A stretch of 64,000 nt of DNA, from the IMG/VR virus record IMGVR_UViG_3300011616_000001, positions 1-64,000 of that record, one strand, 5' to 3'. Source of the stretch: a virus. Lineage: Duplodnaviria > Caudoviricetes. The translations under genes were made by a program, and so were the position numbers. Under the pieces are notes generated by a model that saw nothing but the letters and a program-made list of their open reading frames with translations, did not search any database and was not told the DNA's origin. Below, one piece after another: positions 1 to 64,000 of the stretch; position 1 is the first letter of the stretch, and each line of letters begins with the position of its first letter.

Positions 1-111
1 GGGATGAATGCGGGTTATGGAATTGAGCACACAAATATCGAAGAAGAGGAAAAAGTTGCAATTGAGAAATATGCAGAACAACAAGGATTTAAACGAAAAT
101 CAGCAAATTAA
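1..111 (+). CDS. 3' end of hypothetical protein (partial)
   Basis: Open frame from position 1 to TAA 109-111. Confidence 0.5.
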   Translation, partial: GMNAGYGIEHTNIEEEEKVAIEKYAEQQGFKRKSAN

Positions 112-128
112 GATTTGGAGGTAGAAAG

Positions 129-290
129 ATGAAAAAGTATAGATTTTATTGTGGAACTGGTTTTGCTGGCGCAGCACATGAAGAAGTAGTCGAATTAGAA
201 GATGATGTTACTCCCGAAGAAATTAATGATGCCTTAGAGGAATGGATCTGGGAGCATATAGAAGCATCATGGGAAGCTGTAGAAAATTAA
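129..290 (+). CDS. Small acidic hypothetical phage protein (53 aa)
   Basis: GGAGG SD then ATG 129; MKKYRFYCGTGFAG...VEN*; below the ORF-track cutoff. Confidence 0.7.
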   Translation: MKKYRFYCGTGFAGAAHEEVVELEDDVTPEEINDALEEWIWEHIEASWEAVEN

Positions 291-310
291 AATTTAACGG
301 AGGGAACGAT

Positions 311-538
311 ATGGATTATAGAGACAGGCGGTGCCCGCACTGCGGACGGACAAATGGGTTATATACAAAATATACTTACAAGAATGTCAGAGATTGCTAT
401 GACTTTGAGGGCAACATGGTAGGGGAGTCATTTGACGATGCTCAAAAAGTAGGCGGTATAACATTTTACTGTCAGGTTTGTGATAGGGTAGTTTGCAGAG
501 ATCACGATCAGTACAAACGTATCTATGGACTAAAATAA
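311..538 (+). CDS. Zinc-ribbon hypothetical protein
   Basis: GGAGG SD before ATG 311; CPHC...CQVC. Confidence 0.7.
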   Translation: MDYRDRRCPHCGRTNGLYTKYTYKNVRDCYDFEGNMVGESFDDAQKVGGITFYCQVCDRVVCRDHDQYKRIYGLK

Positions 539-557
539 GATTGGATGGAGGTACAGA

Positions 558-1340
558 TTGAACGATTTAACACATTTATCCCTGTTTTCTGGTATAGCGG
601 GCTTGGACTTGGCAGCGGAAATGGCAGGATTTCAAACGGTCGGGCAGTGCGAATGGGCTGAATACCCAACAAAAGTATTGGAACGGCATTGGCCGAATGT
701 AGAAAGGTGGAAAGATATACATGACTTATCAGCAGATGAATTTTATGGACGGACAGGAATCAAGCCGGGGCGCCTTACCTGTATATCAGGAGGATTTCCC
801 TGCCAACCGCACAGCGTTATCGGGAGCAGGAGAGCGGAGACAGACGAAAGACACCTCTGGCCAGAATACATGCGAGTTGTTAGAGAACTGCGGCCGCGCT
901 GGGTTGTTGGAGAAAATGTTAATGGCATCCTATCAACAATACATGAGTCCGTATGCACCGACTTGGAAGCAGAAAGTTACGAAGTCAGGACGTTTTGTGT
1001 TCCGGCTTACGCTGTCGGTGCGCACCATGAAAGATACAGGGTTTTTGTTATTGGCATCGCCAAGGGCGAGTCAGGAGTACAAGCCAATAAGGAGACAGAC
1101 TCCCACAGAGAAAAATGGAACACACGGACAAACACTTTGTTCGAGCTTGGGCATCATCTTCCCGGAGCATATTGGGCAGTACATAAACCCCCAGTATGCG
1201 GAATGGTTAATGGGCTTTCCGATCGGGTGGGGGGATATAAGCAGTACAAAGAGCAAATGATCTGCTATGGGAATGCGGTTGTTCCGCAACAAGCATATCC
1301 GATCTTCAAGACGATAGCAGAGATCGAGCGACTAAATTAA
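558..1340 (+). CDS. C5 cytosine DNA methyltransferase, alpha polypeptide
   Basis: Motif I LFSGIAG, catalytic GFPCQ, ENV, motif X YGNAV; no motif IX in this frame. Confidence 0.92.
   Translation: MNDLTHLSLFSGIAGLDLAAEMAGFQTVGQCEWAEYPTKVLERHWPNVERWKDIHDLSADEFYGRTGIKPGRLTCISGGFPCQPHSVIGSRRAETDERHLWPEYMRVVRELRPRWVVGENVNGILSTIHESVCTDLEAESYEVRTFCVPAYAVGAHHERYRVFVIGIAKGESGVQANKETDSHREKWNTRTNTLFELGHHLPGAYWAVHKPPVCGMVNGLSDRVGGYKQYKEQMICYGNAVVPQQAYPIFKTIAEIERLN
721..1260 (+). CDS. Nested alternative-frame C5 methyltransferase beta polypeptide (motif IX)
   Basis: 179-aa frame inside the MTase ending INPQYAEWLMGFPIGW; AAGGTGG SD upstream. Confidence 0.7.
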   Translation: MTYQQMNFMDGQESSRGALPVYQEDFPANRTALSGAGERRQTKDTSGQNTCELLENCGRAGLLEKMLMASYQQYMSPYAPTWKQKVTKSGRFVFRLTLSVRTMKDTGFLLLASPRASQEYKPIRRQTPTEKNGTHGQTLCSSLGIIFPEHIGQYINPQYAEWLMGFPIGWGDISSTKSK

Positions 1341-1362
1341 ATTTATGTGAGAAAGGGGAACG

Positions 1363-1677
1363 TTGATGGATGGATATATCGAATTGCCTTGGAGTGTCGA
1401 GCAAACAATAGAAAATTTAGAGGGCGTCCGGGCCGCAATGATTAAAAGAATACGGACTGTGAACTTGGATGGAGAAGGTGAAGAGGACGTAAAAGAACTT
1501 AACTATGATTTTGATAAAGCGATTGAAGCATTGAAAAAAGAGGTGCCGAGACAGGGATATTATGAAGATGATACCGAAGCGGATTGCCCAACTTGCGGAT
1601 CACTTATAGAGGATTACAATGTAACAACAATAACTCGTTGCCCAGAATGCGGCCAGCGGATTAAGTGGGAGAATTAA
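1363..1677 (+). CDS. Hypothetical protein with C-terminal zinc ribbon
   Basis: CPTC...CPEC; SD AGGGG. Confidence 0.75.
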   Translation: MMDGYIELPWSVEQTIENLEGVRAAMIKRIRTVNLDGEGEEDVKELNYDFDKAIEALKKEVPRQGYYEDDTEADCPTCGSLIEDYNVTTITRCPECGQRIKWEN

Positions 1678-1698
1678 TTTTTACGGAGGGAAGAAAAT

Positions 1699-2256
1699 AT
1701 GGGAACTAGAGGTATTTATGGATTCAGAAAAAATAATGTTGATAAAATAACTTACAATCATTTTGACAGTTATCCAGATGGATTGGGAGCCGAGGTTGTT
1801 AATTTTTGTAAAGCGATTGATGAACAAAACCTAAGTAAGATTTATGACAATATTGTCTTAATCAATTCCAAGGAAAAACCAACCGCAGAGCAAATAGAAA
1901 GTTGCAAGAAGTGGTCTGATTTGAATGTGTCAGAACAAAGTCTGAACGATTGGTATTGCTTATTGCGAAAATCACAAGGAGATTTGTCTGCATATACCAG
2001 AGGTCTAAAATATATGAGTGATGATCATGACTTCATCAAAGATAGTCTTTTTTGTGAATATGGCTACATAATAAACCTGGATAATAGTACTTTGGAATTT
2101 TGGGTGGGATATCAAAAAGAACCACAAGAAGGTAACCGGTATGGAACAGAGACCGATGATAATGGATATTACCCTTGTAAACTGACACATAGTTTTCCTC
2201 TTAGTGATTTATCGGAGGATGCCATCGAAGTTATGAACGGTAGCGAAGCAGAGTAG
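1699..2256 (+). CDS. Conserved hypothetical phage protein
   Basis: GGAGG SD; 185-aa ORF MGTRGIYGF...DSYPDGLG. Confidence 0.75.
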   Translation: MGTRGIYGFRKNNVDKITYNHFDSYPDGLGAEVVNFCKAIDEQNLSKIYDNIVLINSKEKPTAEQIESCKKWSDLNVSEQSLNDWYCLLRKSQGDLSAYTRGLKYMSDDHDFIKDSLFCEYGYIINLDNSTLEFWVGYQKEPQEGNRYGTETDDNGYYPCKLTHSFPLSDLSEDAIEVMNGSEAE

Positions 2257-2284
2257 TTAAAATAAATTAATTTTTGGAGGAAAA

Positions 2285-2566
2285 ATGAATAGATTGACAG
2301 AACGAACAGAAAACGGCTGTGCGGTGTATAAAAAACCAACGCCTGAGCCAGAAGGCTGGAAGGCCAACCGGCACGAGGTATTGCAACGGTTAGCAGAATA
2401 TGAGGATACGGGACTTGAACCAGAAGAAATAAACAAGGAGTTATTCAGCCGCAGTTATTTTAATGATCTTTATGATTTATGCAACAGGGTTTACAAGGAA
2501 AAACGTGAAGTGAAAAGTTTTAATGAGTATGTCAAAGGTCTTATTTTAAAAGAATTGGACAATTAA
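2285..2566 (+). CDS. Hypothetical phage protein (MNRLTER type)
   Basis: GGAGG SD; RLAEYEDTGLEPEEI. Confidence 0.75.
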   Translation: MNRLTERTENGCAVYKKPTPEPEGWKANRHEVLQRLAEYEDTGLEPEEINKELFSRSYFNDLYDLCNRVYKEKREVKSFNEYVKGLILKELDN

Positions 2567-2589
2567 GATTTGATGAAAGAGGGTGAAGG

Positions 2590-3381
2590 ATGAAAAGCGT
2601 TTTAAAGTATCCAGGAGCAAAGAACCGACTTGCTCCCTGGATCTGTGAATACATACCCAGACATGATGTGTATTTAGAACCATTCGCAGGTAGCCTGGCT
2701 GTGTTTTTTAATAAAGAGCGATGCCATATTGAAACAGTAAATGATTTGGATGGTGAAATAACGAACTTTTATCATGTTCTGCGGGACAAAAGCGAAGTTC
2801 TTCAGCAAGTTATTGAATTGACACCATTCTCCCGGCGCGAATATGAAAACGCTTATACTCCGGCCGATAACGATGTCGAAAGGGCGCGTCGGTTCGTAGT
2901 TAAGTGTTGGATGGGATTCGGCTGCGGGAACTTATATCAAAATGGATTCAAAACTGGCCAACAAAAAAAGTCACCAAATCCGGCCAAGGCATGGGGCGAG
3001 CTATCGGAGACAGTGGCAGTAGCGACTAAGCGTTTGAAGGGAGTACAGATCGAGAATCTGCCGGCCGTAGAGCTGATAAGTAGGTATGATACGGATGATG
3101 TATTTATGTATATTGATCCGCCGTATTTGCATGGCACACGTAAAAATTACTTATACCGGCACGAAATGAAGAAAAAGGATCATGAAGAATTATTGCAGCT
3201 TTTAAGAAATCATCCCGGACGAATTCTTTTATCCGGATATGATAACCAACTATACAATGATTTGCTTCCGGAATGGCGGAAAGTACAAAAAACAACCCAA
3301 GCTGAAGGTGGCAGAAAAAGAATAGAAACCTTGTGGATGAACTACGATGCAGGTCAGACAGAATTGCAATTGATTCAGTAA
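2590..3381 (+). CDS. Dam-like (D12 class) N6-adenine DNA methyltransferase
   Basis: LKYPGAK, EPFAGS, NDLD, DPPY motifs. Confidence 0.92.
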   Translation: MKSVLKYPGAKNRLAPWICEYIPRHDVYLEPFAGSLAVFFNKERCHIETVNDLDGEITNFYHVLRDKSEVLQQVIELTPFSRREYENAYTPADNDVERARRFVVKCWMGFGCGNLYQNGFKTGQQKKSPNPAKAWGELSETVAVATKRLKGVQIENLPAVELISRYDTDDVFMYIDPPYLHGTRKNYLYRHEMKKKDHEELLQLLRNHPGRILLSGYDNQLYNDLLPEWRKVQKTTQAEGGRKRIETLWMNYDAGQTELQLIQ

Positions 3382-3403
3382 ATTAATTTTATGAGGTGGA
3401 TAA

Positions 3404-3544
3404 ATGATAAGAAAAGAGTGGCTGAGTAAATTATGTGATTTTTTGGAAGTGTTAAATGAAGATGCTAAAGAGGACGATGAAACAGAGTTGTGTTATATGT
3501 TGGCATGTACAGTAAGGGACAATACAAAATTGCTTGTAGACTAA
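3404..3544 (+). CDS. Small hypothetical protein (46 aa)
   Basis: GAGGTGG SD, ATG 3404, TAA 3542-3544. Confidence 0.55.
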   Translation: MIRKEWLSKLCDFLEVLNEDAKEDDETELCYMLACTVRDNTKLLVD

Positions 3545-3566
3545 AGTTTAAGAGAGAAGGTGTGAC

Positions 3567-3974
3567 ATGGATTTTCCATACAAGAAGGGACAGCCAGTAG
3601 AGATACACCACAATGATGAATGGAAACGTGGCGTAATAATGGATACTTGTCGGTTCAGGGACAGGACTGTAACAATCAGGACCGAAACCGGCGAGCAGAT
3701 TGTTTGTGGCGAGGTCCGGCATGATTTGTATAGACCAGTGGAGAAAGATAAAATACTGACACAGAAAATTATAACAATAGATAGGTACCAACAATTTAGC
3801 TATAGTAATTCAAATAATTTTCAAGATACAGTTCAACGTTATCTGGATGATGGCTTTAAAATTTCATCTAGCAATTGTGCGTCAGTGATGCATAACTTTG
3901 GTGGTTGGGATGGTGGAAAACCACTTTGCGAAAAAGAATGTATTCATTACTGCGCTGTATTGGTTAAGGATTAA
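3567..3974 (+). CDS. Hypothetical protein
   Basis: AAGGTG SD; 135-aa ORF. Confidence 0.65.
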   Translation: MDFPYKKGQPVEIHHNDEWKRGVIMDTCRFRDRTVTIRTETGEQIVCGEVRHDLYRPVEKDKILTQKIITIDRYQQFSYSNSNNFQDTVQRYLDDGFKISSSNCASVMHNFGGWDGGKPLCEKECIHYCAVLVKD

Positions 3975-4021
3975 ATATAATATAAGCAATGATGAAGAAA
4001 TATAAGAGGAGGTGACTTTGC

Positions 4022-4159
4022 TTGCTAAAAGAGCAGCTAACAGAAACACAATCCCAGTATCTTCGGATGCGGGATCTGGAATGTGATCCAGAGGTAGATA
4101 ACTGGTTTACCAAAATGCCACCTTACTGTTATACGGAACTATGTCCAGATCCGCGATAG
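4022..4159 (+). CDS. Small hypothetical protein (45 aa, TTG start)
   Basis: GGAGGTG SD 7 nt before TTG; open to TAG 4157-4159. Confidence 0.45.
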   Translation: MLKEQLTETQSQYLRMRDLECDPEVDNWFTKMPPYCYTELCPDPR

Positions 4160-4207
4160 CGCCCAGGTGGAGAGTTATACATATAAAGATGCTATAAAAC
4201 AACAAAC

Positions 4208-4244
4208 AGCGGTGCACCTACCGACCAAAGTATCATGCACCGCT
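4208..4244 (+). promoter_or_regulatory. Hairpin with CGACCAAA loop upstream of the recombinase gene
   Basis: AGCGGTGCA/TGCACCGCT 9-bp stem plus inner TAC/GTA. Confidence 0.45.
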
Positions 4245-4305
4245 TCACGCTTAAGGAAATTGTATCATAACTCAAATCCTTAAGCAAGTACAGGAGGATA
4301 AAACT

Positions 4306-5343
4306 ATGAGCAAATCAGCTAAAAGTAAGATTGTCGATAATATCTTGGTGTCAATGATGGAATATCTCGAAACAGAGCCATTACACATGCTGGAACGCAT
4401 TATCATGGACGAACTGGCGACAGTCCAGGTGCAGGAAATAACGACACTGCCGGTCGAGTATAAAGGTGATGTGATGGAGAAAAACGAATATATCATTAAG
4501 CTGTTTTTGGTAAAAAAGAAGCGGCTCAGACCTAAGACAAAGGAAGATTACTTGAATGCAATAAAAAGGCTGATTACGGCCATAGATTATAAATCCCTTG
4601 ACCAGATGGACGAAAATGACATTGAGTGGTACTTAAATGTGTATGAGCGTAGGAATGTGATACATGGTGGAAAACTAAATAAGCCAACAACAGTAAACAA
4701 CGAAATGCGCTTTCTGTCTGCATTCTTCACATGGATGCGAAAAGCTAAAATCATTACAGAAAATCCGGTGGAGTGTATGGAGCCTATGAAGGTTACGTTG
4801 AGAAAGATTGATTACTTTTCCGATGATGAAGTAGCACAGTTACGGGATGCCTGTAAGGATATCAGGGAAAGGGCAATCCTTGAGGTGTTCAGAAGCAGCG
4901 GGGCCAGAGTGGGAGAGATTGCAGAAATCACACTGGATCAGGTTAACCTTGATACTGGCGATATAACAATTATCGGGGAAAAAGGTGGAAGGATGAGAAC
5001 GATCTTTCTTGATCCGGTGGCAAGATATTATTACAAACTGTACTTATCGACCCGTACGGACCAGAATCCGCATATGTTTGTTCATTCACGTGCGCCGTAT
5101 GAAAATATGGGGACATGCGGATATAGGAGCCTGTTTAAACTGATCGGCAAACGGGCTGGCCTGAAAGTAAGAGTATATCCGCATAAGTGGCGGAAAACGT
5201 TAGGGATGAACCTGTTAAACAAAGGTGTCAGCCTGGATGTTATCAAAGAGATTATGGGACATCAGAGTACGGCTGTCACATCTACATATTATGCACAGGC
5301 AACAATTGATACAGTAAGATATGAAAAACTAAAAGTAGCGTAA
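4306..5343 (+). CDS. XerC/D-like tyrosine recombinase
   Basis: SGARVGE, HKWR, MGH, C-terminal Tyr; N-terminal core-binding region. Confidence 0.9.
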   Translation: MSKSAKSKIVDNILVSMMEYLETEPLHMLERIIMDELATVQVQEITTLPVEYKGDVMEKNEYIIKLFLVKKKRLRPKTKEDYLNAIKRLITAIDYKSLDQMDENDIEWYLNVYERRNVIHGGKLNKPTTVNNEMRFLSAFFTWMRKAKIITENPVECMEPMKVTLRKIDYFSDDEVAQLRDACKDIRERAILEVFRSSGARVGEIAEITLDQVNLDTGDITIIGEKGGRMRTIFLDPVARYYYKLYLSTRTDQNPHMFVHSRAPYENMGTCGYRSLFKLIGKRAGLKVRVYPHKWRKTLGMNLLNKGVSLDVIKEIMGHQSTAVTSTYYAQATIDTVRYEKLKVA

Positions 5344-5355
5344 AGGAGTGATCGG

Positions 5356-5787
5356 TTGTCAGCAGCACAGCATTTACAAATTAAAATAACTAAGAAGTTA
5401 CTGAAGAATTATCGGCGGTTAAGGCGTGAGATTCCCATTCTTGAGTACGAACTTAAGGAAATGCAGACTACAGATTCAGGGATGGGGATTAGTACGATAC
5501 TAAATTATCAATCAGGCTATCCAGTTCCGGAAGGAGTCAGGGGTTTTGATTGGCCGCTTTATGAGCGGAGAAAAATGGTTCTGGAAAGTAAGAAAGAAAA
5601 AATCCAGGCGGTAAAAGATTGGATTGAGGCAATCGAAGAGGGACAAACTCGTTGTGTATTCCGCATGAAGTACATAGATGGTATGGAGTGGGAAAAGATT
5701 GCGGCAAAAACGGGTTATGCTGGTAATCCGAATTATCCGAGATTGTATATTCGAGATGCATATTTAAAAAAATGTGGGATTTCGTGA
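5356..5787 (+). CDS. RinA/ArpU-like late transcriptional regulator
   Basis: C-terminal HTH-like RCVFRMKYIDGMEWEKIA; position just before the packaging module. Confidence 0.65.
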   Translation: MSAAQHLQIKITKKLLKNYRRLRREIPILEYELKEMQTTDSGMGISTILNYQSGYPVPEGVRGFDWPLYERRKMVLESKKEKIQAVKDWIEAIEEGQTRCVFRMKYIDGMEWEKIAAKTGYAGNPNYPRLYIRDAYLKKCGIS

Positions 5788-5885
5788 AAATACATCGTTT
5801 ATATCGGAAATATCGTTGTACAATAGAATTGAGCCAAAGGCGAAAAAGCCGGGCGGCTAAATTAATACTTTACTAATACATTGAC

Positions 5886-5911
5886 AGGCATCCAGAAATG
5901 GGTGCCTTTTT
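5886..5911 (+). terminator. Intrinsic terminator-like hairpin
   Basis: AGGCATCC/GGGTGCCT followed by T-run. Confidence 0.55.
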
Positions 5912-5976
5912 AACGCACATTGATCCGACCGGGTGAAACTCAGACCGGTCGGCCTCCTGAGAAAAGAGGTGATTGA

Positions 5977-6525
5977 GTGAATACAGTGGAGCCGATCCGG
6001 GATCTGGATACCGTCATAGACATTGCAGAATATCTGAAAGAACGAAACGAACGGGATTATGTCATGTTTATGTTTGGGATTTATTCAGGGTTGAGGATTT
6101 CTGACATTTTAAAGTTTCGGGTGCGGGATGTCCGGGATAAGAAAGTGATACGTATCCGGGAGAAGAAGACAGGTAAAGAAAAACAGTTCCCGATTAATAA
6201 GGAGCTGCAACCGATCCTAAGAGACTATGTTGATGGCAAAAGGGATTACGAATACCTGTTTAAGAATCCATATAAGAATAAGCCAATCTCCAGGCAACAG
6301 GCTTATAACGTTCTTGCTATGGCGGGGGATAACTTTGGCGTGGAGAGTATTGGAACTCATACGCTTAGAAAAACCTTTGGCTATCATATCTACCAGAAAA
6401 CCAAAGACGCAGCTATGTTAATGGATATCTTTAATCATTCTGATGTTCATACAACACTTCGCTACATTGGCGTGAATCAGGAGACGAAAGATAAGGTCTA
6501 CAATACATTATCGTTTAGGCGGTGA
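5977..6525 (+). CDS. Short catalytic-domain-only tyrosine recombinase (182 aa)
   Basis: SGLRISD, HTLRK, FNH, RYIG. Confidence 0.9.
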   Translation: MNTVEPIRDLDTVIDIAEYLKERNERDYVMFMFGIYSGLRISDILKFRVRDVRDKKVIRIREKKTGKEKQFPINKELQPILRDYVDGKRDYEYLFKNPYKNKPISRQQAYNVLAMAGDNFGVESIGTHTLRKTFGYHIYQKTKDAAMLMDIFNHSDVHTTLRYIGVNQETKDKVYNTLSFRR

Positions 6526-6546
6526 TGTTTATTTTTTATACGTTTC

Positions 6547-6653
6547 GATTGACATAAAAGAATTAGTGTTAAAACGGCATAGTGAAAACTGTTTGCATTA
6601 ATTAGTAGGAATGGATGCGGACGGCGGTTTACAAAATTGCAGATATGTCAATC
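6547..6653. repeat. 10-bp inverted repeat GATTGACATA / TATGTCAATC
   Basis: 6547-6556 and 6644-6653 are exact reverse complements. Confidence 0.6.
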
Positions 6654-6763
6654 AAGAAGAAGAACATAAAAGCATAGCAAAGCCTTATCCTATCAGTGAT
6701 TGTGGGTGTAATATAGCCAGATTGAAGCATATCAATCATGACTTACTGCAAATTACTGATTAA

Positions 6764-6949
6764 TGACAGGTAGGTGACAGGTTAGTGACAGTTTTGGTGG
6801 TGTCACACAAATGACCAGAAACCTATATTCTATATGGGTTTGAGTGGTATTGCTGTGACAGTTATGACAGAAATGACAGCTTTTTCAATTCTTTATACGT
6901 ATTATTTTTATATTCATAAAGAATTTAATAATATCTGTCATAACTGTCA
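6764..6949. repeat. TGACAG iteron-like cluster
   Basis: TGACAG at 6764, 6775, 6786, 6856, 6865, 6874; CTGTCA at 6935, 6944. Confidence 0.7.
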
Positions 6950-6991
6950 TAAGTGTAATTAAAAGAAAAAAGGGAAAGGAGATACTATCTA

Positions 6992-7327
6992 TTGGCTAAA
7001 GACTTTGCAAAGGCGTTCTATAAAAAGAATGCATGGCTTAAGTGTAGGCAGTCATACATACAGGAACGTATAGCGGTTGATGGTGGGATGTGTGAAGAGT
7101 GTCACAAACAATTAGGATACATCGTACATCATAAGATTCTGCTGACACCGGAGAACATAACAATGCCAGAGGTATCACTTAATCATAATCACTTGGGTTA
7201 TGTCTGTAAAGATTGTCACGATGAGTATGACGGTCATGGAGTTGGTAATAAAAAAATAAAACCATTGGTGATGTTTGATTCTTCCGGTCAACCAATTTCA
7301 TTGCGAGAGATCGACCATCCCCCCTAA
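6992..7327 (+). CDS. Packaging-associated HNH endonuclease
   Basis: CEEC...VHHK...NL..VCKDCH; directly before TerS. Confidence 0.88.
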   Translation: MAKDFAKAFYKKNAWLKCRQSYIQERIAVDGGMCEECHKQLGYIVHHKILLTPENITMPEVSLNHNHLGYVCKDCHDEYDGHGVGNKKIKPLVMFDSSGQPISLREIDHPP

Positions 7328-7366
7328 AATTTTTTCAAAAATATTTCGCTCAGGACCGAGGGGGGA
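7318..7366. other. Candidate cos region
   Basis: CCCCCC...GGACCGAGGGGGG between HNH and terS, the usual position for cos in HNH-type phages. Confidence 0.4.
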
Positions 7367-7428
7367 GATTTCTGTAACACGCAGGAAAAAAATAGAGTCC
7401 CCCCTACCCAAAGAAAGAAGGTGAGAAT

Positions 7429-7803
7429 GTGCCCCCAATAAGAAAGAAAACGAAAGAAGAAAGGATTAAGGCCGAACGGAAGCGATTAGACGGAATCTAC
7501 AAAGAAATAGACGGAAAAAAGAAAGCCATTGTTGCCGGACTGATTGATCAGGCCGCACGCATGAGAATAACACTGGATGATTTTGTAGCCGATCTGGATA
7601 AGAACGGGTATGTTGAAATGTTCAGCCAGGGAGAGCAGGAACCGTATGAAAGGAAGAGGCCCACCGCCGATCTGTACAATACCATGAATACCGCTTATCA
7701 GAAAGTGATTAAGCAGCTGACGGATTTACTGCCAAAGGATGCGCCGCCCAAAGAATCCGAAGACGGTTTTGACGATTTTGTAAATGGCAGAGAGGAAATC
7801 TAG
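7429..7803 (+). CDS. terS: Terminase small subunit
   Basis: Position between HNH and TerL; 124 aa; overlaps TerL start. Confidence 0.75.
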   Translation: MPPIRKKTKEERIKAERKRLDGIYKEIDGKKKAIVAGLIDQAARMRITLDDFVADLDKNGYVEMFSQGEQEPYERKRPTADLYNTMNTAYQKVIKQLTDLLPKDAPPKESEDGFDDFVNGREEI

Positions 7804-9500
7804 TGGCCGGTAAACGGATCAATTACCCATTGGCTTATAATCCCATCCTTGAATACTGGAACCTGATTGAGAGCGGCAAGGAAGTTGTCAGCAGGAAGAT
7901 ATACGTATGGTATCAGTATCTGGCGATTCAGGCAAATAATCCGGGTGAGTATTTTTATAGTCCGGCCAGAGCCAACCATGTATTGGAGTTTGCGGAGAAT
8001 TACTGCAAGCTGTCCAAGGGTGCCGGTGCTGGAAAAGCAGTGCAGCTTGAATTATGGGAAAAAGCACACCTGGCGGCGGTGTTTGGATTTGTAGACATTA
8101 ATGGGTATCGTCAGTGCCGGGAATCGGTGCTGATCGTTGGTAAGAAAAACGGTAAGTCTCTGCTGGCATCCATTGTAGGATTATATATGCTTGTCGGAGA
8201 TGGAGAGCCGGGGCCGGAAGTATACGCGGTCGCTACTAAAAAGGATCAGGCGAAAATCATCTGGAATGAATCAAAACGGATGGTCCGCAAATCACCGGCA
8301 TTGCTTAAGAGAATTAAACCGCTGGTGGCAGAACTATCAAGCGAACTTTACAATGATGGCACGTTTAAGCCGTTGGCATCTGACAGCGATACACTTGACG
8401 GCCTGAATGTCCATTGCGTGTTGATGGATGAAATCCACCAATGGAAAAACGGGAAAGCCTTGTATGATATTATGGCAGATGGCGTTACTGCCAGAGATCA
8501 ACCGCTTATTTATATTACATCAACTGCCGGGACTGTCCGGGAAGATATTTATGATGATAAATACGATGAGGCGGAACGGGTGATTAACGGCCTGTTTGAT
8601 GAGGTGGGATACAAAGATCCACATTTCTATCCATTCATTTATGAGCTTGACAGCCGGAAGGAATGGACGGACCCGGACAGCTGGAAGAAAGCAAATCCCG
8701 GACTTGGAACCATAAAGAAACTGGATACCCTGGCATCCAAGGTGTCAAAGGCAAAAGAAAACCCAAAGCTGGTTAAAAATCTTGTATGCAAAGAGTTTAA
8801 TATCCGAGAAACATCATCAGAAGCATGGCTGACATTTGAACAATTAAATAATACGCTCCTTTTTGATTTGGAGCAGTTAAAACCGAGGTATGGAATCGGC
8901 GGGTGCGATTTATCCAGCACAACCGATCTGACAAATGCCACGGTTATTTTTATGGTTCCGGGAGATGAAAACATCTATGTGCTACAAATGTACTGGTTGC
9001 CGGAGGACTTATTAGAGCAGCGTGTCCGGGAAGATAAGATACCATATGATTTATGGGCGGAGCAACAGCTGCTTAGAACCTGTCCGGGTAACAAAGTCCA
9101 TTATAAGTATGTGAAGGAATGGTATGAAGAGGTTCAGAACGAACTTGATATCTACCTGTTTAAATGTGGGTATGACAGCTGGTCAGCTACCTACTTTGTC
9201 GAAGATATGAAAAATGCATTCGGCCCGGTGGTGATGGAGCCAGTTATTCAGGGAAAGAAAACCTTGTCAAGTCCGATGAAATCTTTAGGCGCTGATCTGG
9301 AACGAAAGAAGATTATTTACAATAATAATCCAATCCTTAAATGGTGTTTGGCGAATACTTCCGTGGATATTGACCGGAATGATAACATTCAGCCCTGTAA
9401 AGGTAACTTGGGAACCAGACGAATAGACGGACTGGCCGGACTTTTGGATGCTTATGTGATCCTTGAAAACAATCTGGAAGAGTATTTATCAATGATATAG
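7803..9500 (+). CDS. terL: Terminase large subunit
   Basis: Walker A GKKNGKS, Walker B MDEIH, nuclease DLS and RIDG motifs. Confidence 0.95.
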   Translation: MAGKRINYPLAYNPILEYWNLIESGKEVVSRKIYVWYQYLAIQANNPGEYFYSPARANHVLEFAENYCKLSKGAGAGKAVQLELWEKAHLAAVFGFVDINGYRQCRESVLIVGKKNGKSLLASIVGLYMLVGDGEPGPEVYAVATKKDQAKIIWNESKRMVRKSPALLKRIKPLVAELSSELYNDGTFKPLASDSDTLDGLNVHCVLMDEIHQWKNGKALYDIMADGVTARDQPLIYITSTAGTVREDIYDDKYDEAERVINGLFDEVGYKDPHFYPFIYELDSRKEWTDPDSWKKANPGLGTIKKLDTLASKVSKAKENPKLVKNLVCKEFNIRETSSEAWLTFEQLNNTLLFDLEQLKPRYGIGGCDLSSTTDLTNATVIFMVPGDENIYVLQMYWLPEDLLEQRVREDKIPYDLWAEQQLLRTCPGNKVHYKYVKEWYEEVQNELDIYLFKCGYDSWSATYFVEDMKNAFGPVVMEPVIQGKKTLSSPMKSLGADLERKKIIYNNNPILKWCLANTSVDIDRNDNIQPCKGNLGTRRIDGLAGLLDAYVILENNLEEYLSMI

Positions 9501-9513
9501 AAAGGAGGGAGAA

Positions 9514-10695
9514 ATGGGATTATTTAAACGAAACCTGAAACAGCAAAATGCAACAGAACAGGCAGTCTACCGTATGGTAACAGAAGTTGGGAATGGCTTT
9601 TATGCCTGGAACGGAAAACTATATCAGTCGGATATTATCCGTGCCTGTATCAAGCCGAAAACAAAGGCAATCGGAAAAATGGTTGCGAAACATATCCGAA
9701 CAACGGTCAAAGATGATGAGACACAGATTGAAGTAAATCCTCAGCCGTATATCCGCTTTCTGCTGGAAGAACCAAACCAGTTTATGACCGGACAGATGAT
9801 GCAGGAAAAAGTAGCGAACCAACTTGCCCTAAACGGCAACGCATTCATATTGATTATCCGGGATTCATTTGGTTATCCATGTGGATTATATCCGATTCCG
9901 GCGACAAGCGTAGAAGCGAAATATGATGATCAGAATGAACTGCACCTTAAGTTTTATTATCCAAACGGTAAATGGTCACAGTTTCCATATACAGAGATCA
10001 TACACATTCGTGATGATTACGTGGATAATGATATTTTCGGGGAATCACCGGCACTTGCCTTAACGCAGCTTATGAATGTTGTCACAACCATCGATCAGGG
10101 CATAGTAAATGCCATAAAAAATAGTGGCATTATCCGCTGGCTGCTTAAGTTTTCCGCTTCTATGCGTGACGAAGATCTGAAAGTAAGGGCGCAGGAATTT
10201 GCAAGCAATTATTTATCCCTGTCCTCTGGCAATCTGGGGGTTGCTGCCGTGGATGCAAAGGCAGAGGCAACGCAGATTACATCCAGTGATTATGTGCCGA
10301 ATGCAGCGCAGATGGATAAGCAGACCAAACGGATCTATGCTTTTTTTAATACCAACGAAAAGATCGTCCAGTCAAGTTACGGGGAAAACGAATGGATCTC
10401 TTACTATGAACAATGTATAGAGCCGGTTGGTACACAGATGTCGAATGAGTACAGCAGAAAGCTATTTACCCGCAGAGAGCGCGGATGTGGCAATCAGATT
10501 ATTTTTGAATCAAGCAACCTGACATTTGCCAGCATGTCAACCAAGCTTGGTCTGGTTGCTTTCGTTGACCGCCGGATATTAACACCTAATGATGTACGCC
10601 GGTGCTTAAATATGGCACCGCTTCCAGGTGGAGATACTCCGCTGCTTAGAAAAGATACTGGCGTTGCTGGTGAAGGAGGTGAAACAAATGAATGA
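9514..10695 (+). CDS. HK97-family portal protein
   Basis: Follows TerL; GNAF, IIHIR, TPNDVR. Confidence 0.92.
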   Translation: MGLFKRNLKQQNATEQAVYRMVTEVGNGFYAWNGKLYQSDIIRACIKPKTKAIGKMVAKHIRTTVKDDETQIEVNPQPYIRFLLEEPNQFMTGQMMQEKVANQLALNGNAFILIIRDSFGYPCGLYPIPATSVEAKYDDQNELHLKFYYPNGKWSQFPYTEIIHIRDDYVDNDIFGESPALALTQLMNVVTTIDQGIVNAIKNSGIIRWLLKFSASMRDEDLKVRAQEFASNYLSLSSGNLGVAAVDAKAEATQITSSDYVPNAAQMDKQTKRIYAFFNTNEKIVQSSYGENEWISYYEQCIEPVGTQMSNEYSRKLFTRRERGCGNQIIFESSNLTFASMSTKLGLVAFVDRRILTPNDVRRCLNMAPLPGGDTPLLRKDTGVAGEGGETNE

Positions 10696-11404
10696 GATTA
10701 TGCTGTCAGGAACGATTGTGCCAAACAATGATAAATGGATTTATGAATATTTTGAAATTGATGCAACATGCCCGGCTGATATACGGCAAGCGTTAAAGGC
10801 CGCAGCTGGTCAGCCGGTGACAATACAGGTGAATTCTGGTGGTGGGGATCTGGTTGCCGGTAATGAGATGTATTATCTGCTTGCAACCCATGAAGGGACA
10901 GTTACGGTTGATGTAATCTACGCCGCTTCGGCTGCAACCGTAGTATGCTGTGGTGCTGATTGCGTCCGCGCCATTCCAAGTGTACAATACATGATCCATA
11001 ACGTTAGTGCGACCGGCAGCGGTGATTACAGGGTAATGGATCACATGTCAGACCTGCTTAAAAACGCAAATAGAACAATCTCGAATGCGTACCGGCTGAA
11101 AACCGGCATGACGGAAAACGAATTGCTTGAACTAATGAACCGCGAAACCTATCTGGATGCCACCAAAGCAAAAGAATACGGGTTTGTGGATGAAATCATA
11201 GGCGATAATGGTGTGCTTGCAACACAGATCAATATGTACAATTCAACCGCACACATTTTAAGTGAAGAAGTGAAACAGAAAATCAGGAATAGTGTAGGAA
11301 ATCCGGGAAGCCAGAATCAGACGGCGGACCCGGATTTTTTAATAGCAACAGAAAAACTAAATCTTTTAAAAATGAAAGGAGCAATACATTATGAAATTTA
11401 TTAA
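10688..11404 (+). CDS. ClpP-like prohead protease
   Basis: NSGGGD, AASAAT (Ser), MIHN (His), A.EYGFVDEI; ATG 10688. Confidence 0.92.
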   Translation: MNEIMLSGTIVPNNDKWIYEYFEIDATCPADIRQALKAAAGQPVTIQVNSGGGDLVAGNEMYYLLATHEGTVTVDVIYAASAATVVCCGADCVRAIPSVQYMIHNVSATGSGDYRVMDHMSDLLKNANRTISNAYRLKTGMTENELLELMNRETYLDATKAKEYGFVDEIIGDNGVLATQINMYNSTAHILSEEVKQKIRNSVGNPGSQNQTADPDFLIATEKLNLLKMKGAIHYEIY

Positions 11405-12572
11405 TTTTGAGGATTACAAACAGCAGAGAGATGCATTAATCAATGAGGCACAGACCCATCTTACCAATGGTGATATGGATGCCTATAAGGCGGCAGTGAC
11501 ATCTGTGGAAAATATGGATACCGCATATGAACAGATCGCGCAGGAACGGGCAAACCTGACGGCATTACAGGGCGCAGTAAACCCACCGGCAATTGGAACT
11601 ATGGGAACGGTAAATGTAGGCCAGACACAAACAGATGGTGACATGGAATACCGCAAAGCTTTTATGAACTATGTCATGACCGGCACACCGATCCAGATGA
11701 CGAATGCAGATGCCAATACCATGACTGAGGATGTGGGGGCTGTTATTCCAAATACGATCATGAACCGTATTGTTGAGAAGATGGAAAAAGCTGGTAACAT
11801 TCTGGCAAGGGTAACCCCTACCTACTACAAAGGAGGCGTGACAGTTCCTACCTCATCGGCTAAACCAACTGCAACCTGGACAACGGAAAGCGGCACTACG
11901 GATAAACAGAAAAAACCGACCGGTTCCATTGTTTTCAGTTACTACAAACTGAAAGTGCAGGTGTCCGTATCTATTATGGTTGCGAATGTGACCATGGATA
12001 TTTTTGAATCCACACTGGCTAACAATATTTCAGAAGCCATTATTAAAGCACTGGAAACTGCTATTATCAAAGGAACTGGTATTGGTCAGCCTAAGGGCGT
12101 GTTGGCAGAAGAACCGATCGCTGATCAGGTGGTATCAATTACAGTAGGTAACAAGATTACCTGGGATATTCTTTGTGAAGCAGAAGGAAAACTTCCAGCT
12201 GCATATGATAATGCGGTTTGGTGCATGAACAAAAAAACATTTATGAGCCAGATTTGGGGGATGGTTGATACAACCGGACAGCCGATTGCACGTGTGAATG
12301 CCGGAACCAGCGGAAAGCCGGAATATTCCATTCTGGGCCGTCCGGTTGAATTTAGCGAGGATGTAAAAGCCTTTGTAATTAACATTGATGCAGAGGACAC
12401 CGTAGCATTTATTTTCCGCTTTGAGGATTACATGCTCAACACAAACATGAACGTGACCATTACCAGATATACAGATCATGATACCGATGATGAGATTACC
12501 AAAGCAATCATGCTGGCAGACGGAAAGGTGATTGATAAGAATTCTCTGGTGGTTCTGAAAGGAAAAAACTAA
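11391..12572 (+). CDS. HK97-family major capsid protein
   Basis: Coiled-coil N-terminal domain; GTGIGQPKG; position. Confidence 0.92.
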   Translation: MKFINFEDYKQQRDALINEAQTHLTNGDMDAYKAAVTSVENMDTAYEQIAQERANLTALQGAVNPPAIGTMGTVNVGQTQTDGDMEYRKAFMNYVMTGTPIQMTNADANTMTEDVGAVIPNTIMNRIVEKMEKAGNILARVTPTYYKGGVTVPTSSAKPTATWTTESGTTDKQKKPTGSIVFSYYKLKVQVSVSIMVANVTMDIFESTLANNISEAIIKALETAIIKGTGIGQPKGVLAEEPIADQVVSITVGNKITWDILCEAEGKLPAAYDNAVWCMNKKTFMSQIWGMVDTTGQPIARVNAGTSGKPEYSILGRPVEFSEDVKAFVINIDAEDTVAFIFRFEDYMLNTNMNVTITRYTDHDTDDEITKAIMLADGKVIDKNSLVVLKGKN

Positions 12573-12733
12573 TAACCGCTGATACCACAACAACATATAC
12601 CAGTGAGATCCTATCTGAAATGACTATATCGCAGATCAAGGATCTTGCTGGTGAGTTGGGTTATCGTATCAGCGGAAGTACAAAAGCTGTCCTTATCAAC
12701 AGTTTCCTGACAGAGCAGGGAGGTGTAACATGA
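12563..12733 (+). CDS. -1 frameshift extension of the capsid protein (54 aa, HeH/SAP/Rho-N-like)
   Basis: Slippery A AAA AAC 12563-12569 before the stop; -1 frame open to TGA 12731-12733. Confidence 0.7.
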   Translation, partial: KKLITADTTTTYTSEILSEMTISQIKDLAGELGYRISGSTKAVLINSFLTEQGGVT

Positions 12734-13011
12734 TCACGGCCGCAGAGATTAAGGGCATGTTAAGAATATCCCATGATGCCCTGAACAAAGAAATTGAAGG
12801 GAATATAGCAACTTGCCTTCTGGACATTGCCCGTGTTGGTGTTGATGAATCTAAGGACACGAAACTCCTAGACAAAGCATGTGAGTTATATTGTAAATGG
12901 CAGTTCGACTTTGAAGGTAAGGGCGACCGATACCAAAAGAACTATGAGCAGCTACGGGATTCTATGAGTTTAGCGGGGGTATACCGATGTACAACGAACA
13001 AATCAGTTTAA
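12730..13011 (+). CDS. Head-tail connector (gp6-like)
   Basis: Size, position and GGAGG SD. Confidence 0.75.
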   Translation: MITAAEIKGMLRISHDALNKEIEGNIATCLLDIARVGVDESKDTKLLDKACELYCKWQFDFEGKGDRYQKNYEQLRDSMSLAGVYRCTTNKSV

Positions 13012-13298
13012 TTTCAGAAGAAAAAAAAGTGAATGACTATGGCGATATGGTTACGAACCGCACAGAGCGCATGGTATATGTCGAAGTAAAAAGCATAGGA
13101 ACAACCGAATTTTACCAGGCTCAGGCGGTCGGAAAGAAGCCAGAAATCAAATTTAAGATTGCTGACTATCTGGACTACAAAGGTGAGAAGACGTTGCTAT
13201 ATGCGCCGTTTGGTGCGGAATGTGAAGAATATTCGATTATCCGCACCTATCGTAATGGCAGAGAACTGGAAATTACCTGTAAGCGGGGTGTTGATTAA
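12987..13298 (+). CDS. Head closure/adaptor protein
   Basis: KSIGTTEFYQAQAVG...YSIIRTY; position. Confidence 0.8.
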   Translation: MYNEQISLISEEKKVNDYGDMVTNRTERMVYVEVKSIGTTEFYQAQAVGKKPEIKFKIADYLDYKGEKTLLYAPFGAECEEYSIIRTYRNGRELEITCKRGVD

Positions 13299-13753
13299 TG
13301 GGATTACCAAAATCAGTAATAAAACTAAGCAAAAAAGGTGTGGAATACACATCCAGTTGTGACAGGGCTGAATACACCATAACAGAACTGACCCGCGCCG
13401 CCTTACGTGATGTTGGAAAATTCCTGTGCCGCAGATGTAACGAAAAGGCTCAGAAACTTCCTGGCCTTGCCAGATCCAGACGTGTGAGAGGTGGAAAATC
13501 GGCATTCCAGTATTGGGCCAGAAAACAGGAGTGTGATTTACAGGTCGGAATCAAACACGATACCTGGTACGGAGTTGCTCAGGAGCTTGGAACGTCCAAG
13601 CAGCCAAAGCGGTCTATCCTTACCAGTACGGCACATGAAAACGTGGCAGAAATCATCAAAATCGAAAGTCAGTATTTAAGTGCACTGGAAGACGAAGCGG
13701 CAGCACTGGCAATGATCAGTGAAGAAGAATACCAGGGGGGCGCAGATGAGTAG
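13298..13753 (+). CDS. Neck/tail completion protein (HK97 gp10-like)
   Basis: QELGTSKQPK motif; position. Confidence 0.7.
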   Translation: MGLPKSVIKLSKKGVEYTSSCDRAEYTITELTRAALRDVGKFLCRRCNEKAQKLPGLARSRRVRGGKSAFQYWARKQECDLQVGIKHDTWYGVAQELGTSKQPKRSILTSTAHENVAEIIKIESQYLSALEDEAAALAMISEEEYQGGADE

Positions 13754-14123
13754 AACAAACGATTTGCGGAAGTTTGTAAAGGCAAGGCTCAATACGGTCT
13801 GTCCAAATGTGTATTACGAAACGGCAAACAATGAAAAAATGTATCCACACATTGTATTTGATTTTGGCAGTATCAATACGGGAGATTTAAGCAGAGCCGA
13901 TTTTTATATGGATATTGATATCTGGGACAAAGGAGATTCGGCAGTTCTGATCGAGGATTTAGCGGATCAGGTGGAAGATTTGTTTCACCGGCAGAATCTT
14001 CCCCAGGAAACAATCCTGCCAACATGTTACCTGATAGATCGAAAGGTGGTACCGGATGAAGATAAGAAAATCCGGCACCGCCTGATTCGCGTACAGGTAC
14101 AAAATTATGAAAGGAAGGTGTAG
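13746..14123 (+). CDS. Tail terminator
   Basis: YPHIVF, MDIDIWD; position. Confidence 0.7.
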   Translation: MSRTNDLRKFVKARLNTVCPNVYYETANNEKMYPHIVFDFGSINTGDLSRADFYMDIDIWDKGDSAVLIEDLADQVEDLFHRQNLPQETILPTCYLIDRKVVPDEDKKIRHRLIRVQVQNYERKV

Positions 14124-14126
14124 GAA

Positions 14127-14633
14127 ATGAAATACAGATCAACCGGCGAAATAACCGCCGCAGATTATAAACACTGTAAGTATGTCGGAGTGACAAAGGC
14201 CGGGAAAGCAATAACTATTGATATTCCCTGTGCACTCAATATGGGGAACATCGACTGGACGTTTGCAGAGAAAGACGATACGGTAGCGGAGATTGTGCTG
14301 ACTGCTGTCTATGACAATACCGATCAGGCCGCAACGAGCAAGGCAGCTCCATATACAATTGAAATTGAGGGCGGATTAACCAAGGGGGCATCCGAAATTC
14401 TCACAGGCGTGGGACTGTTCTACATTGATGATGTGGAAGTAGCTTTGACCAGGGGCGGCGGTAAGTTTTCTTCTGAACGGGAGTTTCGGGAAATCAACGC
14501 GGACGGCGACCGGGGGCCGGTAAAAGACAGGATTGTGATTGATGCAGAGCGGGCAACGCTGACGCTTAACACATTGCAGATATTAACCAATATCACAAGC
14601 CTCTACCCGGCTATGGAAACCGCAACTGAATAA
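14127..14633 (+). CDS. Major tail tube protein (apparently circularly permuted)
   Basis: TRGGG.F...REI.ADG..G motif; position before TAC. Confidence 0.75.
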   Translation: MKYRSTGEITAADYKHCKYVGVTKAGKAITIDIPCALNMGNIDWTFAEKDDTVAEIVLTAVYDNTDQAATSKAAPYTIEIEGGLTKGASEILTGVGLFYIDDVEVALTRGGGKFSSEREFREINADGDRGPVKDRIVIDAERATLTLNTLQILTNITSLYPAMETATE

Positions 14634-14685
14634 CGATTAAACAGAGATCTTCCATTTGGGAGGTCTTAATTTTTGGAGGTAAAGA

Positions 14686-15015
14686 ATGAGGAAATTACAG
14701 GCATCGGATATTTTTAGCTTTTGCAGACTTTTAAAAGTCCTGAATCTGAAAGAAGAGTTAAAGCAGATGGCAAAGAATGCTACCGGCGCAGATGCGTGGG
14801 ACACCGGATTTGAGGTTATTTATACCGTATTTGAAAAAGCAACATTAGAGAAATCAGAACAGGCGGTATATGCCTTTTTAGCCGGTATCTTTGAACTGGA
14901 TATAAAAGAAATTGCACAGATGGACCCGGTTGATTTAATGGCCGGGATTACAGAGGCAGCAACACCGGAGAAGTGGCGGGCCTTTTTTACACGTGCAGCG
15001 GGTTTGATGAAGTAA
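14686..15015 (+). CDS. Tail assembly chaperone (G-like)
   Basis: Between tail tube and TMP; GGAGG SD. Confidence 0.7.
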   Translation: MRKLQASDIFSFCRLLKVLNLKEELKQMAKNATGADAWDTGFEVIYTVFEKATLEKSEQAVYAFLAGIFELDIKEIAQMDPVDLMAGITEAATPEKWRAFFTRAAGLMK

Positions 15016-15311
15016 AAATCAAAGAACTGCTGCTACGAAGATACCACAATTATGAAGTGATTCTAAACATGGAATTGCTTGAGTTTTTAGAGTTTATCAA
15101 TTTTGCCAGTGAAAAGGAACTGGATGAAAAACTATATTTCCGGTGGTGCCTTGAATTGCCACACATGCAAAAGCGAATTTCCTATCAGGAGTATAAAGAT
15201 ATCCTGACCGGAAAGAACATTGACCGGCGACCGGCTGCAGAGATCATGGAAGAGATCAGGAACGCACATAAGCGCATGGGAAATGGGGTGAACATACATG
15301 GAAATATTTAA
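14982..15311 (+). CDS. Tail assembly chaperone T-like segment, probably reached by -1 frameshift
   Basis: Overlapping -1 frame with no SD; C TTT TTT at 14982-14988. Confidence 0.55.
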   Translation, partial: LFYTCSGFDEVKIKELLLRRYHNYEVILNMELLEFLEFINFASEKELDEKLYFRWCLELPHMQKRISYQEYKDILTGKNIDRRPAAEIMEEIRNAHKRMGNGVNIHGNI

Positions 15312-17091
15312 ACTGGTTGGTTCCATCTTTGTTGATTCCGCACAGGCAAACAGTAGTATACAGGCGACAGATAAAAGCGCGGAAGGGTTAGGCAGTCGTC
15401 TGGCATCCGGGATATCGACCGCTGCCAAGTTTGGCGCAGGATTAGTTGCCGCTGCCGGTGCCGGTGCGGCAGCTCTGGCCGGAATGGCGGTAAAGACGGC
15501 TGCTGTTACGGACAACATTGATAAGATGTCACAAAAGATTGGTATTAGCCGACAGGCGTATCAAGAACTTGATTTTATCTGTTCGCAGAGTGGTACGAGT
15601 GTTGATAACCTGAAAGCTGGTATCAAAACCCTGACAAACCAGATGCAGAGTGCTTCTGAGGGGAGTAAGACAGCGACCGCCGCTTTTGATGCCCTTGGAT
15701 TAAGCTGGGAAGATGGAAACGGAAAGTTAAAATCCCAGGAAGAAATGATGTGGGAAGCCATGTCTGCATTACAGGGCATGGACGATCAGACCCAGAAAGC
15801 AGCCCTTGCAGTAGATTTGTTTGGTAAGGCCGGTACAGAATTAATGCCGATGCTTAACGGGGCAGAGGGATCGATTGAAGCCATGAAGCAACAGGCCCAT
15901 GATTTGGGATTGGTTTTATCGGACGATGCCATAGATGCCGGAGTAGTGTTTACAGATACAGTGGATCAGGCCAAGCGGTCTTTGGAGGCGATTACGGTTA
16001 AGATCGGGGCGGGAGTTATGCCGATCTTCCAACAACTGCTTGATTGGGTAATGGTTAATATGCCGATGATTCAGGAAGTCATGACAACCGTATTTGGCGG
16101 CATTGAATTATTGGTAACAACGGTTGGGACTGTATTGCAAACAATCTTCCAAGGCTTTACATCTGCCGCCGAAGAAAGCGGAATCACATTTGAAACAGTA
16201 TTCGCTACGGTACAAAGCGTATTTGAGACAGTCTGCACCGTGTTACAGGATTTGTGGACTACGCTGGGACAGCCAATCTTTGATTCGATTATGCTGATTG
16301 TCGGTACGGTCGGAGATTACTTTGCTTCAAAGATGCCGGAAATGTCCCAATTTTTCACGCAGATGGTTACTGATATTTCTACCATCTGGGAAAATAACCT
16401 GAAACCATGCTTTGATGCAATCGGTCAGTTTATTCAGAACGTTCTGGCACCGGCGTTTGTCTTTGTCTTTGATACGGTGATTGCTCCGGCGGTTGATTCC
16501 GCATTTAAAGCGATTCAGACCTTATGGGAAGGCACGTTAAAGCCGGTATTTACTGGCATTACTGACTTTATTACAGGCGTGTTTACAGGTAACTGGCAGA
16601 TGGCCTTTGATGGTCTGTCCAGTATTGTTTCCGGTGCGTTTAATGGCATGATTACGCTTGCAAAGACACCGCTAAATACCATCATCGGAATTATTAACAA
16701 ATTTATTTCAAGAATCAATGGCATTCAGCTTCCTGATTGGGTTCCGGGTGTTGGTGGAAAGAGTGTTAATATATCAGAAATTCCGTTGCTTGCAAAAGGC
16801 GGTACCGCTCTTATGTCCGGTCAGGCGATTGTCGGTGATGCAGGGCCGGAGTTGATTGATTTGCCAGCTGGTGCAAAGGTAAGACCATTGTCGAGCAGTG
16901 ACAGTCTGCTGGGTGGTGGAGGACAGACAGAAGAACTATTAAGCCAGATGCTTGATCTGCTTGGTTCTTATCTTCCTAAGATGGGATCTGGACAGGTGGT
17001 ATTAGATACTGGTGTTGTTGCTGGGGCAATGACCCCGAAAGTTGATAAGAACTTAAATCGGTTTGAAACAGATGGAAAGCGAGGAAATTAA
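15298..17091 (+). CDS. Tape measure protein of prophage A (597 aa)
   Basis: Ala/Gly-rich helical sequence, C-terminal LAKGG...VGDAGPE motif. Confidence 0.9.
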   Translation: MEIFKLVGSIFVDSAQANSSIQATDKSAEGLGSRLASGISTAAKFGAGLVAAAGAGAAALAGMAVKTAAVTDNIDKMSQKIGISRQAYQELDFICSQSGTSVDNLKAGIKTLTNQMQSASEGSKTATAAFDALGLSWEDGNGKLKSQEEMMWEAMSALQGMDDQTQKAALAVDLFGKAGTELMPMLNGAEGSIEAMKQQAHDLGLVLSDDAIDAGVVFTDTVDQAKRSLEAITVKIGAGVMPIFQQLLDWVMVNMPMIQEVMTTVFGGIELLVTTVGTVLQTIFQGFTSAAEESGITFETVFATVQSVFETVCTVLQDLWTTLGQPIFDSIMLIVGTVGDYFASKMPEMSQFFTQMVTDISTIWENNLKPCFDAIGQFIQNVLAPAFVFVFDTVIAPAVDSAFKAIQTLWEGTLKPVFTGITDFITGVFTGNWQMAFDGLSSIVSGAFNGMITLAKTPLNTIIGIINKFISRINGIQLPDWVPGVGGKSVNISEIPLLAKGGTALMSGQAIVGDAGPELIDLPAGAKVRPLSSSDSLLGGGGQTEELLSQMLDLLGSYLPKMGSGQVVLDTGVVAGAMTPKVDKNLNRFETDGKRGN

Positions 17092-17783
17092 TGAACGGCA
17101 TTATGTTTGATGAATACCATTCTTACAATGATTTTGGTTTGATACTAACATCGGTGGCACTGCCGAACCCGGAAGCCAAGTTGTACGAGGTGGATATACC
17201 CGGTGCTGACGGTGCACTGGATCTTACCGAGGCATTCGGGGGAATCCGCTATAATCAGCGTATTTTAAATTTGTCCTTTGCTTTTACAAAGGGATACGCA
17301 TACCGATATACCCGTAACAGTCAGATCGCAAATCAGCTGCATGGTAAAAAAATGAAAATCATTATGGATGAAGACCCGGCCTTTTATTATCTTGGCCGGG
17401 TAAACTTTTCCGAGTGGGTAGTAGACAAAAGTCTTGGTATTCTGTCCTTTTCGATTACGGCAGATCCCTATAAGTATGAGCTGCTATCATCCACCGATGA
17501 TTGGTTATGGGACCCGTTTGATTTAGAAACGGGGATTATCCGTGGATATAAAGATATTGCTGTCAGTGGGACGACTGACGTTATCGTGATTGGATCGGAG
17601 AGACAGGTTGTTCCAACGATTATAACAAGTGCTGCCATGACAGTGACATTTGAGAGTAACACGTATTCCCTTGTTGCCGGATCAAATAAGATTTATGATA
17701 TTGAGATTCGGGATGGGGAATACACCCTGACCTTTACGGGAAATGGAACGGTGACAATTGAATTTACAGGAGGAAGCCTATAA
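17091..17783 (+). CDS. Distal tail protein (Dit)
   Basis: IPGADG.LD motif; follows TMP. Confidence 0.8.
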   Translation: MNGIMFDEYHSYNDFGLILTSVALPNPEAKLYEVDIPGADGALDLTEAFGGIRYNQRILNLSFAFTKGYAYRYTRNSQIANQLHGKKMKIIMDEDPAFYYLGRVNFSEWVVDKSLGILSFSITADPYKYELLSSTDDWLWDPFDLETGIIRGYKDIAVSGTTDVIVIGSERQVVPTIITSAAMTVTFESNTYSLVAGSNKIYDIEIRDGEYTLTFTGNGTVTIEFTGGSL

Positions 17784-19811
17784 ATGTATAGAGTAACAAC
17801 GATACTAAATGGTGTTGAGTACTTGCTTTATGATCCACGGGACGATAATTTACAGATATTGGAGCCGGAGGTGACCATGCAGATAGGGAAATCCGGTATG
17901 TTTAAATTCAGGATTCCCCCAAATCATGAGAACCGGGATAAGGTAGTACCGTTGAAAAGTGAAATCCGTGTGTATCAGGATGGCGAAATCTTGTTCTGTG
18001 GCCGGCATGTGGGGCATGAGAGTGATTTTTACAATTTTGGGGCGGTAGGCTGTGAAGGGGAATTATCTTATCTCGTAGACAGCTTACAACGCCCCTTTGA
18101 ATTTAGCGGAAATCTGGTTGAGTTCTTTACCCAGGTCGTACATACCCATAACAGCCAGGTAGAAGCGCGGAAACAATTTGAGGTAGGGAACATAACAGTA
18201 GCCGATACGGAGGCATCCATTACCAGAACCAGTACCGAATTAAAGAATACACTTGAAATTCTAAAGGCATACTGCACAGAGCTGATCGGCGGTCATTTAA
18301 GGGTACGGTATGCAAATGGCAAAAAGTATCTGGATTATGTCCATGATTACGGCGGGTATAACACTCAGGTAATTCGGTTCCGTGAAAATCTGCTGGATTT
18401 GAAAAGTACAGAAGATCCAACCGCAATCATAACCGCTCTTGTCCCGTATGGTGCAATGATCGAAACCGGTGAGGCCGGAGAAAAGAAAAGGCTTGATATT
18501 ACAAGTGTGAATGATGGCAAGGATTATATCGTTGATCAGGCGGCAAAAGACGAATATGGGTGGATCTGGGGGAAGCAAACCTTTGATGATACCGTGGATG
18601 CAGATGCCTTGATGCAAAAAGCACGGGCTTATTTACGGGAGTGTATCACTTTACCGCTTACCCTGGAACTGACAGCGGTTGATTTAAGCATGGTAGATGT
18701 GAATGTGGAACGGTTGAAGGTAGGATATTGGACACAGGTGGAGAGCAGACCGCACAATATCAGTAAACAGTTTCTACTAGCAAAAAAGGTGATCCACCTT
18801 GATAATCCGGGACGGGATGAGGTGGTGTTAGGCCGGACCATCCCCACTTTTACAGAATCTTCCGTTAAAAAACAGATAGCGATATCACAATCGATTGAAA
18901 AGGTAGCCGATAATGCCAGTAAGGAGATTAATGCCAAGGTGGAGAATGCTACAGCACTGATTACGGGCGGAAAAGGTGGTTATGTTGTTCTGGATGTCAC
19001 CGATCCAGACACGGGGGAACGGATGCACCCATGGCGCATTTTAATCATGAATACCCCAGACAAGGAAACCGCCAGCAATGTGATTCAGCTGAATCAGAAT
19101 GGCCTTGGTTTTTCCACAACCGGTATTAATGGGCCATACCGCAACGCCTGGACCATTGACGGGAATCTGGTAGCGGATTTTATTACTGCCGGAACGATGC
19201 TTGCCGACCGGATCAGGGGCGGAACTCTGGAACTTGGCGGTATTGGACTTGGCAGAGATGGTCAGATCATTGTCCGGGATACATCGGGGGAAATGATTGG
19301 TAGTTGGGACAAAACCGGCCTTACGATCCTTAGAGGTATCCTGCAGGGAGTAAGCGCAATCTTTGGCGGTGTGAATAACCAGAATGGCGCGATTGAGGTA
19401 GTAGATGCCAGTGGGCGCAGAATTGGCCGGTGGGATAAAGACGGGCTGTATATCAGCAAGGGGAACTTGTCGGTGGGGCCATTTGAAGCTAACGAAGATG
19501 AAGTTATCTTCGGTGATTTCTATGTATCCGCAGATGGTAGCAACGTATTCCGGTCAAACGATGGGTCAATCGCTTTCCAGGCAGAAGGGAGTGGGCCGTT
19601 AGGACCAGAACCAACCCTGTCAATTAATGGAGGGACTAAACTGACAGAGAGGGCGGCTAATATAGAATACCTAACTGCTGGGTATATCACAGGTGATTGT
19701 ACCCTGAATAATAGCATTAATACCTCTTCTAGGCGGTGGGCTGGAAAAACATTATATGAGGCATTAGATGAATTGCTAGAGGAAATAAGAAATATAGATA
19801 CAGGTGAATAG
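17784..19811 (+). CDS. Tail-associated baseplate hub (Tal/endopeptidase-type) with C-terminal extension
   Basis: Follows Dit; AWTIDGNLVADFI motif; duplicated G.I.V.D.SG..IG.WDK.GL module. Confidence 0.8.
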   Translation: MYRVTTILNGVEYLLYDPRDDNLQILEPEVTMQIGKSGMFKFRIPPNHENRDKVVPLKSEIRVYQDGEILFCGRHVGHESDFYNFGAVGCEGELSYLVDSLQRPFEFSGNLVEFFTQVVHTHNSQVEARKQFEVGNITVADTEASITRTSTELKNTLEILKAYCTELIGGHLRVRYANGKKYLDYVHDYGGYNTQVIRFRENLLDLKSTEDPTAIITALVPYGAMIETGEAGEKKRLDITSVNDGKDYIVDQAAKDEYGWIWGKQTFDDTVDADALMQKARAYLRECITLPLTLELTAVDLSMVDVNVERLKVGYWTQVESRPHNISKQFLLAKKVIHLDNPGRDEVVLGRTIPTFTESSVKKQIAISQSIEKVADNASKEINAKVENATALITGGKGGYVVLDVTDPDTGERMHPWRILIMNTPDKETASNVIQLNQNGLGFSTTGINGPYRNAWTIDGNLVADFITAGTMLADRIRGGTLELGGIGLGRDGQIIVRDTSGEMIGSWDKTGLTILRGILQGVSAIFGGVNNQNGAIEVVDASGRRIGRWDKDGLYISKGNLSVGPFEANEDEVIFGDFYVSADGSNVFRSNDGSIAFQAEGSGPLGPEPTLSINGGTKLTERAANIEYLTAGYITGDCTLNNSINTSSRRWAGKTLYEALDELLEEIRNIDTGE

Positions 19812-19840
19812 TTGCAATGTGAAAATAATTAGTGTATAGT
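19812..19840 (+). promoter_or_regulatory. Sigma70/SigA-type promoter of the moron
   Basis: TTGCAA-17 nt-TATAGT. Confidence 0.7.
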
Positions 19841-19862
19841 AAAAGAAAAAAGGGGCAATCAA

Positions 19863-20372
19863 ATGAAAAAAATAATACCAGTTATTTTATTTGTGTTAAT
19901 GATGTCTTTTACTTCTTTTGCTGATAAAAAAGAGGAGATAAGCGTGATTAATATTGAATATCAGAATATTATAGAAACAAGCGCAACGGGAATAGGTTAC
20001 AAAGATGATGGATCAGTATTGCCTATTGGCCGCGAGGTTCCAGTTACTATTCATTATAATGATTCCTATCAAACAGAGTCAGGGAGTATAATTAAAATCA
20101 ATGAAATAAAAGTGACCGAGGAAGGGGTTCCTATTGCGTACACTGGAATTGAAGCTGGTGGAATCGGTGACAGAGCTGAAGTTAATAAGAAAATAAAATG
20201 TAACACATCTGATGGAGAGAGTATTTTAATAGATGGATATCTCTGGTGTCACCTGATTCACGATAAAGCAATCAATATTACGGATGAGTTACTACGAGAA
20301 ATGGAATACAATCGTGATATTGAAAAGAATAAGGTAACAATAGTTTCAGTTGAAGTTTGGATATATCAGTAA
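19863..20372 (+). CDS. Moron: secreted or membrane protein with signal peptide
   Basis: MKKIIPVILFVLMMSFTSFA signal-like N-terminus; own promoter and terminator. Confidence 0.75.
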   Translation: MKKIIPVILFVLMMSFTSFADKKEEISVINIEYQNIIETSATGIGYKDDGSVLPIGREVPVTIHYNDSYQTESGSIIKINEIKVTEEGVPIAYTGIEAGGIGDRAEVNKKIKCNTSDGESILIDGYLWCHLIHDKAINITDELLREMEYNRDIEKNKVTIVSVEVWIYQ

Positions 20373-20393
20373 TATATAATAACAGTCCACTTG

Positions 20394-20421
20394 AGAGCGA
20401 GGATAAAACCCCGCTCTTTTT
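20394..20421 (+). terminator. Intrinsic terminator after the moron
   Basis: AGAGCG/CGCTCT stem plus TTTT. Confidence 0.65.
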
Positions 20422-20444
20422 GTATGCCAGAAAGGGGTGATTAC

Positions 20445-20972
20445 ATGGCAATTGAAAAGATTAATCTACAACCGGAGATTAGCACATGGCGAGCTGCCCG
20501 GCGCGGTGAAGATGTTAGGGGGGCGGCGATATCTGCCCTTGAAAAGACAGAAGGGGCTGTAAACGATGCGATTCAGGGATTAGATAAGGCCACAAGTGAT
20601 GTAAAGGAAACAACCCAGGCTGCTGTTGATGCGATAAGCACAGCCAACGATACTACGAAACGGGCGAATGAAACATTAGACCATGCTGATAATGTGTTGA
20701 CCGGTGCAACCAAACAGGCCGATGCTGCCGCTGAAAGTGCTATTAACTCACAGAGCTGGGCGGTGGGCGGTACTGACAGCCGGGATGGCGAGAACAACGA
20801 CAACAGCAAATATTACAGCGAAAAGGCGGCAGAACAGGCCGTGCGTGCAGAGCAGTACGCAAATGTCCATGAACCGAGTTTCATTATCGAAAATAATCGC
20901 CTGTATATGAAACAGGATTCGGTACTGGATTTTGTCGTGATTGATAACCGGATCTGCTGGAAGATCGCATAA
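20445..20972 (+). CDS. Minor tail/baseplate protein with coiled coil
   Basis: AGGGGTG SD before ATG 20445; SWAVGGT..RDGE..DNSKYY. Confidence 0.7.
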   Translation: MAIEKINLQPEISTWRAARRGEDVRGAAISALEKTEGAVNDAIQGLDKATSDVKETTQAAVDAISTANDTTKRANETLDHADNVLTGATKQADAAAESAINSQSWAVGGTDSRDGENNDNSKYYSEKAAEQAVRAEQYANVHEPSFIIENNRLYMKQDSVLDFVVIDNRICWKIA

Positions 20973-20985
20973 GGAGGGAAATAGA

Positions 20986-21663
20986 ATGGCAATACCTGAT
21001 GGGTATGTAGCATTGGATTTTGTTGGCTTTACCGACAAGGGTATATATGATTCCGGTGTTACATACATGACAAATGATTTGATACATGACAGTTATAACA
21101 ATATCTGGCGGTGTATAAAAGATGATACGAGTAATGTTGATCCAGTAGCGGGAGAATACTGGGCCGTATTTATCAATGCGACCGATTCACTCAGCGGTAA
21201 TACGGCAACAGATACTTACGGGGTGGCTGGTCAGGCCGGACAGGTGATTGTAGCACAATCTTTGGTTGATGCAATCGCGGATAAAGTTATGAACAATCTG
21301 ATTAGCAAAAGTAAGATTGTTAACGATCTGGTTTCGACCGATCCAAGTACGGTATTGGCAGGGCCGATGGGGACAGCATTAAGTAACCAGATTGTGCAAC
21401 TAAATAGTGATTTAGCAAGCTTGATTATATCCAGGACACAGGACTTACCTTTGACAGCCATACCCGCAAATGGCTCTGTAGATATTGCATATACACCTTC
21501 GCAACTTGCTGGATATACACCTCTTGCTTATATTGCGGTGGCGGGCGGAAGTGTTAATACTGGTATCACGGCAGTAACATCGAGTATAGTTAGGCTTAGA
21601 AACTTTTCCGGCACAAGCGTGTCCGCCAGCCCGACTATTTCGATACTATACAAAAAATCCTAA
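20986..21663 (+). CDS. Tail fibre / receptor-binding protein of prophage A
   Basis: GGAGG SD; LNSDL junction then beta-rich C-terminal domain. Confidence 0.7.
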   Translation: MAIPDGYVALDFVGFTDKGIYDSGVTYMTNDLIHDSYNNIWRCIKDDTSNVDPVAGEYWAVFINATDSLSGNTATDTYGVAGQAGQVIVAQSLVDAIADKVMNNLISKSKIVNDLVSTDPSTVLAGPMGTALSNQIVQLNSDLASLIISRTQDLPLTAIPANGSVDIAYTPSQLAGYTPLAYIAVAGGSVNTGITAVTSSIVRLRNFSGTSVSASPTISILYKKS

Positions 21664-22053
21664 ATAGTGATTGCAATCATCTGGGTGTCCGACACAGGTA
21701 CACTGCTTGGAACTGAAAGTTCTCCCCGGCAGTTGTAAGCTGTGCATAGTCTGGGTTATATAATTTAATCTGTCCAGCTATATCAACAACTGCTGTTACA
21801 CATATACGTCCATTTGCTGAGTATATCAACAGTGGCACATTGTAGTATGCGGAAAATCCAGGGAATGTGCCAATCACTTCTCCCCACGCGGGTGCTGTAG
21901 CAACGTTGTGTCGAATAGTACCATATACTAGACCAACACCATTTGCCATAGCAGCATTCGACGCTGTTACAGTCCATCCGGTCGCACTGGTGGCGTTTCC
22001 GATGCTTTTTAGTTTTACATCGCTTTTGGTGGTTGTTAAATCACTATTTAGTT
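21398..22053. repeat. Repeat triad: 17-bp inverted repeat plus a third 13-bp direct copy
   Basis: AACTAAATAGTGATTTA 21398-21414, exact reverse complement 22037-22053, core CTAAATAGTGATT again at 21660-21672. Confidence 0.85.
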
Positions 22054-22327
22054 TATTAAATTCGCTCCGAGTACAAGGGATATTGATAAACAATTCAGAC
22101 CAATTGTTTTTTGGAGCGGTTACATACGCAAAATCTCCGGACGCTAAAGATGCTTCGCAATTAACATTATAGGATTTTCCCTTGTATGTTATTTGATACT
22201 TTCTATCACTCACCTTTTTGATTATCTTGGCCCGAAAAGTCACATCCCTTGGAATTTTTTTAAGTTTAGCATTGATCAACATGTCTATGTCGTCTGTTAA
22301 TTTTTGTAATACTGCCATGAAATCCAT
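21677..22327 (-). CDS. Minor tail protein with LNSDL junction and variable C-terminal domain
   Basis: GGAGGTG SD; 216-aa ORF. Confidence 0.7.
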   Translation of the reverse strand: MDFMAVLQKLTDDIDMLINAKLKKIPRDVTFRAKIIKKVSDRKYQITYKGKSYNVNCEASLASGDFAYVTAPKNNWSELFINIPCTRSEFNKLNSDLTTTKSDVKLKSIGNATSATGWTVTASNAAMANGVGLVYGTIRHNVATAPAWGEVIGTFPGFSAYYNVPLLIYSANGRICVTAVVDIAGQIKLYNPDYAQLTTAGENFQFQAVYLCRTPR

Positions 22328-22435
22328 GTTTCACCTCCTGTATTAATTACCATATTTTACCTGTTGAATCAGGTGTGTTTAATTGATATTCTATTATAGT
22401 TACTCGTAATATTTGTTAACATAATTGGGGGAGTT

Positions 22436-23749
22436 ATGGTAACTATAGTTTATGGTATTTTTTCAGTTTTAAATGCATACTCGGCATACCTATTTATTGA
22501 TAATTGCTTAGGCAGAAGAAGAGCCACTAACAAACAGATATTGTTAGGGTATACACTGTTTTACATAGTAGGGATATTTGCTTTTGTGAAAGGTGCTGGC
22601 CCATACACAAACTTGTTCATGACTTTAGCTACGTATTATTTGGTGGGAAGACTTTACATAGCTACTGAAAAGAAAAGGGTGATAACCGCCTTATTTCTAT
22701 ATGTTCAATATTTAATGTGCGATGTGTTTGTTTTTACAACCATGTCAACTATACTTCAAGAATTTCCACAAAGATCACCAATGCCTCTTACTGAAGAGTT
22801 GCAGAATTCAATTGGAATTATATTTGTGATGGTTTTGCAGTTCTTTGTGATTAAAGCTATTACCCCGTTACATAAAGAGAGAAATATTGAGCTGCCTCTC
22901 AAGCACTGGATTACACTATTTACTATTCCTGTAGTCAGTGGAATAGCCGTAGTATGGGTAAATCAACAGTACAAGATTGGTGGAATAACTAATTTGCCAC
23001 TCATCTATATTCTTATCGCAGCTTTTTCTTTAATAAATGTAATTGCTTTCTTCTTTTATGATCAAGCATATCAAAGTGTTGTAACGAACCATGAGAAAGA
23101 TGCTTTAGCACAAAGTCATGACAATCATCAAAAAGAAGCCGCCCTATTGCATCAGTCCTTGGGAAAAATCAGTGCAACGAAACACGATCTGGACTCACAT
23201 CTTACTACCGGAATGGGTATTGCCATAGAGCAGAAAAATGATGAAATGATAGCTTATTTTGAGCCGCTAGTAGGAGAAATAAGAAATATTGAAACTGGCA
23301 TAAAAAGTGGTAGTCCTACAATTGATACAACACTCAATTCCTGTTTGTACACAGCCAGGGATCAAAATACTCAATTACATATTGATCTTAAGATGAAGGA
23401 AGAGATACCCATTAACCCTATTGATTTGACAACCATTTTAAGCAATCTTTTGAATAATGCTCTTGAAGCCTGTATCAAACTCCCAGAAGGAGATCGGCAG
23501 ATATGGTTTTATCTGAAACACGAAAGAGGTGTTTTAAACGTCAGAGTAAAAAATACATATAATCCAGATGCGGTTGATATTCAGGACGGCAAGGCCCATA
23601 CCACAAAAGAGGATAAAAGTGCCCACGGGATTGGTCTAAAACGAATTCAGCAGACTGTAGAAAAATATAATGGAACGTTTTCCTATCGTGTTAAGGCAAC
23701 TGAGTATGGTAACATATTTGAGGCTAAGGCTATGTTGTTTACAAAATAG
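22436..23749 (+). CDS. AgrC-like membrane GHKL sensor histidine kinase
   Basis: Multiple TM segments, KHDLDSHL (phospho-His), NLLNNALEA N-box, HGIGL G-box. Confidence 0.9.
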   Translation: MVTIVYGIFSVLNAYSAYLFIDNCLGRRRATNKQILLGYTLFYIVGIFAFVKGAGPYTNLFMTLATYYLVGRLYIATEKKRVITALFLYVQYLMCDVFVFTTMSTILQEFPQRSPMPLTEELQNSIGIIFVMVLQFFVIKAITPLHKERNIELPLKHWITLFTIPVVSGIAVVWVNQQYKIGGITNLPLIYILIAAFSLINVIAFFFYDQAYQSVVTNHEKDALAQSHDNHQKEAALLHQSLGKISATKHDLDSHLTTGMGIAIEQKNDEMIAYFEPLVGEIRNIETGIKSGSPTIDTTLNSCLYTARDQNTQLHIDLKMKEEIPINPIDLTTILSNLLNNALEACIKLPEGDRQIWFYLKHERGVLNVRVKNTYNPDAVDIQDGKAHTTKEDKSAHGIGLKRIQQTVEKYNGTFSYRVKATEYGNIFEAKAMLFTK

Positions 23750-23789
23750 AAGAGGGGACAACCTTAATGGCTATCGCCCTCATCTATAT

Positions 23790-26700
23790 TTAACGATGTC
23801 TCGAAGTTGGTTTTCCGATTTGCTGCATTACTGCGGCACGGAGGCCACCTTTTAAAATTCCTTCAGCAAGTTGGTCAGGGTTATCACACCTTTCGATTTT
23901 GATATCACCGAAGGTGAAAGTTGTAGAGTCACCAGATCCTCTTGTAGACAACTGTCCTTGATCGAACGTTGGTGGAATAAAATGAGAAATAGGGGCAGCA
24001 GCAGCTGAGAGATTTTTCAGTAACATAGCTTGCTGATCATCATTTAGCACAGCTTCGCCACGATGGGCGATGATTGGGACTGCATTGTTGATATCTTCAA
24101 TTGGCTGACTCGAGAATAATCTGAGTAATCGTTCACGCTTTGTTTCGTTGCCTGTACCGACAAGTCCATTCTCAATACCGTCAGCATAAAGATCGTTCTC
24201 GATAGGTATAGAGTCATTACCATAACCAGAAAAGATATCATTTAATGAACCACCCCAGTTACCCCAAGGAGAATCATCATCATCGTCGTCATCATCGCTG
24301 CTCCGTCTACTGTTCATTTCGTCCAAAGCATCTTCAAGATTATCACGGACATCTTCCAGAATATATTTGATATCATTGACATCAGTGGTTAGCTGTTCCC
24401 AACTGGTCATATATTCAGAAATCAGCCCAGCATTCTCATTATATTGCCTGAATGAATCGATCAATTCTTCACCGGCAGTGATAAGTGCATCCTGAACAGT
24501 GGTTAGGATACTGTCTGCGTTGGCCTCGGCCCCAGTAGAAGCGGAGAGGAAGTCGAATACATTGTTCAGATTATCCATGCCGGACATCTTTTGATTCATT
24601 TGGGATAAGAGATCATTGATACCAGCAACCGCCTGATCATAGGTGATAGTACCTTCCTTGTAGGCGGCAATATAGTCATTGAGCAGGTTATAGATGTTCT
24701 CGGTTGATTCGATCTGATCTTCATACTGAGTCATCTGATCAGAAAGAGTTTGATACATTCCGGAGAACATGTCGTAGATATCGTCATCTTTGCCGCTTAG
24801 GACTTTATCCTTCCAACCTTCGCCCAGAATGTCGCTGGTAGCTGCTTCGTTCTTGGCCTGTTCGATTTTGTCTGCAATCTCTGACCACTTTTCGGAGATC
24901 TTTTCCAGAGAATCAATCTGTTCTTCGTAGCGGTCGTTGACTGCATCGAGTTCATCTTGGAGACCATCGATCTGCTGCTGAAGATTATGCTTTTCGAGAT
25001 TAGCTAGTGCATCTTGTAGACTTTCTTGAGCGTTTCTGAGGTTTTCAGCATTATTTTCATATACCACTGTGCCCTCTCTTATTACCCGCTCCGTCTTCTG
25101 AGTATTGGCAGAATGAAGATCATAAAGCGCCTGTTCGTAAGCAGTCTGTAGCTGAAGCGCTTCATTCTGCTTGTTCAGTAATTCTAACCGCTCATTTAAT
25201 ACATCAATCTGAGCCTGATTCTTTTCTTTCTCCAGATCACGCTCTTCTTCAAGCAAATCAATCTGCTCCTGGATAGCATTTGTGACGGTTGAAATGACCG
25301 ATTCATACTCGCTCTGTACCTTAGACATAGCATCTAAAGCTTTCTGCAAAGCGGAAGAGTAGTCGTTAACGGTGTCCAGAGGAATCTGCAGCATTGCTTC
25401 ATTCCATTTGTGTAGATTTTCGATCATTGCGGACATTTCGGCATTGATAGACTGCATCTTGTCATAAAGTTTATTCCAGTTCTCGGAGCCTTCATCGTAC
25501 TCATCCATTACATCTTGGATCAGACCGATCTGTTCCTTATACTGGTCAATGACCTTCATGCCGTTATCGATAAGCATCTGGTAATATTCTCTATCAAGCT
25601 TTTTGCCCGATGCCTCCATTTCGGAACCCCAGCGCTCCATCGTATCCGTAATGGAGTTGATCATGTTCAGGATTACTTCCATGTTCTCAATTGGGAGATT
25701 CAGCAGCTGGTCTTCTACCTCAGCAATAGCTAAGTCAAGACCGGCCATATCCTCTTCCCAGCCTTCGATATCAGACATGATGTCATGATAGTCTTCGTCA
25801 TCCGGACTAGCGCCTAGCTCAGCAAGTTTCTTCTTTGCTTCTTTGATTTTCTGTTCATAAAGGGCGATAAGCTTTTTATTATTTGCAATTACCTGTTCAT
25901 ACGATTGAGAGCTGACTATCTTACCCTGAGCTACAAGCAACTGGTTTTGAGCATCAATCTTGGCATTAGTAGAAGTGATCCGGTCAGCCTGTTTATCAAG
26001 ATACTCTATGTTATTATCATAATAATTCTTGATGTTTTCGGCAGCTTCGGCTTCTAAATCGTTTTTCTCTTTGACCGTATCTTTGAGTTTATCATGAGCC
26101 GAAATTGCCGCCTCAATGTCCTTGGCTTCGTCACCGGAGTAGCTACTAATCTCAATAGAGCCGTTTTCAATTTTGTCACGGATTTCTGGAGCGAGTTTAT
26201 TGACCAGTTCTTCGTATTTACGTTGATACTCCTCGATAGCGGTCATATAGGTTTCAAGATGGATCTTATCAGCTTCGATGATCTGAGCTAGTGCGGATCT
26301 CCGGGATTCACTATAGTTTTCGCCATTGTAAATCATTGCGAAGAGATCAGCCATGGACATTCCTGCATTCTTGGCGATTTCTTGCAACTCTACCATGTCG
26401 GTGGTTATAGTAGAACCGTTGGCTTCAATGAGTTCTTTGGCGCGGTCGAATTCCTCTTGGGTTAGACCGAGATAGGACATTGCGGCGTTAGATGCATCTT
26501 TTTCTAGCTCGTCCCTCTGATCCTTTAGTATTTCAAGCAGGCGCTCGATCCAGTCAATTTCTGTTTCTTTGTCCTTGTCAGACTTGGATTTAGATTTGGA
26601 CTTAGAAGAGTTGGCGTTGTTGACTCTATCCACGTTTTCTTTTGTCCAGCCATAATTAAGACCATTAGCAAAAGCATTACCTTTAGCAAAAGCTTTGCCA

Positions 26701-29700
26701 CGAGAACCAATTTTCCCATTTCGCTGTAGCTGCTCAGTCTGTTTGTGATTAAATATTATTGCATCTTTGGGTTTATCAATAAACTCAGCTCCGTTATCAC
26801 CAACAGTATGATATGTTCCGCTGTGTGGGTCGACAATGGTTTCTTGTCCTAACTCTCCAACAAGGACTTTCTTTAAAGCTTTTCGATTCTTAATTCCTGA
26901 ATTGCCGTTCGCATAAGCAGTTCCATAAGCACCAGCAGCACTTTCTTCACCGATACCTTCAGAATCTCCGGTGACCTTAGCAGTAGCATTAACATGAATA
27001 TCTGCTAATACGCTTGGTAGTGCTTTGATTGCGGTTGCTAGATCGTCAACCTTTTTCTTCGCACCGTTTGCATCGGTTCCAACACCCTCAAGACTATCCC
27101 TGGTTTTAGTTAGCTCAAGTTTTCCTGCCTCACTAATAGCATCAGTCAGGGTGTCAACAGAGACTTTTGCATCATCGGCTTCCTCGGTGATTTTTAGAAG
27201 CCCAGCTTTTTCGGTGTCTATTTCGAGAGACTCAATACGTCCAAGGGCCTCTGTTAAGTCGTTGATCGGGACTAAATCTGCCGTTTGGAAAGACACTCCC
27301 TCAAGCATAAGCATTTCAGTAAGAGCCGTCTGAACATCTTCCTTGCTCTGACCAAAATCCTCCATCAATCCTTTAATTAAGTTATCGATATCAATATTGC
27401 CAGTTTCTGCATCAATCTTGATAAGACCAAGTTCTTTCAACTTCTCCATGTTGGCTCTGATCCGTTCTTCATTACCACTGGTCTCGAAGTCAATTAAAAC
27501 TGTAGTGTCCATCTCAGCAACTTCTCCAAGAATCTGATGAATTTGCTTGCCGCTGAAACCTAATTCCTCAAGATACCTCTCCAGCGTTTGCATACTCATT
27601 ACGGATTTGCCATCGAGATCTTCCATAGAAAATCCAACTAACTTGAATGCTTCAGCCAGTTCTTCGACATTGTACTTGACTGTACTACCGTTGATTTTGG
27701 ACGCTTCTAAGAACTCAAGAAAAGCCTCTTTGGAAATGCCAATAGCTTTGGCGACTTCTTCATATTGAGTGGGATCGAGGTTGAGTTCAAAACTTCCGTC
27801 CGACAATAATTGAGCAGAAGAGTTTAATTTCTCTAAGACACCGCTTTTCTGAAGATCTAACAGTGGGTTCATGATCGCTGCGCCGTTATTATCAGGATCA
27901 CTCCATAGCGACTGGAATTTCTTGACCTCGGCCCTTGCCGCATCAAGATCCATGTCATAAGAGCGGTCACCAAAGAAATATTCAAGGAGTCCTTCGGTAT
28001 GTTTGCCGAAATCACCTTTTTTTAGATTCTCCTGCAATGTCTTGAATTTCTCGGTAGAGTCAACGTAGCTATCGTTGTAGTCATCTTCACCCAAGACTTT
28101 ATTTAACTTGTCTTTTGCTTTAGCTACGCCATGCATTTCGTTGTCTAACCCACCAAGAACTTTACTTAAGAGAATACCGGATTCGGTTAAGCTTGCAAAT
28201 CCGTTTTCGCCATTGGCGGTTTTCTGGAGAGCAGTTGCTAAGTATTCGGCAGATGCTCCGGTCTCGTATAGAAGATGAGCCAGGACCTCGTTTTCCTCAG
28301 CTAATTCGACGACTCTATCTGCTGTGATGGAACTTGCATCTCCAAGGTCTTCAATGCTAGCGAAGTAGTCTTCGACATCAGAATCACCAAGTTTTCCTAT
28401 TTCTTTCTGCTTGATCCCCATGTCTTCAAGAGCAAAGATAACATCATCAATTGTTAACCCATACTCTTTTCCGAGTTCAATTAAGTCTTTGAATGCATTT
28501 TTACTATTTGGATCTTCAGCCAATAACTTAAGCTCTGTTGTGCTTTTTTTACCAAATACATCTGTTAATGAACTGGCTGATAAATTACGTTTATAATTAC
28601 CAACAATAGATCCAACACGATCAATCATATTTGTGTTTGCTGATAAATCGATGTTGGCAATTGCTGCACTTGGATTTTTAAGGGCGTATTGAAAATCATG
28701 AATCTGGCTGCTGGCTTTGTCAAATACTCCTTCGATAACGGATTCATAGCCTCTCCATTTGCCTTCAGTCAGATCAATGGAATTTCTAACTTCTCTTAGA
28801 TTGTCGTGAGCCCCAGTAATATCTTCTTTTGTGCCGGATGTGAGGGCCGTGTTGTAGCGGGTTACCGCTTCGGCGGCCAGATTGTAGTCTTCAGCCAGAC
28901 TTGATGTGGTCATGACTATATACAGTTTCTCATCTTCAACGATATCTTTTGTATTGCCCATGACTTCTTTAACAACATCTAATCCAGCACTGCCACCTTT
29001 TAAAATGCCAGTCATGTCTATTGATGTTCCAATATTCTCAGATTCAAACTCCTTTTTGACTGCTCTTACTTCAGTCATGAAGTCATTAATTATTTCTTCA
29101 GCATTTTCAACATCAGCATCTAAATATAGCTTGTAATAACCTTCGACTGCGGTAGATTCAGTTCGAAGACCCTTCTTTCTGTATTTTGAGACAATCTCAT
29201 CTACCATTTTACCGTCATCATTGTTACGGTTATAGCCATGCAGCGCGAATGTTCTTTTTTTGTAATACTCATCTTTGGCGGTGTTGATATCATCTTCTTT
29301 GCTATTCAACCAGTTCTCAGCCAACTGTTTATTTAGTTGAGTGATTACTCCCAGCTGATTAGCATATGCATTTGTGACCAAATCAATTTTGCCGTGCTCT
29401 TCACCATACTTATCATTTAACTCAGTTTGCAGTTTAAGAAGTTCGCTTTTGATTTCGAACTGTCTTTCTTCGGTAGTATTAGCCGCAGTCAATTCTTTGT
29501 AGAGCGTTTTGTATTTTTCTGCTGTATCATTGATTGATTCTTGCTCAGACCTCAGTGCTTGTAACGAGTCGTTGGCCGCGTCAATTGATTCTTGACGTTG
29601 CTGTTGATATTGTTTGTAAGCGATAGCTGCACCGGCGACTACAACAATTCCAGCAGTGAGGGCTGCGGTAAGTGTAGCAGCAGCGGCAGTACTGATTCCC

Positions 29701-30044
29701 ATCTTTGCAGCAAGGGCTGTGTGGAGGTTGGAGAGGGTAACAGTGACACCTTGGTTGGTGATCTTTGCACCAGTGTTAGCATCGGTCGCAATAGTGTTTT
29801 GTGCTTCGGCAACTGTCAGGCCGGACGTAGCGAGAATGTCGCCTTCGGTGCTAGCAGTCACAGCAGCCGTAGAAAGTAGCAGCGATTTTTTTTCTGCATC
29901 AAGAAGTTTTGATGATAATACTAGTTTTTGTTGAGAAGCATCCAGTGTGTCAAATAAAGCAGCAGCTCTCGTTATATTGTTTATATCTTCATTGCCCATT
30001 AGTGTATTGATTACACTACCCACACCTATTAGATTTTTAATTTG
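23790..30044 (-). CDS. Tape measure protein of prophage B, exon 3 (2,084 codons)
   Basis: Long helical ORF; GELGQE...VGDNGAEF motif; no SD before the TTG at 30047. Confidence 0.85.
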   Translation of the reverse strand, partial: QIKNLIGVGSVINTLMGNEDINNITRAAALFDTLDASQQKLVLSSKLLDAEKKSLLLSTAAVTASTEGDILATSGLTVAEAQNTIATDANTGAKITNQGVTVTLSNLHTALAAKMGISTAAAATLTAALTAGIVVVAGAAIAYKQYQQQRQESIDAANDSLQALRSEQESINDTAEKYKTLYKELTAANTTEERQFEIKSELLKLQTELNDKYGEEHGKIDLVTNAYANQLGVITQLNKQLAENWLNSKEDDINTAKDEYYKKRTFALHGYNRNNDDGKMVDEIVSKYRKKGLRTESTAVEGYYKLYLDADVENAEEIINDFMTEVRAVKKEFESENIGTSIDMTGILKGGSAGLDVVKEVMGNTKDIVEDEKLYIVMTTSSLAEDYNLAAEAVTRYNTALTSGTKEDITGAHDNLREVRNSIDLTEGKWRGYESVIEGVFDKASSQIHDFQYALKNPSAAIANIDLSANTNMIDRVGSIVGNYKRNLSASSLTDVFGKKSTTELKLLAEDPNSKNAFKDLIELGKEYGLTIDDVIFALEDMGIKQKEIGKLGDSDVEDYFASIEDLGDASSITADRVVELAEENEVLAHLLYETGASAEYLATALQKTANGENGFASLTESGILLSKVLGGLDNEMHGVAKAKDKLNKVLGEDDYNDSYVDSTEKFKTLQENLKKGDFGKHTEGLLEYFFGDRSYDMDLDAARAEVKKFQSLWSDPDNNGAAIMNPLLDLQKSGVLEKLNSSAQLLSDGSFELNLDPTQYEEVAKAIGISKEAFLEFLEASKINGSTVKYNVEELAEAFKLVGFSMEDLDGKSVMSMQTLERYLEELGFSGKQIHQILGEVAEMDTTVLIDFETSGNEERIRANMEKLKELGLIKIDAETGNIDIDNLIKGLMEDFGQSKEDVQTALTEMLMLEGVSFQTADLVPINDLTEALGRIESLEIDTEKAGLLKITEEADDAKVSVDTLTDAISEAGKLELTKTRDSLEGVGTDANGAKKKVDDLATAIKALPSVLADIHVNATAKVTGDSEGIGEESAAGAYGTAYANGNSGIKNRKALKKVLVGELGQETIVDPHSGTYHTVGDNGAEFIDKPKDAIIFNHKQTEQLQRNGKIGSRGKAFAKGNAFANGLNYGWTKENVDRVNNANSSKSKSKSKSDKDKETEIDWIERLLEILKDQRDELEKDASNAAMSYLGLTQEEFDRAKELIEANGSTITTDMVELQEIAKNAGMSMADLFAMIYNGENYSESRRSALAQIIEADKIHLETYMTAIEEYQRKYEELVNKLAPEIRDKIENGSIEISSYSGDEAKDIEAAISAHDKLKDTVKEKNDLEAEAAENIKNYYDNNIEYLDKQADRITSTNAKIDAQNQLLVAQGKIVSSQSYEQVIANNKKLIALYEQKIKEAKKKLAELGASPDDEDYHDIMSDIEGWEEDMAGLDLAIAEVEDQLLNLPIENMEVILNMINSITDTMERWGSEMEASGKKLDREYYQMLIDNGMKVIDQYKEQIGLIQDVMDEYDEGSENWNKLYDKMQSINAEMSAMIENLHKWNEAMLQIPLDTVNDYSSALQKALDAMSKVQSEYESVISTVTNAIQEQIDLLEEERDLEKEKNQAQIDVLNERLELLNKQNEALQLQTAYEQALYDLHSANTQKTERVIREGTVVYENNAENLRNAQESLQDALANLEKHNLQQQIDGLQDELDAVNDRYEEQIDSLEKISEKWSEIADKIEQAKNEAATSDILGEGWKDKVLSGKDDDIYDMFSGMYQTLSDQMTQYEDQIESTENIYNLLNDYIAAYKEGTITYDQAVAGINDLLSQMNQKMSGMDNLNNVFDFLSASTGAEANADSILTTVQDALITAGEELIDSFRQYNENAGLISEYMTSWEQLTTDVNDIKYILEDVRDNLEDALDEMNSRRSSDDDDDDDDSPWGNWGGSLNDIFSGYGNDSIPIENDLYADGIENGLVGTGNETKRERLLRLFSSQPIEDINNAVPIIAHRGEAVLNDDQQAMLLKNLSAAAAPISHFIPPTFDQGQLSTRGSGDSTTFTFGDIKIERCDNPDQLAEGILKGGLRAAVMQQIGKPTSRHR

Positions 30045-30066
30045 CAATACATCATATATGCTGAAG

Positions 30067-30095
30067 TTGTTAATCTTTAGCTTATATGCTAGAAT
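30067..30095 (+). promoter_or_regulatory. Promoter of the antisense cargo gene
   Basis: TTGTTA-17 nt-TAGAAT with extended -10 TG. Confidence 0.65.
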
Positions 30096-30116
30096 TTAAA
30101 ATGGGAGGTAATAAAA

Positions 30117-30482
30117 ATGGAAACAAAAAAAGAAGACTACGTTATTGTCACAGGAGAAACTGAATTAAAAGCTTTCGATAAAGGGAGAAAGATGTTTGAT
30201 CCTTCTATCTCAGGTTATTTTAAGTGTGAAGTTATATCAAAGACTGATACAGAAGCGACTGTTAAGGTAATTAAAGTTCCCCCACTTACCCCGGCAGAAG
30301 CGGCAGCATACAGGCAGTCACTATCATTACCACCAATAGTCACCTGTCCCTACTGCAAATCAACAGACACCAAAAAGATATCGGGCCTATCCAAAGCTGG
30401 ATCAGTCGCTGTCTGGGGAATCTTTGCTGCTGGGAAGGTGTCGAAGCAATGGAAGTGTGGGAAGTGTAAGAGTGAGTTTTAG
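30117..30482 (+). CDS. Small zinc-ribbon protein with hydrophobic patch (intron cargo)
   Basis: GGGAGG SD; CPYC...CGKC; AVWGIFAA. Confidence 0.8.
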   Translation: METKKEDYVIVTGETELKAFDKGRKMFDPSISGYFKCEVISKTDTEATVKVIKVPPLTPAEAAAYRQSLSLPPIVTCPYCKSTDTKKISGLSKAGSVAVWGIFAAGKVSKQWKCGKCKSEF

Positions 30483-30484
30483 GC

Positions 30485-30538
30485 AAATAAAAAGAGTGCT
30501 GTAAAATAGCCAAACAATCAGTTATTTTACAGCACTCT
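30485..30538. terminator. Bidirectional intrinsic terminator inside intron 2
   Basis: 16-bp perfect stem 30493-30508/30523-30538; on - strand followed by UUUUUAUUU. Confidence 0.8.
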
Positions 30539-30604
30539 ATTACTATTTAAATGATATATCAGATATTGGATAAATCGAAGTAGCATTATAATACCATTCA
30601 TTAT

Positions 30605-30853
30605 TTAGTGATTAATAAGAGGAGTGTTTACAACATATTCCTTAAAATTATCAAATATTAGACCTAATTCTACCCAATAGCTGACTAATCTGAGCATTCG
30701 TTGTGCTTCTGGCTCTACACCTAATTCAATTAATTTTTTAGATATTGTATCGATTGTGAAACGTCCACCGGGTTGTGACAAAGCAACATTATATACTATA
30801 AGATCATAGTCGCTTCCTATATTGCTGCTACGTTTAATTAACATATTACACAT
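30605..30853 (-). CDS. Small hypothetical protein, possibly winged-helix (intron cargo)
   Basis: GAGGGG SD overlapping the end of the HD gene; 82 aa. Confidence 0.7.
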   Translation of the reverse strand: MCNMLIKRSSNIGSDYDLIVYNVALSQPGGRFTIDTISKKLIELGVEPEAQRMLRLVSYWVELGLIFDNFKEYVVNTPLINH

Positions 30854-30858
30854 GGCAA

Positions 30859-32949
30859 TTACCCCTCTTGTTTAATATTTTTATAGATATCTATTTGATT
30901 ATCTAAAGTAGTTATTATTAGATTAACTGCATTTTTGGCAATTTCTACTCCGACACGATTTAAAAACTTGTCAAGATCCAAGTTCCTTTCATATTTCTTT
31001 GGTAAAATATAAATGTAAAATTGAGGGAAAGTATTATAACCCAAATTTAATACATTTCTAATTGAACTTATCTCATGAATAGAAACAACATTCTCTGAAT
31101 TCTTCTTTTGGCTATGAAACATAATTGGTTTGGTTAATCCGTTATTATATTTCTTTATAACACAGACTACGTCTTCAATCGAATTTCCCAAGGCTTCCTT
31201 ACTTTTATTTACACTCTCTTTTATTGCAGGATTTAAACCAAAAGGTTTTATAGAATACAATATCTTTATACTATTAAATATTAAGCCCTGAAATGTGTTT
31301 GAGTCGTTTTCGTAGTTTTCTGTAGCTGAATAGAAGACAGAAGCAACATCTTTTAAAAAAGGATCAATTGGAACTTTTGGTGAACTTCCCGATTCTTTAT
31401 CACTTAAATTTTGCAAGGATTTAATCTTACAATCTATGATTTCTTTATTGCTCATTAATTCATTTAAAATTGCTTTATCAATAATTAAGAAATCTTCTAG
31501 TCTTTTTATGACCGAAATATAGTACCGTTTATTCATTAAAAGTTCTTTAAGCTGTTTTGTTAAGTAATTATCTGGATTGCCAATATAATTGCTGAAAAAA
31601 TGCTTTTTTAATACAGTCAACAACCAAGAGTCATCCCATTGCGAAATTGCATAAGAACTTTCAACACCAGATATAGGTTTTAAAGCTTTCCACAACCCAG
31701 ATATGTCATTGGGCAATAAATCAGAGTATTTCTCTTCTGCAATTTCGGCTACCTCCTTCGCAGGTATTCCTACTTCCATTGTAGCTGCAGCTTCATTGTC
31801 TTCTTCTGGCATATCTTTATTCAGTTTATCTTTCAAATATGCAATACTGATATTGGTAATTACATTTTGCATCAAATAATCCGTTTTAACCGCATGATGA
31901 TGAAATATTATATTTTTATAAATACCCCATCTTCGTTCAAGAAAATCTTCCACTGTATTAACCACTTTTATACTTGGACAAAATAAATAATTTCGTTCTT
32001 CTTTATTAGTTTTGGCGCTTGTGATGTCTGCTTGAACAAGTTTCATACTACTAAATAACCTATCGTATTCAATAGTGCCTTTTTTTAATCCTGAGTTATA
32101 TGCATCTCTTGAAGAGTAGTCAAGTCGATCACCATCTAATGATCCATCGATAATAGCATGTATATCTTCAAAATCTTTCTCGGTAAAAATATCACAGGCA
32201 GTTCGAACGATCAAAACTTCAAATAATTGTTTATTATATATTTTTGCATTACTTGAATCACTTTCGTCAATATTATCGACCGAATCCCGTAAAATTCTTT
32301 CAGAAATCCTATTCCCCATTTGTTCGTGTAGTTTTTGTGAACCTGTCCCATTAAATGAGTTCATAATTTTAATGAATTCATTCATTTTAGGGGTTTTATC
32401 AGTTATCCCTGATATTATTTCTTTTACATCTTCTAATGCAAATTCTGCTACATGACTATATGGTGGATGCCCAATATCATGTAATAGAGCCGCAACTCTA
32501 ATAGCTTCATGAAGAATTACATATGTCGATTGATGATCAAGTGCATTTTTGGGCATATTGAAAAAATTATCAAACTCTTTTGGAATTTTTGGGATTTTTG
32601 CTGTACGAAGTTTTTCAAGGCGTTCCCCAAATTTATTCGCAAATTTATCTAATGCAAGGTTAGGTATTGATTTATTGAGCTTATCTTCATAATGCACAAA
32701 GAAATTTTTTGCATGTTCGGGATTAGCATTTTTGATTGAATTATAAAAAATATTACTACATAAATGCATTGTACCTATACTGTGTTCAAATCGTTTTGTC
32801 CTATTACATGGAAAGGTCATGTATACAGTGGAATTTTGATACACATCATGAAGTCGGTTAAACATAACATGCGATAAGACTTTTCTTTCCAAATTAGTTA
32901 ATTCAATATTTCCATGAATACTATCTGCTATGATGCCCCTTTTAGCCAT
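30859..32949 (-). CDS. HD-domain phosphohydrolase, SAMHD1/dNTP-triphosphohydrolase-like (intron cargo)
   Basis: DSIHG, RFEHSIG, LLHDIGHPPYSH, DRLDY; AT-rich. Confidence 0.85.
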   Translation of the reverse strand: MAKRGIIADSIHGNIELTNLERKVLSHVMFNRLHDVYQNSTVYMTFPCNRTKRFEHSIGTMHLCSNIFYNSIKNANPEHAKNFFVHYEDKLNKSIPNLALDKFANKFGERLEKLRTAKIPKIPKEFDNFFNMPKNALDHQSTYVILHEAIRVAALLHDIGHPPYSHVAEFALEDVKEIISGITDKTPKMNEFIKIMNSFNGTGSQKLHEQMGNRISERILRDSVDNIDESDSSNAKIYNKQLFEVLIVRTACDIFTEKDFEDIHAIIDGSLDGDRLDYSSRDAYNSGLKKGTIEYDRLFSSMKLVQADITSAKTNKEERNYLFCPSIKVVNTVEDFLERRWGIYKNIIFHHHAVKTDYLMQNVITNISIAYLKDKLNKDMPEEDNEAAATMEVGIPAKEVAEIAEEKYSDLLPNDISGLWKALKPISGVESSYAISQWDDSWLLTVLKKHFFSNYIGNPDNYLTKQLKELLMNKRYYISVIKRLEDFLIIDKAILNELMSNKEIIDCKIKSLQNLSDKESGSSPKVPIDPFLKDVASVFYSATENYENDSNTFQGLIFNSIKILYSIKPFGLNPAIKESVNKSKEALGNSIEDVVCVIKKYNNGLTKPIMFHSQKKNSENVVSIHEISSIRNVLNLGYNTFPQFYIYILPKKYERNLDLDKFLNRVGVEIAKNAVNLIITTLDNQIDIYKNIKQEG

Positions 32950-33704
32950 AACCCCTCACTTTTGTAATAACAGTATGTAAAATGTATTGTATTTACTTGA
33001 AATCAAAAAATGCTTAGTACTGTTATACGCGTAGTTTTTTCTATATATTACCATATATGCTGTGTTTTTTCTATAACTTTATTATTGTTTTAATTATTTT
33101 ATATCATTCTAATTACAATTTATCAAGCGGATTTTATCATATTTAGTCAACTTATCATTGATAAAAAAATAATAAATTGCATTTTTAAAGGTTGTCTATT
33201 TTTCTTTAACAAACGACTAAAAATAGTAAACAAGCCGCCTGACCTTTTCTAGCAAGGATTATCAGAGAGTCAGAAAACTCCAATAATCACTATACCTTAA
33301 AAGCATTCCCAGTAAGGTAGGGGATACTCTGAGGATCGGTAGTCGTTGAACATCCATTCCAATTTAACCTGTTACTCCTTTTTAGGGGGATATTGGTTTC
33401 GTAGACCGTTGGAATGTGTGCTGCTAGTTACCCATTGTCGTGTAGCACTTAGGACGTATTTGCATACGCTTGTATTTCACCTTATGCCAAACAACCCGTT
33501 TTTTCTGCTTTCGCCGCATATCACGTTTATCATTGCTGATTCCGTTGTAGCCGGGATGTTGTTAGGGGATTCAAGCAATTACTCCTCATGACGTTTATTT
33601 TAAAACTCCGTCTACACATAATTGTACTATGAACCATGCTATCATTTCCTTTTATGTGCGTGCCCAAATTAAAAATCTAATAAAATACCCTTCTTTCAGG
33701 GTTA

Positions 33705-34056
33705 AGCGAAGTTTTTGAAAAGTTTGAAGCCGCCCAGTCCTGCTAGGAGAGGAGTCAGGACGCCGACTTCTTTGACAATTTGTGTTAGGACATTGACGAA
33801 GGCTGTGCCACCATCAACAAAGTTTTTTAGGAAGTCTGAGCTTATTGCCGTTTGAGCAAGGCCTTGGAACGCGGCCTTCAGTCTGCCCAATCTAAATTCG
33901 AGCGATTCAGCATACCTGCTCTGTTCCTCCATAGCTGATCCGGAGGAATTCTTTGAATCGTTATAGGCTTTTTCTACCTGTCCGGATTGGAATGCCTTGA
34001 TAAGTGCTGCGATTTGGTTACCACGCTGTTTACCAGCAATTATTTCGAGTAGGTCT
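33705..34056 (-). CDS. Tape measure protein of prophage B, exon 2 (117 codons)
   Basis: Open frame DLLEIIAGKQRGNQIAAL...KNFA, continuing the TP901-type motif from exon 1. Confidence 0.85.
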
Positions 34057-35848
34057 CATTTTGTTCCGCAAGTTCATAACGCTTGCGAGTTATTGGCTTA
34101 TTCTATAGTTGATTAGGCTATAGATGGTATTTCTTTTATAATATTGAGTTTTACAAGTTCATCAAATAGCTTATATTCAATATCATCATAACAAGTAATT
34201 CTTATTAAGTATATTTTATTCTTGCGACAATAATCGTCTTTTATATTGTCATGGCTTACAGTTTTGGAAAATGAGTTCAGCCCCCAAACTGGACGAAAAT
34301 GTTGTTCTCCGTCGAATTCTATTAAGGTGTTATACTCTGGCAGATAAAAATCAAAGGGTAAAGGTCTTTTATCCTTGCAATCTTGGTATTTTTTTTGAGT
34401 TTCAAATTGATAGCCCCATTTATCCAACAGATTACTAATTTGTTTCTCTCCCCAATAAAATCTGCTGCATTTGGGACACGATTTACCTTTTTTAACCATG
34501 TGACTAGCATGGGATAGGTATATAAATCCGCATAATTTACATTGAAGCTTTACATTATTTTTCATGCCATGATATTCTAAAACACTTATATTGGGGACTA
34601 AGCGAGTTACTTTTAGAGAAAATTCGTCTAGAGTCAAATAATTATGAGCGGAAAGTTTTTCTAATCCACATAAATAGCAACCCCTTCCATTTAAAATATC
34701 CTGCATGGACTTTGTTGAAATAACATTGTGCTTAATGCAACGGCATTTAATCCTGGCAGACAGTTTTGTATAAGGTTCCAACAATTGTACATTAGGATTT
34801 ACTTCTGCGGCTTTTTGCATTACATATTGTTTGGGCAGCTGTCGCCCAAAACAATATTTACACCCCTTGATATCTCGTTCCATATTTTTCTGTTGCATAA
34901 GTTGTATACCAAAATCTTTATGTTTGTTACAGATGAATTTAATAAATATAATGCCGTCCATTCTAATCGTATCTATGTATGTAAAATCCTTTGACTCAGC
35001 CAAGACCTTATGTTTTTCTTTGTCAAGTGCAATTCTTTTCTTATTTCCATTTGCAATTCGCCCGCAGTGAGGACACCCCTTTCCCTCCAATAGATGGCCG
35101 AGAGTAGTATGTTGTTCCCCAATTTCTTCATGTATTTTGCATATATATTTTATTTTAGAACCAGCGTTGTGAAAGTCGGTTGCATCAGACTTGAGTATAT
35201 AGTTCTTTTTTTCTATATAATGAACAACATCATCAAATGAATACTTTTTGTTTCCGCTGGGCCTTTTCAATTTCATGTCTTTTCTCTTACAGGACACCGA
35301 GCTTAATGTTCTTGGGAAAAGAAGTACACAAAGTTCTTCATCAGACATTAATTTCCAGTTATCAATAATAATTTGTTCTTCTTGTTTCGTCCATTTCAAG
35401 TTATCACCCTTGTACTATTTATTTTTTGTTGGAAGGTAATCAACCTCCATATCACGCCAATAACATCTCTGTGTTTCCACAGACGGTCAGACTATTTCTT
35501 AACCACACTCTTTCATATAGAAGAGTAGCAGTCACACCGTTTCCATTTAAGGGGTTCTCACCCATACCATTAATTTGTACCGTACTCCTATTGCCATAGA
35601 TATGTATTCTCTGGTCTATGGCCCTTCACGGGGATAGTCGTTTGACTCATTCCTATTCGGAACTTCGCGCCCAAGCTACCATTGTCACTCCACTTAGGAT
35701 TTTGTCCATATGGAATCTCTGTCGTTGTTTCACTTTCGTTACCTTCATACCAGCATATTTCATCCGTATTGTGGTGACAGAGCTTTAGGTTTTACTGGGT
35801 TTAGATGTGTTGTTCTGTGCATATTTCTATGCACACAGGCAGAACTTT
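34057..35848 (-). ncRNA. Group I intron 1 (1,792 nt), IA-like
   Basis: P1 CAGGC/GCCUG, P10 5/6, P3 CACAUC/GGUGUG, P7 GACUA 35639-35635 / UAGUC 35494-35490, P9 CUGUG-GAAA-CACAG, terminal G 34057. Confidence 0.9.
34113..35399 (-). CDS. Intron-encoded homing endonuclease (zinc-finger repeats plus Vsr/DUF559-like nuclease)
   Basis: Four Cys/His modules; GEKQI...PFDFY...IEFDGEQH...LIRI. Confidence 0.8.
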   Translation of the reverse strand: MKWTKQEEQIIIDNWKLMSDEELCVLLFPRTLSSVSCKRKDMKLKRPSGNKKYSFDDVVHYIEKKNYILKSDATDFHNAGSKIKYICKIHEEIGEQHTTLGHLLEGKGCPHCGRIANGNKKRIALDKEKHKVLAESKDFTYIDTIRMDGIIFIKFICNKHKDFGIQLMQQKNMERDIKGCKYCFGRQLPKQYVMQKAAEVNPNVQLLEPYTKLSARIKCRCIKHNVISTKSMQDILNGRGCYLCGLEKLSAHNYLTLDEFSLKVTRLVPNISVLEYHGMKNNVKLQCKLCGFIYLSHASHMVKKGKSCPKCSRFYWGEKQISNLLDKWGYQFETQKKYQDCKDKRPLPFDFYLPEYNTLIEFDGEQHFRPVWGLNSFSKTVSHDNIKDDYCRKNKIYLIRITCYDDIEYKLFDELVKLNIIKEIPSIA

Positions 35849-37560
35849 GCCTGTTCAGTTTGAGAGATGCGATCCCAAACTTCTGCAATACCTTGTAGAA
35901 TCTCATACGTTGAACGGAAATTTCCTTGGTCGTCAAATATGTTGACAGTCCCCATTGTCCGATTAAGGATCTGGGTTTGAATTTTTGATATGGAACCTAC
36001 ATTTTCATATTCTTCACCTAATTCTTCGAGGTTCCCCTTCATTCCGCGAATACGCATTGAGAGTATTTTTAAGCTGTTTCCTGTTTCTGACGCATTTTGA
36101 GTTATCTCTGTAGCACCGGTTAACATCGCCAAACTCTCATGAATATCGTTTCCAGCCATGTTGAGTGCGGCAGCAGAGTTTCTTAGCCCCTCACCTAGTG
36201 AAGCTGAATCCGTAGCAAATTTATTGCCTAAAATATTAAGTGAATCAATAATATCTATCGCATCCGTCGCTTCGATATTGAACGACTTCATGGCCGTGAC
36301 CATATCACTTACAGCTGTAGCATCATCGACCTCGCCAACGTTTGAGTATATGGAAGAGTACTCCGCGAGTACAGCTGATTCATCGACATTGAAGCCCAGC
36401 TTTGCCCAGTTAGCACTCTGAGTAACGAAACTAGAAGTAGTACGCCCTAACTCCTGAGCTTTCTTGTTTGCATTATCAAGAAATCGAGAGTATCGCCTAT
36501 CCGTCTCATCCGTAACTTTATAGAGGTTAGTCATTGCCGTATCAACTTCATAAACTGCCGAAACCATTTGCCTGATGGTTGTAATGGTTTTCATTATCAC
36601 GGCTGTAATACCAAACCACTGACCAAACTTACTGGCCTGATCCTTGATACTATCCATAAATGACCTACCCAGCTTGTTTGATCGGCGGGCAGCACCTTCA
36701 ATATTCACAAACCCCTGTCGTATTTCTTCTAATCGAGCCTTGGTGATCTGAGCACTTGAATTCAACTCATTTAAATATCCGTTTATCTGAGATCCATACG
36801 CTTTGACACCCATAGTCTTTGAGTTCTTGTCAGCAAACTCCTTGATCCTGTTCGTCAAATTATATCGAGACTGCTCAGAGGCAAGCTTGGTCTCGGCAGT
36901 GGTTAACTGTTTTACCTCATTCTTGACCTTAGCCAACACCTGCTGATACTCTTTCCAGACTGCAACCTTATCCTTTTTGGTCAGATTGGTATTCAGTTTT
37001 TGACTGAGTGAAATGAGTGTTTCATAGTCCGTCTTTAGTCCGGGTGGGATGGCAGCAGTCGCCAACGAATTGTAATTTTTTGAAGCCTTGGATACATCTG
37101 AAGACACTTTACTTTGAGCAATAGCCTTATTAATTTTCTGTATTTTTTGATATTCGTCATCTAATGCCTTATTAGCGGCCCTGTTTTGAGCTGTAGCTTG
37201 TCTCTTTTCCTCGGCTCGTCTTGCTGATTCGGTGGCTTCTCGGACTCTGCCCATAGCGTTGATCAACTTGTTTTGGGCTTTATCTGCTTTTTCCGCACCA
37301 GAGACCGCTTGCTTATAAAATTCTTTAGCCCATTGATTAGCCTCTTTACTTGAGACCGCATCGCCCATCAAATGTTTTATTTCCTTGCTAAGCGTGCTCA
37401 CTTGATCGCGTACACTCTTTTTCGATTTAGCAAACTCCTCTAAATCAAGAGTTGCACTAAGTTTTACTTTCTCCATTAGAAGCTGTTTTTGAATTGCTGG
37501 TATACTTTTAGCATCAAGTTTAGCTTCTAATAAAATTCTAAAATCTGAATTACTTCCCAT
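35849..37560 (-). CDS. Tape measure protein of prophage B, exon 1 (TP901-type core)
   Basis: VDTAMTNLYKVT, ANWAKLGF, NKFAT, GNSLKILSMRIRG. Confidence 0.9.
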
Positions 37561-37639
37561 GTTGCTCCTTTCCAGATTGACTTTTGAACAACAAAAAAGA
37601 GCCAGGATTAACCTGACTCTCTATAAAAACATTATTTAG

Positions 37640-37795
37640 TTAATAGGACATCGGCTTCAATATCCATGTTGTGTTTGGGTGTGGGTGCTCTTTGATAAAT
37701 TGAGCAACCTCATCAATGTCCCCCTTATTTGTGTCCTCTACAATCTCTGTGTTGAGTGCATCACTCTGAATCCCGATTACTTTGATATATTCCAT
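37640..37795 (-). CDS. Small hypothetical protein (51 aa)
   Basis: AGGGG SD before ATG 37795. Confidence 0.6.
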   Translation of the reverse strand: MEYIKVIGIQSDALNTEIVEDTNKGDIDEVAQFIKEHPHPNTTWILKPMSY

Positions 37796-37825
37796 ATTAA
37801 ATACCCCCTGTTTTATGATAAGGTG

Positions 37826-37891
37826 AGTATATATTAGTTGGTTACAAAATAGAATCCATATGTACAAAATAGAGGTTTATATGTACAAAAT
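37826..37891 (-). promoter_or_regulatory. Three direct repeats (20-21 bp period) plus -10 box; candidate LytTR-activated promoter
   Basis: + strand TACAAAAT at 37843, 37863, 37884; - strand TATACT 37831-37826. Confidence 0.55.
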
Positions 37892-38631
37892 CAGGACAGC
37901 ATAAAATTATCCACTTCAAAATATTCTTCAATGCTTTTTCTGAAACTCTCATAGTAAGGAGGCGTAACTGGTATCTCTTCCTCGCCAATAAATACCTTGT
38001 TGTGGCTGAACGATGTAACATACACAAGGTTGACCAAATAGCTTTTATGTATACGAACAAAGTGTGGATGTATCCTTTTCACCTCGTCTTCAAATACATC
38101 CAACTTTTTATAGATTTTATACGGAAAAAATTCTCCATACTTGAGCATAAGTCTTGTGGCTCGGTGATTGAAGGTGGCATATTTTACCTCATTTAAATCA
38201 ACCTTATAACCAACCTGTTTAAAACTGACTAAATAGAACCTTTTTACAGATGCATTCAATTCGGATATGACTTTTCTCAATACACTATTTACGTCATCTT
38301 GCAATAGTGGTTTAGTTAAAAACCCAGTAGGATCAGCATTTGCCACATCCATAGTATTCTTGGCGTTTGCATAAAAGGAGATAAAGATCATCTTTGTATC
38401 AGGATATGATTTCTTAATGAACCTAGATACGTTTGTTCCCCTTTCATTTTTACCGATCATTACGTCCATAAAAATGATATCGAATTTCTTCTCCTCATTA
38501 AGATATTCAATCAACTTACTGCCCAAATTAAAATACTCAATGTGCAATGGCTCCTCAAATGGATATTTCTCTATGTACTTTATTAAATCCTTGATCTCAC
38601 TCTTTTTATCGTCACATATTGCTATATTCAT
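37891..38631 (-). CDS. LytTR/AgrA-family response regulator
   Basis: IAICDD, DIIFMD (phospho-Asp), FLTKP, FVRIHKSYLVN. Confidence 0.92.
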   Translation of the reverse strand: MNIAICDDKKSEIKDLIKYIEKYPFEEPLHIEYFNLGSKLIEYLNEEKKFDIIFMDVMIGKNERGTNVSRFIKKSYPDTKMIFISFYANAKNTMDVANADPTGFLTKPLLQDDVNSVLRKVISELNASVKRFYLVSFKQVGYKVDLNEVKYATFNHRATRLMLKYGEFFPYKIYKKLDVFEDEVKRIHPHFVRIHKSYLVNLVYVTSFSHNKVFIGEEEIPVTPPYYESFRKSIEEYFEVDNFMLS

Positions 38632-38683
38632 ATCTATATGATAACGCTTCGTCACGGAAAAGGGAATAGATTATTTTTGGAAG

Positions 38684-39103
38684 TCAGGAAGTACGAAGGC
38701 CTCTTGCTGCAAGTTCTTTGCGAAACAGAGGAACGACATTTTCTTCAGCATATTGAATAAAGTCTGTCCAGTAAAAGCCGGGACGGAAGATATCTGCAGA
38801 ACCATGAAAGCCATATGATGCGAGATTAGCAACATCGTAGCCAGAGATACCAAGATAGTGCATTACACTCAGATCAATAAATACTTCAGCCGTATTTTTA
38901 TCTACAAGATTGAATTTAGGAGATTTGAGGAACATATATGATCGTGTATACCATTCCGGTTTGTACATGTCATAAAACTCAGTCCGAATGTATTCTTGCA
39001 GCTTCTCAGCCAAGTGTTGTGCCACAGTTTGCAAGGCTTCTTCTTTAACACCCTCGATGTATGCCGCTATATCGGCCACTTTTGAAAATGCTTTAGCACA
39101 CAT
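38684..39103 (-). CDS. Putative neck/tail completion protein
   Basis: YKPEWYTRS motif; position in the tail module. Confidence 0.5.
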   Translation of the reverse strand: MCAKAFSKVADIAAYIEGVKEEALQTVAQHLAEKLQEYIRTEFYDMYKPEWYTRSYMFLKSPKFNLVDKNTAEVFIDLSVMHYLGISGYDVANLASYGFHGSADIFRPGFYWTDFIQYAEENVVPLFRKELAARGLRTS

Positions 39104-39104
39104 A

Positions 39105-39293
39105 TTACTTCAGCTTCAATGAAGATATCATTACCGCCAGGTCATCCGGAGAAGTAGTATTCAGTACTGCCACCAGATTCTGAAGTGCACCGCGAACATC
39201 CTCACTACTTTCATGTATTCTAATAACATATCCATACAGGATAGCCTTTGCTTTGATTTCTCTATTCTTCATTTTAATCCAATTAATAATCAT
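39105..39293 (-). CDS. Hypothetical protein (62 aa)
   Basis: AAGGAG SD before ATG 39293. Confidence 0.6.
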   Translation of the reverse strand: MIINWIKMKNREIKAKAILYGYVIRIHESSEDVRGALQNLVAVLNTTSPDDLAVMISSLKLK

Positions 39294-39297
39294 ATGT

Positions 39298-39753
39298 CTA
39301 TTTCTCCTTTTGGTTCTCTTTTTTCTTCTTTTCCCGTTTACGGGCGGCACGTTGTTTCTTCACAAAATCATAGTCACACCAGCCACCATCAATTTTTGAA
39401 TACGTAATCCAGCTGTAATTGACATCTGGATAATGATAACGAAACATTTTCTTTTTCAAGGTGGCAACACTATCGGGACACCCTTTAGTGTCAATCACTT
39501 CTACTGATCCATCGGAATACTGTATGACAAAATCAGCTACATAGGTTATTTCGTTAACCTTTTTATTGTTGTGTTTAAACTCCGGTTGCAGAATATACTT
39601 GCGTTGCAGTTCAAAATCAGTAATATCACCAGATTTTAATGCAGGACACACGACATCACGGTAGTATCTCATTTCAAGTTCTGAAGCAAATACAATCCCG
39701 TCATATGTGCGTTTCCGCGGATCTTTATCAACATTAAATTTACTTCTTGCTAT
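39298..39753 (-). CDS. DUF1064-like PD-(D/E)XK endonuclease (ATA start)
   Basis: FASELE, LQ.KY.L, YVADF, DTKG; GAGGTG SD 6 nt before ATA. Confidence 0.75.
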   Translation of the reverse strand: MARSKFNVDKDPRKRTYDGIVFASELEMRYYRDVVCPALKSGDITDFELQRKYILQPEFKHNNKKVNEITYVADFVIQYSDGSVEVIDTKGCPDSVATLKKKMFRYHYPDVNYSWITYSKIDGGWCDYDFVKKQRAARKREKKKKENQKEK

Positions 39754-39786
39754 TTCAATCACCTCATTTTTTGATATTAAGAGGCA

Positions 39787-39865
39787 GGAGAGTAGTTCAG
39801 TCTTTTACTCTCCAAAATAAAAAAATGCCCCTACCACATGACTGAACTTATCTGGTAGACGCATT
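39787..39865 (-). terminator. Terminator plus second hairpin with complementary loops
   Basis: Stem 39824-39836/39853-39865 plus U-run; stem 39787-39794/39806-39813; AGTTCAGTC/GACTGAACT. Confidence 0.6.
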
Positions 39866-39989
39866 TTAATGTTTATAAATAATGGGGGAGCAGTAATCTT
39901 CCTGACTATACTTGTTTTCTTCATCGTTCACGGTCACAGGTGTATTGTTCTGCTCATTACGTGCATTCTCTTGCACAACCGTAGTTTAG

Positions 39990-40169
39990 TTATCTGTTTC
40001 TGTAAAAGTCTTTTAATGTGTTAAATAGTTTATAATTCTTTTTATATTTCCATACAGTGATACCATTCTCAGTCTTCACAAATGTGTATGGTATCCCTTT
40101 ATCTCTCAGAAATAACATTTCCAAGGGATTTTCACAGCGAAATTCATTGTCAAATTTCTTCGTTTCTAT
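39990..40169 (-). CDS. Small DUF5659-like protein (ATA start)
   Basis: GAGGTG SD 6 nt before ATA; family call from memory. Confidence 0.55.
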   Translation of the reverse strand: METKKFDNEFRCENPLEMLFLRDKGIPYTFVKTENGITVWKYKKNYKLFNTLKDFYRNR

Positions 40170-40256
40170 TACATTCACCTCTTTATCATATTTTCGTAAA
40201 AAATAGGGACACAAACTTCTTGCTGAATAACAAGTGAATTATGTCCCTATCCCTCG

Positions 40257-40523
40257 TTATTCATCACACACTTCTTTGTTTACCTCGGCAGCAGCCTTCC
40301 CTCTTTTTGGTTTTATCTCTGGAATATCAGCTGAAGCGGTCTTGGCAGCAACATCAAAATCTTCCTTTGAAACAACCGTATATTTATTACCAGCACGCTG
40401 TACATAAACTATATCTCCCGGCTTAGCTGCAAGTTCCCTGTTGGACAGCTGAACTTCCACACCATCAAACGAAACAACCATATTTATGGCATGACTTCGT
40501 TCTACCTTACATTCTTTGATCAT
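40257..40523 (-). CDS. Hypothetical protein
   Basis: AAAGGA SD; open frame. Confidence 0.6.
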   Translation of the reverse strand: MIKECKVERSHAINMVVSFDGVEVQLSNRELAAKPGDIVYVQRAGNKYTVVSKEDFDVAAKTASADIPEIKPKRGKAAAEVNKEVCDE

Positions 40524-40580
40524 TTCAATTCCTTTCATTAAAACGCCCCAATTCATTATCGGATCGGGGCGTTACCGATA

Positions 40581-41306
40581 TTATTCAGTGATTTCAGCAA
40601 TCTCCATAATGTTACCCTCTCTGTCTTCCAAGACATCAAAAGTAATCGTCAGCTCGGCCGGATCACCGTCAGAAGAGAAAGACCATTCCATATTTCTCTG
40701 AGGAGATGCTTTAAAGGCTGTAATTTTGACCGGAACCAGATTACCATTCTCGTCCTTATCCAGAGTCTCCTGAGTAATGCGGAAATCTTTTGGTACTTTT
40801 TTGTTGTTGAAGCTTACTTTCTTCACGCCGGAAGTTTTATTTACCAGATATGCTACGGTATAATCAGTACCTGACGCAATTTCAGAAGCATTGGTTGCTG
40901 TAAAGGTAGTACCAGCAGCAGTGCCATCAATTGCTTCACCACCGAATTCACCTTTTGCATAAACATATACAGTGCCAGCAATAGGCGTGTCTGGCAGAGT
41001 CAGAGAGCCCTCCGTTGAACAAGTGATATCCTCGTTAACCGGAACTACTGCAGATGTTTCGATTTCGCCGTCGCTCAGCAGAGCATAGATGCGGAATGGG
41101 TGTACCTGAAACGTCAGAGCCATGGTAGCGTCAAGCGGATTATCGAATTTGATGGCCTTTGATCCCATCTTCATTGCATATACTGGGTCGCTTGAGAAGC
41201 CTGCGGTTGTGGTATTACAAAAATCTGCGTACATCCATGGCTGGTTTGTTGCATATTCGCGAATGTCCAATTTGCAACACTGTCTGTTCGCCATATTAAG
41301 ATCCAT
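40581..41306 (-). CDS. Major tail tube protein of prophage B
   Basis: SFSSDGDPAELTITFDVL C-terminus; position; terminator downstream. Confidence 0.75.
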   Translation of the reverse strand: MDLNMANRQCCKLDIREYATNQPWMYADFCNTTTAGFSSDPVYAMKMGSKAIKFDNPLDATMALTFQVHPFRIYALLSDGEIETSAVVPVNEDITCSTEGSLTLPDTPIAGTVYVYAKGEFGGEAIDGTAAGTTFTATNASEIASGTDYTVAYLVNKTSGVKKVSFNNKKVPKDFRITQETLDKDENGNLVPVKITAFKASPQRNMEWSFSSDGDPAELTITFDVLEDREGNIMEIAEITE

Positions 41307-41348
41307 ATTAATTTCCTCCTTGAAATGACACCCGTTAGGGGTGGATTG

Positions 41349-42104
41349 TTATTTGTTTTTCTTCATATAATCCATTGGTTTATAATCCGAAGATTTTTTG
41401 AATGAAAAAGTATTAGCTGCCATATTGTCATAATAATCATATTGCCGGGCAGCAGCATATTCCTGAAATAATATCATGAACTGATAATAAGTCAGATCCC
41501 ACACATTGAGCAGGTTGATCCCGGTCTTGTTGTGGGTACAGAATTTGCGAATCATGTTATCTAAGGTGTAATTCTCGTCAACTTCCTGTTTTTGAGTCTG
41601 AGGACTATGTTGCATCATCTCATAGAGTTTGCGAGCGTATTCGTTTTTAAATTTTGGCTCTTCGCTCTCTGATTTCTTTATCCCAAGTATTTTCCTTAAC
41701 TCATCACGGAAGAATTCGAAATTTTCATTGTTGATTTCTCCAACCTTGACCTTCTTACCATCATTATCCTCATAAACTAGGAAGGAAAAAAGGCATTCAT
41801 CAAATATAACAGTACCTTCAGTAAAATAGCTGAGCAGATCTAATAGGAAAGCTGGAGTGCTGAGCATTAGAAGATTATAGACCGTAAATTCAGCTTGCTG
41901 TTCTTTGTTTAGGCTTTCGTAGTGCTCATAAGAACCACTGTTTTTTAAATAGTCGTACCATGATGTTGATAAGATATTCAGATACATTGAAAAGGTCTGA
42001 TATTGAATGGTTCGTATATCTCTTAGCGTTGGACATTTGATATGGCCGATTCCAGAAAGATAGAAAGGCTCATTGCATAGGTAATCAAAGGGGGTATAAG
42101 TCAT
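41349..42104 (-). CDS. Hypothetical tail-region protein (chaperone-like)
   Basis: 251-aa ORF; INLLNVWDLTYYQF. Confidence 0.6.
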   Translation of the reverse strand: MTYTPFDYLCNEPFYLSGIGHIKCPTLRDIRTIQYQTFSMYLNILSTSWYDYLKNSGSYEHYESLNKEQQAEFTVYNLLMLSTPAFLLDLLSYFTEGTVIFDECLFSFLVYEDNDGKKVKVGEINNENFEFFRDELRKILGIKKSESEEPKFKNEYARKLYEMMQHSPQTQKQEVDENYTLDNMIRKFCTHNKTGINLLNVWDLTYYQFMILFQEYAAARQYDYYDNMAANTFSFKKSSDYKPMDYMKKNK

Positions 42105-42634
42105 TAGAGTCCCCCTGCTTTAACATTGAATTCAGGAACTGTGAGAATTAGCTCTCGTCCATAGTATTTATTGTGAGGGAAGAAGTGTCTTGCACTTCTT
42201 ATTTCAAAATGTCCAATGCCCACCCGTTTGTTGCTTATGTGTTCACGCAATGTCTGTTCCACCATGTCGGTCAGTATATCTATTCTGGTGCCAAGATAAC
42301 CCTTATGGGTATACTCCATAATATCTCGGTGGCACTGAACCCATATTGTCAGCTCAATATTTTTAATTGTCCGGGAACCCATGCCTGATAGTGCAGATTC
42401 AACACAAATATAGCTCTGAGCCTCGGTTTGTGTGTCATCAATATATAGATATGGCCAGATATTTTTGTAAACTAATTTCTCATCATCTATGTCCGGATCG
42501 GCAGCAACCAACCCAGAGTCTGAGACTATTTTTCTGTCCATTAATATAGTGCAGATATCAGGATTAGCCAACAGAGCAGAGATGACATCAGACTTGATTA
42601 GTGGTAAATCTCTCAATACAGAATCCATAGCCAC
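42104..42634 (-). CDS. Putative tail terminator / neck protein
   Basis: 176-aa ORF; position. Confidence 0.5.
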   Translation of the reverse strand: MAMDSVLRDLPLIKSDVISALLANPDICTILMDRKIVSDSGLVAADPDIDDEKLVYKNIWPYLYIDDTQTEAQSYICVESALSGMGSRTIKNIELTIWVQCHRDIMEYTHKGYLGTRIDILTDMVEQTLREHISNKRVGIGHFEIRSARHFFPHNKYYGRELILTVPEFNVKAGGL

Positions 42635-42637
42635 CTC

Positions 42638-43636
42638 CTAAAATACACCCAGAACTTGGACATCCATTTCACTATTGACCTCGCCATCCACGAGTAATTG
42701 CAATAAAAAAGAACTGCCAATGCAGCTCTCATCCACCACGCCAATAACTATTCTGTTATCCTGCTGGGAGAATATGTTTATTTTATCTTTAATGTCGCCG
42801 GTGATATTCCATGAAAAAGAAACATCGGACACACCATTACCGTCTGTATCAGTAAATGCTGCATTATACGTCTTTTGGCCCCGGCCAACCCTTATCTTAT
42901 TGTCGCCGGTGATAGTCGATAAAACTGCCGTTTCAAGATCCACCTGTTTAGAAGTGGGAGAGTGGTAGTCTGCGATCCATACCTGTTCACCGGAATCGAG
43001 AGTAATTAGCTTATCATCATTCAATCGTTCTGTCTGAGTGTAAATGTAGTAGGTTACACCTTTGGTTCCGAACCTCATAGACACATTGTCCGGTCGTGTT
43101 AGTTCATAAGCCGAGGGAGATGTCAACTCATGATCCATAAACATACGCTTTCCATTCCTAAGTCTAAGTGTCTCTGAGTCAAGAGGCATATATACCATAT
43201 ACTGATTGGTTGCCAGCGTGATTGTATTATTACCTTTTTCGCCATTGTTATATGCAGATGCATTCATTACATATGAGGGCCGTTCGATTAATTTATTTTC
43301 TTCATCTAGCCATCTTTGAACATAGTTGCATTCGTACATTTTTCCATCAACATAAATTTCGTCATCAGCATCTGCCTCATAAACCAGCCAAGTACGATTA
43401 GACCATTCAACATAATCGCCAGCAACAATATTCTCTCCCGGAAGGGATTCAAACTCTTTGGTATGCGTTGAAGTGCTAGTATTAATTATGATATAGGTAT
43501 CATTTCCATTAATTTTGACATTTTTATATGATGGATTACAGGGCGCATTTCGAAGAATGTCATTTCGCAGCCGCTCAATATTTCGATCCCGTTGAGTGGT
43601 TCCGTGAAGATTAAGTCTTGCCTTATATCTATCCAT
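42638..43636 (-). CDS. Head-tail joining protein with C-terminal Ig-like region
   Basis: GDYVEW...WLV motif; beta-rich C-terminus. Confidence 0.55.
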   Translation of the reverse strand: MDRYKARLNLHGTTQRDRNIERLRNDILRNAPCNPSYKNVKINGNDTYIIINTSTSTHTKEFESLPGENIVAGDYVEWSNRTWLVYEADADDEIYVDGKMYECNYVQRWLDEENKLIERPSYVMNASAYNNGEKGNNTITLATNQYMVYMPLDSETLRLRNGKRMFMDHELTSPSAYELTRPDNVSMRFGTKGVTYYIYTQTERLNDDKLITLDSGEQVWIADYHSPTSKQVDLETAVLSTITGDNKIRVGRGQKTYNAAFTDTDGNGVSDVSFSWNITGDIKDKINIFSQQDNRIVIGVVDESCIGSSFLLQLLVDGEVNSEMDVQVLGVF

Positions 43637-43967
43637 ACGAATCCCTCTCTTTAAAGTACTTTTCATTAATATTCTGTAGTATCCGAATACACTTAAAGAC
43701 TTCTTTTTTACAGATATCTGCGGTATAATCTTCCGATATCAAATACTGAATGGTGTTTAGTATTGTAATGAATTGAGGCTCATTCACCAATAAATGTATT
43801 AGCCTTTTATTCCCGATCAACTCTCTTTGGTAGCTTTCCAAATAGGCTTTCAGTGTAATTGAATTTTCTTCTTTCATTGGCAGTATCTTGTAGGTTTTAT
43901 CAATTAAGAATTTGAAGTAGTTGCAAAAACACTCATTGGGAATAAGACCATATTCGACTTCTATCAT
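43629..43967 (-). CDS. Conserved hypothetical protein
   Basis: YKILPMKEE motif; SD. Confidence 0.65.
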   Translation of the reverse strand: MIEVEYGLIPNECFCNYFKFLIDKTYKILPMKEENSITLKAYLESYQRELIGNKRLIHLLVNEPQFITILNTIQYLISEDYTADICKKEVFKCIRILQNINEKYFKERDSYG

Positions 43968-44404
43968 GTTTTTAACTCCTTCATATCAGCAATACGAAAA
44001 GAGAACTCATTAGTAACACTTCGCGCTTGTTTTTGAGCTTGCTCATACCGGTTACTGATTTTTTCTAACAGGTTAGCCGGAGAAAAGAAGGAGAAGTCTT
44101 TAGTAGATAATGAATTTCTGAGATTTTCAATGTTATTTAGGTAGGGCCTCAACCAGAAGACTGACATCCACTCAATTATAATGTCAATGACTTCATCAGG
44201 AATATAGTTTTCAAAACACATTAATTCATCATCTCTTAAAGTCAAATCTACCACTGGGGCAACTACTCGATTGCATTTGGCAATAGCTTTGGACATAAGG
44301 GCCAACAAGGTCTCTGATTGTAATTGATCAGAAAGTAGCAATAAGTCAGGATCGGTAATTGTATCTTTAAATGCCATGAATACATTATCATATTCGGTTA
44401 CCAT
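43964..44404 (-). CDS. Putative head-tail adaptor
   Basis: KDFSFFSPANLL; position after the capsid. Confidence 0.55.
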   Translation of the reverse strand: MVTEYDNVFMAFKDTITDPDLLLLSDQLQSETLLALMSKAIAKCNRVVAPVVDLTLRDDELMCFENYIPDEVIDIIIEWMSVFWLRPYLNNIENLRNSLSTKDFSFFSPANLLEKISNRYEQAQKQARSVTNEFSFRIADMKELKT

Positions 44405-44421
44405 GTCACATACCTCCTCTG

Positions 44422-45057
44422 CTAAATGCCGAATTCAATACCCAGAACGGCTTCCAGAGCTTCAATCTTACTGTTTGAATCAATTTCTTTGGCATCAATT
44501 TTTATTTTTGCCCTCGTTGCTATCGTATTTTTCATACCAGCAGAAAGAGGAGCAATCATTTTGATTATATTTTTAGGTGATTCGTCAAAGATAGAATCGA
44601 TGTTTTCAGGAGTAAATACGTGCTCATAATATTGAGATACTTTTAAGAAGCTATAAATTTGAACTGCGGTGTAATCGCTGGTGTCTTCGCACACAATCCA
44701 ATTATCCTGAAAGAATCTTCGGTCACTGTTTCTCATAGCTACTAACTCTGACAGCTCAACATACTCTGTAGAACCATACTCGTCCCACACAACTATATGA
44801 CCAATTAGTTTTTTTGAAACATAGATGGCTCCTCCTTGTACATTACATGTCACAGGCACAACCGTATCTAATGGGATCTTCATCATTTTTTGTAAGTTAT
44901 CAGCAGTGACCGCCTTATCGACAACCGGTTTTTCTGAAGACAACTTCTCTTTCAATGACTGACTATATTCAGCACGGATCTGCGCCTCAATTTCCGCGCG
45001 CATAAGAGCCTCTTTTTCTGCCTTTTTTATTTCTCTCTGTTCCTTTGTGTACGCCAA
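44422..45057 (-). CDS. Conserved hypothetical protein following the capsid gene
   Basis: AGGAGG SD, TTG start. Confidence 0.7.
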   Translation of the reverse strand: MAYTKEQREIKKAEKEALMRAEIEAQIRAEYSQSLKEKLSSEKPVVDKAVTADNLQKMMKIPLDTVVPVTCNVQGGAIYVSKKLIGHIVVWDEYGSTEYVELSELVAMRNSDRRFFQDNWIVCEDTSDYTAVQIYSFLKVSQYYEHVFTPENIDSIFDESPKNIIKMIAPLSAGMKNTIATRAKIKIDAKEIDSNSKIEALEAVLGIEFGI

Positions 45058-45123
45058 AGTGTTTCCTCCTTTTATTCATAAATAGGTCTGGAAATAGATT
45101 TTTCCAGACCTTGCTCAGTGTGA

Positions 45124-46119
45124 TTATGAAAGCTGATAAACCCCATTGGTTTCCTTCATCACAATAGCTGTTCCGTATCTCTGACCCATTAAAAATTCCT
45201 GTGACAGATCAGCATTGTTCAGCGGATCGCCTGGAATGATAAGGGTGTCACCTTCAGTTACTAACTTAACAAATTTGTCGTCTGCACAAATAACATACAG
45301 GTCATTGCCAAGTACAAATTCAGTAGAGCCGACTTTGTGAGCATTTTTCATGGCAATGATAGGATTCTCTCCGATATGGCCATAATATCCCATGGCGTAA
45401 AGGTCTTCTTTGGCAGAGTTTGCATCTGCACCGGTAACACCAGTGATTTTTCTGACAGCCTGTTTCGAACCAAGAATAAATGCAGTCTTCCCGTCATTGG
45501 CTGCTTCAACATGATCGATTAAAGTGAGCAGTTTATTTTCCTCAAAAGAACCACTTGCTTTATAAGGGGTTGTTAAGTTGCCGAAACCGGCAACAATACC
45601 ACCGTACATATCAGAGTTGATTTTTAATGCAAAGGATTTTGTGACCTTATCGATCAATTTGTTAAAATCAGTTCTGCCAGAAAGAAGGCGGTTAATCTCT
45701 TCATAAATCTTAATGCCTTTCAACTGAGCTTTAACTGGCATCTCTGTACCACCAGTGATTCGCTGTCTGCGAATTCCCTGAGTTCCCTCAGCGATATCAG
45801 CTACAATAAATAAGTTGTCATCCTCGATTTCAAAGATATTAGTATCTCCTAGTGAAAGGTTTCTAAAATCAACAAAGTCGAAGAGTGGGCAGGTATCAGG
45901 CAACCCTTCAATCACTGTTTTTGTTATAATCTCTTCGATAACAGCAAACAATCCACCACATTTGCCGTCTCGAATTGCACGATAATCAAGTTTGGTAGAA
46001 CCTCCGTTTAATTCCACGAGCGCTAATTTCAGGGTCTCCATAGAGTCTGATACAGAGTAATTACCACTTGGAGTTCCTTTATACGCATCAATCGCAATCT
46101 GAACTAAGTCTTTCTTCAT
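45124..46119 (-). CDS. Major capsid protein of prophage B
   Basis: FVDFRNLSLGD, GTQGIRRQRI; SPbeta YonB-like position. Confidence 0.8.
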   Translation of the reverse strand: MKKDLVQIAIDAYKGTPSGNYSVSDSMETLKLALVELNGGSTKLDYRAIRDGKCGGLFAVIEEIITKTVIEGLPDTCPLFDFVDFRNLSLGDTNIFEIEDDNLFIVADIAEGTQGIRRQRITGGTEMPVKAQLKGIKIYEEINRLLSGRTDFNKLIDKVTKSFALKINSDMYGGIVAGFGNLTTPYKASGSFEENKLLTLIDHVEAANDGKTAFILGSKQAVRKITGVTGADANSAKEDLYAMGYYGHIGENPIIAMKNAHKVGSTEFVLGNDLYVICADDKFVKLVTEGDTLIIPGDPLNNADLSQEFLMGQRYGTAIVMKETNGVYQLS

Positions 46120-46145
46120 AATTATGTATTCCTTCCTTTCGTTAA

Positions 46146-46583
46146 TTACATTACTTCGTATACGTTATAGGTATATCGGCCAGAGACTTCTGTACCGATG
46201 AATTTAGCCACCACATTAGAATCAACAGTTTTGTCCGCCCCAGAACCTTCGTTCCCAATAGAGAAAATGTCCCCCTTCTGAAGCATGAACACACGAATCA
46301 CCTGATCAGCCTTATTTTTATAGGTATCCAGGCCATGATAGCCGGTCTCTTCGTATTCCAGTTCCGGAGTACAAACGATACCAATATAAGTATCACCGGA
46401 TTCTGGAGTGGTCGCTTTGTGAACTTCGCGCTCTCCATCCAGTAGAGTACCAATCGTAACTAACTCTCCGTTTTCAATTTCAGCAGCTACATCAGATTCA
46501 AAGTATTTTGCACTTTTAATTAAGGATGGCACTTTGGTAGCACCCATATTATCTGTTCTGACAAATTTACATTTCTTTAACAT
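46146..46583 (-). CDS. Putative capsid decoration protein
   Basis: IENGELV.IG; position directly before the capsid gene. Confidence 0.55.
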   Translation of the reverse strand: MLKKCKFVRTDNMGATKVPSLIKSAKYFESDVAAEIENGELVTIGTLLDGEREVHKATTPESGDTYIGIVCTPELEYEETGYHGLDTYKNKADQVIRVFMLQKGDIFSIGNEGSGADKTVDSNVVAKFIGTEVSGRYTYNVYEVM

Positions 46584-46603
46584 TTAAAAGTCCTCTCTTT
46601 CAT

Positions 46604-48109
46604 TTACTTGTTTAAGTAACGTTTCATTAAACCGTTATACGGTTCATTAGTGGCAGCAGGGTCTTCATTCACTGGGAATTTGGAAAAGTCTGCTTTTACT
46701 GACTCAATAGTTTTTGAATCTAGTGAGTGAAGGCCAACAATATATGTACACTCCTTGCCTAATTCCTCAAGAGAATATTTGCCAACATTCTCCTTTAGGG
46801 CAGCAAACTCGGCAGTATTACCGATTTTGGATTCAAAACGGCTGAAGACTGTTTCAGCTTCTCTTTGATTCTTATAGGCAATAAGTGAATCTACATCTTC
46901 ATTTGCGGTCACGTGCGTTGCTTTGTACTCTTCATGAGTCGCTTTTAATTCTTCATAGCCCAGTCGTTCCTCATCTAACTTTCGCTTTTCATCCAAAGTC
47001 AACCACATCAGAACCATCTCTTCAAAATTGCCTGTTAGGGTTGCTGTAATAGTAGATTCATCAAACGTATAGGTGTATCGACCATAAGTGCATGTGTAAT
47101 CATCTTTAGTCCAGTGGTTTCTCTCGACATATACAAATTCATCGGAAAAGTCTTTAATCCAGAAGTAGGTTTCTTCGATGTAATTACCGGATGCGTCCTT
47201 GGTAATAATTGGATCTAAGGCATTTTCAAGGGCCTGTCTTTTCTGATTGTAGGTTGCCGAAAAGGGTAAGATTTTCTTCTCTCCGAACATCCCTTCCATT
47301 TTTACCGAAAGTTCCTCTAAAGAGAGTTCTTCTATTGAAAAGTCCAGATCTTTGATGGTCTTTGCATACTTTTCAAGAATTTTTAATTTGTCATTCAATT
47401 CTGTTCCTCCTTTTATTTCTTCACTTTTCGAAAATAGGTATTTTAACTCATCTTTCATTTGCTCGATCATAACTCGGAAGTCATTATCATCAATACTGAA
47501 ATCTGCTGGAATAAAGCTGGCACTTGGAAAACACGGATTAACATTGAATTTAGGATCATCTGACTTATTTAACATGCATAATGCATCAAAAGAAAAATCG
47601 ATAATATTTGCATATGAATTATCTTCGGCCAGTGGCTCAGATTTACTGTACAGAATCTCCATAGAGTGATTAAATAAGTGTTCGTCATTGTAGATTGTAT
47701 CGGCCAATTCGGGGTATCTGCCAATCCAAATTACAACATCACAAACTAGATACTGTGAGACGGTACCGTCTTCTTCAACAACATCTTCATATACTGGTTT
47801 CTCAGAGGGGATAGCAACACCAAAAGGGATACATTGGCTTTTTAATTTATAACCATTCGAAATATCAATTTTATAGTCGTGCCCACCCAGATACCAAGTA
47901 CCGTTATCATCACACATCAGGTGTCCCACTACAGGAACATATGCTAGTGATGGGTATGCTTTGTTAACATTCTCGATGTCAAAATATGATTTGTTTTGAT
48001 TTTTTCCCAGTGCCAAGACATAGCATTTTGCTTTCATGAAGCTTTCGTTCAGCTTTTCAAAAGATGTTAATTTAGATTTGAAAAGTAAAGATATATTTTT
48101 TTTGTCCAA
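46604..48109 (-). CDS. Putative prohead protease/scaffold
   Basis: HSMEI and FDALCML motifs; acidic C-terminal region; between portal and capsid. Confidence 0.65.
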   Translation of the reverse strand: MDKKNISLLFKSKLTSFEKLNESFMKAKCYVLALGKNQNKSYFDIENVNKAYPSLAYVPVVGHLMCDDNGTWYLGGHDYKIDISNGYKLKSQCIPFGVAIPSEKPVYEDVVEEDGTVSQYLVCDVVIWIGRYPELADTIYNDEHLFNHSMEILYSKSEPLAEDNSYANIIDFSFDALCMLNKSDDPKFNVNPCFPSASFIPADFSIDDNDFRVMIEQMKDELKYLFSKSEEIKGGTELNDKLKILEKYAKTIKDLDFSIEELSLEELSVKMEGMFGEKKILPFSATYNQKRQALENALDPIITKDASGNYIEETYFWIKDFSDEFVYVERNHWTKDDYTCTYGRYTYTFDESTITATLTGNFEEMVLMWLTLDEKRKLDEERLGYEELKATHEEYKATHVTANEDVDSLIAYKNQREAETVFSRFESKIGNTAEFAALKENVGKYSLEELGKECTYIVGLHSLDSKTIESVKADFSKFPVNEDPAATNEPYNGLMKRYLNK

Positions 48110-48129
48110 AATTTACCTCCTTTCTCATG

Positions 48130-48324
48130 CTAAAAATGAAGCATGTTATTATAAAAGAAGTCCTTTGTTTCATAATTTTCATGCAGATATCGCAATAGAT
48201 CTTCTGAAACAAAAAAAGCATAAACCGTTTCCGAATTTATGCTTTCCAAAACATATTTAAAACCAAGCGATATGAGCTTTTCTGCTATCGTTGGGTTTAA
48301 AACTTTAATTAGTTTGTCGTTAAT
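48130..48324 (-). CDS. Small DUF5659-like protein (ATT start)
   Basis: AGGTGGTG SD 6 nt before ATT. Confidence 0.55.
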   Translation of the reverse strand: MNDKLIKVLNPTIAEKLISLGFKYVLESINSETVYAFFVSEDLLRYLHENYETKDFFYNNMLHF

Positions 48325-48342
48325 ATTAATCACCACCTAATA

Positions 48343-49860
48343 CTATCGGTTCTCCGCGTTCCCATTGTTTTCTCTGCCAACTTCTGTTGAATCTTGAACA
48401 ACTGCACCTTTTTCCTCTTGGGTGGGAGCACCACCTGCTTCACCAGCAGTACTTTGTATATTTGAACTAACAAGAGGTGTTGTCCATTTTTTTGATGACA
48501 AATTAAGAATGTCTTCTTCTAAATATGTCATACCAATTACCTCGCTGGGTGATAGCCCAAGAGAAGACGCATATTGCATTTTTACAGGCAACCCATATTG
48601 TGCAGCTTTAGATAATCTATTCACATGTTGATCAATATTAAAAATTGACTGGTCTGAAAATTTGATTTTAAAGCCATAGGGTAGATCCATTTTTTTTATT
48701 TTTTTATTGAATACCCGTTCAAATTGTTGTAAGAGTGAAAATGCTATTTCTTCATCCGGTTTAACAGAGAGGGTGAGTGATGAGCTACTAGTTGCTTTGG
48801 TTGATCCGAAAATAAGAGAGCTGGTACCTGAGGAAAACCAAAAACCTTCTTCAGCACTGACAACATTGTTTTTATCAGAAACCGCAGAGTTACTAAAAGA
48901 AAAATCTTGAACTTCAAATGGAGACAGGAGTAGTCCTATACCATCAGGGAGATTTTGAGCCATTTGTTCGTAATATTTTAATGCGGTTGCATATTCCATT
49001 TTAGGAACACCTTGTTCATCAACATCCATCTTGGCGGATAGGGCCTTGTAGTTGTCATTTTCGGCCTTAGCTTTCTGTAACATCTTATAGTCTTCAATAT
49101 CATATACGGATAATAACAGTCCCGTAAATAATGGGAGAGAATATACCGGATCAGATTCGTCCGCTTTAATACAAATTCCATTGCTGGGTTCAAACCATCT
49201 GTTCTTAGCGTCTCCCTTTATCTTTTTTTCTTTGTTTCCCTTATACTTTTCCCAAGCAAGGACAAATTCCTCGCCATAAACTTCGAGTAAATAAGTCTTT
49301 CCATTAAAATAATCCAAATCAATAGAAGGTACAAAAGTTCCATCTTCTATTGAGGAGATTTTGGCATATTGACTGTCAAATGGTTTTATGTAAAAAGAGT
49401 CATTACTTTCGTAAGTTAGACCATAGTATACGCCATCCCGAATAGCTATTGTTATAGCTTTTGCTGCCTCCTGTCGTAAATTATATTTCTCACATTCATT
49501 AATAACAAAAAGGTATTTATTTTTGTAGTCATTTTTCTTCTTGTGTGTAAATGCTACATTTGTTGGAATCACCGTATAATTATAAAGAAGGATAGTGGAG
49601 TAGTAATCGATCAAGCGTCGATAGTGACTGGAAACAAGATATAAAAATCCGCTTAGATTCCGGATTTCTTTCTCATTTTTTTGCGGATTCTCCAGTAATG
49701 TTACTATTCTGTCTTTTGGATATTTCTTATATATGACACTTTCATTTCGACTGTTAATAAGATCTTGAACCATATTCTTTTTTAAATTGGCAAAAGAAAG
49801 ACTGGCATAACGCAATAACAACTTATCTTGTTCTTCCTTTGATAATGTTTCGACTTTCAT
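48343..49860 (-). CDS. Portal protein of prophage B
   Basis: 505 aa following TerL; SPbeta YonE-like position. Confidence 0.75.
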   Translation of the reverse strand: MKVETLSKEEQDKLLLRYASLSFANLKKNMVQDLINSRNESVIYKKYPKDRIVTLLENPQKNEKEIRNLSGFLYLVSSHYRRLIDYYSTILLYNYTVIPTNVAFTHKKKNDYKNKYLFVINECEKYNLRQEAAKAITIAIRDGVYYGLTYESNDSFYIKPFDSQYAKISSIEDGTFVPSIDLDYFNGKTYLLEVYGEEFVLAWEKYKGNKEKKIKGDAKNRWFEPSNGICIKADESDPVYSLPLFTGLLLSVYDIEDYKMLQKAKAENDNYKALSAKMDVDEQGVPKMEYATALKYYEQMAQNLPDGIGLLLSPFEVQDFSFSNSAVSDKNNVVSAEEGFWFSSGTSSLIFGSTKATSSSSLTLSVKPDEEIAFSLLQQFERVFNKKIKKMDLPYGFKIKFSDQSIFNIDQHVNRLSKAAQYGLPVKMQYASSLGLSPSEVIGMTYLEEDILNLSSKKWTTPLVSSNIQSTAGEAGGAPTQEEKGAVVQDSTEVGRENNGNAENR

Positions 49861-49875
49861 ACACTGCCTCCTTTC

Positions 49876-51723
49876 TTATAATTTTCGTAAAACTGGCTGC
49901 TTAGACATGATGAATTTGGACGGATCAATGTATTCAGACGAAGGTCTTTCGATAATTTTACCCTTCCTCATACGAGCCAAGTACCAACAGAGGAGACCGT
50001 ACACGAAAACTCTATCATCATGCATTATATTCCTTTTATCTGGAGGGAAATCGTATCTTACATTACCAGCATTAACATATTTACACATGGTAACAATTTC
50101 TGTTTTCATTAGATCGATCTGAACTAAGGCGTTTTTCTCATCGAGAGATAGGTCGTATCGATTTTCATTTCCATCGTCATCGATAGAGATGATATAATCC
50201 TTCCCCTCTGAATCTGCTGGGAATGAAACAACCCCAAGCTTAGTCATTTTTTCGGCGGCATCAAAAATTTCGTTTCGATGAGATTTGGGATCTACCAATT
50301 TCATGATATCAATTGCATCTCTAAATCTTCGGGCCGTAGCTTCATTAGCCTTATGTGATTTATCTATGACACCTTTGTGTGTTTTTCCATCCTTACCTGT
50401 CCAGTTTTCAAGCATATAATCAGAAACACCACCAATCATTTGACCACCAGATCCAGAATCACAAATAACAGCCTCAATGTTTTCATAATCGAGTTTTTTG
50501 CGAAACGATCCATTATATTCTAAAAGAAGATCTTGGAATCTTTTTACCTGATCAGGCAGAATCATAGGTGTTTTTTTCTTTGTGGAAATATCAACTAGAC
50601 TTACGACATTAGCAATATTCATACACCATCCACGTTCCTCATCATCAAATAATTCTGCGATACCAATAATGCTGTTGTCATTCAATCTGGCAGAATCCCA
50701 TGCGATTAGAAAAAGTCTGTTCCCAGTATCATTGGTTAACAATGGTGGATTTAATTTTGTGTGTTGCATAATTTCGCGTCTTGTTAAAATCTGTCCCTCA
50801 TGTGAATCTGCGCTAAACTTATTGTATAATTCTCTTAACGCTTTATCTCGATTATCCCCCATTGCCTTATCAACCTTGTCCTGGCTAATCAATGCGGGAT
50901 ACTGTTCTCCATTGTATTTGGCTTTCATAACCATGTCGATATTGTAGTTACATACAAAATACTTAGGATCTCCCATGATCATTCGCTCAGAGAAGTATCG
51001 GAATTTTTTATAATATTCTGATGATGTATCTGATGCAGAGGATGCATACAATAGTTGCCGGGGAAGGCCTTTAGGTTCCAAGGTAATATCAACATTCCCA
51101 CCGAGTTTAAAGTTTTCATCCTGGTTTACGAAGTTTTCAGCCTGTACAAAAAGTTCATCAGAAAACCATCCGGCCTCATCAAAACATACCAAATTGGCTC
51201 TTTTCCCTTTTATATTGGTGATATCACTGTTTAGTGTGTTTATTTCAGCACCATTAAAGAGTACGCAAGTGAATGATGCAGGATTATGGACAAAGCCATC
51301 TGAGTTAACTCCGTTCTTTTTGAGCTCATTGAAAAATACATCTGTGCAACCAGAGAATGATTCTATTTCTCTTTTAGCTATCTTTTCGACCTTCTTGTAT
51401 ACCTCTTTTGCCTGATCACCAGTATTTCCCAGAAAATATGTAACATGAAATGGGAATAAGAGACTTCGAGTCATCGTATATACACCTAGTTTTGTTGTTT
51501 TTCCGGCATTCCTTGATTCGAGCCATAGTACAAAATCTCTAGACCAAGAATTGTAAAAAGCGAATTTTTGAAGGTCTAGTAATTCTATTCCCATAAACCG
51601 ACTTGTAAATTCAACTGGGTAAATTCGGCCCCACTGAATCACCTGGCAATATTTATCGTACGTTTCAAGTTTTCGTTGTGAGATCTCTTTCTGAGACGGT
51701 TTGTTGAATATAGTAACTGCCAT
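49876..51723 (-). CDS. terL: Terminase large subunit of prophage B
   Basis: SRNAGKT, FDEAG, WDSAR..D, HDDR. Confidence 0.88.
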   Translation of the reverse strand: MAVTIFNKPSQKEISQRKLETYDKYCQVIQWGRIYPVEFTSRFMGIELLDLQKFAFYNSWSRDFVLWLESRNAGKTTKLGVYTMTRSLLFPFHVTYFLGNTGDQAKEVYKKVEKIAKREIESFSGCTDVFFNELKKNGVNSDGFVHNPASFTCVLFNGAEINTLNSDITNIKGKRANLVCFDEAGWFSDELFVQAENFVNQDENFKLGGNVDITLEPKGLPRQLLYASSASDTSSEYYKKFRYFSERMIMGDPKYFVCNYNIDMVMKAKYNGEQYPALISQDKVDKAMGDNRDKALRELYNKFSADSHEGQILTRREIMQHTKLNPPLLTNDTGNRLFLIAWDSARLNDNSIIGIAELFDDEERGWCMNIANVVSLVDISTKKKTPMILPDQVKRFQDLLLEYNGSFRKKLDYENIEAVICDSGSGGQMIGGVSDYMLENWTGKDGKTHKGVIDKSHKANEATARRFRDAIDIMKLVDPKSHRNEIFDAAEKMTKLGVVSFPADSEGKDYIISIDDDGNENRYDLSLDEKNALVQIDLMKTEIVTMCKYVNAGNVRYDFPPDKRNIMHDDRVFVYGLLCWYLARMRKGKIIERPSSEYIDPSKFIMSKQPVLRKL

Positions 51724-52844
51724 TATGTCTCACCTACTTTTGGTATATCATTTGTACTTTTTAAATGCTTGATCTCGATTTTTTGCAACCTCACTTGCTC
51801 TTCAAGTTTCATGATCTTATCATGTAGAACAACAACTTCTTGAGACTGATCAGCTAGCATTTTTGCATATTCATCTGATGTGAAATTTAGTTCTTCAAAT
51901 AATGCTTTAGCATTGTCGGCAGCTATTTCTTTATACGATTCAGAGAGTTTGATATCGATCAAATTTACCTTTATCTCCTCAAAACCATTTTCTCCCATCT
52001 CTTTCATGATATTTGTAAGAGTGGTGCTGCCTCGACCACCTTTGCCAGAACTTTTTGCAGATAGCCCATTTTCACTTGCAATGGAGTTGATTGCTTTTTC
52101 AAGACGGTCTTTTATTGCTGTGAGAGAGCTGATGATAGAATTATCAGGAGATTTTTTTCGTAATTCACTATTTATCAATTTATCTACATTGTCTAACTGG
52201 AGCGTGGTTTTAACCAGAGACATGACTCGTTGCATTTTGTGTGGATCTTCTAATACGTCATCAGTCAAATAGTCTGCCATCGTATTAAATAGGAATTTTC
52301 TGTTGGTATCAGTGTAATTTTCATCTTCAAAACAGTCATAGCCAACCGACTGCAGAACATAGTTTTTATTTTTGATGTCGGAGGAGTTCCATCTGATCTC
52401 ACTGTTTTCTCGCATTTCATCCACTGTTTTTAACCCATCTTGCAATAAATTGATGAGAAAAGTAGTGAAGTTTTTAGCCTTGTACTGTGTCCCATTTAAT
52501 AGTTTTGCATAGTTTCCTAGTGAAAAATTAGCATTATCTCTTGTTTTTTCATATAGTTCCTCTGAAAAGTACAAATCAAGGTAATGACACATGATTATGA
52601 GTGCAATTTTTTCGTCTTTATATTTATATTTATTTTCTTTATATAGTTCATTGGCACACTCAAAGCAAATGCTCGTATATAGTTCATTAGCGGTATAGAG
52701 AGGACTGGTCTTTGACATAAAAAAATTACCTTTGGGGTCATCCAGTTTTTTGCCACACCGCGTACACTTATATGTGGGAGAAGAGTGAGATTTAGTGTCA
52801 TCATAGCGTTTAGTATTTGGTGCTTTTGGTTTTGTGGTGGCTAT
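51723..52844 (-). CDS. Zinc-finger protein before TerL (possible terminase small subunit), ATA start
   Basis: 42-codon upstream extension supplies CTRC to pair with CFEC; GGTG SD. Confidence 0.65.
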   Translation of the reverse strand: MATTKPKAPNTKRYDDTKSHSSPTYKCTRCGKKLDDPKGNFFMSKTSPLYTANELYTSICFECANELYKENKYKYKDEKIALIIMCHYLDLYFSEELYEKTRDNANFSLGNYAKLLNGTQYKAKNFTTFLINLLQDGLKTVDEMRENSEIRWNSSDIKNKNYVLQSVGYDCFEDENYTDTNRKFLFNTMADYLTDDVLEDPHKMQRVMSLVKTTLQLDNVDKLINSELRKKSPDNSIISSLTAIKDRLEKAINSIASENGLSAKSSGKGGRGSTTLTNIMKEMGENGFEEIKVNLIDIKLSESYKEIAADNAKALFEELNFTSDEYAKMLADQSQEVVVLHDKIMKLEEQVRLQKIEIKHLKSTNDIPKVGET

Positions 52845-53099
52845 ATGATCACCATCCTTTCATTCTTCAAATATCGTTGAAATGGCTGTTTAAAGCCAAA
52901 AATAAAAAGTGCCTCATCAATAAATGAGACACCTTTAGATCGTCCTAATAGGGCATTAATTTATGATTTTATGCAGTTTTCTCTGGAATGGATATAGGTT
53001 TAAAGTGTCTAGTCCCACTTGTCAATATTCAAAAATATGGGGTTAATAGAGCAGAATGAGCAATCTCGACCCTTACAAAACGAATATTGGGGTTTTTAA

Positions 53100-53447
53100 T
53101 TACAGGTGCTTATCAACAACTTTGTCTAGCTGCGTTTTGGCATAAGATTCGACCTTGGCAAAGGTTTTTTCAACGAGATGAGAGATAAAGTCCTCGGTAA
53201 AAATGAATTTTGCCCAACGTGGAACCAGAGCATACAGCTGTTTAACTACATAATTGTGCTTGTCAGTACCGGCCTTTTTAACGTTTATGTACTCCATTTC
53301 AGCTTCAGCGATAAAACCATCTGCCTTGCTGGTTAATTCGGCACAGATATTTTTGATTTCGGCCTTTGTTTTTATATAAATGGCTACGCCGCCAAAAATA
53401 AGTAAAGCAATAAACTTTACGACTTCCAGAATCATATCAGGATTCAT
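53100..53447 (-). CDS. Holin-like protein (LL-H type)
   Basis: One N-terminal TM helix, AE...G.DK...V motif. Confidence 0.55.
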   Translation of the reverse strand: MNPDMILEVVKFIALLIFGGVAIYIKTKAEIKNICAELTSKADGFIAEAEMEYINVKKAGTDKHNYVVKQLYALVPRWAKFIFTEDFISHLVEKTFAKVESYAKTQLDKVVDKHL

Positions 53448-53474
53448 TAAATGCTCCTTTCTGAGCAATTGGTT

Positions 53475-54497
53475 TTAAACGAAAGCATCAAACGCATCGT
53501 CTTCATCGTCCCGGATGACATAATGCTTTGAGGTGGTTTCGCTAGATTCGTGACCCAGTAGTTTCTGAGCCGTCTCAAGAGACTTGTGTTCATGAACAAC
53601 CAGATTGGTGGCTCTCGACTCTCTGAGTAAATGCGGATGAACTCTCCGCCCTACAATTTTTTCGAATAGGCCATTACACCAGTTATTGAATGTACCCTCA
53701 CCAACCTGTGTGGTTACCCCATTCTTCTGTTTTATGACAAACATGTATGGACAATCGTCATCCCCACGTATTTCGAGCCACTTCTTCAGAACATCCATGA
53801 CATCCTGCCCGAATTGCAGCTTGCGGACTTTCCCGACTTTTGATCTGCCCTTACACCTTATGTCATGCGTTTTGTACGCCACGGAGATGATTTCAGATAT
53901 ATTTCCATTCTCATCTCTGATTTGAACAGGTTTTTCCTGGGGAGTATATTCAACCACCTCTTTAAGCAGTTGCCGCGTCTCAGCCCTACGGCATCCGGTA
54001 CTATAGGAGAATTTTAAGTAGGCTAATTTTTGCCATTCTCCAAGCTCAGTCAATCTTGTGCACAGGTTGTTATACTCGGCGGGAGTGAGTGGTTCCTTCT
54101 TGTGTACATACCCTGTCTTGATTACGACCATCTCTGAAGTGACATAGTTCCGGAACATCGGATATTCCTCTTCATAATAAGACTCGATGAATTTGTTTAA
54201 CGCACTAACTGCTGATTTTTTGAATTTGATTGCAGAGTCGGACAAACCACGGTTGGTTAACCAATTCAGATATCTCAAAAACTCTTTTTTCTTAATATCA
54301 ACGCAATCTTTATTCTTTAGATTTTCTTTTACCCACCAGAAATAGATTCTCAGGGCGGAAGTGTATGCAGTTTGAGTTTTTACGGAGAGGTGGGTTTGGT
54401 TACTAAGATAGTCCTGAACCATTTCTCGATTAAATGTGGACACCTCACCCCACATTTCCTCTGTCACATCATCAGATCGTTTAGCGATTTCACTCAT
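53475..54497 (-). CDS. Tyrosine recombinase (SPbeta YomM-like)
   Basis: STGCRRAE, HLLR, LGH, HY. Confidence 0.88.
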   Translation of the reverse strand: MSEIAKRSDDVTEEMWGEVSTFNREMVQDYLSNQTHLSVKTQTAYTSALRIYFWWVKENLKNKDCVDIKKKEFLRYLNWLTNRGLSDSAIKFKKSAVSALNKFIESYYEEEYPMFRNYVTSEMVVIKTGYVHKKEPLTPAEYNNLCTRLTELGEWQKLAYLKFSYSTGCRRAETRQLLKEVVEYTPQEKPVQIRDENGNISEIISVAYKTHDIRCKGRSKVGKVRKLQFGQDVMDVLKKWLEIRGDDDCPYMFVIKQKNGVTTQVGEGTFNNWCNGLFEKIVGRRVHPHLLRESRATNLVVHEHKSLETAQKLLGHESSETTSKHYVIRDDEDDAFDAFV

Positions 54498-54549
54498 ATA
54501 AACACCCCCTTTCTTGCAAATAAAAATGACCAGTCACGTCAATGTGCGG

Positions 54550-54696
54550 TCACAGTTTGATTTTTTTATATAATTCTTCGATTGTCACATTCTCGCCAAC
54601 AGAGATACCAGTATCTAGCAGATCGACAAGTAATCCTTCCAGCAGCTTCGCCTCATCATACGTGAGGTTGACTGTTTTTACGCTCTCATCATACAT
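54550..54696 (-). CDS. Small hypothetical protein (48 aa)
   Basis: GGGGTG SD, ATG 54696, TGA 54552-54550. Confidence 0.6.
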   Translation of the reverse strand: MYDESVKTVNLTYDEAKLLEGLLVDLLDTGISVGENVTIEELYKKIKL

Positions 54697-54711
54697 TTGA
54701 TCACCCCTATT

Positions 54712-55002
54712 CTATTTATTTACAGCGTTTTTAAACGCTTTACCAGCTTTGAATTTAGGAGTGTTACATGCAGCAACGGTCATAGATTCTCCCGTTTTAG
54801 GATTTCGGCCCTCGCGCTCAACTCGGCGTGTTACACTGTAAGTGCCGAAGCCTGTAATGTTGATTGTTTTACCGGCAGCAGTCTCATTTTTGATTATGTT
54901 GTTATATGAATCAATCACCTCTTCGATGATTTTTTTGCTCATTCCGGTCTGAGCTGCAACCATATTGATGATATTGGGTTTATTTAGTTTTGTTTCGCTC
55001 AT
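54712..55002 (-). CDS. hup: HU-family DNA-binding protein
   Basis: GFGTY, REGRNPKTGE, PKFKAGK. Confidence 0.92.
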   Translation of the reverse strand: MSETKLNKPNIINMVAAQTGMSKKIIEEVIDSYNNIIKNETAAGKTINITGFGTYSVTRRVEREGRNPKTGESMTVAACNTPKFKAGKAFKNAVNK

Positions 55003-55014
55003 GTTAAGGGCTCC

Positions 55015-56229
55015 TTAGTTTAGTTTGATGTTATATGTAGATTCACGCCCATCATCAGGGTTGAACATCATTAATGTCTGTCCTGCTTTAGAATACAATC
55101 GTTTATCATTAGAATAATCATCAGCACCACATAACGATCTGATCAATATATTTTCAATGTCAAATGATTCAAATTCTTCGAGATGGTGTTTGTCGGCCGA
55201 TACTGTATAATCGATTGTCTCACCATAAAGCCGGGAGAACAGAGTATTGACAGTAACTCCTAAATTGCGGAACTTATCCAGATCTCCATGAACACAACAA
55301 ATATTGAATCCTAAAATGTTGAGTTTAGTAAACTCCTTGTATTCAGATTCGATTATTTCTACTTTGGGATTATTCTGGAATCGCTGTTTTAACCACCAGG
55401 GAATAATTTTTTCCATGTTGTCAGAGTGGATACTATCGTTCTTGTTCTGTATAGTTCTCAGATGATTTCCATAGCAGGAGTGCACTCTGATATCGTTGGT
55501 TATAACGGAAAGCTCCTGAATCATTTGGGCCATGATTTCAGCTACATGCATGAGCTGATCACAAGTATCCTCTTCTGAAGCAACTCGGCAAGATGAATGA
55601 ATACCGCCGTGTGCAGCATCACCAAGTAAAACAATGGATAGCTTGCTGATTTTATTTAGTGACAAATATTCTTTGACCTTGCCTGTCAGTTTGATGACAC
55701 GCTGCTTACATATATCGGTGTTATATTTGTTCCAAATGTTGTCAGTAACCATACCATAGTGCCAGTCGGCCAGAAATAAAACAGCTTCTTTTTGGTTATT
55801 GGTCTGAATGTATTGGGTGAAATCCAGTGGTCTCTCTCTATTTAGACGTTCTGCAGACTCGATCAATTTCTCTGTAAGATTGTCAGAACGAGCATCGGAG
55901 ATACGCAATTTGTTATACTCCCGGCGCTGATCAAACACTTGTCTCTTGACTTTGTAAAGTTCATCTTTTTGTTGCTGAAGTTCTTTGAAGTATTTTTCTT
56001 CATTCAGGCAATTGAATACACCAGCTTCGAAATATTGTTTTGCTGTTTGATATGGCTTTCGATAAGCAGATTCCTGATAATATTTATCGTCATGTCTAAA
56101 CTCTTTATTTATCAGATCTGCTAGGTCTGACCATGTCAAATCTATCATGCCAGAGTCCTTCAGCTGACCTAAGCGCCAAGTATATTGCTCTTCGTTTTCG
56201 TCTTTCTGTCTGTGTAAATCAGTATTAAT
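55015..56229 (-). CDS. Calcineurin-like metallophosphoesterase (ATT start)
   Basis: ADWH, LGD, GNH, HGD, DKHH. Confidence 0.8.
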   Translation of the reverse strand: MNTDLHRQKDENEEQYTWRLGQLKDSGMIDLTWSDLADLINKEFRHDDKYYQESAYRKPYQTAKQYFEAGVFNCLNEEKYFKELQQQKDELYKVKRQVFDQRREYNKLRISDARSDNLTEKLIESAERLNRERPLDFTQYIQTNNQKEAVLFLADWHYGMVTDNIWNKYNTDICKQRVIKLTGKVKEYLSLNKISKLSIVLLGDAAHGGIHSSCRVASEEDTCDQLMHVAEIMAQMIQELSVITNDIRVHSCYGNHLRTIQNKNDSIHSDNMEKIIPWWLKQRFQNNPKVEIIESEYKEFTKLNILGFNICCVHGDLDKFRNLGVTVNTLFSRLYGETIDYTVSADKHHLEEFESFDIENILIRSLCGADDYSNDKRLYSKAGQTLMMFNPDDGRESTYNIKLN

Positions 56230-56491
56230 AAGCCAATCCACCTTTCTTGATAAATAAATGTTAATATAGGTTTAAGATATAATAGAAATAGCAGCAGTAT
56301 CAGAAGACTTTCTGATACCACTGCCAATCATGATGTGATGAAATTTATTGTCTATCCTAAGTCTCCCTTATGAGGTGGTGAAAAAACGTTTAGTTCTAAG
56401 CATAATTTGCACTTGGAAAATGACAACTCAGAACTTTTTTCGGTATTTTACTTGACACTCAAGGGTTTTTCGGCGTTATAAGTGGCTAAAA

Positions 56492-59329
56492 CTATGATTC
56501 GATTGCCTGGTAAGAGTGGGCAATCCTTTTAAAAGGTATATCATATAGTTTGATTTCGCCAGAGGGGGCTTCTTCAAGATATGTTGCATGAGCCCGGGCA
56601 TTTATAATCAATTCTATTAAATCGTCATTCTTGTGACCAAACAAAACACCGAATAGAGTTTTTGAAATATCTTTATACTCAGGCATGTCTATATACCTAA
56701 CTAATGCGTACATAGTGTCGGGGTTGATTTTAATCTTTCTGATATCATGTAGTAAATCAGTCCGGTATGCTTCAGTCAAAAAATGCTTTTCAGCGGAAGA
56801 GTAGTATTCCCTGCTCCAAATGAACTGTATACCCTTAGTGGTTTCTCGACATCTCGAAACTATCATTTTTAGCTGTTTACGATTAACGGAATTAGTATTA
56901 TATCCTTCAAAGTAGAAACATTTAGACAACGGGAAAAACTCAGTTGGCTTTGATTTTGATGATTTGTATTTATTGAGTATTTTTAAAACAAAATCCATTG
57001 TTGTGTGGTGATACACATATTTTTTTCTTGCGCAATTTTTATAACCCTTGGATTGTGCAATAAATCCGAGAAAGGCTGGTTTTATCATTTTTTTGTCAAA
57101 AGTATATTCCATCCACCTTTTTTTGATTTTTCTTATTTCTTTGTCAGACGATATATCGAACTCTTTTTTTGCCTTATCTATTTCTATACACGATAAAACA
57201 TTTAGTATGCATATGTCATAATAGAGATCCTTCACATCTTCGTAGCAATCTATTAGCCTTTTATTTGATTTGTTTATGTACTCCCACATCATTGTATTTA
57301 GTTCTTGTGATAGATTTACAATTTCCCCGATCTTATTTTCACTGGTTTTATAATCGAGATCAGCCTTATTCTCATTTGTGTAATATCTTTGAGACTTTCT
57401 GGCTTTTACAAGATTAGCCGGAATCTTAAAAACATTATAGTTTCTCAGTGCAGCTGTAATCAGGATTTCATTATCAGTAACAATCATTTGATCTGAGTCA
57501 AAGTCAGCACCACTCAAACGCTCTAAAATGTTTTCTTTTATCGCATTTATACAGACTATTTCTGGTGTGAGATTAAAATATATATCAATCAGGTCGTGCT
57601 TCATATTTGTGGTGATAAGAATATTTGAGGTTGATATGTGTGGACTTCTGCAACCCAACAACTTCTTACCATAGGGGTAACGCCGTGTATGTATATTACC
57701 AGGAGGGAGAGAAGACTCTCCGCTAAATGCCCCTAGCGTATGTAGCAGCATCTCATATGGATTGCCGAATAAAACTGAGTAGTTTCCGTCAATTAATATG
57801 TGGCCCATTTTGAGATTTTTCAAATAGGATTTACAAGTTTCTTTTTTGAAGTCATAGAAGTACTTAGTGTTTGCGAAATCGGAAGAGATATTTAACATCT
57901 TATACACAATTTCATTCTTGTTTGTCAGGACATTATCGATTTCTGCTTCGTTATCTTGTATTTCACACTTGATATGATATTTTAGAACATCGGTGTCGGT
58001 GTTTAGGTAGTTGACATACTCCAGTGATGGGTTTAGTAATTTTTTGATCTCTGTTTCTGATAACTGCAATGTATTTAATAATTGGTAATGGGCCTGAACC
58101 ATTCTCCCATCAAAGTAATGTGTTTTTTTATCGTGTTTTACAACACTAAAGGTCGAATCAATATTTGTTAACCAATCTGTAAGTGATCCAAACTTGATGT
58201 ATTTAATGCTATTAGGAGTTGTAACCAGTTTTATATCTTCTATCCTTGAAGCAAAAGTGATTGACTCTGGGTGAAGTTGAGAGATGTTTGTAATATTATT
58301 ATCTCGAAACCATTGTTGTAAGTTTGTATTAAAGCAACATGATTTGAAAAACCTGTTTCTCAGAAGCATCATACCATAGCAAGAGTATTTGCCCATGATA
58401 CTCATATCAATTAAAGACTGACCATCAAAGATTGAATTTGATATGTTAGCAACACCTTCTCGGACGCATATGTCATTTTTATCATCCATTTCGACAATAA
58501 TAGACTCTTCCTGAACATTACTGTCATAATCAGGTATAATCAGAATGTTTCTAGGATCGATATCTATGATATCAATGGCACTGCTCGTTGGCAGTGAGAT
58601 ATAGGATTCAAGGGCGGCTAGGTCTATACTTTGCCCATCTTGAATATCCAAACCACACATTTCCCAAGCATGAAGTGGGGGATATAGTCTCTCATCAATG
58701 AAAAGACATTTTCCTACTCTGGCAGAACCAGAAGATCTTTTAAAGCGAACATAATGTTTGCCATTACAATTAAAGCCATTTTCATATAAATATTCTCTCA
58801 GTTCTTTTTTGGTCAGTTCTACATGGATATTTTTTGCGACATAATTCCATGTCCCGTTTTCGTTTTCCTCAAATGAAAAGCCTCGTGGTAAATCAAAACT
58901 TGTTTCCTGGTGTGTGGGGACATTTGTAATTACACCAACAATAATGCCGTCGATAGTGGCGATATTATCCTTGAATATAAGTTCATCCAAAAAATACCCA
59001 CTCATAACAAAAGTATTCTTCTTTAACTTATTAAAGGCCTTGCTGCTATACTCAAAGGTCACATTGATTATCTTGTCACTGTAATCTTTTCCGTTGTGCT
59101 GAAATGTAAGCGGTTCTTTTTTGGGGAGTATCTCTCTTGCTACTTCAGTGAGCTTCATTTTATCCAAACTGAAGTCGAATGAATTACGAAATCTGTTGTA
59201 ATTAATATCTCCATTTTTTGTTATTAAACGATATCCTGTTTGATTCTGTTCAGCGTTGTGTGATGTATTTGCTAAATATAAATCTTTAGCATCTATACTT
59301 GGAATGTAAATGCATTTTCTTGAGTTTAT
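56492..59329 (-). CDS. yonO: YonO-like single-subunit RNA polymerase (945 aa, ATA start)
   Basis: RSSGSARVGKCLF, RSPH, catalytic GADFDSD; frame extends 54 codons above the tracked start to ATA after AGGAGG. Confidence 0.82.
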   Translation of the reverse strand: MNSRKCIYIPSIDAKDLYLANTSHNAEQNQTGYRLITKNGDINYNRFRNSFDFSLDKMKLTEVAREILPKKEPLTFQHNGKDYSDKIINVTFEYSSKAFNKLKKNTFVMSGYFLDELIFKDNIATIDGIIVGVITNVPTHQETSFDLPRGFSFEENENGTWNYVAKNIHVELTKKELREYLYENGFNCNGKHYVRFKRSSGSARVGKCLFIDERLYPPLHAWEMCGLDIQDGQSIDLAALESYISLPTSSAIDIIDIDPRNILIIPDYDSNVQEESIIVEMDDKNDICVREGVANISNSIFDGQSLIDMSIMGKYSCYGMMLLRNRFFKSCCFNTNLQQWFRDNNITNISQLHPESITFASRIEDIKLVTTPNSIKYIKFGSLTDWLTNIDSTFSVVKHDKKTHYFDGRMVQAHYQLLNTLQLSETEIKKLLNPSLEYVNYLNTDTDVLKYHIKCEIQDNEAEIDNVLTNKNEIVYKMLNISSDFANTKYFYDFKKETCKSYLKNLKMGHILIDGNYSVLFGNPYEMLLHTLGAFSGESSLPPGNIHTRRYPYGKKLLGCRSPHISTSNILITTNMKHDLIDIYFNLTPEIVCINAIKENILERLSGADFDSDQMIVTDNEILITAALRNYNVFKIPANLVKARKSQRYYTNENKADLDYKTSENKIGEIVNLSQELNTMMWEYINKSNKRLIDCYEDVKDLYYDICILNVLSCIEIDKAKKEFDISSDKEIRKIKKRWMEYTFDKKMIKPAFLGFIAQSKGYKNCARKKYVYHHTTMDFVLKILNKYKSSKSKPTEFFPLSKCFYFEGYNTNSVNRKQLKMIVSRCRETTKGIQFIWSREYYSSAEKHFLTEAYRTDLLHDIRKIKINPDTMYALVRYIDMPEYKDISKTLFGVLFGHKNDDLIELIINARAHATYLEEAPSGEIKLYDIPFKRIAHSYQAIES

Positions 59330-59341
59330 GTTTCTGTCCTC

Positions 59342-61153
59342 CTATTCGATTATCCTGATGTTATTGCCCACCCCACTTGCAAGTCGCTTCATGGATGTAA
59401 AAAATCGGCTTCGTATATATTGACTTATTTCATTAAAGGTTGAGAGTTCTGAAAAATTTAGATATACCAAATCATAAGACTCTCCGGAGAAGATGAGCTC
59501 AAAAACACCAAATCTTGATGTCTTTTGTAATGTCCACAACCCATTAGCACAGTTGTTTATTTGCTCTTGCATTTTTATGATGAAATTTTGATATTTTTGA
59601 TATAAGTTAATTAATCGAGAAAAATACTCATACAGTTGAGTGCCAATTAGATTAAAATCATTTTTGGTGTAATTAAAACACCCAACCTCATGATTTTCAA
59701 AGAGTAACCAAACACTCCTAAAGTCCGAAGATACTTTCAGATCCAAATACTCGTCAATACACAGGCCCCTTATTTGTTTCAAAGCTTCTTGATAGGCAGA
59801 ATTATTCTTCAGCGCATGCTTAATCAGTAGGGCATCCCTTTTTCTGAGAGCTGTTTTTTTATTCTCTTCGTACAATAGGTGGATCTGTTTGTCTGTTATC
59901 TGATCAGAATAGAGATATGATACACCTATGCATTCTTTTATGTACTGATTATTAATATATTCATGAAATACAATTTTAAAATATAAGTCGGACAATGGCT
60001 TTTTTTCCGAAGAGCGGTGACTAATGGGGGTCAGGGACATTACGTATTCTTTTTCACATAGAGAATCCAATTCATAAAATTTATCTTGACTTCGTTGATA
60101 AGACTCAATCAATTCCTTTAATCCATCTTCGATCATGCTTTTAGATGTGAGGTTGAGAATCCCCGTAGGACACTTTAATCTTACATCCTGTTCGTCAAAA
60201 CAGGTGAAGTCCTTATATTTTATTTTGTATCTACAGTGAACAATGTGGATTTGGGGAGAAATATGACTATATGTAATTTCCAACGTAGGGATATCTCTTT
60301 TGTATTCCGTTGTCAGATTATTAAGCATCTCATAAAAGGATTTATTTAGTTCTTCTTTTAGCTCAGGATATAAGTCTTGGCAACTCATTTTTTTAATGAC
60401 ATATTGAGCAACCCATAGTTGGTCATCATAAACTAATTTTTTATAATGCAGAAGAACATGTTCTTTGCTGATTTCCCCTAGCTTATATGAGCATAGGATC
60501 TCCCAAAATAGGTCAAGACTTCTCCAACGTTGCTTATAGTTGGCTTTGTCTTGCTCTTTCAAATATTCTTTTCTTTTAGAAACGTATGATTTTATATGAC
60601 AGACTCCACCAGAATAAATTACCGAAAAGGTAGGAATCTTTTCTGTTACTTTCTTGTTGATTACATCTCGGATATCTATCTCTACAACGTCCACACCCAG
60701 TTCATCCCATTTGGGGATGTATTTCACATCCTTTTTGCTCTTATTCTTTATCTCAACAAAAAATATCTTACCTTCTTGAGTTTCAATGGTGATATCCGGA
60801 CAGTAAAGTCCGAAGGTGGTAGTGTAAGAATTTTCGACTTCAATGTTCTTGGTGGTATAACATGCGTCAGAAACACAAAATACAAAATCTGGTTCAAAAA
60901 GCCAGTTCTTGCAGATGAAGTGGACGTATTCTTCTTCCCGACAGCCACCGTTATCATGGTAGAAGTGGGCTTGCATCTTATATTTCTTATTATTTGCAAT
61001 AGCTCTGGGGAGCACCTTGCCTCGGCAGCACGGACAATAATATGTAGTGTCTGGAGTCGCCTCGGTTATGTGAATATATTTAGCATCTTTATCTGGTGAC
61101 TCTAAAGCCACAATCAGCTGTGGTAGATGTTCATTTTCGTTTCTGTTTATTAT
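59342..61153 (-). CDS. CoiA-like zinc-ribbon plus PD-(D/E)XK nuclease-domain protein (ATA start)
   Basis: YYCPCC, HFYH, PDI...FVEIK. Confidence 0.65.
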   Translation of the reverse strand: MINRNENEHLPQLIVALESPDKDAKYIHITEATPDTTYYCPCCRGKVLPRAIANNKKYKMQAHFYHDNGGCREEEYVHFICKNWLFEPDFVFCVSDACYTTKNIEVENSYTTTFGLYCPDITIETQEGKIFFVEIKNKSKKDVKYIPKWDELGVDVVEIDIRDVINKKVTEKIPTFSVIYSGGVCHIKSYVSKRKEYLKEQDKANYKQRWRSLDLFWEILCSYKLGEISKEHVLLHYKKLVYDDQLWVAQYVIKKMSCQDLYPELKEELNKSFYEMLNNLTTEYKRDIPTLEITYSHISPQIHIVHCRYKIKYKDFTCFDEQDVRLKCPTGILNLTSKSMIEDGLKELIESYQRSQDKFYELDSLCEKEYVMSLTPISHRSSEKKPLSDLYFKIVFHEYINNQYIKECIGVSYLYSDQITDKQIHLLYEENKKTALRKRDALLIKHALKNNSAYQEALKQIRGLCIDEYLDLKVSSDFRSVWLLFENHEVGCFNYTKNDFNLIGTQLYEYFSRLINLYQKYQNFIIKMQEQINNCANGLWTLQKTSRFGVFELIFSGESYDLVYLNFSELSTFNEISQYIRSRFFTSMKRLASGVGNNIRIIE

Positions 61154-61170
61154 GGTATTATCCTCCCGTC

Positions 61171-61614
61171 TTAAATTCCGTTACTTTCCCAGAAAGCCTC
61201 TTCTGATGAATATCCTCCACCATGTACAACCGTTTCAAGGAATACTTGATGATCCTTGGAGGCTTCAGATTGTTCATGTTCTTCTTCGAAAAACGAGTTA
61301 CCCCGGTCGAAGCATCTGAACATGTGCTCATACCGCTCAATGTATTTGTCAAGACCACCATTTTCGTATATATGTGTAACCCGCCGAGCAATGGTATTTT
61401 TGATTTGTTTTGGATCAGATGTAATTTCCACCATTTGAATCTCATCTATGATATGGATCGACTTCTCGTTGATAAAGAAAGTTACGACGTAATTATTTGG
61501 AGCATTAAATCGATCTGGCTGATGATACGCAGCTGTTACGATGTATCCGTTGGGTAGAGGGATTGATATTTGGTTGCAGAAGTTGCCATAGTGTAAAGTT
61601 TCGATTTTTGTCAT
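61171..61614 (-). CDS. Hypothetical protein
   Basis: AAAGGA SD; 147 aa. Confidence 0.6.
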   Translation of the reverse strand: MTKIETLHYGNFCNQISIPLPNGYIVTAAYHQPDRFNAPNNYVVTFFINEKSIHIIDEIQMVEITSDPKQIKNTIARRVTHIYENGGLDKYIERYEHMFRCFDRGNSFFEEEHEQSEASKDHQVFLETVVHGGGYSSEEAFWESNGI

Positions 61615-61779
61615 ATTAGTGTTCCTTTCTGTTTTGAGGTTAATTTGTTAAACTGTAAATAGTGTTATGAAAAGTGGGGCGAATTTCGACTCTATATTCT
61701 GGGCGGTAAAATCCTCAATGAATATCATTGGATAGTAATTTAGGGTGATTTTCATTAATCTATTATTGTAAATCGAGGG

Positions 61780-62091
61780 TTAAACTTTCTTCTTTCTTCC
61801 AGCAGCAAAAGCGGCTAAGACTTTTTGTTTATGCTCCTCGCTCATCTGTCTTTTGGGCTTATTGGGATCAATCAATGAACCAGGATTGTTCTTGATCCAC
61901 TTTTTAGGAATCTTGGCACAAACAGATCCGTCCAAATTCACACGGAAGTATTTGAACTCATCCTTGCGCTGCTCGTAGAGCTTCTTAATTCTGGCGATCC
62001 ATTTTCTTTCGGTATATGTAACTACGGCATAATGTTCTCCGGATAACCATTCGATGCAGTTCTCATTGTTCTTATCAAAATTCTTTTCCAT
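61780..62091 (-). CDS. Conserved hypothetical phage protein
   Basis: AAGGAG SD; ENCIEW...N.DGSVCAKIP. Confidence 0.7.
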   Translation of the reverse strand: MEKNFDKNNENCIEWLSGEHYAVVTYTERKWIARIKKLYEQRKDEFKYFRVNLDGSVCAKIPKKWIKNNPGSLIDPNKPKRQMSEEHKQKVLAAFAAGRKKKV

Positions 62092-62103
62092 ATATTCTCC
62101 TTT

Positions 62104-62385
62104 TTATTGGTTAGGTGTAGTGCTATTTTGCAGTGTAAACGTTTTTCTAACGCTAGCAGTTGCGGTTGTTCCATATCTGGGGGTATACCGGAGCAGACAG
62201 TAGAGTATTTGTTCGTCAGTTGGGTAAGCAAAATATGGTTCCTTTCCTAGCAGTTCATTATCTTCATTTGCCACGACAACGGTGAAAGTTGCCTTCAGGC
62301 CATGGTTGTCGTCAATCGCTGTGTAAGAATCGTCAATGTTATCGTAACCCTCGATGATTTCTCCGTATTTGTTCATATATTTCAT
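62104..62385 (-). CDS. Hypothetical protein
   Basis: AAGGAG SD; 93 aa. Confidence 0.6.
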   Translation of the reverse strand: MKYMNKYGEIIEGYDNIDDSYTAIDDNHGLKATFTVVVANEDNELLGKEPYFAYPTDEQILYCLLRYTPRYGTTATASVRKTFTLQNSTTPNQ

Positions 62386-62397
62386 GATAGTTCTCCT

Positions 62398-62952
62398 TTA
62401 ATTTGATTGGTTGTTGCTTAGTAGTTCACAGGTCATTAGTTCAGGGATAGACTCTAAAGTGTTGTGTAGTATGTAGTAATTTTCGCGTTTCAAGAATGAC
62501 TCAATAAGGCCTCGGTACGTCGACACGAAACTATTGACTTTTGAGTAATTCAGTTGTCTGATGGGAACATTGGCGATCTTATCAACGGATGGAAATCCGG
62601 TATCCTGGAGCCATGCGGAGAATTCACCGGCAGCAGGTGTGTGACTATGATTTAATATGTAATTGGTGCACTGGTCTTTGTAATATGAGATGAAGTCGTC
62701 TAAGAGTGGTTTGGCTTCATGTCTTATTTTGGAATCCCTGATCCGGCAGTTGGTAGCACATTGTTTATCAAATTTATTGGTTATTGATATTCTTCTGATA
62801 TATTCTCCATTAGAGGTGCTGCCATTAAAATCATTAGCTGTGATTTCACCAGCGAAGGTTCTATGTAATTCGTTTCTGGTTGGCGGTGTTTTTGGTGAGG
62901 TGCGTGAGAGAGTGGCAGTGGTGTTTGAGTTATGATTTGGCTTCTGGTTCAA
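62398..62952 (-). CDS. Hypothetical protein
   Basis: AGGAGG SD; TTG start. Confidence 0.6.
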   Translation of the reverse strand: MNQKPNHNSNTTATLSRTSPKTPPTRNELHRTFAGEITANDFNGSTSNGEYIRRISITNKFDKQCATNCRIRDSKIRHEAKPLLDDFISYYKDQCTNYILNHSHTPAAGEFSAWLQDTGFPSVDKIANVPIRQLNYSKVNSFVSTYRGLIESFLKRENYYILHNTLESIPELMTCELLSNNQSN

Positions 62953-62970
62953 TAGGTAAATCCTCCTGTT

Positions 62971-63822
62971 TTATGATTGATAAAATTTTTTAGCAGCATA
63001 TCCATCGGATCGCAAAAAGGCAATTCCGTTTTCAAGTTCTTTCTTATAATCGTAAGACGAACCATCCAGAACGATCAGTTCATCGTTTGCTGTCTGTATT
63101 TTATAAGGGCAGACGAATATAACATCGTTGGTTCTCCACTCATTAGATACAGTTTTATAGTTGGGCAATCTATGAGAGATTAACAGGCCCAGATCTGCCA
63201 ATATATCAACTGCTTTGGAGATCATTCTGGGGGCAACCCCGATAAATGTCCCCATGAGAGTATATTGTGAATAAAATATTTCGGGCTTCTCCTTCATTGA
63301 TGTTGGTGAGTGCCCAGAGATATCTGATTGTCTAATCCATGTGTAGGCTCGTATGTAGGATAGGACTAATAGTACAATGCTCTTGGTTAATGGCCGGTAA
63401 GAGATGTGGCAATCCATTATTCTTTGAATCTCAAAATCATATAGGATACCAAAATTTCCATCAGGTCGAAACATCTCAGTATTCAATCGGGAAATCTCAT
63501 GGTTATCTCGTTGGAACCTCTTCTCGTTGAAGTCTAATATGTATCCACTCTCATGAAACCAGCCCATACATTGAGCAATGGCTGTGAATGTATTGGGTTT
63601 TCCTTTGTTCTTATGTTTATCCCAAGTAGCAGAATATCCGCACCATCGTAATATCTGGATAGGAGAGTGATGCACTGTACCGTCCCTGGTTTCATTCATA
63701 TAGAGATACAGGTAAACAGATAATCTCTTATCTGAAATTTCGTTTGCGCTCACTACCTCTTTGGGAATCTTGATAAAGTAGCGTGGGCTGATAGTATCAA
63801 TGTTACTTATAATGCTGCTGAT
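62971..63822 (-). CDS. Hypothetical protein with HTH-like segments (probable ATC/ATT start)
   Basis: Frame extends 23 codons above the tracked GTG (FIKIPKEVV) to an AAGGAG SD. Confidence 0.6.
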   Translation of the reverse strand: MSSIISNIDTISPRYFIKIPKEVVSANEISDKRLSVYLYLYMNETRDGTVHHSPIQILRWCGYSATWDKHKNKGKPNTFTAIAQCMGWFHESGYILDFNEKRFQRDNHEISRLNTEMFRPDGNFGILYDFEIQRIMDCHISYRPLTKSIVLLVLSYIRAYTWIRQSDISGHSPTSMKEKPEIFYSQYTLMGTFIGVAPRMISKAVDILADLGLLISHRLPNYKTVSNEWRTNDVIFVCPYKIQTANDELIVLDGSSYDYKKELENGIAFLRSDGYAAKKFYQS

Positions 63823-64000
63823 AATAAACTCCTTTCCGCCTGTAAGATGATAATTGCGAGGCCTATTTTAAAATAGCTGAAATTATATATCCACCTCCCA
63901 CGGGTGGATATAATTCGAAATATTGGCAAAGTATCCACCAAAAAACACCCTGTTTTTGACAGTCCTTTTAAGAAGTAGACTGTATTATTTAATATAAGAC

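What the first reader, a model, noticed from the sequence alone, without database searches (positions are those of the whole stretch)
30027..33707. Cargo-carrying group I intron in a tape measure gene, with an 18-nt long-range guide to a 3' splice site 3.6 kb away
Seen in sequence (- strand): TMP exon 2 ends ...AAC TTC GCT|TAA (33705). About 20 nt into the intervening sequence lies UAUUAGAUUUUUAAUUUG (33682-33665), the exact complement of CAAAUUAAAAAUCUAAUA (30044-30027), which is the start of the large TMP ORF and is preceded by G (30045). The next guide bases GGC (33664-33662) pair with the exon end GCU, with a U.G pair at the cut site. This is the IGS geometry of group I introns (P10 stacked on P1, terminal omega-G), and the join is in frame: ...FKNFA|QIKNLIG.... 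A catalytic-core-like region follows: P3 UGAGGA 33588-33583 / UCCUCA 33335-33330, GUUCAACGACUA with GACUA at 33344-33340, and P8 33328-33302. The remaining ~3.2 kb holds three genes and no homing endonuclease. The 2,085-aa ORF has no SD before its TTG. Established: group I introns usually have a short P10 and carry endonuclease ORFs. Inference: the phage uses a ribozyme to host accessory or defence genes inside an essential structural gene and still make a full-length TMP (571+117+2,084 = 2,772 aa). I do not know of a description of this system.
Basis: partly seen in the sequence, partly recalled or inferred. Interest (0 to 1): 0.95.

Follow-up and report, generated by a model that had tools for sequence, protein, structure and literature searches.

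The report
Cargo-carrying intron in phage tail gene
A phage tail-length gene is interrupted by a 3.66-kb group I intron carrying accessory genes instead of a homing endonuclease, with an 18-base guide to its far splice site; relatives carry anti-phage defence genes in the same slot.

Summary
On the minus strand, 33682-33665 is the exact complement of 30044-30027. Only these two copies exist in the window, against 0.04 expected by chance.

Uninterrupted tape measure (TMP) homologues read K-N-F-E-Q-L-K-N across this point. So the predicted GCT|CAA join (..KNFA|QIKNLI..) is the natural one.

The first ~450 nt form a group I fold:
- Rfam RF00028 gives a full-length but sub-threshold hit (17.3 bits) when the core is searched alone.
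- A leave-one-out profile of 18 relatives hits it at E=1.3e-78.
- 58 of 90 proposed pairs show compensatory changes, against 17-24 in slid controls.
- U.G at the 5' splice site occurs in 19 of 19 sequences, and a terminal G in 10 of 10 lineages.

Relatives occupy the same TMP codon in many gut-Bacillota phages. Each has its own guide matching its own exon 3 (11-22 bp). Introns run from 1.15 to 7.1 kb.

The minimal form holds only a conserved antisense zinc-ribbon gene. Larger ones add cargo: GmrSD-like, KwaA/KwaB-like and MazF-like genes. Here the cargo is an HD-phosphohydrolase pair with its own terminator.

Splicing itself is untested. This clade's P7 departs from the canonical G-C pair. Other first-stage notes already flagged this same stretch of the same genome. 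Verdict: real, and a new variant of a known kind.

The parts
35849..37560 (-). TMP exon 1 (570 codons + 2 nt; PhageMin_Tail domain)
   Evidence: Pfam PF10145 1.9e-21. Alignment to uninterrupted TMPs L015 and L007. Sequence at the junction.
34057..35848 (-). Intron 1: a second group I intron with a 428-aa HNH-type endonuclease ORF (35399..34113)
   Evidence: RF00028 24.9 bits, E=2.5e-4 at 35607..35467. phrog_559 HNH endonuclease 1.9e-56. The exon join restores ..TEQA-DLLEIIAGK.. as in homologues.
33705..34056 (-). TMP exon 2 (1 nt + 117 codons), ending ..K N F A
   Evidence: 53% identity to L015 TMP residues 407-522 and 40% to L007.
30045..33704 (-). Intron 2 as a whole (3660 nt), from U33704 to the terminal G30045
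33687..33702 (-). Small hairpin inside the P1 loop, just after the in-frame UAA
   Evidence: Fold. Relatives have a hairpin of different sequence at the same place.
33665..33684 (-). Extended P10 guide: 18 nt exact (33682-33665) plus two possible U.G pairs
   Evidence: duplex -20.8 kcal/mol against a control mean of -8.3.
33662..33666 (-). P1 3' strand (internal guide) pairing with exon GCU and intron UA. U.G at the splice site.
   Evidence: Fold. P1 columns paired in 19 of 19 relatives, with GAU/GUC, GCU/GGC and GGU/GCC variants.
33258..33658 (-). Ribozyme core P2-P9: P2 33658-33652/33621-33615; P3 33588-33583/33335-33330; P4-P6 33577-33351; P7 33345-33340/33292-33288; P8 33327-33303; P9 33287-33258
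   Evidence: RF00028 full-length alignment. Covariation counts. Leave-one-out nhmmer E=1.3e-78.
33000..33240 (-). AT-rich spacer with promoter-like hexamers ahead of the cargo genes
   Evidence: Consensus scan only. The number of sites is not above shuffles, so this is weak evidence.
30859..32949 (-). Cargo gene 1: 696-aa HD-domain phosphohydrolase-like protein
   Evidence: PF01966. PADLOC dGTPase hit to the HD motif only, 8e-7. Large unnamed family.
30605..30853 (-). Cargo gene 2: 82-aa partner ORF
   Evidence: The same HD + ~80-aa pair occurs next to a lysis cassette in another phage (L130).
30488..30538 (-). Intrinsic-terminator-like hairpin (16-bp stem, U tract) on the TMP sense strand, after the cargo genes
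   Evidence: Fold -24.6 kcal/mol, z = -5.25. Inverted repeat I2.
30117..30482 (+). Conserved antisense 121-aa zinc-ribbon gene, with promoter-like site at 30067-30095
   Evidence: C-terminal CPxC..hydrophobic..CxxC domain conserved in all lineages. It is the only ORF in the minimal introns L117 and L120. Homologues sit in the same TMP architecture. LITAF-like is a lead only.
23790..30044 (-). TMP exon 3 (2084 codons + stop). Its first 18 nt (30044-30027) are the P10 target.
   Evidence: Homology to L015 TMP from residue ~523 on. No start signal is visible.

Best explanation
Intron 2 (33704..30045, minus strand) is a cis-splicing group I intron that lives at a fixed codon of the tape measure gene.

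How it is built:
- Its ribozyme sits entirely in the first ~450 nt.
- Everything after P9 is a loop-out of about 3.2 kb that ends at the terminal G30045.
- The loop-out holds an autonomous accessory module with its own terminator: an HD-phosphohydrolase-like gene plus an 82-aa partner.
- It also holds a conserved antisense zinc-ribbon gene.

How it most likely works (inferred, not shown):
- During late transcription the whole unit is read through.
- The in-frame UAA right after the 5' splice site stops ribosomes.
- The internal guide forms P1 with the exon end GCU, with U.G at the cut.
- Once exon 3 has been transcribed, the 18-20 nt just upstream of the P1 strand pair with the first 18-20 nt of exon 3. 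This forms an unusually long P10 that brings the distant 3' splice site into the active site.
- The exons are then ligated in frame (..KNFA|QIKNLI..), giving a 2772-aa TMP.

In a lysogen the cargo and the antisense gene would be expressed from their own promoters, like morons.

Across the family the intron acts as a neutral slot. Accessory and defence genes are swapped between the ribozyme and the zinc-ribbon gene without breaking the essential tail gene.
For: Junction:
- Uninterrupted homologues L015 and L007 read ..KNF-EQLKN.. and ..KNI-NNIRS.. exactly where ours reads ..KNFA|QIKNL...

Fold and family:
- RF00028 aligns full length (1-253) on the correct strand at 33653..33280, with E=0.045, when the core alone is searched.
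- A 21-mer of the P5 region is shared with 49 viral and 14 genome contigs.
- A profile of 18 relatives built without ours hits only 33677-33266, at E=1.3e-78.
- On 19 sequences, 76.6% of cells pair, against 32-40% for slid partners.
- 58 of 90 pairs have double changes, against 17-24 for slid partners.
- Per helix: P1 100%, P2 97.7%, P3 89.5%, P7 89.5%, P6 86.5% paired.
- R and S elements and the order P7-P3'-P8-P7' are present.

Splice-site rules:
- U.G in 19 of 19 sequences.
- A terminal G in 10 of 10 lineages with a known exon 3.
- P1 covaries with the exon: GAU/GUC, GCU/GGC, GGU/GCC.

P10:
- Each lineage has a different guide that matches its own exon 3.
- Duplex energies run from -13 to -30 kcal/mol, against control means near -8.
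- The true site ranks 0-3 of about 1000 windows in 8 of 10 lineages.

Cargo slot:
- Intron lengths are 1.15, 1.22, 2.2-2.5, 3.66, 5.4-5.7 and 7.1 kb at the same codon.
- Cargo differs between lineages and includes GmrSD/NsnA-like (1e-28), KwaA (2e-15), KwaB-like, an S24 repressor, and MazF/PemK with an HTH protein.
- The HD + small-ORF pair also occurs as a module beside a lysis cassette in another phage.
Against:
- The Rfam score is far below the gathering threshold (17.3 against 50). Searches of larger stretches gave nothing.
- In ours and its 8 closest relatives, the P7 position that is G-C in all other family members reads G opposite G. The neighbouring C can pair instead, leaving a bulged G. 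The variant is conserved, so it is probably tolerated, but its effect on guanosine binding is unknown.
- A strong terminator-like hairpin on the sense strand lies between the ribozyme and exon 3. Cis-splicing therefore needs read-through.
- The exon side of P1 is only 3 bp.
- The record is a metagenome assembly estimated 70% complete.
Confidence: 0.8

Rival explanations
1. Bipartite or trans-splicing. Transcription from the TMP promoter stops at the internal terminator (30538-30488). Exon 3, with the last part of the intron, is made as a second transcript. The 18-20 bp guide tethers the two RNAs so that the ribozyme joins them.
For: - A strong terminator-like hairpin on the sense strand lies 450 nt before the 3' splice site.
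- The guide duplex of -20.8 kcal/mol is long enough to hold two RNAs together.
- Long guides are a family trait.
- From my own knowledge, not tested here: natural trans-spliced group I introns exist in organelles.
Against: - No convincing sense-strand promoter was found between the terminator and 30045. That stretch is the antisense of the zinc-ribbon gene.
- Cargo-free 1.2-kb members also have long guides.
- Terminators inside late operons are commonly read through by phage antitermination or by phage polymerases.
- SPbeta late genes are made as one long operon by YonO (PMC5467207).
Confidence: 0.08
2. Decayed or non-splicing insertion. The intron-like element has lost activity through its non-canonical P7, so the TMP is truncated or made in pieces. 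The phage would be defective, or it would use separate TMP fragments.
For: - G opposite G at the usual G-binding pair of P7.
- Low Rfam score.
- No homing endonuclease.
- The record carries two morphogenesis modules and may be a prophage region.
Against: - The same P7 variant is shared by 9 diverged sequences whose P2, P6, P8 and P9 still show compensatory changes. It goes together with a coordinated change in the 5' strand: AC with G, against GA with C.
- All three exons are open over 2772 codons.
- Exon 3 has no start signal of its own.
- Guide and exon 3 remain perfectly matched over 18 nt.
Confidence: 0.08
3. A DNA-level mobile element, such as a transposon with terminal inverted repeats or an excisable cassette. 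The 18-nt repeat would be its ends, and the TMP would be restored by DNA excision.
For: A perfect 18-nt inverted repeat flanks about 3.6 kb. Cargo content varies between relatives.
Against: - The right arm is conserved TMP coding sequence (Q-I-K-N-L-I, aligned to Q-L-K-N in intron-less homologues), not element DNA.
- The left arm lies 22 nt inside the insert, not at its end.
- No transposase or recombinase is found in the insert.
- The insert begins with a covariation-supported ribozyme.
Confidence: 0.02

Closest known systems
Group I introns in tape measure genes of Bacillus cereus-group prophages (TMP-IVS1-3; Tourasse and Kolsto 2008, PMC2504315)
   Same: Self-splicing-type introns inserted in frame in phage TMP genes. 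They have P1 and P10 pairings to the flanking exons, often a stop codon at the intron start, and some lack a complete endonuclease gene.
   Different: Those introns are described there as 200 bp to just over 1 kb, with short P10 boxes and only endonuclease ORFs or their remnants. Here the P10 is 18-22 bp, the intron reaches 3.7-7.1 kb, and the content is accessory or defence genes plus a conserved antisense zinc-ribbon gene.
T4 sunY (nrdD) intron
   Same: The complete catalytic core lies at the 5' end, the ORF is looped out downstream of P9, and the 3' splice site is about 1 kb from the core.
   Different: sunY carries a homing endonuclease on the sense strand and relies on short P9.0 and P10 contacts plus a 3'-terminal domain. 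It has no 18-bp guide and no exchangeable cargo.
IStron CdISt1 of Clostridioides difficile (review PMC3984707)
   Same: An IA2-type group I intron whose 3' part holds non-endonuclease cargo. Splicing makes the insertion harmless to the host gene.
   Different: IStron cargo is an IS605-family element with TnpA/TnpB transposases that move the whole unit to many sites. Here no transposase is present, the site is fixed in one gene, and the cargo varies.
Prophage morons and defence hotspots (own knowledge)
   Same: Variable accessory or defence genes, with their own promoter and terminator, sit at a fixed position between conserved phage sequences.
   Different: Known hotspots lie between genes. 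This one lies inside the reading frame of an essential structural gene and depends on RNA splicing.

Membership tests
Group I intron | P1 helix between the 5' exon end and an internal guide, with U.G at the 5' splice site | tested here: met
   GCU paired with GGC, U.G at the cut. U.G in 19 of 19 relatives, and the middle pair covaries.
Group I intron | Terminal guanosine (omega-G) as the last intron base | tested here: met
   G30045. G precedes exon 3 in all 10 lineages with a located exon 3.
Group I intron | Conserved core P3-P9 with the P3/P7 pseudoknot and R/S elements | tested here: met
   Full-length RF00028 alignment. Covariation: 58 of 90 pairs have double changes and 76.6% of cells pair, against 32-40% in controls. 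R and S motifs are present.
Group I intron | G-C pair in P7 forming the guanosine-binding site | tested here: inconclusive
   Ours and 8 close relatives have G opposite G at that position. The adjacent C can pair with that G instead, leaving a bulged G. All other family members keep G-C.
Group I intron | Score at or above the Rfam RF00028 gathering threshold (50 bits) | tested here: not met
   17.3 bits, E=0.045, and only when 443 nt are searched alone. Nothing in larger searches. Relatives also give no hit at the gathering threshold. This is a curated cut-off, not a biological feature.
Group I intron | P10 pairing between the guide and the start of the 3' exon | tested here: met
   18 bp exact, plus 2 U.G pairs. 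It is lineage-specific in 10 lineages. It is much longer than the short sequence described in the review PMC3984707.
Group I intron | Self-splicing with guanosine cofactor | not testable with these tools
IStron | IS200/IS605 transposase genes (tnpA, tnpB) in the 3' part of the intron | tested here: not met
   No transposase family hit for any cargo ORF. There are only sub-threshold zinc-ribbon hits.
Mobile (homing) group I intron | Intron-encoded homing endonuclease | tested here: not met
   None in intron 2. Intron 1 does have an HNH-type ORF.
dGTPase / dNTP-depletion defence (PADLOC dGTPase) | Full-length similarity to defence dGTPases | tested here: inconclusive
   The PADLOC hit covers only residues 148-175, the HD motif, at E=8e-7. 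The Pfam HD hit is 25.4 bits.

The most novel reading that the evidence does not exclude
The tape measure mRNA is assembled from two separately made transcripts. The ribozyme-plus-cargo RNA ends at the internal terminator. It captures an independently transcribed exon 3 RNA through the 18-22 bp guide and splices to it in trans. Tail assembly would then depend on an RNA-RNA docking step that the phage, or its cargo, can regulate.
Probability: 0.08. Interest if true: 0.95.

Novelty: new variant of a known kind. Interest (0 to 1): 0.78.

Why it matters
Group I introns in phages are usually seen as selfish elements whose only passenger is a homing endonuclease. This family keeps a ribozyme at one codon of an essential tail gene in many gut-Bacillota phages. 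Behind the ribozyme it exchanges kilobases of accessory genes. These include recognised defence genes (GmrSD-like, Kiwa-like, MazF-like), while the TMP reading frame remains open across all three exons.

If splicing is confirmed, three things follow:
- It adds an RNA-based 'safe harbour' to the known ways phages carry defence and moron genes.
- It would explain why automated annotation shows many giant tape measure genes as fragments.
- It offers a natural example of an extended guide that selects a 3' splice site up to 7 kb away. That is directly relevant to the engineering of ribozymes for RNA circularisation and trans-splicing.

The conserved variant P7, and the conserved antisense zinc-ribbon gene, are two further open questions that can now be tested.

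Tried and rejected
- Rfam on 18 kb and on 2.9 kb around the site gave no group I hit. Only the isolated core gave a weak hit, so the absence of Rfam hits in long stretches is not informative here. 15 loci containing two relatives (L018, L022) also gave none at the gathering threshold.
- Megablast of 9 kb against the phage collection found no match.
- The first motif scan, an R element plus P3', returned mostly chance hits in coding DNA. Only 9 of 31 loci were real relatives.
- An exact 22-mer from our P8/J8-7 was absent from metagenome contigs. A degenerate R-P3' pattern then found 13 relatives.
- I first read the P7 G-G mismatch as an inactivating mutation. I rejected this after finding it conserved in 9 sequences together with a coordinated 5'-strand change.
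- My first structure string ignored the P3/P7 pseudoknot and mispaired those helices. I corrected it with square brackets.
- The nhmmer profile of this family did not find a core in L123-L129, and Rfam found none in L128. Those TMP insertions have the same layout: hairpin, guide, P1 strand and antisense zinc-ribbon gene. Their intervening RNA is different and unclassified.
- The exon 3 starts of L070, L105, L110, L112, L113 and L115 could not be placed with confidence.
- No full-length covariance model was built.
- I considered the transposon reading of the inverted repeat and rejected it (see rival explanations).
Full report
**1. The observation**

The window is part of an 84.7-kb IMG/VR virus record.

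On the minus strand a giant tape measure gene lies in three open pieces:
- Exon 1 carries the PhageMin_Tail domain.
- Exon 2 ends AAC TTC GCT at 33705 and is followed at once by TAA.
- Exon 3 is open from 30044 to 23793 and has no ribosome-binding site ahead of the nominal TTG.

The 18-mer at 33682-33665 is the perfect complement of 30044-30027, and G30045 precedes the latter. In the whole 64 kb the 18-mer occurs only at these two places, even allowing 2 mismatches. The expectation is 0.04.

**2. Is the junction real?**

Two relatives have uninterrupted tape measure genes: L007 (1966 aa) and L015 (2139 aa).
- Our exon 2 aligns to L015 residues 407-522.
- Exon 3 picks up about 25 residues later.
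- Across the gap the homologues read ..KNF-EQLKNAS.. and ..KNI-NNIRST.., where the proposed join gives ..KNFA-QIKNLI...

The 3660-nt insert therefore has to be removed to the nucleotide to give a normal protein. The right arm of the inverted repeat is genuine coding sequence and not the end of an element.

**3. Is the insert a group I intron?**

Rfam gave no hit on 18 kb or on 2.9 kb. When the 443-nt core was searched alone, RF00028 was the only family found. The hit was on the right strand, full length (model 1-253), at 17.3 bits and E=0.045. That is well below the gathering score, so I looked for relatives.

Relatives were easy to find:
- A 21-mer from the P5 region occurs in 49 viral contigs.
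- It also occurs in 14 genome contigs: Lachnospiraceae, Oscillospiraceae, Erysipelotrichaceae, other Clostridia and Bacilli.
- A degenerate R-P3' pattern added 13 metagenome contigs and 4 viral contigs.
- A profile of 18 relatives built without our sequence hits the window once, at 33677-33266, with E=1.3e-78.

I wrote a P1-P9 structure on our sequence and counted it on a 19-sequence alignment (A4), with the P3/P7 pseudoknot in separate brackets:

| Measure | Proposed structure | Controls (3' partners slid by 1-3 columns) |
|---|---|---|
| Cells that pair | 76.6% | 32-40% |
| Pairs with changes on both sides | 58 of 90 | 17-24 |
| Covariation score | 0.316 | 0.06-0.10 |

No shuffle out of 500 reached the observed values. 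By helix, pairing is P1 100%, P2 97.7%, P3 89.5%, P7 89.5% and P6 86.5%.

The alignment was made by sequence, not fitted to the structure. However, the structure was drawn on one member, and that inflates 'cells paired' somewhat. The counts of double changes are the stronger evidence.

The R and S elements and the order P7-P3'-P8-P7' are as in textbook group I introns (review PMC3984707).

**4. A caveat in P7**

In the wider family the first P7 pair is G-C with compensated variants: GACUA/UAGUC, GAUCA/UGAUC, GACCA/UGGUC, GAGCA/UGUUC. Ours reads G opposite G.

This looked like a lesion until the 8 closest relatives turned up. All have the same two features together: AC before GACUA, and G after UAGU. 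The sister group has GA and C instead.
- So the neighbouring C can pair with that G, leaving a bulged G.
- The variant is conserved in sequences that otherwise show compensatory changes in P2, P6, P8 and P9.
- I take it as a tolerated or adapted form. Its effect on guanosine binding can only be settled at the bench.

**5. The long guide**

All members of the tape-measure clade sit after the same codon, K-N-[FL]-[ADG], or K-S-L-G in the L045 group.

The 5' end has one layout: splice site, often a small hairpin of variable sequence, a 12-26 nt guide, then the P1 strand. P1 follows the exon: GAU with GUC, GCU with GGC, UAGGU with GCCUA.

Wherever exon 3 could be located, it starts right after a G and is complementary to that lineage's own guide:

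| Lineage | Intron length | Pairing between guide and exon 3 |
|---|---|---|
| Ours | 3.66 kb | 18 bp exact |
| L002, L004, L006 | 5.4-5.7 kb | 21-22 bp, with wobbles |
| L003 | 7.1 kb | 11 bp exact |
| L045, L037 | 2.2-2.5 kb | 7 + 12 bp |
| L117 | 1.22 kb | about 18 bp in three blocks |
| L120 | 1.15 kb | 10 + 4 bp |

Duplex energies run from -13 to -30 kcal/mol, against control means near -8. In 8 of 10 lineages the true site ranks 0-3 among about 700-1900 windows.

The joins are all in frame and give x-[LIF]-K-x-[LV]-type sequences like the intron-less homologues.

This is covariation between two sites that lie kilobases apart. It is hard to explain other than by RNA pairing. The geometry, with the guide immediately 5' of the P1 strand, is that of P10. 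[quoted passage not shown] It is a family trait and is not tied to cargo size.

**6. The cargo**

The smallest members (L117, L120) hold, after the ribozyme, only one gene. It lies on the opposite strand and abuts the 3' splice site. Its product is a 148-153-aa protein with a C-terminal CPxC..hydrophobic..CxxC zinc ribbon.
- The same gene is present in every lineage. Ours is 30117..30482.
- It has many unnamed homologues.
- Two homologues picked blindly lie in the same setting: tape measure N-exon, cargo, antisense zinc-ribbon gene, tape measure C-exon.
- A language-model search suggests a LITAF-like membrane-inserted zinc ribbon. The score is 0.77, so this is only a lead.
- It matches no nuclease family.

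Larger introns carry extra genes between P9 and this gene:

| Locus | Cargo |
|---|---|
| L004 | GmrSD/NsnA-like protein (PADLOC 1e-28, Pfam 5e-22) and an S24-HTH repressor |
| L006 | KwaA (2e-15), a KwaB-like protein, and a P63C protein. The two Kiwa-like ORFs are convergent. |
| L128 | An HTH protein and a PemK/MazF toxin |
| L002, L003 | Proteins of unknown function |

Ours carries a 696-aa HD-domain protein and an 82-aa partner.
- The HD family is large, unnamed and widely scattered.
- Its best relative (56% identity), with its own 80-aa partner, sits beside the lysis cassette of an unrelated phage. The pair therefore behaves as a mobile two-gene module.
- The PADLOC dGTPase hit covers only the HD motif. 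A defence role is plausible but not shown.

A 16-bp hairpin with a U tract (-24.6 kcal/mol, z = -5.25) follows the pair on the sense strand. The promoter-like sites ahead of the cargo are no more frequent than in shuffles.

**7. Mechanism and rivals**

The best reading is cis-splicing, with the cargo as a loop-out after P9 and the long P10 fetching the remote 3' splice site.

The terminator means that late transcription must read through. That is ordinary for morons inside late operons. SPbeta, for example, makes its late genes as one operon with its own processive polymerase (PMC5467207). Whether the 891-aa ORF at 59167..56492 is such an enzyme was not established.

The rivals, with my confidence in each, are:
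- Trans-splicing of two transcripts tethered by the guide (about 0.08). Nothing excludes it, but no promoter for a second transcript is evident.
- A dead intron (about 0.08).
- A DNA element (about 0.02).

**8. Comparison with what is known**

- Group I introns in tape measure genes are known from Bacillus cereus-group prophages (PMC2504315).
- T4 sunY has the core first and the ORF after it (own knowledge).
- The IStron has non-endonuclease cargo at the 3' end.

Three searches of the held literature found no description of the following:
- A guide of 11-22 bp.
- An exchangeable accessory or defence slot inside the intron.
- The conserved antisense zinc-ribbon gene.

The library does not hold most subscription-journal papers, so a description could have been missed.

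I therefore rate this as a new variant of a known kind. It is real with high probability as an RNA element. Its splicing and the function of its cargo still need to be shown.

Other first-stage notes on this same genome had already flagged the same stretch. None is from other DNA.

Noticed in passing
window 34057-35848 (minus strand): Intron 1 of the same gene is a more ordinary group I intron. RF00028 scores 24.9 bits (E=2.5e-4), and it holds a 428-aa HNH-type endonuclease ORF (phrog_559, 1.9e-56). Its 5' splice site follows C35849, so P1 (CAGGC with GCCUG) would have C-G instead of the usual U.G at the cut.
   Followed up: partly
window 30117-30482 (+); L117 5706-6167 (-); L120 1016-1462 (-): A zinc-ribbon protein with a hydrophobic stretch between its two Cys pairs is encoded antisense at the 3' end of every intron of this clade. 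It is the only ORF of the minimal introns. Its function is unknown; LITAF-like is a weak lead. Its mRNA would be complementary to the tape measure precursor.
   Followed up: partly
L128 5826-6150 (-), also L123-L129: Other phages have the same layout at the same TMP codon: hairpin, long guide, P1 strand, cargo and antisense zinc-ribbon gene (KNFG|IFKTISG). Their intervening RNA is matched neither by this family's profile nor by Rfam. It may be a second, unclassified ribozyme core.
   Followed up: partly
window 1-21700 (+) versus 23790-63753 (-): The record holds two complete, convergent morphogenesis modules. One is small: terminase 7803-9500, portal, major head protein, a 597-aa tape measure protein and a tail protein. 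The other is large: terminase 51723..49876, portal 49860..48343 and the 2772-aa tape measure protein. They could be two adjacent prophages, a phage with a satellite, or an assembly chimera.
   Followed up: no
window 56492-59167 (-): An 891-aa ORF hits phrog_8308 (unknown function, 1.7e-92) and faintly a PHROG annotated as RNA-dependent RNA polymerase. It has no Pfam hit. Another first-stage note calls it YonO-like. If that is right, it could explain read-through of the terminator inside the intron.
   Followed up: no
L130 3004-5341: The HD protein (56% identical) and an 80-aa partner occur as a divergently oriented pair next to the holin and amidase genes of an unrelated phage. This is a typical moron position.
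   Followed up: no
L006 7371-8865: The KwaA-like and KwaB-like ORFs inside a relative's intron are convergent and overlap by 14 nt. The published Kiwa operon is co-directional.
   Followed up: no

Follow-up and report, generated by a model that had tools for sequence, protein, structure and literature searches.

Within the window (the whole 64,000-nucleotide stretch of phage DNA analysed here), the tail tape-measure gene is split by a 3.66-kb group I intron, a self-splicing type, which we call intron 2. The intron spans 3660 nt on the - strand (30045-33704) from its first base to its terminal G (omega-G, 30045). Upstream lies exon 2 (33705-34055, -), whose last base, U33705, marks the 5′ splice site; downstream lies exon 3 (23790-30044, -), an uninterrupted open reading frame of about 2085 codons whose first 18 nt are the target of the P10 pairing. 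The ends thus carry a U at the close of the upstream exon and a G at the close of the intron. A ribozyme, a two-gene operon and an antisense gene are found inside. One Logan contig (L188) matches the window without any difference; the DNA contigs of sequencing runs contain small shares of the stretch, and no RNA run is listed for it. In the phage collection, neither a near-identity DNA search nor a protein search with exon 3 gave a match; the viral contigs contained one distant locus related to exon 3, and the genome contigs contained no locus related to exon 1.

The limits of the intron at 33704-30045 (-) are confirmed because the intron-less homologues P0008 and P0016 are colinear with exon 2. 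In particular, excision of 30045-33704 restores the reading frame, gap-free against both, and creates the junction ...KNFA + QIKN..., where the uninterrupted homologues read KNFE-QLKN. Alternatively, the gene could be truly split, with exon 3 translated by itself from an in-frame AUG or UUG at the end of the intron. The last three intron bases fit this proposal, being UUG here and AUG in the related loci L199/L219, L204, L205 and L206, in frame with exon 3. However, inspection of our locus, L219, L205 and L206 showed no Shine-Dalgarno motif upstream of exon 3, the tape-measure homologues are single proteins, and a conserved ribozyme structure with an exon-complementary guide would be left without explanation; unspliced expression is hardly credible.

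Ribozyme body and internal guide

The ribozyme body (33190-33661, -) contains P2, P3, P4-P6 with a large P5 extension, P7, P8 and 3′ hairpins. P3′ follows P7 directly, P7.1/P7.2 being absent, and the core shares its sequences with canonical phage introns. A full-length alignment to the Rfam group I model RF00028 scores 21.2 bits (E = 0.004), which is below the gathering score of 50 and was obtained only with a 611-nt search; at the gathering score over the whole window, and at E <= 10 over 10 kb, Rfam returned no group I match. As the whole family is missed at standard Rfam thresholds, such introns are probably under-annotated in gut phages. Across 10 family members, RNAalifold calculations yield 120 pairs, of which 46 show compensatory changes, both inserted hairpins included; these changes also occur in P2, the P5 extension, P6 and P8. 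P4 of intron 2 contains a U-U mismatch, which counts against a working intron.

The internal guide (33662-33682, -) combines a P10 part (33682-33665) and a P1 part (33667-33662). The unusually long P10 described in an earlier note on this DNA is real: 33682-33665 is complementary to 30044-30027 over 18 of 18 bp, with a duplex energy of -16.4 kcal/mol, and the helix adjoins P1, in which U33705 forms a wobble pair with G33664. P1 itself is weak (three exon pairs, -3.4 kcal/mol), and this too counts against a working intron. Exon and guide covary, reading GCU/GGC here and GAU/GUC in relatives. Moreover, a guide of 18-19 nt is complementary to the first bases of the downstream exon in all five relatives whose 3′ splice site was located and whose P10 was checked (L199/L219, L204, L205, L206 and L212). 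Several of these introns have the long P10 without the cargo, at 673 nt in L199/L219 and about 1.1 kb in L206 and L212. Because short, cargo-less relatives have it too, the long P10 is, on this comparison, not an adaptation to trans-splicing.

A family of related introns

Ten related introns were collected as pattern matches in 10 species-representative genomes, where they lie in prophage regions of Lachnospiraceae, Clostridium and Eubacterium. All five checked (L199/L219, L204, L205, L206 and L212) occupy the same tape-measure site. In every one of the ten, an invariant G comes directly after UAGU and begins a covarying hairpin, and a 9-nt motif is conserved beyond the hairpin domain; the inserted domain consists of one hairpin here and of two in eight relatives. 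Intron 2 is likely a member of a previously unnoticed group I family in the tape-measure genes of Clostridia phages, as judged from these comparisons. Its nearest relative in the phage database is the intron of the Lactococcus AM1 group. A pattern scan of metagenomes gave three further matches, all rejected as chance ones in coding DNA, and the 18-mer covering R to P3′ had no match in the viral contigs.

A probably interrupted P7 helix

Few features of group I introns are as strongly conserved as the guanosine-binding G-C pair. The P7 5′ strand of intron 2 (33340-33347, -) has exactly the R-element sequence of canonical phage introns and contains G33344, the equivalent of Tetrahymena G264. This strand was part of the search pattern, so that its invariance in the family is not independent evidence and provides no covariation test of any P7 model. 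In Tetrahymena, the guanosine-binding pair of P7 is G264-C311 (PMC10020454). On the other side of the helix, the segment 33289-33298 (-), which comprises J8/7 and the UAGU that opens the P7 3′ strand, matches the S consensus as far as UAGU. As the earlier note described, the next base makes UAGUG (33292-33288), where AUAGUC stands in the alignment to the Rfam group I model. Canonical introns read AUAGU-CU-G/A, and because AUAGU-CU occurs in about 100 of the 113 distinct canonical phage introns collected, UAGUG is really unusual. Read contiguously, P7 would place G opposite G at the guanosine site, an arrangement that would be inactive in known introns and speaks against a working intron.

A G-C pair can be formed in three ways: by looping out the hairpin H1, by using a distal site, or by letting the closing pair of H1 serve. 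H1 (33257-33288, -; -9.7 kcal/mol, z = -3.3) takes the position of the C in canonical AUAGUC with its closing pair G33288-C33257. Its stem covaries and its closing G-C is invariant in 12 of 12 sequences; the window holds no further copies of H1 and no sign of a repeated mini-element. Directly after it come CUU and the conserved 9-nt motif (33245-33256, -), a candidate completion of P7 in which C33256 would pair with G33344. Nine of 10 relatives have the CU past the hairpin domain, and all have the 9-nt motif. Since UAGU, the invariant G, the hairpin and CU follow one another in this order, the hairpin domain sits where canonical introns have AUAGU-CU. On balance, we lean towards a P7 3′ strand from which the hairpin domain is looped out, such that UAGU and CU would rebuild the canonical helix and its G-C site. 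L199, which has CC rather than CU after the hairpin, counts against looping out. To our knowledge, no known group I intron has a helix between the equivalents of U310 and C311, beside the guanosine pocket. The layers referred to here are those described in PMC10020454.

The second solution is the distal UAGUC at 33219-33215, followed by a small hairpin (33214-33194), both present as the earlier note had them. Here, the distal element (33212-33219, -) would be the true P7 3′ strand and the proximal S-like element a remnant; in a variant, the proximal UAGU alone would still be used and the two intervening hairpins looped out. All 8 nt of the element are complementary to the P7 5′ strand, with about 0.7 such sites expected per 64-kb strand, and its register has the lowest nearest-neighbour energy (-27.1 versus -20 to -25 kcal/mol). 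It is thus favoured energetically over the looped-out models, which counts against our preferred explanation, although the four P7 models lie 2-7 kcal/mol apart and energies of this kind cannot decide between them. Between the two candidate Cs lie 73 nt that can form two CUU-joined hairpins (33288-33257 and 33253-33216); the second was predicted from one sequence, and L199 points to another pairing in that segment. The second register occurs in this phage, in the X2 relative and in L199, in all of which the distal UAGUC is conserved, but not across the family, as the other eight relatives have none. Further, wholesale use of the distal site would part the conserved J8/7 from P7, and single-sequence folding puts it inside another hairpin. 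We therefore consider the distal register unlikely.

In the third solution, a four-pair P7 would stack on H1, whose invariant closing G-C would bind the guanosine. That pair is the sole H1 pair that never varies in the 12 sequences, the remainder of the stem covarying. Yet it would be inverted relative to G264-C311, the old G would be unpaired, no precedent was found, and the CU conserved after the hairpin domain in 9 of 10 relatives would lack an explanation. Such a site is a less probable alternative to the looped-out helix that we prefer.

A further explanation, raised in the earlier note, is decay of the ribozyme in a defective prophage; production of the tape-measure protein would then have been lost. 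The G-C pair missing from a contiguous P7, the mismatched P4 and the weak P1 would all fit, as would the origin of the record, a metagenomic contig that is about 70% complete. In contrast, the identical 'defect' is kept in 10 relatives with covariation around it, and exon 3 has stayed open over its full length. The X2 relative, with about 6% base differences and no indels, likewise argues against decay: it keeps the unusual core, replaces a U-A by a C-G pair in a GNRA hairpin, a compensatory change, has P1 changes that remain compatible with pairing, and shows 10 synonymous versus 5 conservative codon changes in exon 2. Decay is very unlikely. Because the non-canonical P7 3′ strand is conserved in 10 of 10 relatives, UAGUG is, on comparative grounds, a lineage trait under selection and not decay. 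The alignment of homologues at P7, where ten relatives share UAGU-G in place of canonical UAGUC, carries the case for an altered core beyond what had been proposed.

Cargo genes

Downstream of the ribozyme, an AT-rich leader (32950-33189, -) with a 22-nt direct repeat (33024-33075) and promoter-like sites, which are consensus matches and are not enriched relative to shuffled sequence, precedes a two-gene operon. The first gene (30859-32949, -) encodes a 696-aa HD-domain protein (Pfam HD) that is SAMHD1/dGTPase-like over its first ~310 residues, followed by a C-terminal region of about 390 aa; it has more than 1000 full-length homologues. Its PDB matches are SAMHD1, over residues 6-67, and HD hydrolases. 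With the PADLOC and NCBIfam dGTPase models, the HD motif alone aligns, at 15-25 bits against cut-offs of 152-467. The second gene (30605-30853, -) encodes an 82-aa partner protein; in L192 and L193, HD homologues are followed by an 80-aa gene whose product shares 61% and 38% identity with it. The HD/80-aa module with its promoter-like region and terminator was found in this phage only: tblastn detected the pair in none of the ten family loci, some of which end inside the intron, and the genome bearing L199 gave no match to the HD protein.

On the opposite strand, a gene for a 121-aa zinc-ribbon protein (30117-30482, +; a weak Pfam Zn_ribbon_PaaD match, below cut-off) is preceded by a promoter-like site with a TG-extended -10 (30067-30095, +), a consensus match within the last 70 nt of the intron. 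The C-terminal 45 aa of this protein are also encoded antisense in the introns of L203, L204, L205, L212 and L215 (44-73% identity).

An internal terminator and its probable passage

The HD operon ends in a hairpin and U tract (30485-30541, -), located between it and the convergent + strand gene. In agreement with the earlier note, which reported a 16-bp hairpin and a U-rich tract between the ribozyme and the 3′ splice site, the hairpin (30490-30541) has a 16-19 bp stem and a 14-nt loop (-25.8 kcal/mol, z = -6.7), and the U-rich tract follows it on the - strand about 440 nt short of the splice site. The same-strand gene cluster holds other strong sense-strand hairpins that resemble terminators.

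That note had also suggested that exon 3 is on a separate transcript, captured by P10 for trans-splicing. Transcription would then stop at this terminator, and the exon 3 RNA would start from a promoter within the final 440 nt of the intron. The strong sense-strand terminator agrees with such a scheme; the 18-bp guide could hold a second RNA; and P10 is the sole significant pairing that links the ribozyme tail and the 3′ tail, since other long-range pairings between them are no better than those of shuffled sequence. However, relatives of 0.67-1.4 kb have the long guide as well, and the two examined for terminators, L205 and L199/L219, have hairpins after the ribozyme with no sense-strand U tract. 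Moreover, no - strand promoter-like site was found between the terminator and the 3′ splice site (30485-30045), a stretch that is antisense to an expressed-looking gene, and the DNA is contiguous. Trans-splicing is highly improbable.

Read-through of the terminator, attributed in the earlier note to a phage YonO polymerase, appears to be the simplest reading. A candidate YonO-like single-subunit RNA polymerase of 891 aa is encoded at 56492-59167 (-) and matches phrog_8308, a family with no named function, at 1.7e-92; phrog_4291, 'RNA-dependent RNA polymerase', matches weakly. By tblastn, its relatives are Bacillus, Thomasclavelia and Enterocloster phage genes (21-22% identity), including that for a hypothetical protein of Bacillus subtilis phage BUCT082 (21% identity, E = 4e-12), and relatives are annotated 'RNA-dependent RNA polymerase'. 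PDB and NCBIfam gave no matches to the protein, and the paper on YonO does not include a terminator assay.

Overall, intron 2 is probably functional, represents a distinct group I lineage and is spliced in cis after terminator read-through. In such a mechanism, the long P10 would position a 3′ splice site lying 0.3-3.2 kb past the catalytic core. In this phage, the HD/80-aa module, with its own promoter and terminator, would have been inserted between the ribozyme and the antisense gene and would be expressed independently, probably in the lysogen. During late transcription, the terminator would be passed by the YonO-like polymerase or by partial read-through, after which intron 2 would splice in cis. 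How late transcription crosses a strong terminator inside an essential gene is a question that the locus raises.

Comparison with known systems

Phage introns of subgroup IA (T4 td, nrdB and sunY) share with intron 2 the 5′ U-G wobble, the terminal G and the P/Q/R/S core, and in the sunY intron, too, a long distance separates the core from the 3′ splice site downstream. Unlike them, the intron 2 family has the C of AUAGUC displaced by one or two hairpins, a P10 of 18-19 nt rather than a few, no P7.1/P7.2, and antisense cargo that is not a recognisable homing endonuclease. Introns of Bacillus cereus group prophages are likewise inserted in a conserved stretch of the tape-measure gene (PMC2504315). 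If the interruption of P7 is true, strand continuity is broken and yet a splicing-type architecture is kept, which would be a new structural solution.

The intron of the Lactococcus phage AM1/LW81 group, which splits the gene for DNA polymerase III alpha, is 73% identical along the P5 extension, shares the core, likewise lacks P7.1/P7.2, and carries one additional base precisely where UAGU meets CU. It differs in that the insertion is one base and not a hairpin, its 3′ end is short and its internal ORFs are sense.

IStrons combine a group I intron with an IS200/605 element (PMC4227781). As in intron 2, their ribozyme lies at the 5′ end, the P9 region is followed by kilobases of foreign genes, and the 3′ splice site is remote. 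We rejected an IStron identity, as intron 2 has no Pfam transposase or TnpB and no P7.1/P7.2, and its cargo consists of the HD, 82-aa and zinc-ribbon genes; moreover, the family is fixed at one homologous tape-measure site, whereas IStrons are scattered.

The HD module resembles prophage morons and anti-phage dNTPases in its own promoter-like region and terminator and in its SAMHD1-like HD fold signature, and the pair is free-standing elsewhere, beside a prophage lysis cassette and in a chromosome. In contrast to them, it is housed in an intron and has the long C-terminal region and the 80-aa partner; in contrast to defence dGTPases, its model match is limited to the HD motif and is far below the cut-offs. 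More tentatively, the family may represent a lineage in which the guanosine-binding helix is interrupted or rebuilt, an 18-19-nt guide is used and the 3′ region serves as a safe harbour for cargo, so that an essential late gene of temperate phages could house antisense and defence-like genes with expression of their own. The family shows that the gene cargo of introns in phage structural genes is not limited to homing endonucleases, and the zinc-ribbon gene (in five relatives), together with the SAMHD1-like HD module, links intron biology with the traffic of moron and defence genes.

Layout of the interrupted tape-measure gene

The window comes from an IMG/VR virus record of 84.7 kb, whose tape-measure gene lies on the - strand in three pieces. 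In particular, exon 1, which contains the Pfam PhageMin_Tail domain, ends near 35850; intron 1 (34060-35850) holds a 428-aa nuclease-like ORF; exon 2 (about 34055-33705) is followed by intron 2 (33704-30045); and exon 3, from 30044, has ~2085 open codons. All three pieces align colinearly with the uninterrupted homologues P0008 and P0016, and joining 33705 to 30044 yields KNFA-QIKN where both homologues read KNFE-QLKN, free of gaps. The last base of the upstream exon is U and the last base of intron 2 is G; the point at which exon 1 joins exon 2 is uncertain by one or two codons.

The S element of intron 1 is canonical; the intron also has P7.1/P7.2-type insertions and scores below threshold in Rfam (27.7 bits). 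Its ORF matches phage HNH/homing-endonuclease PHROGs, with treble-clef zinc fingers and a Vsr-like C-terminus. Further, the tape-measure gene is flanked by what looks like an Agr-like two-component pair: a REC-LytTR response regulator gene immediately upstream (37891-38655, - strand) and a gene for a 437-aa HATPase_c_5 histidine kinase immediately downstream (22436-23749, + strand).

A conserved variant of the group I core

Intron 2 is a genuine group I intron, probably a functional one, and represents a variant lineage that has not been described before. Rfam gave no group I match to it at the gathering score; in a search of 611 nt, RF00028 aligned full-length to the ribozyme with 21.2 bits (E = 0.004). 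The R element, containing the P7 5′ strand, has the canonical sequence; the S element, containing J8/7 and the P7 3′ strand, is canonical through UAGU, then reads G. Both the non-canonical UAGUG (33292-33288) and the UAGUC (33219-33215) described in the earlier note are present. UAGUG is genuinely unusual, because about 100 of 113 canonical phage cores read AUAGU-CU; two pattern scans of viral contigs had yielded more than 100 distinct phage group I cores sharing P4/P5 and R sequences.

Species-representative genomes contained 22 matches to an 18-nt pattern covering R together with the P3 3′ strand, and 10 of these are related ribozymes in Lachnospiraceae, Clostridium and Eubacterium MAGs. The ribozyme at locus L199 is 88% identical to that of intron 2 and the other nine 68-72%, and all five relatives checked (L199/L219, L204, L205, L206 and L212) occupy the homologous tape-measure position; for example, the L205 junction reads ...KNLD / QLQNL.... 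In all ten, UAGU is followed by an invariant G that opens a hairpin with a covarying stem and a constant closing G-C pair; eight continue with a 4-nt linker and another hairpin, also covarying, and a conserved 9-nt motif follows the hairpin domain in every one, preceded by CU in nine. RNAalifold predicts 120 pairs across ten members, 46 with compensatory changes, located in P2, the P5 extension, P6, P8 and both inserted hairpins, among others. This alignment bears out the altered core that the earlier note had proposed; judged by sequence comparison, the non-canonical S strand is conserved across the family and does not reflect damage to this one strain.

A diverged relative (X2), found in contigs of one public sequencing run, has ~6% base differences and zero indels across 33199-33896, and its odd S element and hairpin are identical. 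In X2, a U-A pair becomes C-G in a GNRA-capped hairpin of the P5 extension, whose loop remains GNRA; the first two intron bases differ with P1 pairing kept; and 15 exon 2 codons differ, 10 silently and 5 conservatively. These changes, compensatory or compatible in the RNA and mostly silent in the codons, point to selection at two levels: on the folded RNA and on the protein sequence of exon 2. Only if both flanking introns are excised can that protein sequence be of consequence. Decay of the ribozyme in a defective prophage, one option in the earlier note, is unlikely in light of the family conservation and the changes in X2.

Tape-measure genes are already known to host group I introns (PMC2504315), and chimeras of a ribozyme with 3′ cargo, the IStrons (PMC4227781), have also been described. 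In the phage collection, matches came solely from Lactococcus phages of the AM1 group. These carry a related intron within the DNA polymerase III alpha gene, and its S element is one U longer, the extra base sitting precisely at the UAGU/CU boundary (UAGU-U-CU). The AM1 record (KY554768; 2160-3290 of our locus L003) annotates this gene as two CDSs ~1.2 kb apart; the gap contains the related core and small ORFs, and the intron has no annotation.

Several P7 architectures might accommodate the variant strand. The hairpin domain might be a looped-out insertion, giving a strand AUAGU-CU-G that resembles the commonest canonical form and a full P7 with a G33344-C33256 pair. The Tetrahymena guanosine pocket has U310 and C311 as two of its layers (PMC10020454), and the looped-out insertion would fall between their equivalents, at the same spot as the extra base of the AM1 group. 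Alternatively, a four-pair P7 might stack on the inserted hairpin at 33288-33257, whose invariant G-C pair would act as the guanosine site. The distal UAGUC might also serve as the P7 3′ strand, as the first reading of the sequence proposed: it is a perfect 8-nt complement of the P7 5′ strand, which is rare by chance, and its register has the lowest nearest-neighbour energy for P7, but it is limited to this phage, X2 and L199. Covariation cannot choose among these models, because the P7 5′ strand is invariant.

A long P10 guide and the 3′ splice site

The P10 guide (33682-33665) pairs at 18 of 18 positions with the first 18 nt of exon 3, immediately adjoining P1, where U33705 wobbles with G33664; P1 is weak in this phage (-3.4 kcal/mol). 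All five relatives with a located 3′ splice site have a long guide that tracks each exon 3 sequence, its pairing interrupted by bulges and wobbles. Since the long guide occurs in the ORF-less 673-nt intron of L199/L219 and in introns of ~1.1-1.4 kb, it is no adaptation to cargo or trans-splicing, and capture of exon 3 from a separate transcript is unlikely. The long P10 may compensate for the altered guanosine site and the absence of an obvious P9.0. The L219 copy (4640-5312, G001:C20), a cargo-less intron with the 88%-identical ribozyme in a Lachnospiraceae MAG prophage, would be a natural minimal construct for a splicing assay.

In five of six family members examined, the intron ends in a triplet that is in frame with exon 3, UUG here and AUG in the other four (30045-30047 in the window, 5310 in L219, 7364 in L205, near 7719 in L204, and in L206); no Shine-Dalgarno motif was seen upstream of this triplet. 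Moreover, every member examined has a CAAC-containing motif 20-27 nt ahead of the terminal G (30066-30073 in the window). Here it is also the complement of a -35-like box of a putative antisense promoter, and it may be conserved for either an RNA or a promoter role.

Cargo genes and the internal terminator

An antisense 121-aa zinc-ribbon gene has homologues in five relatives, antisense in every case, and L204 and L205 contain additional antisense ORFs without known domains. The N-terminal third of the HD protein is SAMHD1/dGTPase-like. With its 82-aa partner it forms a conserved pair that is also free-standing elsewhere, beside a prophage lysis cassette and in a chromosomal sugar-utilisation region. 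Relative to L199, the pair is a ~3.1-kb insertion between roughly 33175 and 30080, and tblastn did not find it in the intron-family loci, of which some are cut off inside the intron. Two 22-nt direct repeats, 30 nt apart (33024-33075), lie upstream of the HD gene start and may be operator sites controlling the cargo operon. Two Logan contigs, independent of one another, stop where the ribozyme gives way to cargo (33225 in the window, near 33186 for X2). Either poor coverage of AT-rich DNA or branching between cargo-bearing and cargo-free variants in the samples could explain this.

The terminator noted earlier is also present: a hairpin at 30490-30541 (16-19 bp stem, -25.8 kcal/mol, z = -6.7) has a U-rich tract behind it, some 440 nt short of the 3′ splice site. 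It belongs to the HD module; in the two relatives examined, L205 and L199/L219, hairpins follow the ribozyme without a sense-strand U tract. Two more strong terminator-like hairpins with U tracts lie on the - strand between genes of the same-strand cluster (56289-56326, 17 pairs; 52905-52936, 14 pairs), where transcription must restart or read through. A virion requires just a few copies of tape-measure protein, and partial read-through could therefore suffice. As for read-through by a phage YonO polymerase, which the earlier note had offered, the candidate here is an 891-aa ORF. It matches a phage protein family whose members bear the annotation 'RNA-dependent RNA polymerase', one of them from Bacillus subtilis phage BUCT082. 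According to a paper without a terminator assay (PMC5467207), YonO transcribes the late genes of SPbeta as a single operon. Read-through of the terminator is plausible.
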